DNA of 64,000 bases, taken from NCBI RefSeq assembly GCF_035084215.1, contig NW_027139666.1, positions 2,976,001 to 3,040,000 of the forward strand, read 5' to 3'. The DNA comes from Heptranchias perlo. Taxonomy: Eukaryota. The position numbers and the translations under genes were made by a program. Below the pieces are notes generated by a model, which had not been told where the DNA came from, searched no databases, and saw only the letters and a list, made by a program, of their open reading frames with translations. This document shows positions 1 through 64,000 of the stretch, piece after piece (within the stretch, counting starts at the first letter, position 1; every line of letters begins with the position of its first letter).

Positions 1-63
1 CCTGACAGGGTGTGGGACTTTATCCAATCACAGGCCAGGGGCGGATTCCCTTGGACCATTTAA

Positions 64-543
<480 letters not shown>

Positions 544-576
544 ACCCGACCCGGCTTCAGCACCAAGTGCAACAAA

Positions 577-618
577 GGCTCTTTTCAGAGCCACCAAATC
601 GGCGATGGAAAGAGCTGT
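577..618 (+). promoter_or_regulatory. Histone 3' stem-loop and histone downstream element (HDE) of H3
   Basis: GGCTCTTTTCAGAGCC at 577-592, AAAGAGCTGT at 609-618. Confidence 0.95.
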
Positions 619-1841
619 GATCTCCTGGGTTGAAATGGTGGTACAGTGCAGATAAAAAAAATAATTAAACGGGAAATTCATGAATGGAGGTAGCGGATGT
701 CAAGCTGCGCACGACTAGCATTTATAAACTGTCCATATCATAGCCCGTTATAACACGGGAGAGAGTTAGGAGTGGAGCTGATCTGTGAAGTTCTGGGCAG
801 GTACAGTAGCAGTGTTAAATATACACAAACAGACAAGGGTGACAATTCCAGACTAACCGACATCAGGTATTTGAAAACGACACAGTTTAATTTCCACACA
901 TCACACCCAGGATTGGAGGGAGGTGAATTCCACTCACTGCGCAGACTGAGTCCCATCATCACATCCAGTGACACATTTGGACAGTCAAATTACTGGCAAA
1001 TAGGTACGGAAAGGGCTGAATTCGATCCTACTTTTTCACATCAGGTATCTGCACCCCCAGTGTCAATCTAACTCGGACATATATACAGGGAGAGGATCGT
1101 GCAGCGTCCAAAGCACAAGAGATGCAAGTTCTCATTTCCGATATAGTGTCAGCTTGGCTCTGTTGGAAATACTTTGATCTCTAAAGAATCAGTCTCGGAT
1201 CAAATGCAGTTTGTCTATTATCCCTCTCCAGCTGTAGTGACAGAGGCTGTTTCACTGTAACTCGCAATAATAGATCCAAAGTGTTTTCTTTCAGCGCTCG
1301 AATCGGAAGCAGTGTGAAACTTAGTGTCACATTCACTGCGGTACTCGTCAGACTGACAGGGACAGAATAAATCTCTCACTCACATCTAGTAACAGACAAA
1401 TTTCATTCACTGATTCAGCAATCGCTGACACAATGATCAACACATCCGTCACCTTCTGGGTAATGGAAGTCAGACCGAGTAAGTGTTGTGGGAGAATGAG
1501 ACTGCAAATAACACTTAAAATAATGGCTCGAACACAATAGAGTGCGTCTTGTTGCCGATGATCAAATACACCCGTTATCTCTCTAGCCCACCCGCCCAGT
1601 TTAATGAACTGATTATTTGTCTCATTTTCCATACAATCTGTATATTTCAACCTATTGGAGGTTGGCGACATCTACTGTCCGGAAGCGAGTACTGCAACAG
1701 ATCGTTTGTATTTAACAAGACATCGTTCGTTTGGAACTAACGGGAGGCAGTTTGATCCAGATGTGAAACAGATTGTTTATTATTAAATTGATTTCTGACT
1801 CCCTTCATACAGTAACCAGCCCTTTCATAGATAAAGTGGGT

Positions 1842-1857
1842 GGCTCTGAAAAGAGCC
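1842..1857 (-). promoter_or_regulatory. Histone 3' stem-loop of the H2A pseudogene
   Basis: GGCTCTTTTCAGAGCC on minus strand, followed by GAAAGGGCTG. Confidence 0.93.
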
Positions 1858-1887
1858 TTTGTGTTATCAGATTAATTCTTGGTCGCT

Positions 1888-2295
<408 letters not shown>

Positions 2296-3148
2296 TCACA
2301 AACACTTTCACAAAGAATGAAGAATGACGGCTGTATTTGCCCTTCTCAAAGACTGAAAGATCATCTGATTGGTTGTTCTCTAATACACCTTATTTTCATA
2401 TTTCATTAACCAATCAGATACCTGAGAAACAGAAGAGGGCGGGATTTATCGGCTTCAACGGTTGGACCAGGAATTTTATGAATTTCAAAAAAACCGCAAA
2501 TTTCAGTCTTGTAAAGGACCGGATTTGGATCAATGTCGCCCCGAGCACAAGATTTTAAACCCGTTCTTTTTACCTTGTCTTATTCAGCGCTACACGTCAC
2601 CAATCGCTGGAGCTATTTTAAAACCTGCTTTAAATTATGGCTTATTCCATCATCGCTTTCAAACAGTATCGGACTGGACTAAATCCCCATTCACAGCATT
2701 CCGTGAAGGGACACATTTCAATTTAATCTTTCTAAAAGTGACACGTTATAGATTGGTCCCTTCTCACAGAGCCGGGTGTGCTTCTGTGAAAAGAGGGACC
2801 CGGACGGAGTTCTCATTCTGCCCCTACTCCGCTGTTTTACTGCAAGGGGTGTGGTTGCTGTTAATATGGGGATTTTCACATCAGTTGGTAAACATTTCGG
2901 AGACTGAATTCAAAGAGATAATAGCACTGCTAAGGTGGTCATTCAGGGTGTGTTCGTGGCCGGAATAATAACGCTTTTAGAACAAAGCGAATGGGAAGGA
3001 GCGGATCATAAACTCGCGTTCAGTTCATGTGTCAGAAATTTCAATGGCGTAGTTACAGTATCAGTATTGGATTGGAACAATATCGCGGTATTAAAAAGAT
3101 ACTAAGAAAATATATAAGAAATGCAGCACTTTCAGAGAGGTTGTGGGT

Positions 3149-3164
3149 GGCTCTTAAAAGAGCC
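3149..3164 (-). promoter_or_regulatory. Histone 3' stem-loop of H2B
   Basis: GGCTCTTTTAAGAGCC on minus strand. Confidence 0.93.
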
Positions 3165-3195
3165 GTTGTTTTTTTTTTCAGTACATTGTGGAGTT

Positions 3196-3570
3196 TTACT
3201 TGGAGCTGGTGTACTTGGTCACCGCCTTTGTCCCTTCCGACACAGCGTGCTTGGCCAGTTCCCCGGGCAGCAGCAGGCGCACGGCGGTCTGGATCTCCCG
3301 GGAGCTGATGGTCGCCCGCTTGTTGTAATGGGCCAGGCGGGAAGCCTCACCCGCGATGCGCTCGAAAATATCGTTCACAAAGGAGTTCATGATGCTCATG
3401 GCCTTGGAGGAGATGCCGGTGTCGGGGTGAACCTGCTTCATCACTTTGTAGACGTAGATGGAGTAACTCTCCTTCCTCGACTTTCTCCGCTTCTTGCCGC
3501 CCTTGGCTGGTGCTTTGCTCAAGGTTTTCTTGGCGCCCTTCTTGGGAGCTGCTTTCTTGTCCTCAGGCAT
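3196..3570 (-). CDS. H2B: Histone H2B, 124 aa
   Basis: [12 protein letters not shown]...[23 protein letters not shown]...KYTSSK; stem-loop downstream. Confidence 0.97.
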
Positions 3571-4029
3571 TTTCAAACTCAATTTCAGAAACAGAAATGA
3601 CCCAAATCCGCTCCAAGTTCGGCTTAAATAGGCAGCCCCACAGCCCTATGGTAATGAGGGATGGGGAAGGCAATGATCATGATTGGGTCACTGGGAATGA
3701 TGTAACAATAATTATTCACTGTAACTCTCTGATTGGATACCTGAAGAAACCAATCGGATTTCATACCTGCCACCAATCACACTGCACATTGTCCGGTTTC
3801 AGCAATTTGTTCCGAACTGTTGCAATTCTGCGTTCGGCCAGTAGATGTCCCCAAACCCCGGGACATTGAAGTTTGCAGATGAGAGAGGGACAGAATATGA
3901 ACTCATTCTTCACATTATATTGCACGAGTGAGATTTGGAAAAACTTGGAATGGAGATGAGATGCAAGCACATTTTTTTTAGACCATACGTTAGTTGTAAT
4001 GCTGTGTTAAATTATTGTAATTGATTTCG

Positions 4030-4205
4030 GGACTATAGTCAATACTGAGGAAGACTGCGACAAAATCAGCTTGCAGAACGGTCGTGTCAATGTGCATTGA
4101 ATTTAAATATAGAAAGTTGTGATCTGATTAATTTTGTTAGGGGGAATAAGGAGGCCACATACTGCTTGGGAAATACGAGACTAAATGGGGTAGAGGAGCA
4201 ATGTA
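4030..4205 (+). mobile_element. Old CR1 LINE fragment (paralogs near 31720-31870, 42575-42880, 47715-47885, 62670-62975)
   Basis: Degenerate match to the CR1 ORF2 segment FN..KCEV.HFG...Y.L....L..VEEQ. Confidence 0.65.
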
Positions 4206-4479
4206 AATCGTGTCCTGAGAAATCAGAGAGAAATACTGTGCAACGTAAGTGCAAAAATAAGGGGGTAAATTCACAACTATCGAATGAGTAAAACAAAAAC
4301 TTTATTATGAATTAATTGTCTTCATTTTCCAATAAGAAAACGTGCAAAAATATGAGAGTAGAAATTGCAGACTGAAACTTTTTTTCACATTGCACATTGT
4401 CCTGTCACTGTCACCACGACAGATAATGTGAATTTGTTCCGCTCTTTTACAGTTCTCGCCTACGTCCAGTAGAGGCCAG

Positions 4480-7465
4480 TCTCTAGTACTCTGTATGAGA
4501 GCGGGATTTAATCTGTATCTGTCAATCTCTGATACTCTGTGAGTGTGGGATTCATTCTGCATCTGTCATTCTCTGGTACTGTGTGTGAGTGTGAGATTCA
4601 TTTTGTATCTGTCAGTCTCTGTGAGTGTGAGATTCTTTTTGTATCTGTCAGTCTCTGGTCCTGAGTGTGGGTGTGGGATTCATTCTGTATCTCTCAGTCT
4701 CTGTCACTACATATGAGCTTGGGATCATTCTGTATCTGCCAGTCTCTGGCACTGTATTTGAGAGTGGGATTAATTCTGTATCTGCCAGTCTCAGGTACTG
4801 TGTGTAAGTGTGGAATTAACTCTGTAACTGTCAGTCTCTGGTCCTGTCTGTGAGTGTGGGATTCATTCTGTATCTGCCATTATATGCTAATTTATCTCAG
4901 TGTGGCATTCATTCTGTAATTCAATCCCTGAGTCAAAGTGCAAATCTGGATTCATTCTGTATTCTTATTTCAGTTCCCACTATTTTACTTCAAACTGCAG
5001 CCTTAATAATTTAAAGTATAAGCAGTTTTTCGTCAAGTATTTAATTTGTAACCATGGATATATTTTTCGATTTTCTTCAATCAAACAACGTGTGTGAGTT
5101 TTGGACTTTTGTTACATCTTAATCTCTGAACGATATTGTGAATGATAATGTACCTTTTAATATGTTCATTGTGAAATTATTGGACTGGTGTGTAATATGT
5201 AGCTCAGATCTGCAATAATGTCTGTGTGTGAGTGTGGGATTCATTGTGTTCCTGTCAGTTTCTGGTACTGTGTATGAGTGTGGGATTTATTCTGTATCTG
5301 TCAGTTTCTGGTACTGTGTGTGAGTGTTGGATTCATTCTGCATCTGTCAGTCTCTGGTACTGTGTATGAGTGTGGAATTCATTCTGCATCTGTCAGTCTC
5401 TGGTACTGTGTGTGAGTGTGGGATTAATTCTGTATCTGTCAGTCTCTGTTACTGTACGTGGGTGTGGGATTCATTCTGTATCTGTATGTGGGTGTGGGAT
5501 TCATTCTGTATCTATCAGTCTCTGGTACTGTGTGTGAGTGTGGGAATCACCCTGTATCTGTCAGTCTCTGGTACTGTGTGTGAGTGTGGGAATCACCCTG
5601 TATCTGTCAGTCTCTGGTACTGTGTGTGAGTGTGGGAATCATCCTGTATCTGTCAGTCTCTGGTACTGTGTATGAGTGTGGGAATCATCCTGTATCTGTC
5701 AGTCTCTGGTAATGTGTATGAGTGTGGGATTCATTCTGTATCTGTCAGTCTCTGGTAATGTACGTGGGATTGGGATTCATTCTGTATCTATCAGTCTCTG
5801 TTACTGTACGTGGGTGTGGGATTCATTCTGTATCTGTATGTGGGTGTGGGATTCATTCTGTATCTATCAGTCTCTGGTATTGTGTGCGAATGAGGGTTTC
5901 ATTCTGTTCCCGTCAGTCTCAGCTGCTATATGTGAGGGAGTCATTCATTCTGCATCCATCAATTTCTGGTACTGTATGTGAGTGATATAAATTTTGTCTC
6001 TTTCAGTCTGTGCTACAGTGTGTGAGTGCAGGAATCATTCGGTATCTGTCATTCACTGTTAGGTTGTGTGAGTGCTGATTTCACTCTGTGTGTCAGTCTC
6101 TGGCCCTCCATCTGAGTGTGAGATTCATTCTTTATCTATATGTAATTTGTATCTTCGTTTACAGTATGTTGTTCAAAACTCTATTTGTAATACCTCAATG
6201 TATCAATATTTTTCCCAGTGTTTCAATGGTTGATAATGATACATTTTAAAATGTAATGTTGTTGGTTATAATCAGAGAATGTGGACCTTTTTGGACTTCT
6301 ATTAAATCTGTATTGTGAATTAGTTTATCTTCCAAAATGATATGGTGACTTTTTTGACCTTGTATATAATGTGTAGGTCAGTCTGCATGAAAGGAATACT
6401 GTGTATTTCAGTCTGAATTGGTATCAGTTTTTTGTAGTGGTTTATAATGTGTAGATCAGTCTGCACTAATGGAATTGATACTGTATCTTTCAATCTGACA
6501 CTATGAGATTTTTGGACTGATATGTAATGTGTAACTCAGACTGCATAAATGTGTGTGACTGTGAGATTCATTCCGTATCTGTCAGTCCCCAGTACTGTGT
6601 GTGAGTGTGGGATTCATTCTGTATCTGTCAGTCCCTAGTACTGTCTGTGAGTATGAGATTCATTCTGTATCTGTCAGGCTCTGGTATTGTGGGAGTGTGT
6701 GATTCATTCTATATTTGTTAGTCCCTTGTACTGTGTGTGAATGTAGGATTCATTCGGTATTTGTCAGTCACTGTTATATTGTGTGAGTGCTGGTTTCATT
6801 CTGTGTGTCAGTCTCTGGCCCTCTATCTGAATATGTGATTCATTCTTTATCTGTATGTAATTAGTCTCTCCGTTTTCAGTATGGTGTTCAAAACTGTATC
6901 TTTAATACCTCAATTTGTGCATATTTTCCCCAGTGTTTAATTGGTTGATAATGAAATGCTGTAGAATATAATCAGAGAATGTGGGCACTTTTCGGACTAC
7001 TATTAAATCTGTATCGATGTGAACACAATTGTGCATTAGTTTATCTTCCAAACTGATATGTTGACATTTTTGAACTTATATATGACGTGCAGCTCAGTCT
7101 GCATCAATGGAATACTGTATATTTCAGAGTGAATTTGCATCAGTTTTTTGTAGTGGTTTATAACGTGCAGATCAGTCTGCAATAATGTAATTGATACTGT
7201 ATCTTTCAATCTGATACTTCTTTAACTGGTAAGTAATGTTACTCAGCCTGCACTAATGTGTGATTCATTTTGTATCTCTCAGTCTCTGGAACAGTGTGTC
7301 AGTGTGGGATTCATTCTGTATCTGTCATCTCTGGTACCATATGTGAGTGTAGGATTCACTCTGTGTCTGTCAGTCTCTAGTATTGTATGTGAGTTTGGGA
7401 TTCCTTCTGCATCTGTCAGTCTCTGGTACTGTACCTGAGTGTGAGATTCATTCTGTATCTGTATG
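4480..7465 (+). repeat. Satellite array, 46-bp unit GTGAGTGTGGGATTCATTCTGTATCTGTCAGTCTCTGGTACTGTGT, with AT-rich interruptions
   Basis: 46-bp period measured at 5542/5588/5634. Confidence 0.92.
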
Positions 7466-8161
7466 TAATTATTCTCTAAGATTGCATTATGGCGTTCAAA
7501 ATTGTACCTTTAATATCTTCATGTTTAGATCTTATTTCTCATTAACTGGTATATATGGGTCCTCTGTAGGATTTGACGCTGTAGGTTTTAATCACATAAT
7601 TTGTCTGCTTTTTGAGCTACTATTAAATCTGTATCTCTGTGAGTACTGTTGTGAATGATAATGTATCTTTCAAATTGATTTCGTGACACTTTTCAAATGG
7701 TGTATAATGTGTAGCTCAGTCTGTACTAATAGAATTGATACTGTATCTATAAATCTCATACTATGAGTGTATTATAAACTGATATCTAATTTGTTTCTCA
7801 GGTTACACTCTCACAGCATTTCTCAATCTGATACTGTACATGAGTTTTGGACACGTATGCAATTTGTATCACATGATACATGCAATATCCATTCGAACAG
7901 TGTATTAAACTCACGTGAGTGTGTGAGTTCTGGGCAATTATTCAATTGGAATCTCAGGGTAAATTATTGGGTTTCATTCTGTCCCTTTCAATCGAGTACC
8001 ATGTGTGATTTCGATCTGGTATTTAATTCGTAGCTTATGTTGCCCTATTGTGAGATTGACACAGTGCCTTTCAATCTGATAGTGTGATATTGGACTGGGA
8101 TTTCTGTATCTACCTGTCAGCGGGACTCAGCTCGGGGGAAATGGAACAGCGTCTGCCTCAC

Positions 8162-9330
8162 CTGCTTTGTTTGAATGTTGGATTGAAAATGGAACTTGGG
8201 ATCAGTGTGGGATTGACTGCTTCTACTGTCTGAGACTGTGGAACTGATGACCTGTCTGTGCCTCTGTGTCTCTGTGCGCTGTGTGTGATAATGTACTTAC
8301 TGTGTGGGAGAAGGAGTTGGCTGCACTGTTCCTTGTGCCTCGAGTGGAGGAAACATAACACTGATTCTGGGTCCATCAAGGATTTGCCTGCAGGAAGAAA
8401 TTTATCTCTTGTAACTCAAGAACCAGTGAGGTAGAAAATATAAAAGTGTTCGAATTAATATCTTTGTTAATGATTATTTTGATTATCCACAAAACCAGCA
8501 ATACAAACAGTGTCAGTATCTGACTCCACTGCAGTACTGCAGCACTCAGCTTCTGCACACCACGTGTGGTGGGCTGTTTTACAACAATTTAGTGAGATCC
8601 AGACACAACACAACTGATCGATAAATGGGACTACGCGATGGGGCAGGGTCCTTTGTGCAGGTCAGGTTTCTAATCCCCTCTCCCATGGGACTAACCGTTC
8701 AACCGAAACAAAACGACCGCGGTTTAAAATGTGTCCTTCACACTTCTCACCTGGTGCCTTCAATAGATGCTCTTTGTTTAACTCCCCACATCCTTACTGT
8801 CCTGCTCTGTTCCACTCTTCACTTTACAATAACAATTAACAGGGTGAGACTGGACCTAAACCAGGAACATTACCTACTGGTCTGGGGAGAGAAAGCAGCA
8901 ATGATTTTAAAGAGCAGGTTCTTCCCATTCTGTCTCCCTTCCCCTGGACACACCCTGTACACACATAGCCCGAGAATGACCTCTCCCTTCCCCCTCTCAC
9001 TCCATGTTCCGGGACCAGTTCCTGATCCACTCCGCCTCTTACAAACAGCCCACGGACTCCCCCTGCCCTTCACCCGGACTCAATGCCGATCTCTGAGCCC
9101 ATCTGCGGACACGGTCCCGAAGCGATGAGCTGCTGTAACGAGGCTGCTCTTTGCTCCCTTCCCCCGGGGGCCGTGATCTCTCCATTCCCGGCTGTTTTAA
9201 ACAATCTTCTTCCGCTCACTGAGGGAATGGCGCCCACAGGCCGAGCTGGGGGAGGGGAGCGCGCATGCGCTCTTCTGCTCACCAACAACCAGCGCTGGGG
9301 GCGGGGTTGAGTCACGCATGCGCGGATATC
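8162..9330 (-). other. Copy 1 of the multi-copy three-exon spliced unit with NRF1/GC-box promoter (more degenerate)
   Basis: (G/A)CGCATGCGC x2 and GGGGCGGGG at 9260-9325; candidate exons ~8751-8821 and 8162-8387 with AG/GT ends. Confidence 0.55.
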
Positions 9331-11849
9331 TGGTTGAATTCCCAATACAAAAATCGATGGAAACTTTCCCCAATTGGAATTTTTCAGAGTCTGAGCAAAG
9401 GAAGTGGGGCTGGGGGAAAGGTCAGAGGGAATGGGGTCCACAGGCAGTGCAGGAACAGGCACCAGAATGGAAAACAGATGGGATTCCACCAGTGACTAAC
9501 GCCGAAATCCAGACTGACTTTACAATCTCTCACTATGAAACTAGATGTTTCCATCCCTGCTGTTTCTCTCGGTATCTTTTGATGGTCCATAATCTTTCAT
9601 AGATAAAGTGGGACGTTTTGAAATGAACCAATGGATTCTGTTCATTCTTGGCCCCTTCTCCCATTACGTAAGGTGTGACTCCGAAACTGGATGCAGGATT
9701 TCTCAAACCAATCCTGGAGAAAAATGGGAGGAAAGTTGGAGTCCGTGTACTTGCTGGGAGCGTGTTGGATTAATATCTGACAGCAACAGTCCCATATTAA
9801 TAGAATCAGAGTGAAACTCTCGGTCACTGAGAGTAAGAGCGAACGGCCTTGATCTGCAAAACCGAATGTAGTACAACAGGCAAGAGAGGGTTAAATTCGG
9901 CCCACATTGTTTTTGTCACTCTCTGCACTGTCCCTGAGTGTGGGATTAATAGTGTGTCCGTCTCTGGTATATCAGTGAGAGACAAGACTGCATCTTCTGT
10001 CTCTACAACGGGAGTTTCTGGATAAAACGCAACTTTACAAGTCAGTCTGGAACTGATACTGTTGCACGGTGCCTCTCCGCTCGCTCTGTCACAGTATCTG
10101 TCTGCCTTTCTCTCTCACTCACCGGTGCTGTATATGAAGGTTGGATACTGCTATTAACCGTGATATGAACATACTGATAGGAAGTGTAAGACTGACAGTG
10201 TGTGTCTCGCTTTCTCTCTCGAGTGCTGATTTTGAATGTGGAATACTGTCTGAGATAAAACAGAGAGAATGGGGTGTCCGGGCCTCACCGTAACTGGGGA
10301 TGTGTTCGGCTCCAGTCCCAGTTCATGGTCATAACCTTTTCACCGATTCAGGGTGAGAATCTCTGTGAGACGGTAAAACTGGCGGAGAAAATCCGCTTCA
10401 CAATTCAAACCCCAACACATGAGATTCTACAAATCAGCTGGAATAAGATTTATGTAAACTGCTGAATGAGAGTGGATTTTCCGCTTTGGCGGTGGAGTAA
10501 GTCGGCGATAACGGATCGGGCCCCCATTGTTCACTACGCCTGATTTTACTATCCATTGACACCAATGAGTTCACTGAAGTAACTGATATCAATCCAATAC
10601 TTCAAATAAATTTGGAAATAACAGACAGGAATTATATTTTATCCAACAAATGCTTTTTGAGAAATAATGCAAGATGTGATTCTAACATGAAATGGTTTGC
10701 TGTTATTAGTCGGGAAATAATATGATTTCAATATTAAATGTTTAATCCTGTAATGAATAAAATCAAATGCTCCATTTCGGTTGATGATTATTTCCCATCA
10801 CACACACTGCCTGGTGGGATGGACTGAGGGTGAGCTGTCAGGGTCAGACAGCGTCCTGTTCATTGGGACATTTGTTTTGACCAGAACAGAATAATAATGG
10901 ACCAACACCCGGACCGTTACTAACTGGTAAAATATTAATGTAATTTCAAACTCCAGTGGGGAGTTCCGGAGATCGTTTCCTCTCTGAGCTGCTGTGCAGC
11001 AATGTTTACTCACTGCAGGGAGTTTAATGGGACTTGAGGCTGGGCCTGGTTACAGAGATCGATAAGGAAACCTCCTGATACATTTCTGAGACGATCAGGG
11101 GGCGGGAGATTTCACACGGCCGCAGCAGGCCAAGGGAAAGCTCTCCTGCTCCTCCTTGCCCCACAAAATATATGTTAAAAAGAAACTTCTCAGTGTTCTG
11201 GACCACTCAATGCCCATCGAAAGGGCGGCTCCTCCACCCATTTTTAGCCAGCATTAAATGGTTTCCCGTGTACGTCATAATACTCTGATTTACATATTAC
11301 ACGTGGCCTGACCGGAAACAGGTGGGTGTTGCTCCGGCCGCTCTTCTCAGGACATGACCCACGATGGTGGAGGCAGGAACGCCAGTGTTAAAGGGGCGGT
11401 AATGACCTGACACCATTTACAAGCCTCGACCACCCTATTTCCGCCAGGCGAGGATACTTAAAATCGGCCACACCTTTCCTGACCTACGCCCTAGAATGAA
11501 TCTTCGAAGCCCACAAGCTGGTCCATTTTCTCAAATTGCATCGGTTCATAACACGTGGAGGGAAATTTTCAGCATCGCTGGGGACTGAACTGGTAGAGCC
11601 GATCACCCGCCCCTTACAGAACCGACCCGATTTTAATTCTTGCTCCGTCAGTTTACCTCCCAAGATGTGAAGGTGAAATTACCCCCTACGTCTCTGACCC
11701 CAAGGTTCGACAGGTGTGTGAAAGACATCAGACAGTGTTTGCCAAACACTAACATGAATGTGGGCGAATGGATCCGTGTATTCGGGTAGAAGCTGATAAC
11801 CCCCTCCACGGAGACTGGACCCCTATACCGTGGTGTCGAAGAGGAGTTC

Positions 11850-12305
11850 ATCCCCAACAGCTCGGTAACACAGGTCGCTGTCCTCTATGGGCAGTTGTCC
11901 AAGATGCACAACGAGACAGATATCAACAGCTGCTGGAAGACCATCAATTCGGTCAAGGAGGCCCTTTGTTCCCCCGAAACTTGCTGGTCTTCCTGCCGAG
12001 GGAACTGTCCGCGGCCAAGTGTTGGCCACTGGCACAATCCAAGGTCCAGTATTTCATGCTGAGGTGCACACTGAAGCGAGGTGCGGCCTACACAAAGGCT
12101 TTATTGGGAAAGGCAAACGTGTAAGGCTATCCCACCTTGTATTGTACAGCATGTGTTAGAAGATATTTACTGTGTTTTGACTTGTAATAATGGAATCGTA
12201 TGATGTGTATTGTATTTGTTTTGAATTGTAATTGTAATATTTACATTGAACTGTGTGTATTCATGAATTTTATGAAATAAAGTATATTTTGAAATATTAA
12301 ATAAA
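11850..12305 (+). mobile_element. 3' end of a Tx1/L1-type non-LTR retrotransposon, frameshifted
   Basis: Translated pieces INSCWKTINSVKEAL / RNLLVF..ELS..KC..LAQSKVQ..L resemble the ORF2 C-terminus of fish Tx1-like elements; GT-rich 3' UTR with AATAAA. Confidence 0.65.
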
Positions 12306-12869
12306 GTTCCAGTCTCACTATTTCTCTTCTTATTGGACACTGAAGAGTGGAAACCGACCCGAATCGTAAAGATGTTGGAAGTTATACAAATATCATTTAT
12401 TGCAGGCATCAGGTGAGAAATAGGGAGTGTTTTCTTAAGGGTGAGAAACTGGGGACTGTGGAGGAGCAGAGGGGTTTGGGTGTCCAGGTACACCAATCAA
12501 TAAAATTAAGTGCACAAGTGTAAAAAATGAATGAAATATCCCAATTTCTAGGCTGTCATATCCCAAGGTAGCGCTATCAGGTACTTAGCCAACTCTGTGG
12601 AATTTGCTGATACAATCAGGCCCCATTGCCTCCCTTGCTGGTCCATTCCATACATCCAGCGCACTCTGCATTAAAAAATATAGATTCAAGCATTCTGCTC
12701 ATCCTGTGCCCCAGGTAGAGAAGACTGAGAGAGGCAGGAGGACCCAGACCATTAGCCTTATGTGACTTTGGACATTTCTGTTTTTAATTCAGATTATTGA
12801 ATTTGCAATTTATCCACTTTTTTGTACATTTCTATTTTTATTTTTTGAACAAATTCTCCAAACCCTGTG

Positions 12870-13270
12870 CGCAGTGAGTGCTGACTCCGGGCCCTTTGAT
12901 TGACAGCCCTCACCTCCGCCCGCCTTCGTCCTGGGCCGACTCCTCCTATCACGTGACACGCGGCACCGTCTCTCACCTTTGCGCGCTGACATCGCGATGA
13001 GCACATGCATCTCCGGCCCGAGGGGCGCCGCGCATGCGCCGCACGGTCCCTATGCCGCGTTCCTTCAGCAAAAGGCGCGTCCCGGGAGGATGATGATGGC
13101 GGCCTCGGGTCGGCGGTCGGATGGCCGCTGCTGTGGGCGGGCTCGAGACCGACAGAGGGAGGGTCGGCATTTGGAAGTGGCCTGGGCCCCGGGGTCTTGG
13201 AATGGCGCCGTGAGGCCGGCCCGGGCAACAGCTCCTCCGACTTCAGGCCCGATCGGCGTTAATGGGGTCG
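12870..13270. promoter_or_regulatory. CpG-island-like promoter with no downstream gene body identified
   Basis: CpG-rich; TCACGTGA E-box at 12950, CGCGCATGCGC NRF1 at ~13029, GATGGCGGC YY1-like at ~13095; minus-strand donor AAG|GTGAGA at ~12978. Confidence 0.6.
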
Positions 13271-13271
13271 C

Positions 13272-13800
13272 AACCCCCGGGACGGAGGGACCGAGACCCC
13301 GGGACGGTGGGACCGAGACACCGTGATGGAGGGACCGAGACCCCGGGATGGAGGGACCGAGACCCTGGAACGGTGGGACTGAGACCCCGGAACGATGGGA
13401 CTGAGACCCCGGGACGGAGGGACCGCGACCCCGGGATGGTGGGACCGAGACCCCGGGATGGAGGGACCGAGACCCTGGAACGGTGGGACTGAGACCCGGG
13501 GATGGAGGGACCGCGACCCCGGGATGGTGGGACCGCGATCCTGGGACAGCGGGGCGTCGACCCCGGGATGGAGGAACTGCGATCCCAGAGATGGAGGGAC
13601 TGTTACCCCGCGGACGGAGGGAACGCGACCCCGGGAGGGAGGGGCCGTGAACGCGGGATGGAGGGACCGCGACCCCAGGGACGGAGGTACCGCGACCCCA
13701 GGGACGGAGGGACCGCTACCACAGGGACGGAGGGACCGCGACCCCGGGATGGTGTGACCACGAACCCGCGATGGAGGTATCGTGACCCCTGGAGGGAGGT
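13272..13800 (+). repeat. GC-rich 22-bp VNTR (GGAGGGACCGAGACCCCGGGAC)
   Basis: Direct tandem copies, degenerating towards the 3' end. Confidence 0.92.
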
Positions 13801-13892
13801 GGTCTTTCAGACCGTCCATGCTCTGTTGTGAGGCCTCTGTGTGTGTCTTGCTCTGTTTGTGTTCTATTACATTGGTTCGCGGTGTGGCAATG

Positions 13893-14035
13893 CCTCGATT
13901 TAAAAATTCTCATCCTCGTGTTCAAATCCCTCTATGGCCCTCACCCCCTCCCTATCTCTGCACCCTCTTCCAGCCCTACAATCCTCCTGTTCAAATCCCT
14001 CCATGGCCCTCACCCTCTCCCTATCTCTGAAATCC
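13893..14035 (+). mobile_element. L2 LINE fragment with small internal duplication
   Basis: Translates to KILILVFKSLYG..P..L, typical of the L2 ORF2 C-terminus. Confidence 0.55.
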
Positions 14036-14082
14036 ACTGCAACCGATTTAATCTCCACCGACAACCGCATGTCTCGCCACCC

Positions 14083-14372
14083 TCAGTGCTCGGACTCTCA
14101 GTCCTGTATAACACACAGTCAGTGCTGGGACACTCAGTCCTGTTATAGACACAGTCAGTGCTGGGACATTCAGTCCTGTTGTAGACACATTCAGTGCTGG
14201 GACATTCAGTCCTGTTATACACACAGTCAGTGCTGGGACACTCTGTCCTGTTATGGACACAGTCAGTGCTGGGACATTCAGTCCTGTTGTAGACACAATC
14301 AGTGCTGGGACATTCAGTCCTGTTATACACACACTCAGTGCTGGGACACTCAGTCCTGTTATACACAGTCAG
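14083..14372 (+). repeat. 36-bp tandem repeat (CAGTCAGTGCTGGGACACTCAGTCCTGTTATAGACA), ~8 copies
   Basis: Direct tandem copies; 12-aa periodicity in the ORF track. Confidence 0.92.
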
Positions 14373-14384
14373 ATAAATAAATAA

Positions 14385-26699: not shown

Positions 26700-27889
26700 A
26701 TATCTGCGCATGCGCGGCTCAGCTCCGCCCCCAGCGCTGGTTGTTGCTGAACAGAAGAGCGCATGCGCGCACCCCTCCCCCAGCTCGGCCTGTGGGCGCC
26801 ATTCCCTCAGTGAGCGGAAGAAGTCGGTTCAAAACAGCCGGGAATGGAGAGATCACGGCCCCCGGGGGAAGGGAGCAAAGAGCAGCCTCGTTACAGCAGC
26901 TCATCGCTTCGGGACCGTGTCCGCAGATGGGCTCAGAGATCGGCATTGAGTCCGGGGGAAGGTCAGGGGGAGTCCGTGGGCTGTTTGTAAGAGGCGGAGT
27001 GGATCAGGAACTGGTCCCGGAACATGGAGTGAGCGGGGGAAGGGAGAGGCCATTCTCGGGCTGCGCAGGTACAGGGTGTGTCCAGGGTAAGGGAGACAGA
27101 ATGGGAAGAACCTGCGATTTAAAATCATTGCTGCTTTCTCTCCCCAAACCAGTAGTGAATGGTCCTGGTTTCGTTCCAGTCTCACCCTGTTTGTTGTTAT
27201 TGGACAGTGAAGAGTGGAAACAGAGCCGGACAGGAAGGATGTGGGGAGTTATACAAAGAGCATCTATTGCAGGCATCAGGTGAGAAGTGTGAAGGACACA
27301 TTTTAAACAACGGCTGTTTGCTTTCATTTGAACGGTAAGTCGAATGGGAGAGGGGATTAGAAACCTGACCTGTACAAAGGTCCCTGCCCCATCGGGTTGT
27401 CCCATTCATGGATCAGTCCAGGGGTTGGGTTGTGTCTGGATGTCACTAAATTGTTGTAAAATTGCCCAACACACCTGGTGTGCAGAAGCTGAGTGCTGCA
27501 GTACTGCAGTGGAGTCAGACACTGACACTGTTTGTATCACTGGTTTTCATTTGTGGATATTCAAAATAATCGTTGACATGGGTATTAATTCGAACACTAT
27601 TGTATTTTCTGCCTCACTGGTTCTTGAGTTACTTGAGATAAATTTCTTCCGACAGGCAAATCCTTGAAGGACCCAGAATCAGTGTTATGTTTCCTCCACT
27701 CGAGGCACAAGGAACAGTGCAGCCAACTCCTTCTCCCACACAGTAAGTACATTATCACACACAGCGCACAGAGACACAGAGGCACAGACAGGTCATCAGT
27801 TCCACAGTTTCAGACAGTCGAAGCACTCAGTCCCACACTGATCCCAAGTTCCACCGGCACTTTTTCAATCCAACGTTCAAACAGAGCTG
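26700..27889 (+). other. Copy 2 of the three-exon spliced unit: NRF1 promoter, exons 26844(ATG)-26961, 27208-27279, 27656-27889
   Basis: GCGCATGCG x2 and CCGCCCC upstream; AAG|GTCAGG, TTGGACAG|, CAG|GTGAGA, TTCTTCCGACAG|, CTG|GTGAGG; spliced frame open for 141 codons. Confidence 0.55.
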
Positions 27890-28589
27890 GTGAGGCAGAC
27901 GCTGTTCCATTTCCCCCGAGCTGAGTCCCGTTGACAGGCAGATACAAAAATCCCAGTCCAAGTTCACACTATCAGATTGAAAGGCACTGTGTCAATCTCA
28001 CAATAGGGCAACATTAGGTACGAATTAAATAACAGATCGAAATCACACATGGCACCCGATTGGAAGGTACATAATCTATCCCAATAATGTACCCTGAGAT
28101 TCCAATTGAATACGAGTCCAGAACTCACACACACATGTGAGTTTAATACACTATTCGAATGGATATTGCATGTATCATGTGATACAAATTCCATACCAGT
28201 CCAAAACTCATGTACAGTATCAGATTGAGAAATGCTGTGACAGTGTAACCTGAGAAACAAATTAGATATCAGTTTATAATACACTCATAGTATGAGATTT
28301 ATAGATACAGTATCAATTCTATTAGTGCAGACTGAGCTACACATTATATACCATTTGAAAAGTGTCACCATATCAATTTGAAATGTACATTATCATTCAC
28401 AATTGTACTTACAGAGATACAGATTTAATAGTAGTTCAAAAAGCACACAAATTATCTGATTAAAACCTAGAGCGTCAAATCCTAAAGTGTACCCATATTT
28501 ACCAGTTAAATAATGAGAAATATGACCTAAACATGAAGATATTAAAGCTACAATTTTGAACGCAATAATGCAATCTGAGAGAATAATTA

Positions 28590-31450
28590 CATACAAATAC
28601 AGAATGAATCTCACACTCAGATACAGTACCAGAGACTGACAGATGCAGAAGGAATCCCAAACTCACATACAATACTAGAGACTGACAGACACAGAGCGAA
28701 TCCTACACTCACATATGGTACCAGAGATGACAGATACAGATTGAATCCCACACTGGCATACAGTACCAAGGACTGATAGATATCTGGTTAATTACTCACT
28801 CTCATAAAGTACTAGAGACTGACAGATAAATAATGACACCCACATTCACACAGTACCAGAGTCTGACAGATAGAGAATGAATCACACACTCACACAAAGT
28901 ACCAGAGACTGACAGATAGAGAATGCATCCCACACCAACATGCAGTCTGAGAGGCTGCATATATAGAATGAATTCAACACCCACATACAAGACTGGAGAC
29001 TGAAAGACATAGAATAAATCCAACACTCACAGTATCAGAGACTGCATATATGGAATAAATCACAAACTCACACACACTACTGACAAGATACAGAATGAAT
29101 CTCACACTCACACACTGTTCCAGAGACTGGGAGATACAAAATGAATCACACATTAGTGCAGGCTGAGTAACACATTACTTAGCAGTCCAAGAAGTATCAG
29201 ATTGAAAGATACAATATCAATTCCATTAGTGCAGACTGATCTGCACATTATAAACCACGACAAAAAACTGATGCAAATTCACTCTGAAATATACAGTATT
29301 CCATTCATGCAGACTAAGCTACACGTCATATACAAGTTCAAAAATGTCACGTTATCAGTTTGGAAGATAAACTAATGCACAATTGTGTTCACATCGATAC
29401 CGATTTAATAGTATTCTCAAAAGTGCACACATTCTCTGACTATATTCTACAGAATTTCATTATCAGCCAATTAAACACTGGGAAAAATATGCATACATTG
29501 AGGTATTGAAGATACAGATTTGAACATCATACTGTAAATGGAGATACAAATTACATAGAGATAAAGAATGAATCTCACACTCAGATAGAGGGCCAGAGAC
29601 TGACAAACTGAAGGAAAGCAGCGCTCACACAATGTAACAGTGACTGACAGATACAGAATGAATACTATATTCACACACAGTACAAGGGACTGACAGATAT
29701 ACAATGAATCACATACTTCTAAAGTACCAGAGCCTGACAGATACAGAATGAATCACACATTCACAGACAGTACTAGGGACTGACAGATACAGAATGAATC
29801 TCACAGTCACACACATTAATGCAGTCTGAGTTGCACAATACTTATCAGTCCAAAAATCTCATAGTGTCAGATTGAAAGATACATTATCAATTGCATTAGT
29901 GCAGACTGATCTACACATTATAAACCACTACAAAAAACTGATACGGATTCAGACTGAAATACACTGTGTTCCATTCATGCAGACTGAGCTCCACATGATA
30001 TAAAAGTTCAAAAATGTCACCATATCATTTTGGAAGATAAACGAATTCACAATTGTTTTCCCATCGATACAGATTTAATTGAAGTCCAAAAAGTGCCCAC
30101 ATTCTCTGATTATAAACTACAACATTACATTTTAAAATGTATCATTATCTACCAATTAAACACTGGGAAAAAATATTGATACATTGAGGTATTAAAGATA
30201 GTTTTGACCACCATAGTGTAAACGGAGATGCAAATTACATACAGATAAAGAATGAATCTCACACTCAGATAGAGGGCCAGATACTGAGATGCAGATTGAA
30301 ACCAGCACTCAAACAATGTAACATTGACTGACAGATACAGACTGAATCCTACACTCACACAATGTAACAGTGACTGACAGATACCGAATGAATCCGACAC
30401 TCACACACAGTACAAGGGACTGACAGATATTGAATGATTCCCACACTCACATTCAGTACCAGGGACTGACAGATACAGAATGAATCCCACACTCACATTC
30501 AGTACCAGGGACTGACATATACAGAATGAATCTCACACTCACATGCAATACCAGAGACTGATCGATACAGAATGAAACCCACACTCACACACAGTACCAG
30601 AGACTGACAGATACAGAATGAATCCCACACTCACATACAGATCGAGAGACTGACAGATACAGAATGAATCCCACGCCCACATACAGCACCAGAGACTGAC
30701 AGATACAAAATTAAGCTCACTCACACACAGTAACCGAAACTGACAGGAACATAATGAATCCCACACTCACAGACAGTACTCACAGACATTATTGCAGATC
30801 TGAGCTACACATTACATACCAGTCCAATAATTTCACCATGAACAGATTGAAAGTTACATTATCATTCACATATGAGTTTAGAGATTAAGATGTAATACTA
30901 CTCCAAAACCCACACACTTTGTTTGATTAAAGAAAATCGAAAAATATATCCATATTTACAAATTAAATACTTGACGAAAAACTGCATATACTTTAAAGTA
31001 TTAAAGATACAGTTTCAAGTAAAATACTGGGAACTGAAATAAGAATACAGAGTGAATCCAGATTTGCACTTTGTCTCAGGGACTGAATTACAGAATGAAT
31101 GCCACACTGAGATAAAGTAGCTGAGAATGGCAGATGCAGAATGAATCCCACACTCACAGATAGCACCAGAGACTGACAGTTACAGAGTTAATTCCACACT
31201 TATGCACAGTACCTGAGACTGGCAGATACAGAATTAATCCCTCTCTCATATACAGTGAAAGAGACTGGCAGACGCAGAACGATCCTAAACTCATATGTAG
31301 TGCCAGAGACTGAGAGATACAGAATAAATACCATGCTCATACTCAGTACCAGAGAATGACAGATGCAGAATGAATCCCACACACACAGTATCAGAGATTG
31401 ACAGATACAGATGAAATCCCGCTCTCATGCAAAGTACAAGAGACTGACCT
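28590..31450 (-). repeat. 46-bp satellite arrays, inverted copy of 4480-7465
   Basis: Reverse complement units CAGTACCAGAGACTGACAGATACAGAATGAATCCCACACTCACA. Confidence 0.9.
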
Positions 31451-32354
31451 CTACTGGACGTAGGCGAGAACTGTGAAAGTGCGGAAAACAAATTCACATC
31501 ATCTGTCGTGGTTGCAGAAACAGGACAATGTGCAATGTGAGGAAAGTTTCTGTCTGTCAATTCTCCTCTCGTAATTTTGCACGTTTCGTGATTGCAAAAT
31601 GAAGACAATTGATTCAAAATAAAGTTTTTGTTTCACTCATTCGATAGTTGTGAATTTACCCCGTTATTTTTCACTTACATTGCGCAGTATTTCTCTCTGA
31701 TTTCTCAGGACACGATTTACATTGCTCCTCTACCCCATTTAAACTCATATTTTCCAAGCAGTATGTGGCCTCCTTATTCCCCCTAACAAAATGCACCAGC
31801 TCACAACTTTCTATATTGAAATTCAATACACATTTACACGGCCGTTCTGCAAGTATATTTTTTCGAAGTATTGGCTATAATCCCAAAATCAATTACAAGA
31901 ATTTAACACAGCATTAAAACCAATGCTTGGTCTAACAAAATGTATTTGCATCTCGTCTCCATTCCCAGTTTTTCTAAATCACACTCGTGCAAGATATTGT
32001 GAAGAATGAGTTTATCTTCTGTCCCTCTCTCATCGGCAAACTTCATTGACCCGGGGTTTGGGGACATCTACTGGCCGGAAGCAGAACTGCAACAGTTCGG
32101 AACAAATTGCTGAAACCGAACAATGTGCAGTGGGAGCGAGTTTGTGATTGGTGGCAGGTTCTAAATCTGATTGGTTTCTTCAGGTATCCAATCAGAGAGT
32201 TACAGTGAATAATTATTGCGACATCACTCTCAGTGACCCAATCACAATCATTGCCTTCCCCCATCCCTCATTACCATAGGGTTGTGGGGCTGCCGATTTA
32301 ATCCGAGCTCGGAGCGGATTTGGGTCATTTCTGGGTCTGAAATTGAGTTTGAAA

Positions 32355-32729
32355 ATGCCTGAGGACAAGAAAGCAGCTCCCAAGAAGGGCGCCAAGAAAA
32401 CCTTGAGTAAAGCACCAGCCAAGGGCGGCAAGAAGCGGAGAAAGTCGAGGAAGGAGAGTTACTCCATCTATATCTACAAAGTGATGAAGCAGGTTCACCC
32501 CGACACCGGCATCTCCTCCAAGGCCATGGGCATCATGAACTCCTTTGTGAACGATATTTTCGAGCGCATCGCGGGTGAGGCTTCCCGCCTGGCCCATTAC
32601 AACAAGCGGGCGACCATCAGCTCCCGGGAGATCCAGACCGCCGTGCGCCTGCTGCTGCCCGGGGAACTGGCCAAGCACGCTGTGTCGGAAGGGACAAAGG
32701 CGGTGACCAAGTACACCAGCTCCAAGTAA
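32355..32729 (+). CDS. H2B: Histone H2B, 124 aa
   Basis: Complete ORF; stem-loop GGCTCTTTTAAGAGCC at 32762-32777 and GAAAGAGCTG downstream. Confidence 0.97.
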
Positions 32730-33529
32730 AACTCCACAATGTACTGAAAAAAAACCACAACGGCTCTTTTAAGAGCCACCCACAACCTCTCTGAAAGAGC
32801 TGCATTTCCTATATAATTGCTTAGTATCTTTTAATACCGCGATATTATTCCAATCCAAAACTGATACTGTAACTGCACCGTTGAAATTTCTGACCCATAA
32901 ACTGAACGCGAGTTTCTGATCCGCTCCTTCCCATTCGTTTTGTTCTTAAAGCGTTACTATTCCAGCCACGAACACACCCTGAATGACCCCGGGAGCAATT
33001 CCATTATCTCTATGAATTCAATCTCAGAAATGTTTAATGTCTGAGGTGAAAATCCCCATATTAAAAGCAAACGCACCCCTTGCAGAAACACAGCGGAATA
33101 GGGGCAGAATGAGAATTCCGTCCGGGTCCCTCGTTTCATAGAAGCACTCCCGGCTCTGTGAGAAAGGAACAAACTATAACGTGTCACTTTCAGAAAGACT
33201 GAATTGAAACGTGTCACTTCACGGAATGCTGTGAATGGGGCTTTAGTCCCGTCCGGTACAGTTTGTAAGCGATAATAGAATGAGCCATAAATTAAAGCAG
33301 ATTTTAAAACAGCGCCAGCGATTGGTGACGGGTAGCGCTGAATAAGACAAGATAAAAAGAACGGGTTTAAAATCTTGTGCTCAGGGCGACATTGATCTAA
33401 ATCCGGTCCTTTACGACACTGGCGGGTTTTTTGAAATTCATAAAATTCCTGATCTGTCCGTTGAGGCCGTTAAATCCCGCCCTCATCTAATTTCCAGCTA
33501 TCTGATTGGTTATTGAAATAGGCAAATGA

Positions 33530-34030
<501 letters not shown>

Positions 34031-35033
34031 ACCGGTCAAGATTTAATCTGGTAACCCAAAGGCTCTTTTCAGAGCCACCCACTGTATCTATGAAAGGGCT
34101 GAAGCGAGTCAGAGCTTAATTTAATAATAAATCGCTTAGTTAGAAACTAACGATATGTTGTTGAATACAAATGATCTGTTCAATACTCGCTTCTGGACAG
34201 TAGATGTCGCCAACCTCCAATAGGTTGAAATTTACAGATTGTATCGGAAATGAGGCACAAAATAATCAGTTCATTGAACTGGGAGGGTGGAATACAGAAA
34301 TAACAGGTGAGTTTGATCATCGGCAACAAGAGGCACTCTATTGTGTTGCGGCCATTATAGTAAGTGTTATTTACAGTCTCATCCTCCCAGAACACTTACT
34401 CGGTCTGACTTCCAATACCCAGATTTGTCCTCCAGAAGGTGACGGATGTGTTGATTATTGTGTCAGCGATTGCTGAATCAATGAATGAAATTTGTCTATT
34501 ATTGGCTGAGTGAGGGATTTATTCTGTCCCTGTCAGTCTGTTCCTGTGTCAGTGACGAGTACCGCAGTGAATGTGACACTAAGTTTTACACTGCTTCTGA
34601 TTCTAGCGCTGAGCGAAAACACTTAAGTTCTATTCGTGCGAGTTACAGTGAAACAGCCTCTGTCACAATAACTGGAGAGGAAAAATAGACAAACTTTATT
34701 TGATCCAAGTCTGGTTCATTAGAGATGAAAATATTTCCAACAGTGCCAAGCTGATACTATATCGGAAATGAAAACTTGCATCTCTTGTACTTTGCACGCG
34801 TGCCCGAGCCTCTCCCTGTATCGATGTCCGAGTTAGATTGACACTGGGGGTGTAGATGCCTCACGTGAAAGTGTAGGACCGGAATCAGACCATTCTGTAC
34901 CTGTTTGCCAGTAGTTTCCCTGTCCAAATGTGCCACTGGATGTGTTGATGGGTTAACAGTTATTAAACTGATCACTTACGTATTTTCTACCTCACCTGTT
35001 CTTGAGTTACATGCGATACGTTTCTTTCTACAG

Positions 35034-35258
35034 GCAAACCCTTGAACGAGCCAGAGTGAATGTGACGTTTCCTCCACCCGAGGCAAAGGAACAGTGCAGC
35101 CAGCGCCTTCTCACACACAGTATGTCCATTATCACTCTCAGAGCACAGAGACACAGACAGCTCATCAGTTCCACAGTCTCAGACAGCAGAAGTAGTCAGT
35201 CCCACACTGATCTCAAGTTCCAGAGACACATTTTCAATCCAACAGCCAAACAGAGCAG
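35034..35258 (+). other. Isolated copy of exon 3 of the spliced unit (225 nt, open in phase 2)
   Basis: TTTCTTTCTACAG| acceptor and CAG|GTGAGG donor; 34960-36100 is an inverted paralog of ~52600-53745. Confidence 0.55.
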
Positions 35259-35919
35259 GTGAGGCAGACACTGTTCCATTTCTCCCGAACTCAGTCCCGC
35301 TGACAGGTAGATACAAAAATTCCAGTCCAAAGTCTCGTTTTCAGATTGTCAATTTCACATAATGGCAATGTTAGCCGTGAATTAAATACCAGATACCCCG
35401 AGATTCAAATTGAATACGAGCCCAGAACTCTCACACACACGTGAGTTCAATACATGCCTTATTCATTCGAATAGTGCATCATTCGGATACAAATTGCAAG
35501 TCGAAAACTCATGTACAATATCAGATTGAGAAATGCTGTGACAGTATAACCTGAGAAACACATTAGATACCAGTTTATAATATACTCATGTTAAGAGATT
35601 TAATGATACAGTATCACAGACACACAAGTCCAAAAATCTTACAAAACAAAAATTAAAGATGCAGTATCAATTCATTTCATGCAGACTGATCTGCACATTA
35701 TATACCAATTCAAAAATGTCAGTTTGAAAGATACATTATCATTCACAATATTACTCAGAGATACAGATTTAATAGTTGTCCAAAAAGCACACAAATTATC
35801 TGATTAAAACCTCCAGCATCAAATCCTAAAGTGTATCCATATTGATAAAAACTATTTAAACATTGAGATATTAAAGCTACAATATTGAACACCATAATGT
35901 AATCTGAGAGAATAAATAT

Positions 35920-36938
35920 AGACACAGAATGAATCTCACACTCAGATACAGTACAGAGACTGACATGCAGAAGGAATCCGAAACTCACATACAGTACTGG
36001 AGACTGACAGATACAGAGTGAATCCCACACTCACACACAGTACCAGAGACTGACAGATACAAAATAAATCCCTCACTCACACACAGTACCAGAGACTGAC
36101 AGATACAGAATGTATCCCACATTCACACACAGTACCAGAGACGAACAAATACAGAATGCACCCCACACTCACACACAGGACAAGAGACTGACAGATTTAG
36201 ATTCAATCCTACATTCAAATACAGTACCAGAGACGGACAGATACAGAATGAATCCCACACTCACACACAGTACGGGAGAGGGACAGATCCAGAATGAATC
36301 TCACACTCACACACAGGCCAAGAGACGGACAGATCCAGAATGAATCCAACATTCACACACAGGCCAAGAGACTGACAGATACAGAATAAATCCCTCTCTC
36401 ACACACAGTACCAGAAACTGACGAATACAGAATGTACCCCACACTCACACACAGGACAAGAGACAGAGAGATTTAGAATTAATTCCACATTCAAATACAG
36501 TACCAGAGACTGACAGATACAGAATGCACCCCACACTCACACACAGGACAAGAGACTGACAGATTTAGATTGAATCCTACATTCAAATACAGTACCAGAG
36601 ACGGACAGATACAGAATGAATCCCACACTCACACACAGTACGGGAGAGGGACAGATACAGAATGAATCCCACACTCGCACACAGTACCAGAGACTGACAG
36701 ATCTCGAATGAATCCCACACTCACACACAGTACCCGAGACTGACAGATACAGAATGAATCCCACACTCACACACAGTACCAGAGACTGATAGATACAGAA
36801 TGAATCCCACACTCACACACAGTACTAGAGTCTGATAGATACAGAATGAATCCCACACTCACACACAGTACCATAGACTGACAGATACAGAATGAATCCG
36901 ATACTCACACACAGTACCAGAGACTGACAGATACAGAA
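35920..36938 (-). repeat. 46-bp satellite array
   Basis: Tandem reverse-complement units of the 46-bp satellite. Confidence 0.92.
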
Positions 36939-38220
36939 TTGCTGCTTTACTCGGTCATCATCCTTTGAATCTGGTAGATAAATTGAAAGAAAGTCAGTGA
37001 AACTACTCCATTTTAATGTTTGTCTCTGTAGAATTTACTGCCCAATAAAGTGAACACGGGTCCGGGGTCCGTTCATTTCCCTTTTGCTTTGCTCTCGCTC
37101 TCATTCAGATTTACACCGCCCCCGGTTTTCCCGTGAACCACCACTTTCAGGGCTATGAATCAGAATTCAGTTCCTTCCTCTTTCTCACTGTGGAGCCAAT
37201 CTCTGAAATAATTAATTACTGATCTTAATATCCCGCATATTAGCAGCACGTTCCCCGCAGTGTAACAATCCAGAATGAACGATTGGAGAAAAGAATTGGC
37301 TCATTTTCAGGCTTCGTCCATGATTCCGTTTTCAGGACACACGGTTCCTGTTCAGTCCCTGCAACGGAATCAATTGATAACCTGGAGTTTGTTATTTTTA
37401 CAGGTAGAAGTGAAATTTGTCCATATCAGCAATCTATGATTGGGATTATATTCCGCAAGTTATAGACAATGTGTTTTTGAAACAGCGCTCGGAATTTGGG
37501 ACGTGTAATACGGAATAACATTATTACAAAGAGATTTTAAGTCTTTGTGTAAAAACGACATGTCCGAGTAATTCACTTATTTCATACACTGAAATTGGCG
37601 GCTTTTTTCAAATTTTAAAAAATCGGTCAATTGTGGCCAATAATTTGCTCCGTTTTCTTATTGTCGTCTCTCCGATTGGTTAAGGAAATTAGTTTTCAAG
37701 CAAAGTAACCAATGAGAGGTAGCCTCTATTTACAGCGGGGTTTGCCAGTTGGGCCTGTGGTAATTCCAGGTCCCCAATGACTGAGCTCAAACGGTTCAAT
37801 TTCACAAACCCTCTCAGTATCAGTGTCAGAAACAACCGTCAGAGGGAAAATCCATATCACAAGCTGGGCCCTTATCACAGCGGCTCAGCTCAACCTGTTC
37901 TCCCATGGAAACCCCCGGTCCCACATCACAACATCTGACTGATAAATAGAACCAAAACAGAGCGAATGGAGTGAAGGAGCATTTCAGCGAGGGGGGCGGG
38001 GTGGAATTCAGCTCCGGGTAAACTCACTTGTAACGTTCCCTGGACAATTCAGTGCACTCAATAAGGGAAAGTTCCCTCTCAGTAACCGGTGCAGATCGCC
38101 GCCGATCCCACCTCACCGTACTGTGTGTCACAGAAAACTCTTTAATTATAAAACTACTCCCTAGCCCCATATATCCCGCACCAGTTCCCAGGTCAGTGCT
38201 CTCTCTGTGAGGCGGTGGGT

Positions 38221-38236
38221 GGCTCTCAGAAGAGCC
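38221..38236 (-). promoter_or_regulatory. Histone 3' stem-loop of the H4 pseudogene
   Basis: GGCTCTTCTGAGAGCC on minus strand, followed by AGAGAGAGCACTG. Confidence 0.9.
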
Positions 38237-38271
38237 TTTGTTTTGTGTCCGGTTAGAAAGGGTCGAGTTGT

Positions 38272-38652
<381 letters not shown>

Positions 38653-39169
38653 TTATAAAGCCCGCCCCGACCTGGTTGAGAAATGCACATTATCGGAGAG
38701 TCCGGGGAAGAGTGTTTGAATGAAAGACAGAGCATGAAGTGCGGGAGAGGAGGAGACTGGCTCAGAATGACGGACAAGCGGACGTGCAACTTCAAGCTCC
38801 GCCTCCAGGAATTAGTTACCGTCCTTTATAAAATTTTCACCAGCATCAAATAGGAAATACAAATTCAGAGACAATCCTTACAGACTCCGGCTTGATATTC
38901 AAGGGTTTCCAGAAAAAAAGGCGGAATATATAATTTAAATTCAATAAATGAGGCACACTACAGTTCCAACACAATCACTTTCATAATAAAATCAATCAAT
39001 GCCGCTACGGAACCGTTGGAAGAGGGATAGTTTTAGTTTCAGATTTGTAGCTGACAGGAGGCGCCCAATAGTTTAATAAACATCAATCGGTGTGGAAGGC
39101 AATCTGTACCTTTCCGTGCTTGGGTCAGTATGGACTGGATAGAATCAGGCACTGGGATGAATGGAGAAT

Positions 39170-39820
39170 GATCCTGTGTGGGGACTGGGTAGATTCAGGT
39201 CCTGGGATGGACAGAGACAGTTACTGTGTGGGTACAATGCGTTTATTGGAGCTGAAGTCATTGGGAACTGGACAGAATCAGGGAACGGAATGGACAGACC
39301 CAGGTCCTGTATGGGGACTGCATGGATTCAGGGACCAGGATGGACAGACCCAGGTCTTGTGTGGGGACTGGATAGATTCAGATATTGGATGGACAGACCC
39401 AGGTCCTGTGTGTGGACTGGATAGATTCAGGTATTGGATGGACAGACCCAGGTCCTGTGTGTGGACTGGATAGATTCAGGTATTGGATGGACAGACCCAG
39501 TTCCTGTGTGTGGACTGCATATATTCAGGGACCGGGATGGACAGAGACAGTTCCTGTGTGGGTAAAATGAGTTTAATTAGAGCTGAGGTCATTGGGGACT
39601 GGATAGATTCAGGGACCGGAATGGATGGAGATTGGTCATGTGTGGCTATTATGAATTGAATTAGAGCTGGAGTCAGTGTGAAATTGGATAGATTCAGGGA
39701 CCGGGATGGACATACCCAGGTCCTGTTTGGGGACTGGATAGATTCAGTGGTCGGGATGGACAGACCCAGGTCCTGTTTGGGGACTGGATCGATTCAGGGA
39801 CCGGGATGGACAGAGACTTG
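39170..39820 (+). repeat. ~49-50-bp tandem repeat (GGACTGGATAGATTCAGGGACCGGGATGGACAGACCCAGGTCCTGTGTG)
   Basis: Direct tandem copies with interruptions. Confidence 0.88.
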
Positions 39821-39859
39821 ACCCTGGCCACTGTGTGAGCCGGAATATGACCGTTCGCA

Positions 39860-40170
39860 ACCTTTGTGTCCTATCTGACCCTGAGATGAGCATCCGACCA
39901 CATATCCGCTCCATCACCAAGACCTAATTCCACCTTTGAAACATCGCGCGTCTCCGCCCCTGCCTCAGCTGATCTGGTGCTGAAACACTCATCCATTCCC
40001 TTGTTACCTCCAGACTTGGCTATTCCAATGCTCTCCTGGTCAGCCTCCGATCTTCCACGCTCTGTAAACATGAACTCCTACAAATCTCCGTTGCCCTATT
40101 CTAACTCCCTCCAACTCCCGTTCACCTGTCACCCTTGTGTTCGGTGACTTACATTGGCTCCCATTCCTTC
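39860..40170 (+). mobile_element. L2 LINE fragment
   Basis: Translates to AETLIHSLVTSRLGYSNALL..L...TL.K...VT.V..DLHWLP, an L2 ORF2 signature. Confidence 0.75.
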
Positions 40171-40320
40171 AACCGCTATAGTGATGTAATATATCAACGT
40201 AGACCGGGGATAACTGTGATCAATAGGTCAGTCTCTTCAGACAGTAACCAGCCCTTTCACAGATACAGTGGGTGGCTCTGAAAAGAGCCTTTGGGTTGAT
40301 CAGATTAAATCTTGGCCGAT

Positions 40321-40770
<450 letters not shown>

Positions 40771-41738
40771 TTATACCTTCTGGAGGTATAAAGTGGGGGC
40801 ACTTGTAATTGGTCAATCTGTTTTCACTCTCATTGGTTTAGCGAACAGCCCAATCAGAGAGCTGTTTTATTCGCCAATCAATAGCCGGCAATGAGAAAAG
40901 GGCGGAAAATACCGAACTGAACCGTTTTTTTGAAATTTGAAAAGCCCGCCAAAATATTTGTAACACAAGAAGCGGATTTAGTAAATAATGTCGCCTTAAG
41001 ACAAAGATTAAAAAATCTCTCTCCTTTTACTCTGTTATTGCACATTTCCCGTCACAACTTCCAGAATCTTTTACAATCCGTTTAAAATCCGGCTCCCTTC
41101 ACCGTTCGCTTTCAATCTGGCGGGAGTAAAGTAACATTTTGTAACGGGACAGATTCCAGCTCAATCTTTGTAAAAGTAACAAACCACAGATTGTGGATTG
41201 ATCCCTGTTCACAGGAGCTGCAGCGCGATCGAAACCGGAGCCGAGACTCCTGGTGTAAGAAGTCGAACAGTGACAGAGCCTTTCGACTTTTCTGTACTCG
41301 GTGTGACGTCCCTTTCAGGGTTGCTGCATTTCAAATGATTGCGGTTCTCAAAGTGATATTCCAGAATAATGAACAAACAAACGTGAAAAGGAGAAAGAAA
41401 TGAAGTCTAATCCATCGCCTTAAGACGGCTATGAAGAGGCAGACGCGGGGGAAGGGGCGGAATATGAACGGGAATGAGAGGATCAGGGACACGTTTTTGG
41501 TTATTGGAACTAAACAGAAAGCGACACATAGATTATTATACCTGGCAGTGATTATGAGAATCTTCCAGATTTCAAGAGAAATTAGAAAAGCACAAGAGTT
41601 ATAGAGAGACAGTTAGTATCAAACTATCTACAGTAAAATGATTCCATACAGAGGGGTCGGCACAGCGTCTTCAGAGAGACTGTGGGTGGCTCTTAAAAGA
41701 GCCTTTGTGTTTATTTTTTTTCAGTTGATTGTGGAGTT

Positions 41739-42113
41739 TTACTTGGAGCTGGTGTACTTGGTCACCGCCTTTGTCCCTTCCGACACGGCGTGTTTGGCCA
41801 GTTCTCCGGGCAGCAACAGGCGCACAGCGGTCTGGATCTCCCGGGAGCTGATGGTGTGGCGTTTATTATAATGGGCCAGGCGGGAAGCCTCACCCGCGAT
41901 GCGCTCGAAAATATCGTTCACAAAGGAGTTCATGATGCTCATGGCCTTGGAGGAGATGCCGGTGTCGGGGTGAACCTGCTTCATCACTTTGTAGACGTAA
42001 ATGGAGTAACTCTCCTTCCTCGACTTTCTCCGCTTCTTGCCGCCCTTGGCTGGTGCTTTACTCAAGGTTTTCTTGGCGCCCTTCTTGGGAGCTGCTTTCA
42101 TGTCCACAGGCAT
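41739..42113 (-). CDS. H2B: Histone H2B, 124 aa (N-terminus MPVDMK)
   Basis: Complete ORF; stem-loop at 41688-41703. Confidence 0.96.
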
Positions 42114-42190
42114 CTCAAAACTCAATTTCAGACCCAGAAATGACACAAATCCACTCCGAGCTCGGATTAAATAGGCAGCCCCACAACCCT

Positions 42191-42198
42191 ATGCTAAT
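42191..42198 (-). promoter_or_regulatory. H2B octamer-like element ATGCTAAT (also 62296-62303; ATGGTAAT variant at 3648-3655 and 32270-32277)
   Basis: Lies between the TATA-like TATTTAA and the CCAAT boxes, the position of the Oct-1 site in vertebrate H2B promoters. Confidence 0.65.
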
Positions 42199-42894
42199 AA
42201 GGGATGGTGGAAGGCAATGATTGTGATTGGGTCATTGGGAGTGATAAACGTCACCTTTTCCTTTCACTCTCTGATAGGTTTCTTCAGATATCCAATCAGA
42301 TTTAATACCTGCCATCAATCACAAACACGCTCACACTGCACATTGTCCGGTTTCAGCAATTTGTTCCGAACTGTTGCAGTTCTGCTTCCGGCCAGTAGAT
42401 GTCCCCAAACCCCTGACATTGAAGTTTGCAGATGAGAGAGGGACAGAAGATAAACTCATTCTTCACATTATATTGCACGAGTGGGATTCAGAGAAACTGG
42501 GAATGGAGAACATTTTGTTGGAGCAAACATTTGTTGTAATGTCGTGTGAAATGCTTGTAATTATTTAGTGGGTATAGCCTATACTGAGGAAGAATCTAAC
42601 AAAATTCAAGAAGACTTTAATAAACTTGCTGAAAGGCGGTGTAAATGGCCATTGAATTTCCATATTGAAAGGTGTGAGGTGGTGCATTTTGCTCGGTGGA
42701 ATAAGGAGGCCACACACTGCTTTGAAAACAAGAGTCTAAATGGGGTCGAAGAGCAAAGGAATTTAGGGGTACAGATTGACAAATCATTAAAGTAGCAACA
42801 CAGGTTGATAATGTCATAGAAAACAAACACAGAGGTTTATTTCTAAAGGAACAGAATTGAAAAGGAGATAAGTTTGTTGAACTGTAAATTAAAC

Positions 42895-43560
42895 TGTCAA
42901 ACCTTATGTCAAACTATTAAACCTTCCCTTTCTGAAATCCGTGCTGACTATTCCTTATTATATTTTCGGTTTCTAGATGTTTATCTACTGCATCATTGAG
43001 TCAAGGATTCCATGATCATCCCCACCACCGACCTTTCGTTAACTGGTCTATAGTTCCCTGCACTTGTTCTATCTCCTGTTTTAAAATATAACAATCACAT
43101 TAGCTGTCATCCAGTCCTTTGGCACTATTCCACTTTGTGATGATTTTGTCTATATATGTAACAGTGCCTCTGTTATCTCTTCCCTTGCTTCATTTAATAT
43201 GCACGGATACAATCCATCAGGACCAGTTTAACCACCCTTTCTAACTTAAATGTCTTGATATCTTTATTGACCTCTTCCTTTAATATCATGTTCACCCTGT
43301 TAAACTCCCGGGTAAATATGAGCAAAGTAACAATTCAATATTTCTGCTATTTCGCTGACGTTACCTGTGAGTTTATCTTGTGCATCCCTCAGTGGCACTC
43401 AAACTATTCTGATTTTCATTTTGTTATTTTTGTGTCTGTCGAATAATTTATTATTTCTTTTCATATTCCTTGATAATTTGATTTCGTGGTTCCTGTTTTC
43501 TTCCCTAATTGTTTTTGTGACTTCTTCCTAACCTCTTCCTATTTGCTTTTGTCATCCTTT
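42895..43560 (-). mobile_element. Old CR1 fragments (paralog ~62990-63645)
   Basis: Reverse complement of the GPDG..P.ILNEAREEI.EA / WMTANVIVIFK.G....GNYRPV region. Confidence 0.7.
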
Positions 43561-43726
43561 TAGTTAATATCTATGAATGAGAAATTCCACCAGCTTGTTG
43601 TGTCTGTTCAGGGGCTGATGTTTGGGAACTATTTATTATCTGTGATTAAAGTACCTGAAACCCAAAGGGCGCAATTCAGTGTGAAACTCCACAGAAACAC
43701 TCTACTTCTCTCTCCTCGTGAAATAA

Positions 43727-43794
43727 GGCGCTATAATGGTGAGTAAAGCTGCCTTCCAAACAGTTAATTCCAACAGGTTTGAATCCCAGCACGC
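43727..43794 (+). pseudogene. Strongly decayed tRNA-Gly-derived remnant
   Basis: TATAATGGTGAGTAAAGCTGCCTTCCAAACAGTT...GGTTTGAATCCC retains the D-loop, anticodon arm and B-box of tRNA-Gly-TCC; acceptor stem lost. Confidence 0.65.
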
Positions 43795-44499
43795 TGAATT
43801 CAGAAACACAAAGACTGGAATCAAATTTGATGATGTTCAGAGGGATAGTGTTTCCAAAACACAAACGGGTCTAATTTAACTTTGTTCCTATTTATTATTA
43901 TTTCTCCTGATCTGTACAGTGGATACAGAACACAATTGCCCGGATTCAGTGAAATTAATTGATTTTCTGAAGTTTTTCCCTCTGCAGATTCCAGTTCCTT
44001 ATTTAAATTATGTCGGATTAACCTTTCTGATCTATAGAAGGGTCATTGACCTGAACCGTTAACCCGAGCTTCCCTTCTCCACAGATGCTGCCGGACCTGC
44101 TGAGTCTTTCCAGCATTTTCGGTTTTAATTTTTTCTATGTTTTATCCCTTTCACTTTTGACGGTCATTGGAACTTCCAGATTTGCGCTCAGTTTTTATTT
44201 GTGTTTCAGTTCTGTTTATTTGAATTAATATAAATCGTGTCCTGAGAAATCAGACAGAAATATTGCGCAATGTAGAGTGAAATATGATGGGGCAACTTTC
44301 GAATAAGCAAAACAAGAACTTTATTATGAATCAATTGTCTTCATTTTCACTGACAAAATATGAAGAAATACGAGAGCAGAAGTTGCAGAGAGAAACTATT
44401 TCCTCCCATTGCACATTGTCCTGAATCTGTATCAACGACAGATGATGTGAATTTGTTCCACTCTGTTACAGTTCTCCCTTACAGCCAGTAGATGTCAGA

Positions 44500-46390
44500 C
44501 TGTATGTGAGTTTGGGATTAATTCTCTGTCAGTTTCTGGGACTGTATGTGAGTGTGAGATTCATTCTGTGTCTGTCAGTCTCTGGTACTGTGTGTGTGTA
44601 TGTGTGTGTGTGGGATTTATTCTTTATCTGTCAGTCTCTGGTGCTTTATGTGAATGTAGGATTCATTCTATTCTTGTCAGTCTCTGGTACTGCGTGTGAG
44701 TGTGGGATTCATTCTGCAACTGCGGCTCTGGGACAAAGTGCAAGTCTGGATTCATTCTGTATTCTTATTTCATGTTACAGTATATTGCTTGAAACTGTAT
44801 GTTTAATTCATTAATGTATGCACAATCTTTTGTCTAGCATTAATTTGTAATTATGGATACACTTTTGGATTTTCTTTTAATCAAACAACGTGTGTGAGTT
44901 TTGGTGTAGGATTACACTTTAATCTCTGAAGACTATTGTAAATGATAATTTACATTTCATCTTTTACTGTGAAATTATTGGACTGGTATTTCTTGTGCAG
45001 CTCAGTCTGCGCGAATGGAATTGATACTGTATCTTTCAGTCTGATTCTGTGTAATATATTTAGATTAGTCTGTAAGGTGTAGCTCAGTCAGCTATAATGG
45101 AATTGACTTAAAGATGAAGTATGAGGTTTTTGAACTGGTATGGAATGTGTAGCTCAGTCTGTACAAATCAAATTGATACTGGGGCTCAATCAGCTATAAT
45201 AAGAATGATACTGTATCTTTCAGTCCGATACCGTGTGAGGTTTTTGGACCGGTATGTAATGTGTAGCTTAGTCTGCACTAATGGAATTGATGCTGTACCT
45301 TTTAGTCTGCTACCTTGTAATATATTTAGACTGGTGTGTAAGGTGTAGCTCAGTCTGCACTAATGGGATTGATACTGTATCTTTCAGCATGGCCAAGAAT
45401 GTGATTTTTGGACTGGTAGGTAATGTGTAGCTCAGTTTGCAGTAAAGGAATTGTTACTGTATCTTTCAGTAGGATACACTATGCAAATTTTGGACTATAT
45501 ATAATGTGTAGCTCAGCCTGCACTAATGCAATTGATAAAGTATCTTTCAGTCTGACACTGTATGAGATTTATGGGTTGTATGTAATTTGTAGCTCATTCA
45601 GCATTGATGGAATTGATACGTTTTCTGTCAATCTGACACTGTGATTTTTTTTGTTCTAGTATGCAATGTGTGGCTCAGTCAACACTAATGGAATTGATGC
45701 TGTACATTTCAGCATGAGCTTGAAGTGATTTTTGGACTGATATGTACTGTGTCGTTCAGTCTGTACGAATGGAATTGACACTCTAGCTTTCAGTCAGACA
45801 CTGAGAGAGATTTTTGGACTGGTTTGTAATGTGTGGCTTAGTCCACACTAATAGGATTCATACTGTATATTTCAGTACGACACTGCATGCGAATTTTGGA
45901 CTGTATATAATGTGTAGCTTAGTCTGCACTAATTGAATTGATACTGTATCTTTCAGTCTGATGCTGCGGAATATATTTAGACTGGTGTGTAATGTGTAAC
46001 TCATTCTGCACTAATGGGATTGATACTACATCATTCGGCATGACCCTGAATCTGTTTTTTGAACTGGTATATAATGTGTAGCTCAGTCTGCTGTAATGGA
46101 ATTCATACTGTGGCTTTCAGTTTGACCCTGAATGTGATTTTTGGACTGGTATATAATGTGTAGCTCAGTCTGCACTAATGGGATGATACTGCATCTTTCA
46201 GTCTCATACTGTGAGAGATTTTTGTACTGGTATGTAATGTGTACGTCAGTCTGTACTAATCAAATCAATACTATATCTTTCAGTTTTATACTGTATGAGA
46301 ATTTTGGACTGGTACCTAACGTGTACCTCAATCTGCAGTAAAGGAATTAAAACTGTACATTTCATTCTGGCACCATGAGCTTTTTGAACA
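44500..46390 (+). repeat. 46-bp satellite (44500-44765) followed by an 82-bp satellite (44975-46390)
   Basis: 82-bp period measured at 45331/45413/45495; unit GATTTTTGGACTGGTATGTAATGTGTAGCTCAGTCTGCACTAATGGAATTGATACTGTATCTTTCAGTCTGACACTGTATGA. Confidence 0.9.
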
Positions 46391-46734
46391 TATATGTGAA
46401 TCAAAAATGGGTAACATCTGAATTGGTATCTAATTTGTATCTCAGGGTGCACTATTGGCATGAATACTGCACATTTAAACTCAAAATGTGTGTGAGTTGA
46501 GGGCTGGTATTTAATTTTAATCTTGGAGTACACTATTGTTATTCACTCTGTATCTATCAATCAGTACCATGTGTCAGTTCTATCTGGTATTTAATTTGTA
46601 GCTAAGGCTGAAATAACGTGAGAATTGAAACAGTGCCTTTCAATCTGAAACTGGATGTGATTTTGGACTGGGAATTATTTATTTGCCAGTCAGCGGTACT
46701 GAGTCATTGTGAAATAGAAATTCCGTCTGTCTCT

Positions 46735-47395
46735 CCTGCTCTGTTTGACTGTTGGATTGGGATCAGCGTGGTATTGACCATTTCTGCTATCTGAGAATGT
46801 GGAACTGATGACCTGTCTGTGTCTCTATGCTCTGAGTGTTAATGTACATACTGTGTGTGAGAAGGAGCTGGCTGCACTGACTGCTCCTTGTGCCTCGGGT
46901 GGAGTAAACATCACACTGATTCTGGGTCCTTCAACGAATTGACTGATGGAAAAAAAACTGTCTCTTGTAACTCAAGAACAGGTGAGGTAGAAAAAACCAA
47001 AAGTGATCAATTGAATCTCTCTGTTAATAATCATTGTAATATCCACAAAGGAAAAACAGCGATACAAACAGTGTCAGTGTCTGATTCCACTGCAGTACTG
47101 CAGCACTCAGCTTCTGCATACCAGGTGTGTTGGGCAATTTTACAATTTAGTGACATCCAGACACAACCCAACCCCTGCACTGATCCATGAATGGGTCTAC
47201 CCGATTGGGCAGGGACCTTTGTACATATCAGATTTCTAATCCCCTCTCCCATGGGACTAACCGTTCAACCGAAACAAAACAGCCGCTGTTTAAAATGTGA
47301 CCTTCACACTTCTCACCTGATGCCTGCAATAGATGCTCTTTGTATAACTCCCCATATCCTTACTGTCCGGCTCTGTTTACTGTTCAATAACAAAC
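46735..47395 (-). other. Truncated copy of exons 2-3 of the spliced unit, promoter missing
   Basis: Homologous to 8160-8835; fused at ~47420 to a copy of the H2B upstream region. Confidence 0.6.
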
Positions 47396-48117
47396 ACTAA
47401 AGGTTAATGGGCAGGTTTAAAAAAATCAGATTTAGTACCTGCCACCAATCACAAACACGCTCACACTGCACATTGTCCGGTTTCAGCAATTTGTTCCGAA
47501 CTGTTGCAGTTCTGCTTCCGGCCAGTAGATGTCCCCAAATCCCGGATCATTGAAGTTTGCAGATGAGAGAGGGACAGAAGATAAACTCATTCTTCACATT
47601 ATATTGCACGGGTGGGATTTAGAAAATACTGGGAATGGAGACGAGCTGCAAGTACATTTTTTTTGGACCAAAAACTACTTGTAATGCTGTGTTAAATTCT
47701 TGTAATCGATTTAGGGCGTATAGTCAATATTGAGGAAGACTGGGACAAAATAAACTTGCAGAACGGCCGTGTAAATGGCCATTGAATTTCAATATAGAAA
47801 GGTGTGAGGTGGTGCATTTCGCTGGGGGAATAAGGAGGCCACATACTGCATGGAAAATAAGAGTCTAAATGGGGTAGAGGTGCAATGTAAATCATCCTGA
47901 GAAATCAGCGAGAAATACTTCGCAATGTAAAGTGAAATACAATGGGGTAAATTCACAACTATCGAATGAGAGAAACAAAAACTTTATTATGAATTAATGG
48001 TCTTCATTTTTCACCGTCAAAAAGTGCAAAAATACGAGAGTAAAAGTTGCAGTCCGAAACTTCCATCACATTGCACATTATCCTGTTTCTGTAACCACGA
48101 CAGATAATGTGAATTTG

Positions 48118-49369
48118 TTTTTTGAAGGGGTAACCAAGAAGATAGATGAGGGCTGTGCAGTAGACGTGGTCTACATGGACTTCAGCAAAGCATTTGACAA
48201 GGTACCGCATGGTTGGTTGTTACATAAGGTTAAATCTCATGGGATCCAAGGTGAGGTAGCCAATTGGATACAAAATTGGATTGACGACAGAAGACAGAGG
48301 GTGGTTGTAGAGGGTTGTTTTTCAAACTGGATGCCTGTGCCCAGCGGTGTGCCTCAGGGATCGGTGTTGGGTCCGCTGTTATTTGTTATTTATATTAATG
48401 ATTTGGATGAGAATTTAGGAGGCATGGTTAGTAAGTTTGCAGATGACACCAAGATTGGTGGCATTGTGGACAGTGAAGAAGGTTATCTAGGATTGCAACG
48501 GGATCTTGATAAATTGGGCCAGTGGGCCGATGAATGGCAGATGGATTTTAATATAGATAAATGTGAGGTGATGCATTTTGGTAGATCGAATCGGGCCAGG
48601 ACCTACTCCGTTAATGGTAGGGCGTTGGGGAGAGTTATAGAACAAAGAGATCTAGGAGTACAGGTTCATAGCTCCTTGAAAGTGGAGTCACAGGTGGATA
48701 GGGTGGTGAAGAAGGCATTCAGCATGCTTGGTTTCATTGGTCAGAACATTGAATGCAGGAGTTGGGATGTCTTGTTGAAGTTGTACAGGGCATTGGTGAG
48801 GCCACACTTGGAGTACTGTGTACAGTTCTGGTCACCCTATTATAGAAAGGATATTATTAAACTAGAAAGAGTGCAGAAAAGATTTACTAGGATGCTACCG
48901 GGACTTGATGGTTTGACTTACAGGGAGAGGTTTGACAGACTGGGACTTTTTTCCCTGGAGAGTAGGAGGTTAAGGGGTGATCTTATAGAAGTCTATAAAA
49001 TAATGAGGGGCATAGATAAGGTCGATAGTCAAAATCTTTTCCCAAAGGTAGGGGAGTCTATAACGAGGGGGCACAGATTTAAGGTGAGAGGGGAGAGATA
49101 CAAAAGGGTCCAGAGTGGCAATTTTTTCAATCAAAGGGTGGTGAGTGTCTGGAACGAGCTGCCAGAGGCAGTAGTAGAGGCGGGTACAATTTTGTCTTTT
49201 AAAAAGCATTTGGACAGTTACATGGGTAAGATGGGTATGGAGGGATATGGGCCAAGTGCACGCAATTGGGACTAGCTTAGTGGTATAAACTGGGCGACAT
49301 GGACATGTTGGGCCGAAGGGCCTGTTTCCATGTTGTAACTTCAATGATTCTTCTATAATTCTATGATTC
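48118..49369 (+). mobile_element. Young 5'-truncated CR1 LINE with uninterrupted RT/C-terminal ORF2 frame (stop at 49275)
   Basis: YMDFSKAFDKV, SGVPQGSVLGPLLF, KFADDTK motifs with no stops over ~385 codons; 3' UTR and (TTCTATGA)-type tail; absent from paralogous sites. Confidence 0.95.
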
Positions 49370-49384
49370 TCGCTTACGGCCAGT

Positions 49385-52300
49385 AGATGTCAGTCTCCAG
49401 CACTGTACATGAGAGTGGGGTTGATTCTGTCATTGTCAGTCTCTGGTACTGTGCGTGAGTTTGGGATTCATTCAGTATCTGTCAATCTCTGGTACTGAGT
49501 GTGAGCATGGGGTATGTTCTGCATCTTTCAGTCTCAGGTACTATATATAAGTGATGGATTCATTCTGTATCTGTCAGTCTCTGGTACTTTATGCGAGTGT
49601 GGGATTAATTCTGTATCTGTCATTTTCTGGTGCTGTATGTGAGTGTAGGATTCATTCTGTATCTGCCATTCTCTGCTACTTTTCTCAGTGAGGGATTCAA
49701 TCTGTCATTCAGTCTCTGAGACAATGTGCAAGTCTGGATTCATTCTGTATTCTTATTTCAGTTTACAGTATCGTATTTGAAACTGTATCTTTAATGCTTT
49801 AAATTATATATAGTTCTTCGTCGATTATTTACGTTGTTAATATGGATACATTTTTCGATTTTCTTTATTCAAACAATGTGTGAGAGTTTTGGAGTAGTAT
49901 TGTATCTTAATCTCTGAACTGTATTGTGAATGATAATGTACCTTTCAATCTGTTCCCGGTGAAATTATTGGACTGGTATGTAATGAGTAGCTCAGTCTGC
50001 AATAATGGGATTAATTCTGTATCTGAGTCTAACACGACATGTGATTTTTGGACACGATATGTAATATGTAGCTCATCCTGCACTAAAGGAATTGATACTG
50101 TATCTATCAGTCTTATCCTGTATGAAGTTTTTGGACTGGTGAGTAACATGTAGTTCAGTCTGTGCTAATGGAATTGATATTATATCTTTGAGTCTGATAA
50201 GGTATGAGATTCTTGGATTGCTATATAATGTGTGGCTCAGTCTGCACTAATGAAATCGATACTGTACCTTTCAGTCTAACATTGTATGAGATTGTTGGAC
50301 TGTTATATAATGTTTAGCTCAGGCGGTGCTAAAAGAATTTAAACTATATCTTTCAGTCTGATCATTGGTGTGATTTTTGGACTCGTATGTAATGTGTAGC
50401 TCAGTCTGCACCAATGGTATTGATAATATTTATATCTGTATAATACTGAGTATTTACCAATATATCTAATATGTAGCTCAGTCTGCACTAATGGAATTTA
50501 TACTCTATCTTTCAATCTGATACTATGAGATCTTTGGACTGGTCTGTAAAGTGTAACTCAGTCAGCAGTAATGTGACTGTGACATTCATTCTGTATCCGT
50601 CAGTCTCTGGTACTTTTTGAGTGAGAGATTCATTCTGTATCTGTCAGTCCCTGGTACTGTGCGTGAGTGAGATTCATTCTGTTCCGGATACTGTATGTGA
50701 TTGTAGGATTTATTCTATATCTGTCAGTCTCTGGTACTGAGTGTGAGCATGGGGTATATTCTGCATCTCTCAGTCTCAGGGGTATTATATATAAGTGATG
50801 GATTCATTCTGTATCTGTCAGTCTCTAGTGCTATCTGTGTGTGTGGGATTCATTCTGTATCTGCCATTCTCTGCTACTTTCTCTCAGTGTGGGATTCTTT
50901 CTGTAATTCAGTCTCTGAGACAATGTGCAAGTCTGAATTCATTCGGCGTTCTTATTTCAGTTTACAGTATCGTTTTTGAAACTGTAGATTTAATACTTTA
51001 AATTATATACAGTTCTTCATCGAGTATTTAATTTGTTAATATGGATACACTTTTCAATTTTCTTTAATCAAACAATGTGTGTGAGTTTTGGAGTAGTATT
51101 ACATCTTAATCTCTGAACTTTATTGTGAATGGTAATGTACCTTTCAATCTGTTCCCGGTGAAATTATTGGACTGGTATGTAATGTTTAGTTTAGTCTGCA
51201 ATAATGGGATTAATTCTGTATCTCAGTCTAAACTCTATGAGATTTTTGGACTGGTGTGTAACATGTAGCTCAGTCTGTGCTAATGGAATTGATATTGTAT
51301 CTTTGAGTCTGATAAGGTATGAGATTCTTTGACTGCTATATAATGTGTGGCTCAGTCTGCACTCATGAAATCGATACTACATCTTTTAGTCTAATATTTT
51401 ATGGGATTTCCAGTCTGGTATGTAATGTACAGCTCAGGCAGTGCTAATAGAATTGAAACTCTATTTTCCAGTCTGATCATTTATGAGGTTTTTGGACTCG
51501 TATGTAATGTATAGTTCAGTCTGTACCAATGGTATTGATACTGTTTATTTCAGTATAATACTCCATGAGTATTTACCAATATATCTAATATGTAGCTCAG
51601 TCTGCGCTAATAGAATTGATACTGCACCTTTAAAACTGACACTATGAGATTTTTGGACTGGTATGTAATGTGTAACTAAGCCAACATTGATGGAATTGAT
51701 GAGGTATCTTTCGATCTGCGACTGTGAGATTTTTGCTCTGGTACGTAATGTGTAACTCAGCCTGCACTAATGTAGGTGACTGTGAGATTCACTTTGTATC
51801 TCTCAGTCTCTGGTACTGATTGTGAGTGTGGGATTCATGCTGTAACTGTCACTCTCTGGTACTCTATTTGACTGTGGGATTCATTCTGCATATAGATTCT
51901 CCAGTACTGTGTGTGGGTGTTGAATTATTTCCATATATGCAGTTTCTCATAATGTATGTTGGTGTGAGATTCATACTGTATCTGTCAGTCTCTGGTACTG
52001 TGTGTGAGTGTGAGATTCATTCTGTATCTGCCAATCTCAGGTACTGCGTGTGAGTGTGGGATTCATTCTGTATCTGTCAGTCTCTGGTACTGTGTATGAG
52101 TGTGGGATTCATTCTGTATCTGTCAGTCTCTGGTGCTGTGTGTGAGATTCATTCTGTATCTGCCAATCTCAGGTACTGTGTGTGAGTGTGGGATTCATTC
52201 TGTATCTGCCAAACTCAGGTACTGCGTGTGAGTGTGGGATTCATTCTGTATCTGTCAGTCTCCGGTGCTGTGTGTGAGATTCATTCTGTATCTGCCAATC

Positions 52301-52800
52301 TCAGGTACTGCGTGTGAGTGTGGGATTAATTCTGTATCTGTCAGTCTCTGGTGCTCTGTGTGAGTGTGAGATTCATTCTGTACTCTGTCAGACTCTGGTA
52401 CTGTGTATGAGTGTGGGATTCATTCTGTATCTGTCAGTCTCTGGTGCTGTGTGTGAGTGTGAGATTCATTCTGTACCCTGTCAGACTCTGGTACTGTACG
52501 TGAGTGTGGTCTTCATTCTGTATCTGCCAATCTCAGGTACTGTGTTTGAGTTTGGGATTTATTTTGTATCTCTCAGTCTCCAGTGCTTTATGAGAGTGTG
52601 GGATGGTTTTGCTATCTGTCAGTCCTTGGTACTGTATGTCAGTGTGGGATACATTCTGTATCTGACATCTCTAGTACCATACTTGAGTGTTGGATTCACT
52701 CTGTGTCTGGCAAACTCTAGTACTGTATGTGAGTGTGGGATTCATTCTGTGTTTGTGTGTCTCTGTACTGTATCTGAGTGTGAGATTCATTCTGTATCTG
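49385..52800 (+). repeat. Composite 46-bp / 82-bp satellite block with a ~1.24-kb higher-order tandem duplication
   Basis: GGTACTGAGTGTGAGCATGGGGTAT recurs at 49491 and 50733 with colinear sequence following; homogeneous 46-bp array at 51770-52800. Confidence 0.88.
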
Positions 52801-53436
52801 TATATAATTATTCTCTCAGATTACATTATGGTGTTCAATACTGTAGCTTTACGATCTTAATGTTTAAACAGTTTTTCCCAGTATTTAATTGGTAAACATG
52901 GATACACTTTTAGATTTGATGCTGGAGGTTTTAATCAGAAGATTTGTGTTTTTTGGACGAGTATCATATCAGTATCTCTGTGAGTACTGTTGTGAATGAT
53001 AATATTTCTTTCAAACTGATATGGTGACATTTTTGAATTGGTATATAATGTGTCGATCAGCCTGCAGTAAAGGAATTGATACTGTATCTTTAAATCTCAT
53101 GCTATGAGTGTATTATAAACTGGTATCTAATTTGTTTCTCAGGTTACACTGTCACAGCATTTCTCAATCTGATATTGTACATGATTTTTGGACTTGCAAT
53201 TTGTATTCGAATGGTACACTATTCGAATGGATACTGCATGTATTAAACTCCCGTGTGGGTGTGAGAGTTCTGGGCTAGTATTCAATTGGAATCTCGGGGA
53301 ATCTGGTTTTTAATTCATGGCGAATGCTGCACTTCTTGGAAATTGACAATCTGATAGTGTGACTTTGGACTGGGATTTTTGTATCTACCTGTCAGCGGGA
53401 CTGAGTTCGGGTGCAATGGAACAGTGTCTGCCTCAC

Positions 53437-54610
53437 CTGCTCTGTTTGACTGTTGGTTTGGAAATGTGTCTCTGGAACTTGGGATCAGTGTGGGACTGAC
53501 TACTTCTGCTGTCTGAGACTGTGGAACTGATGACCTGTCTGTGTCTCTGTGCTCTGAGATTGAGAATATACATACTGTGTGTGAGAAGGAGTTGGCTGCA
53601 CTGTTCCTTTGTCTCGGGGGGAGGAAACTTCACATTCATTCTGGATCCTTCTCGGATTTGCCTGCAGAAAGAAAATTATCGCATGTTACTCAATAACAGG
53701 TGAGGTAGAAAATACAAAAGTGATCAGTTTAATAGCTCTGTTAATAATTATTTTGTACATCGACAAATGAAAACCAGTGATACAGTGTCAGTGTCTGACT
53801 CGACTGCAGTACTGCAGCACTCAGCTTCAGCATACCAGGTGTGTTAGGCTGTTTTAGAACAATTTAGTGACATCCAGACAAAATGCAACCACTGCACTGA
53901 TCCATGAATGGGACTACCCGATGGGGCAGGGACCTTTGTGCAGGTCGGGTTTCTAATCCCCTCTCCCATGGGACTAACCGTTCAACTGAAAGCAAACAGC
54001 CGCTGTTAGAAATGTGTCCTTCACACTTCTCACCTGGTGCCTTCAATAGATGCTCTTTGTATGACTCCCCACATCCTTACTGTCCGGCTCTGGTTCCACT
54101 CTTCACTGTCCAATAACAACAAACAGGGTGAGACTGGAACTAAACCAGGACCATTCACTACTGGTTTGGGGAGAGAAAGCAGCAATGATTCTAAATAGCA
54201 GGGACTTCCCATTCTGTCTCCCTTACCCTGGACACACCCTGTACACACACAGCCCGAGAATGACCTCTCCCTTCCCCCGCTCACTCCATGTTCCGGGACC
54301 AGTTCCTGATCCACTCCTCCTCTTACAAACACACCCCGGACTCGCCGGCCCTGACCCTGGACTCAATGCCGATCTCTGAGCCCATCTGCGGACACGGTCC
54401 CGAAGCGATGATCTGCTGTAACGAGGCTGCTCTTTGCTCCCTTCCCCCGGGGGCCGTGATCTCTCCATTCCCGGCTGTTTCAAACCATCTTCTTCCGCTC
54501 ACTGAGGGAATGGCGCCCACAGGCCGAGCTGGGGGAGGGGAGCGCGCATGCGCTCTTCTGCTCACCAACAATCAGCGCTGGGGGCGGGGCTGGGTCACGC
54601 ATGCGCAGAT
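53437..54610 (-). other. Copy 3 of the three-exon spliced unit: exons 54468(ATG)-54356, 54105-54034, 53661-53437
   Basis: NRF1 x2 and GC box at 54540-54608; canonical GT/AG at all junctions; 72- and 225-nt internal exons; spliced frame open for 136 codons. Confidence 0.55.
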
Positions 54611-56638
54611 ATCTGGTTTAATTCCCAATACAAAAATCGATGGAAACTTTCCCCAATCGGAATTTTTCAGAGTCTGAGCAAATCCGAGAAGGATCCAGAA
54701 TGAATGTGAAGTTTCCTCCCCCCGAGACAAAGGAACAGTGCAGCCAACTCCTTCTCACACACAGTATGTGTATTATCACTCTCAGAAAGGTCAGAGGGAA
54801 TGGGGTCCACAGGCAGTGCAGGAACAGGCACCAGAATGGAAACAGATGGGATTCCACCAGTGCCTAACGCTGGAATCCAGACTGACTTTACAATCTCTCA
54901 CTATTAAACTCGATGTTTCCATCCCTGCTGTTTCTCTCGGTATCTTTTGATGGTAAAAGGCCTTTCATCGATAAAATGGGCGGCTGTGAAATGAGCCAAT
55001 GGGTTCTGTTCATTGTTGGCTCCCTGACTGATAAAGCAACGCGTGACTCCGAAACTGGAGGGACGATTTCTCAAACCAATCCTGGAGAAACAGCGGAGCA
55101 AAGTGGGAGTCCGTATATTGGCTTCGACCGTGTGGGATTAACATCTGACAGCAACAGTCCCAGATTATTTCAATCGGAATGAAACTCTCGGTCACTGAGA
55201 GAAATACTGAATGGGCCTGAGCTGCAAGATTACAAAGGGTGAAACATGCAAGAGAGGGTTAAATGTGTGACACTGTCCCTGAGAATGGGATTAATAATGT
55301 GTCTGTCTCTGAAATAATTTTAGTGAGAGATGAGACTGCATCTTCTGTCACTCCACCTTGGAATATCAATTGGAATGGAATATTTTTTCCAATTTGTTAC
55401 TGGGTGAATGCTGGACATTACAGGTCAGTTTCTCTCTCTCTCTTTTGCACAGCATATGAATGTGGGATACTGTTACTGAGCGTGAAACGGACATACTGAT
55501 AGGAAGTGTGAGACTGATACATTGTCTGTGTGTGTGTCTCTGTCTGTCTGTTTATCTGTCGGTCTGTCTTTCTCTCTCTCCAGCGCTGTAAATGAAAGCG
55601 AAATACTGTTACTGAGCTTAATATCGACACCCTGGTGGAAGGTAAAGACTGATTCAGTGTTTGTGAACAGACCTCCGGTGCTGTTGGTGAGATAGTCACT
55701 GTCCCTTCTATTATGTATGAGCCGGATTGACGGTGCATTTATCAGTCTCCAGTCCAGTAATGAAAGGTGGGGAGAAACAGCCTGGAACGGCCTGACACTG
55801 GACTGCCTGTTAGTGTTGAATTTATTCTGTAACGAGCCGTCTCTGGGTGTTGAGAATGGGACGGATAGGACACCAGTTACTATTGTCTGTCAGTCAGTTT
55901 AGGAGGAGAGAGAAACACAGAGAGACTGGAAGAGCCCAGAGCGGATAATTTGTATTATCGTCTTAACCAAACATATTTCTGTGTACGAACAGTATAATAT
56001 TTTAAAACCAGATGTGAATTATCACACCAACAGCTGTGATTGTCTCCTGCCACTGAATCTGGGGACCAGACACTGTGAGGAGCGCCGGCCTCAGAGTGTT
56101 TAACAGTTACTGAGCTGGGAAACTACAACTAACACCCGAGAATCTGCAGCACAGGCCGAGCGGGGAGGAAAGCCTGTCCCGGGAATTGTCAATCTGGCGA
56201 CCAGTTTGTCCTGTGAATGTGAAGATGTGAACATTGTGTCAGAGAGAGTGTGTTAAACGGGCGGGCGGGTTAGATTAATGTCACTGTGTTTGTGTGGCCG
56301 GTCACATCGCCGGATTTCCGGGTCGCTTTTAAGTAAAATTAAAAAAAATCCCTTTCAAAGGATCGCCCTCCTCCCCTGCCGAGCTCCGAAGTGAAAAATT
56401 AAGGTAAGGTTTGAGTTCAATTCAAGATTTCAGACGAAAAACGGAGATCCTGTCAGCGATCGGGTGAGAGAGCGCGATCAGTGCAGCAATGAAACGGGTT
56501 TAAATCGAAACTGGTGCTTTCAATTCCGGTGAAAGTTTTTCGACAGCAAACATTCCGGTGTTAGATATAGGAAGGGGCTAGTCTGGGACTCTGGAGTGCC
56601 CGCTTTTAATTGTAACCGGCGAGTTTAAGAGGAGAGAG

Positions 56639-56711
56639 AAACACAGAGAGGCTGGAGGGGCCGGGAGCTGACAGCAGGATGTCTCCGCCCCGTCCGCTCT
56701 GTGCCTTTAAG
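56639..56711 (+). promoter_or_regulatory. H1 promoter: H1 box AAACACA, GC box, TATA-like TTTAAG
   Basis: AAACACA at 56639-56645, CTCCGCCCC at 56693, TTTAAG at 56706. Confidence 0.75.
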
Positions 56712-56789
56712 TTGCTCTGTGCCGCCGCCTCTCGTTTCATTTCTGACCCAGCTCTGACTGTCAGAGAGATTTTCTCCAGATTCCCGGAC

Positions 56790-57425
56790 ATGACAGACAC
56801 TGCAGCCGCCGAAACGGCTCCTCCTGCCGTCGCCGCCGCTCGAACCAATGCTCCGAATAAGAAGAAGGCGGTTCCCCGACCCACCGGTCCCCCGTTGGGC
56901 GAACAGATCCTCAAGATTGTGGCGGATTGCAAGGATCGCAAGGGGATATCTCTGGCCGCGATAAAGAAGGTTCTGGCTGCCAAAGGCCTGGATGTGGAGA
57001 AGCACCGGTCCCAGATTAAATTAAGTATCAAGAGAAATGTGGAAAAAGGCTCCCTGGTGCAGATCAAGGGCACGGGCGCCTCGGGCTCCTTCAGAGTCGC
57101 TAAGAAGGAAACCCAGGCAAAAGTGGGAAAGAAGGTGAAGAAACAAGTGACCAAGAAATCTCCCGGAAAGAAACCAGCGAACAAAAAAACAGCCGTCAAG
57201 AAATTAACGGCCAAGAAACCGGCCGCCAAGAAATCAGCGGTCAAGAAACCTGTTGCCAAGAAATCGATCACGAAAAAGGCGGCGAAATCACCAATTAAGA
57301 AGAAAGCGGCGGCTAAGAAGCCCAAGACCCCCAAGCCGGTGAAGGCGAAGAAGGTAGAAAAAGCGAGGGCCAAGCCCAAGCCGAAGTCAGCAAAGCCCAA
57401 GAAAGCAGCGGGCAAAAAGAAGTAA
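56790..57425 (+). CDS. H1: Linker histone H1, 211 aa
   Basis: [13 protein letters not shown]..., globular domain ending [15 protein letters not shown], Lys/Ala/Pro-rich tail; stem-loop GGCTCTTCTCAGAGCC at 57462-57477 and AAGAGCTG downstream. Confidence 0.95.
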
Positions 57426-57633
57426 AAAATCAAGTGCAACTTGTGAACATCTGAACCCAACGGCTCTTCTCAGAGCCACCCACGTCTCTCAGACAAGAGC
57501 TGACCCCGGAATCAGATGATTCCTGTCCCGGTGCCGGGCTCAGATTTCAGATGGAAATCATTGAAAATAAATCCAGGGTCCTGGTGACTCACTACCGCCG
57601 CCCCACCCCCACTGTCTGAAATAAAATAGAGAG

Positions 57634-57730
57634 AACACAAAACAAAGGCTCTTCCAAGAGCCACCCACCGCCTCACAGACCTGGGAACGGGGAGAGGAAA
57701 GATCTCGGGCTGGGGAAGCAGTTTCCGATA
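57634..57730 (+). pseudogene. Orphan H4-type 3' end (stem-loop 57647-57662) with no coding sequence and no HDE
   Basis: Matches 58750-58858 except that the purine-rich HDE is deleted and the loop is TCCA. Confidence 0.8.
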
Positions 57731-58406
57731 TGTCCGGGCCGGGCCTCACTCGAACTGGCGTGTGTTCGGCTCCAGTCCCAGTTCATTTTTCTCACAGATT
57801 CAGGGCGAGAGTCCGTGACAGGGTAAAACTGGCGGAGATCCGCCGCTATCACAATTCAAACCCCAACACATGAGATTCTCCAAATCAGCTGGAATAAGTG
57901 TTTGTAAACTGCTGAACCGGTCTGGGAGGGGATGTGTGGGGAGATAGAATCGGGTCTGCCACTGAAATGGAAGGAGACGGGTAGATATGTTATAGAAGGG
58001 ACTGTATTTGGGCAGGAATATCACTGACTCTTAATTGTAATGGGGCTTATTTAAAAGCTCCGAGTTTCTGGAAATCCTTGAATATGAAGCCCGAGTCTAT
58101 AAGGGTATGTGCGGAGCGCTGTGTTTCGGTTCAGTTATCCATAAACGGTTTGAAATTGGCGGGTGGAGAAAGCTGGAGGTGGAGCTGGAAGATCAGAGAA
58201 CGCTCTCTGCTCTGTCCGTTACTCTGACTCTCTCCTCCCCTCTCTGTTTAATATCTCACTCTGTCTCCTCCCCTCTTTGTTCAATGTCTCACTTTGTCTC
58301 CTCCCCTCCCTCTATCATCCTGTGAATGTTTCAGTCAGGTCGGGACAGGCTGCATAAAAAGGGAACCAGCATAAGTTCGCTGTTCATTCAGCAGCGATCT
58401 CAGTGA

Positions 58407-58727
<321 letters not shown>

Positions 58728-59471
58728 ACGACTCGACCCTTTCTAACCGAACACAAAACAAAGGCTCTTCTAAGAGCCACCCACCGCCTCACAGAGAGAG
58801 CACTGACCTAGGAACGGGGAGAGGAAAGATTTAGAAGTGTGGAAGCAGTTTCCGATATTTAATTAAGATGGGGAGATTCCACAACATTCAGTAAAGGGAG
58901 ATCAGCCATCCCGAGAGAAAGCGGAATTCCCGGTTTCACGGTATAAATGAACAGGTGGTGATACAGAGTCTTTCCGCAGACATCACATTCTCCGTTCAGA
59001 GTAAAATCCCGCCTCACAACCTCTCCCGCTGTGTCCTCTCTGCTCGGTGTTTCATTCAATTATCAGGTCGATGTGAAGTTTCTGTTTGAGGAGCGGTTCA
59101 CCGGGCTGGAACTAGCGGGATTTTTGAAATTGAAGCTGGAATTTGTCCGGTTCAGGAAAACAATGACCGGGGCTTAATTCCCGCTCGTTCACAGGCAGAT
59201 CAGAGAATGAACCGGAATGTGAAACAGCTTGAGATGTGAGCTGAGGAGTTGGAAATAATGGAGATTATAAAGAGAGGGATTCTGAAATTGCTTGAGGGAA
59301 ATGAGATTTTCTTGAAATTGTTATTTGATGACCTGAAATTGGCGGGCTTTTAAAATTCATGTTAAATTTCAGCTCAGCCAATTGGTGCACAATACCTCCC
59401 GCCGTTTCGGTCTGACTGACAGAGCTCGGTTCAAATGTGCCAATCACAGTCCCGGGGCGGTCCCTCCCTGA

Positions 59472-60011
<540 letters not shown>

Positions 60012-60658
60012 ACCCGACCCGGCTTCAGCACCAAGTTCAACAAAGGCTCTTTTCAGAGCCACCAAATCGGCGATGGAAAGAGCTGTGATCGCCTGGGTTG
60101 AAATCGCATGGCCTTGAGAAACTTGTTTGAATGGGAAATGCATAAAAGGGAGGGAGCAGATGTGGGACGGACAGGGACAGAATAATTCCCTCACTCACAT
60201 CCAAAAAGAAATTTCACTCACATTCTTAATTCAGCAATCGCTGACACAATAATCAGCATATCAGTCAGCATCTGTTGAAATCTGGGCAAAATAACTCAGA
60301 CTGAGCCAGTGTTGTCCGAGAATGAGACAGAAAATAATCATATGCGTCCCTGGTATTTCTGTATCCCACCCGCCCAATTGACCATTCTGACGATTTTGTT
60401 ATTTTTTGTCTCATTCACCATACAATCTGCAATGATCAATCTATGGGAGATTGGCGACATCTGCTGTCCGGAAGCGAGTACTGCAACAGACCGATCTGGA
60501 TCATATGTATTGAACAAGTTATTGTTAGTTTCTCGGATCGGAATCAAGTCCCTATTAAATTGATTCATGACTCGCTTCGACAGTAACCAGCCCTTTCACC
60601 GATACAGTGGGTGGCTCTGAAAAGAGCCTTTGGGTGATCAGATCAAATCGTGTCCGCT

Positions 60659-61108
<450 letters not shown>

Positions 61109-61843
61109 TTATACTTTCTGGAGGACTGCAGTGGGGGCACTTGTGATTGGTCCATGTGTTCTCAACCTCATTGAGCTGTTCGTTAAACCAATCAGAGGGC
61201 TGTTTCATTCACCACTCAATAGCCGGCAATGAGAAAAGGGCGGAAAATACAGACCAGAACCGTTTTTTTGAAATTTGAAAAGCCCGCCAATATATTTGTA
61301 ACACAAGAAGCGGATTTAGTAAATAATGTCGCGTAAAAACAAATATTTAAACATCTCATCTTTTACTCTGTTATTCCACATTTGTCGTCACAACTTCCAG
61401 AATCTGTTACAAACCGCTTCATTCTCCGTTCCCTTTCAATCGGGCGGGAATAAAGCCTCGTTTTGTCCCGAATAATTAACAAACAAACGTGAGAAGGAGA
61501 AAGAAATGACCGAACTCGAATCCACCGCCTTGAAACAGCGCTGAAGTGTCAGACGCGGGGGAAGGGGCGGAAAATGAACTGAAATGAGAGGTTCAGGGAC
61601 ACGTTTTTGTTTATTGGCTGTAAATTGAACATCGACACACAGATTATACCCGGCAGTGATTATGAGAATCTGTCCGATATCAAGAGAAATCACAAAAGGA
61701 CAAGTTATAGAGAGACAGTTAGTGTCAAACTATCTACCGTAAAATGATTCCATCCAGAGGTGTCGGTACAGCGTCTTCAGAGAGACTGTGGGTGGCTCTT
61801 AAAAGAGCCTTTGTGTTCATTTTTTTCAGTACATTGTGGAGTT

Positions 61844-62218
61844 TTACTTGGAGCTGGTGTATTTGGTCACCGCCTTTGTCCCTTCCGACACGGCGTGCTT
61901 GGCCAGTTCCCCGGGCAGCAGCAGGCGAACGGCGGTCTGGATCTCCCGAGAGCTGATGGTGCGGCGTTTATTATAATGGGCCAGGCGGGAAGCCTCACCC
62001 GCGATGCGCTCGAAAATATCGTTCACAAAGGAGTTCATGATGCTCATGGCCTTGGAGGAGATGCCGGTGTCGGGATGAACCTGCTTCATCACTTTGTAGA
62101 CGTAGATGGAATAACTTTCCTTCCTCGCCTTTCTCCGCTTCTTGCCGCCCTTGGCTGGTACTTTACTCAAGGTTTTCTTGGCGCCCTTCTTGGGAGCTGC
62201 TTTCTTGTCCTCAGGCAT
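61844..62218 (-). CDS. H2B: Histone H2B, 124 aa
   Basis: Complete ORF; stem-loop at 61794-61809. Confidence 0.97.
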
Positions 62219-63810
62219 TTTCAAACTCAATTTCAAACTCAGAAATGACCGAAATCCGCTCCGAGCTCGGATTAAATAGGCAGCCCCACAGCCCTATGCT
62301 AATGAGGGATGGGAAATATAATGATTGTGATTGGGACTGATGTCACAACATTTTTCCTTTATCGATCTGATTGGATATCTGAAGAAACCAATCAGATTTA
62401 ATACCTGCCACCAATCACAAACACGCTCACACTGCACATTGTCCGGTTTGAGCAATTTGTTCCGAACTGTTGCAGTTCTGCTTCCGGCCAGTAGATGTCC
62501 CCAAACCCCGGGTTATTGAAGTTTGCAGATGAGAGAGGGACAGAAGAGAAACTCATTCTTCACATTATATTGCACGAGTGGGATTTAGAAAAACTGGAAA
62601 TGGAGAACATTGTATTATACAAAGCATTAGTTGTAATGCTGTATTAAATGTTTGTAATTAATTTAGGGGGTATAGCCTACACTGAGGAAAAATGCAAAAA
62701 ATAAAAAAAAGAGTTTAATAAGCTTGCTGAAAGTCCGTGTCAATGGCCATTGAATTTCCATATAGAAAGGTGTGAGGTGGTGCATTTTGCTGGGGGAATA
62801 ACGTTGCCACATACTGATTGGAAAATACGAGTCTAAATGAGGTCGAAGAGCAAAGGGATTTAGGGGTACAGTTTGACAAATCATTGAAAGTAGCAACACA
62901 GGTTGTTCAGACCATAAAAAAGCAAACACAGCACATTCTCGAGGAATAGAATTTAAAAGCAGATAAGTTATTTTGAACTGTGATTTAAACTGTCAAACCT
63001 TCTGCCAAACTATTAAACCATCCCTTTCTGAAATCCGTGATAACTATTCTTTATTATATTTTCGGTCTCTGGATTTTTTCTGTTGCATCAGTGATTAAAT
63101 GATTCCATGATCATTCCTACCACCGATGTTTGGTGAACTGGATTTGTTCTATCTCCTGTTTCAAAATAGAAGAATCACATTAACTGTAATCCAGTCCTCT
63201 GGCACTATTCCTTTATGTAATGATTTTTCCGATATATGTAACGGTGCCTCTGCTATCTCTTCCCTTGCTTCACTTACTATGTGCGGATGCAATCCATCTG
63301 GACCAGGAGTTCTACCACCATTTTAAAATAAATGTCTTGATATCTCTATTGACCTCTTCCTTTAATATCATGTTCACCCTGTTAATCTCCCGCGTAAATA
63401 CTGAGGGAAAGTAATAATTCAATATTTCTGCCATTTCGCTGACGTTACCTGTGAGTTTATCTTGTGAATCCCTGAGTGGCACTCAAGATATTCTGATTTT
63501 CCTTTTGTTATTTTTGTGTCTGTGGAATAATTTACTATTACTTTTTATATTCCTTGATAATTTGATTTCGTGGTTCCTATTTGCTTCCCTAATTGTTTTT
63601 GTGACTTCTTCCTAACCTCTTCCTATTCGCATTTGCCATCCCCTTATTTAATATCTATGAATGAGAAATTCCACCAGCTTGTTGTGTCTGTTCAGGGGAT
63701 GATTTTTTGTAACGATTTATTGTCTGTGATTAAACTGCCAGAAACCCAAAGGGAACAATTCAGTCCGAAATTCCACAGAAACACTCTATTTCTCCATCCA
63801 AGTGAAATAA

Positions 63811-63878
63811 GGTGCTATAATGGTGAGTATAGCTGCCTTCCCAGCAGTTAATTCCAACAGGTTTGAATCCCAGCACGC
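63811..63878 (+). pseudogene. Decayed tRNA-Gly-derived remnant (paralog of 43727-43794)
   Basis: GGTGCTATAATGGTGAGTATAGCTGCCTTCCCAGCAGTT...GGTTTGAATCCC. Confidence 0.65.
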
Positions 63879-64000
63879 TGAATTCAGAAACACCAAGACT
63901 GGAACCGAATTTGATGATGTTCAGAGCGATAATGTTTCCAAACGGGTCCAATTTATATAAAAAATATTTTAAAATTCATTTCTTCCACCATAACGTTGAA

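Follow-up and report, generated by a model that had tools for sequence, protein, structure and literature searches.

A multi-copy, apparently spliced unit carried by duplication within a shark histone cluster is a candidate non-coding RNA family

Replication-dependent histone clusters are usually pictured as collections of intronless genes that are activated in S phase. Lineage-specific, multi-copy spliced lncRNAs that arise through segmental duplication, on the other side, form a known general class of transcripts. In newt lampbrush loops, the promoters from which read-through into satellite DNA begins are, we presume, those of histone genes. The available portions of two reports on these loops describe transcription of satellite by read-through from upstream gene promoters (PMC5615363; PMC12046345), and the available portion of a human study describes spliced poly(A) RNAs from HIST1H2AC, HIST1H2BC, HIST1H2BD and HIST1H2BK that carry the histone ORF and are spliced near or past the stem-loop (PMC5100578). 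A description of the unit family reported here was not found in the literature searched, most subscription papers lying outside its coverage.

The window analysed here, 64,000 nucleotides from the shark Heptranchias perlo, is a histone cluster with H1, H2A, H2B, H3 and H4 genes and 11 histone stem-loop matches (Rfam); it also contains one C2H2 zinc-finger gene, LINE fragments, and 46-bp and 82-bp satellites. An unannotated spliced unit had been proposed in three full copies, at 8162–9330 (−), 26700–27889 (+) and 53437–54610 (−), hereafter copies 1 to 3, and all three are present, as are the three partial copies, for which we find extents of 12306–12419, 34961–35560 and 46424–47386 (Table 1). 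We consider that this is a multi-copy spliced unit of shark histone clusters, likely giving rise to non-coding RNA from a Pol II promoter that is predicted to be of the housekeeping type, a reading to which we assign a probability of roughly 0.6. Among the three options offered by the original prediction, a lncRNA fits best, and a protein-coding gene and a promoter reading into H2B/H2A both fare poorly.

Table 1. Features of the unit and its surroundings, in window coordinates (exon details of copies 1 and 3 are given under the respective copy)
Feature	Coordinates	Strand	Remarks
Copy 2, predicted promoter	26700..26769	+	two GCGCATGCGC palindromes (26706, 26759) around GC box (26725); CpG-rich
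Copy 2, exon 1	26770..26961	+	start probably within ~26750-26800; ATG 26844, donor 26962; other family donors at 26956, 26957, 27029
Copy 2, exon 2	27208..27279	+	72 nt, optional cassette; alternative acceptors at 27153, 27215
Copy 2, exon 3, short form	27656..27742	+	87 nt, donor 27743
Extension originally counted in exon 3	27743..27889	+	covered by contigs; donor 27890 absent among the joints listed
Satellite block, 46-bp and 82-bp type	28240..31448	.	3' of copy 2, co-amplified with the unit
H2B (32355-32729) and H2A (33641-34030)	32355..34030	+	3' stem-loop on each; flanked by exon 3 of copy 2 and the exon-3 copy that follows
Copy 1	8162..9330	-	ATG 9185; exon 1 to 9074; exon 2 8751-8821 (71 nt, frameshifted); exon 3 8301-8387 (87 nt)
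Copy 3	53437..54610	-	ATG 54468; exon 1 to 54356; exon 2 54034-54105; exon 3 53576-53661 (86 nt)
Partial copy 3' of copy 3	46852..47379	-	exon 2 47317-47379 (63 nt), exon 3 46852-46942 (91 nt)
Extra exon-3 copy	35034..35119	+	86 nt; AG and GT intact; fused to H2A 3' flank at ~34955
Isolated exon-2 copy	12306..12419	+	AC instead of acceptor AG; LINE fragment next
Inverted exon-3 copy	54678..54786	+	109 nt, 97% to exon 3 of copy 3; upstream of the copy 3 promoter

Several neighbouring elements deserve a description of their own. Broken histone copies are present in the cluster: two H2A copies are frameshifted, at 1891–2285 (−) and 23104–23519 (+), the latter lacking a stem-loop and continuing into a LINE fragment, and the H4 at 38272–38596 (−) is disrupted right after its start codon by a 13-bp tandem duplication, which may be genuine damage or an artefact of assembly. 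At about 15857–20250 (−), the zinc-finger gene has its own CpG-rich promoter, 39-, 47- and 63-bp minisatellites in its intron, and an ORF of 244 codons with stop codons upstream. The C-terminal part of a LINE reverse transcriptase (366 open codons, 48175–49275 (+), RVT_1 E-value 4e-22) is inserted 3' of copy 3, and an old LINE fragment located upstream of H2B has been co-amplified with the H2B module (31722–31857, 4026–4201, 42564–42817, 47709–47885 and 62659–62907). A single tRNA-like sequence at 22496–22567 (−), called tRNA-Gly TCC by ARAGORN and scoring 41.5 bits in Rfam, is possibly a pseudogene or the head of a SINE.

The promoter layout proposed for the unit, two GCGCATGCGY palindromes flanking a GC box, is found in every full copy. 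The palindromes, which we take to be the NRF1 motif and hence putative sites, have 12 strand matches at seven sites of the window against 0.03 expected, and six of the seven sites lie in the three promoters, where CpG o/e is 0.68–0.74 and GC content 0.61–0.62. From its sequence, the promoter is predicted to be a Pol II promoter of the housekeeping type. A contig of run X7 (depth 388) spans 26501–26781, upstream of the copy 2 promoter, and includes the tract 26640–26699, which is highly conserved among copies; it possibly represents an upstream start or a divergent transcript. A separate CpG island at 12950–13350 (o/e 1.03), with one GCGCATGCGC at 13030 and then a GC-rich minisatellite of 22-bp units, has the appearance of a further promoter with a first exon.

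Contigs from four of nine matching public runs (X1, X5, X6 and X7, from three studies) were mapped to 26000–28300 at a threshold of 85% to copy 2, which accepts contigs from any copy of the family, so that the joints hold at the family level and are tied to no locus. The runs are presumed to be RNA, a status that was guessed automatically, and a genomic-DNA control is not part of the set; contig depth is non-additive and therefore neither ranks splice forms nor measures expression. In contigs of three of the four runs (two studies, two organism labels) the predicted exon borders are joined, and splicing at canonical borders, as is expected of a lncRNA, together with co-amplification of the unit with the histone genes, is supported at the family level for runs presumed to be RNA. 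Run X5 contributed 23 contigs and zero joints. Among the joints listed, which are 15 of 22 and are given in copy-2 numbering, are 26961^27656 (X1, 2376), 26956^27656 (X1, 540; X6, 93; X7, 450) and 27279^27656 (X1, 309; X7, 1298), accompanied by 26956^27208 (X6, 89), 26956^27153 (X7, 270), 26956^27215 (X6, 187) and 27028^27656 (X1, 485). Joints whose donor exists in copy 2 are GT..AG, and the remaining ones fit the donor of copy 3. Exon 2 is frequently skipped, exon 1 being joined directly to 27656. As for the individual junctions predicted, 27279^27656 (equivalent to 54034^53661) and a joint of the copy-3 type 54356^54105 are seen, but 26961^27208 is absent among the joints listed. With exon 1 (~190 nt) and exon 3 (87 nt) the unit exceeds the 200 nt customary for lncRNAs.

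The exon structure departs from the prediction at its 3' end. Exon 3 had been given 234 nt, ending at 27889; a donor at 27743 is also seen in use, which gives an exon of 87 nt, and no joint from 27890 is among those listed. This donor is GT in five of five copies, in which exon 3 measures 87, 87, 86, 86 and 91 nt (a range of 86–91 nt) and exon 2 measures 72, 71, 72, 63 and 72 nt. Across 27770, summed depth falls from ~25,700 to 1,800 in X1 and from 23,600 to 240 in X7, which is a weak hint at most. The exon-1 donor is non-homologous between copies, lying 118 (copy 2), 112 (copy 1) and 113 nt (copy 3) past the ATG; two phases are represented among the donors, and a further one, 185 nt from the ATG, comes after an in-frame stop. 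A comparison of splice dinucleotides across copies showed no measurable excess of conservation over the flanks, where 53–61% of dinucleotides are invariant too, and with five copies such a check is powerless. In X5, sequence resembling exon 2 lies at 27185–27286 between different flanks on either side, which suggests that exon 2 derives from an older dispersed element.

The spliced frames of 141 and 136 codons proposed for copies 2 and 3 are free of stops as claimed, but their reading as proteins is unsupported, the frames being scrambled by splice forms and indels. These long forms had been chosen among several possible splice forms, and they stay open in 93/3000 and 63/3000 dinucleotide shuffles. 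The same exon chain in copy 1 meets a stop after 51 codons, and the long frame of copy 2 relies on two bases that make stop codons in most other copies. At 27686, T>G creates a stop in the copy 2 frame and accounts for a depth of 13604/15040 in X1 (90%), 1253/1253 in X6 and 8871/8871 in X7; one X1 contig has a 1-nt deletion at 26859 that shifts the exon-1 frame. Speaking for a coding role, exons 2 (72 nt) and 3 (87 nt) of copy 2 are multiples of three, and one frame of exon 3 is free of stops in five of five copies. With 19–23 changes per exon, pN/pS in the stop-free frame of the majority sequence reaches 1.01 in exon 2 and 1.55 in exon 3, compared to 0.14 for H2B; in the frame of copy 2 the values are 1.44 and 0.70. 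Frame 0 of exon 2 (pN/pS 0.38) was considered as coding and dropped, as it opens with a stop and has two further stop variants. Exons 2 and 3 therefore present no conserved frame or coding selection, as far as the few changes per exon allow, which is what is expected of a lncRNA.

Searches for homologues were equally negative within their scope. The exon-1 peptide has no homologue among proteins of 71–2000 aa or among 1.84 billion representatives, the exon-3 frame of copy 3 has none among proteins of 40–130 aa, and the exon-3 alignment has none among proteins of 85–2000 aa; blanks in such word-index searches are weak evidence taken alone. The searched collection includes the H1 and one H2B of the window, with RefSeq entries of Heptranchias perlo as cluster mates, so that a RefSeq model containing the exon-1 peptide should have matched. 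No Pfam family was found on seven frames of the unit (exon 2 alone was covered by the Pfam search only), the best ESM Atlas score was 0.76, which is the chance level and gives no usable match, and a metagenome scan with the exon-1 motif returned zero matches. A protein family would be expected to keep a single frame over copies and splice forms, and to have homologues or known domains, and neither is seen. Scrambled frames, pN/pS near 1, a stop allele in most of the depth and the lack of homologues in these searches thus leave the protein-coding option unsupported. A structured RNA is not indicated either: folding z-scores over seven sequences range from −1.0 to +0.9, with no stable fold, 0 of 16 pairs are compensatory in the five exon-3 copies, and Rfam matches only histone stem-loops and one tRNA-like sequence, with no snoRNA or miRNA, a search that undescribed families would escape.

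The one part of the unit that is conspicuously conserved is the start of exon 1. Over the 112 nt from ATG to donor, 2/112 columns vary among the three copies, compared to 94/604 intron columns (p = 8e-6, for a region picked after looking), and copies 1 and 2 are identical across 26831–26956; these two copies have 1/199 differences in the ATG–donor stretch plus short exon 3, against 59/595 in the introns. Exon 1 joined to short exon 3 is open in three of three copies, with the same end phase (205, 199 and 199 nt). Such a pattern could be expected if the 37 codons that follow the strong-context ATG (Arg/Ser-rich, basic) were the product, a microprotein, or a regulatory short ORF, the later exons being variable tails. 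We give this a small but genuine chance, as several observations weigh against it. The conservation of exon 3 is lost when copy 3 joins the comparison (12/86 variable), and at the codon level the short ORF of exon 1, despite its high nucleotide conservation, has two changes, one silent and one replacement, so that silent sites are conserved as much as replacement sites. The non-exonic tract 26640–26699 upstream is nearly as conserved (2/60), and another identical tract extends 66 nt past the exon-3 donor, as expected of gene conversion. An open frame of such length occurs in 30–56% of shuffles, one contig is frameshifted, a replacement change at 26880 makes up all the depth in X6 and X7, and the exon-1 peptide is without a match in the protein searches. 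Gene conversion or promoter-proximal constraint can explain the conservation of the exon-1 start.

The duplicated block consists of the upstream flank, the unit, the satellite, H2B and H2A. Around the unit, copies 1 and 2 match over 2.7 kb (87%), and their H2B–H2A regions match over 3.6 kb (88%); the partial copies start at sharp junctions, the one at 35 kb being fused to the 3' flank of H2A and the one at 47 kb following a truncated H2B upstream region, with the break (of the partial copy 46852–47379) immediately before an H2B promoter fragment. The copies have spread by segmental duplication and not by transposition, as seen from the shared blocks, the differing break points and the absence of terminal repeats. 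The inverted copy at 54678–54786 replaces ~16 nt upstream of the copy 3 promoter and begins exactly at the acceptor; the 5–6 nt of microhomology at both of its junctions suggest template switching and not a cDNA insert.

That the unit instead belongs to a transposable element, with joints that stem from processed copies present in DNA, is highly improbable. The isolated exon-2 copy does adjoin a LINE fragment, a loose alignment links exon 2 to the corresponding part of LINE reverse transcriptase (12/2000 shuffles), and the run set comes without a genomic-DNA control. However, no long terminal, inverted or target-site repeats surround copies 2 and 3, the frames of the unit contain no coding domain (transposase or reverse transcriptase), the ends of the copies vary and sit in unrelated flanks, and introns are retained in all copies of the window. 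A LINE profile built from four copies ends at 12424, leaving exon 2 outside; when exon 2 was considered as a decayed remnant of a LINE, it passed one of eight anchored tests, with the two best local matches elsewhere in LINEs. For exons 1 and 3 no clear repeat origin was found, the comparison of exon 3 with the 46-bp satellite scoring 29 against a shuffle maximum of 28.

What lies downstream of exon 3 can be glimpsed from contigs that leave the simple exon order. A joint in X1 runs from 27742 back to 27657 (86 backwards, with one other letter), joining the end of one exon 3 to the start of another, and a loose end in X1 before 27654 likewise places an exon-3 end ahead of an exon-3 start. Copy 2 and copy 3 are each followed downstream by an extra exon-3 copy with intact AG and GT (at 35034 and 46942, respectively), and the window thus offers a linear explanation for these joints; alternatively, the exon-3 repeats may come from a small circular RNA. 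If exon 3 of copy 2 were joined to the copy at 35034, H2B and H2A would be contained in a 7.3-kb intron. In two X7 contigs the end of exon 2 continues into letters resembling the H2A 3' flank at 60354–60374, antisense to H2A (two mismatches in 21; 0/100 shuffles matching); this flank is preceded in the window by GG, not AG, so that the acceptor would be that of another copy. Two of the 23 loose ends listed were traced, one to this H2A 3' flank and the other to the LINE that follows the isolated exon-2 copy (12306–12419), and none of those listed (116 more lie outside the listing) matches H2B, the mapped stretch (26000–28300) being without a histone gene.

These partners bear on whether the unit represents non-coding 5' exons that belong to a protein-coding gene now far away or lost, perhaps of the C2H2 zinc-finger type, with its coding last exon farther off or with the front end orphaned. 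The zinc-finger gene of the window is built alike, with a promoter rich in CpG, a short exon at the start, an intron filled with repeats and a single last exon that holds the coding sequence. Copy 3 has the same orientation as this gene, and the mapped joints reach no terminal exon or poly(A) site of the unit. We nevertheless hold this origin to be unlikely: exon 1 has no sequence similarity to the zinc-finger promoter, downstream, the exons are seen joined to two partners, a further exon 3 and H2A-flank sequence, and the strong ATG of exon 1 would precede any such ORF.

A different role for the promoter had been proposed, that of reading into H2B/H2A. The three full copies are indeed all co-oriented upstream of an H2B–H2A pair, but the pair is not intact in each case, as the H2A after copy 1 is frameshifted, and copy 3 is separated from its H2B by 11 kb that contain a LINE and a partial copy. 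A replication-independent H2B/H2A mRNA could be made from this upstream constitutive promoter through an acceptor (32279^32280) located 75 nt ahead of the H2B start, and a pyrimidine-rich stretch ending in AG precedes four of four H2B genes. This AG presumably sits in an octamer-like element of the H2B promoter, which would account for its conservation. All 18 splice combinations are out of frame with H2B, each containing two to six upstream ATGs; both histone genes, H2B and H2A, retain a promoter and a stem-loop of their own, and the H2B at 62218 has no unit within the 1.8 kb of window sequence upstream. The human spliced poly(A) histone mRNAs, in the available portion of their description, are spliced 3' (PMC5100578). 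The proposal is thus unsupported, and a leader function quite improbable. Three longer RefSeq H2B models were considered as possibly led by the unit and rejected: in two of them the extension follows the H2B 5' UTR or comes from an unrelated start, and the third shares five residues, GKSLK, with exon 3. As the H2B 5' UTR encodes three of the five as well, we treat this similarity as chance.

For the non-coding RNA that we favour, the following course of events may be envisaged. A constitutive Pol II promoter would start the transcript near 26750–26800. Promoter, short exons, satellite block and H2B–H2A pair have been copied jointly by segmental duplication, and partial duplications have supplied further copies of exons 2 and 3 downstream. 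The polymerase would likely continue through satellite and histone DNA, and splicing would take up whatever exon copies or cryptic exons follow, joining exon 3 to exon 3, or exon 2 to antisense sequence like the H2A 3' flank. No frame is kept beyond exon 1, and the RNA would most likely have no protein product. A role, if any, could come from transcription itself at the histone locus, or the RNA may be tolerated as a side effect of the co-amplification of a strong promoter. A bolder version, which we entertain only tentatively, is that of an RNA gene family resident in the histone clusters of some sharks, with histone genes as introns, antisense to H2A in places and with a conserved 37-codon start, that regulates the histone locus through RNA, peptide or transcription.

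A repeated spliced unit with a housekeeping-type promoter, possibly spanning histone genes, would mean that such clusters have a further layer of transcription that is independent of the cell cycle. Even as a mere by-product, it would be a clear case of a promoter and exons carried and reshuffled by the duplication of a histone cluster, and it cautions against inferring a protein from a stop-free splice form.

Compared with described systems, the unit resembles the 5' untranslated exons of the shark C2H2 zinc-finger gene (~15857–20250), where a CpG-rich promoter and a short first exon are also followed by a minisatellite-filled intron, but the two lack sequence similarity and no zinc-finger last exon is seen for the unit. 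As with the HIST1 spliced poly(A) RNAs, in the available portion of their description (PMC5100578), spliced Pol II RNAs come from a histone cluster; unlike those RNAs, the unit has its own promoter at least 5 kb upstream, and none of the joints seen enters a histone ORF, in a mapped stretch that is without a histone gene. The newt read-through, as far as described in the available portions of the reports (PMC5615363; PMC12046345), likewise involves genes within satellite DNA, and transcription of satellite is predicted here; in contrast to the newt case, a separate promoter with spliced exons of its own is present, and nothing links it to oocytes. In overall organization the unit corresponds to lineage-specific duplicated lncRNAs, with which it shares a promoter in a CpG island, exons that are short and variable, a multitude of splice forms, the lack of a kept frame and copies duplicated as blocks. 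It differs from that class in that a module of replication-dependent histone genes makes up the duplicated block, so that histone genes and satellites can fall in introns, and in that exons accrue through partial tandem duplication.
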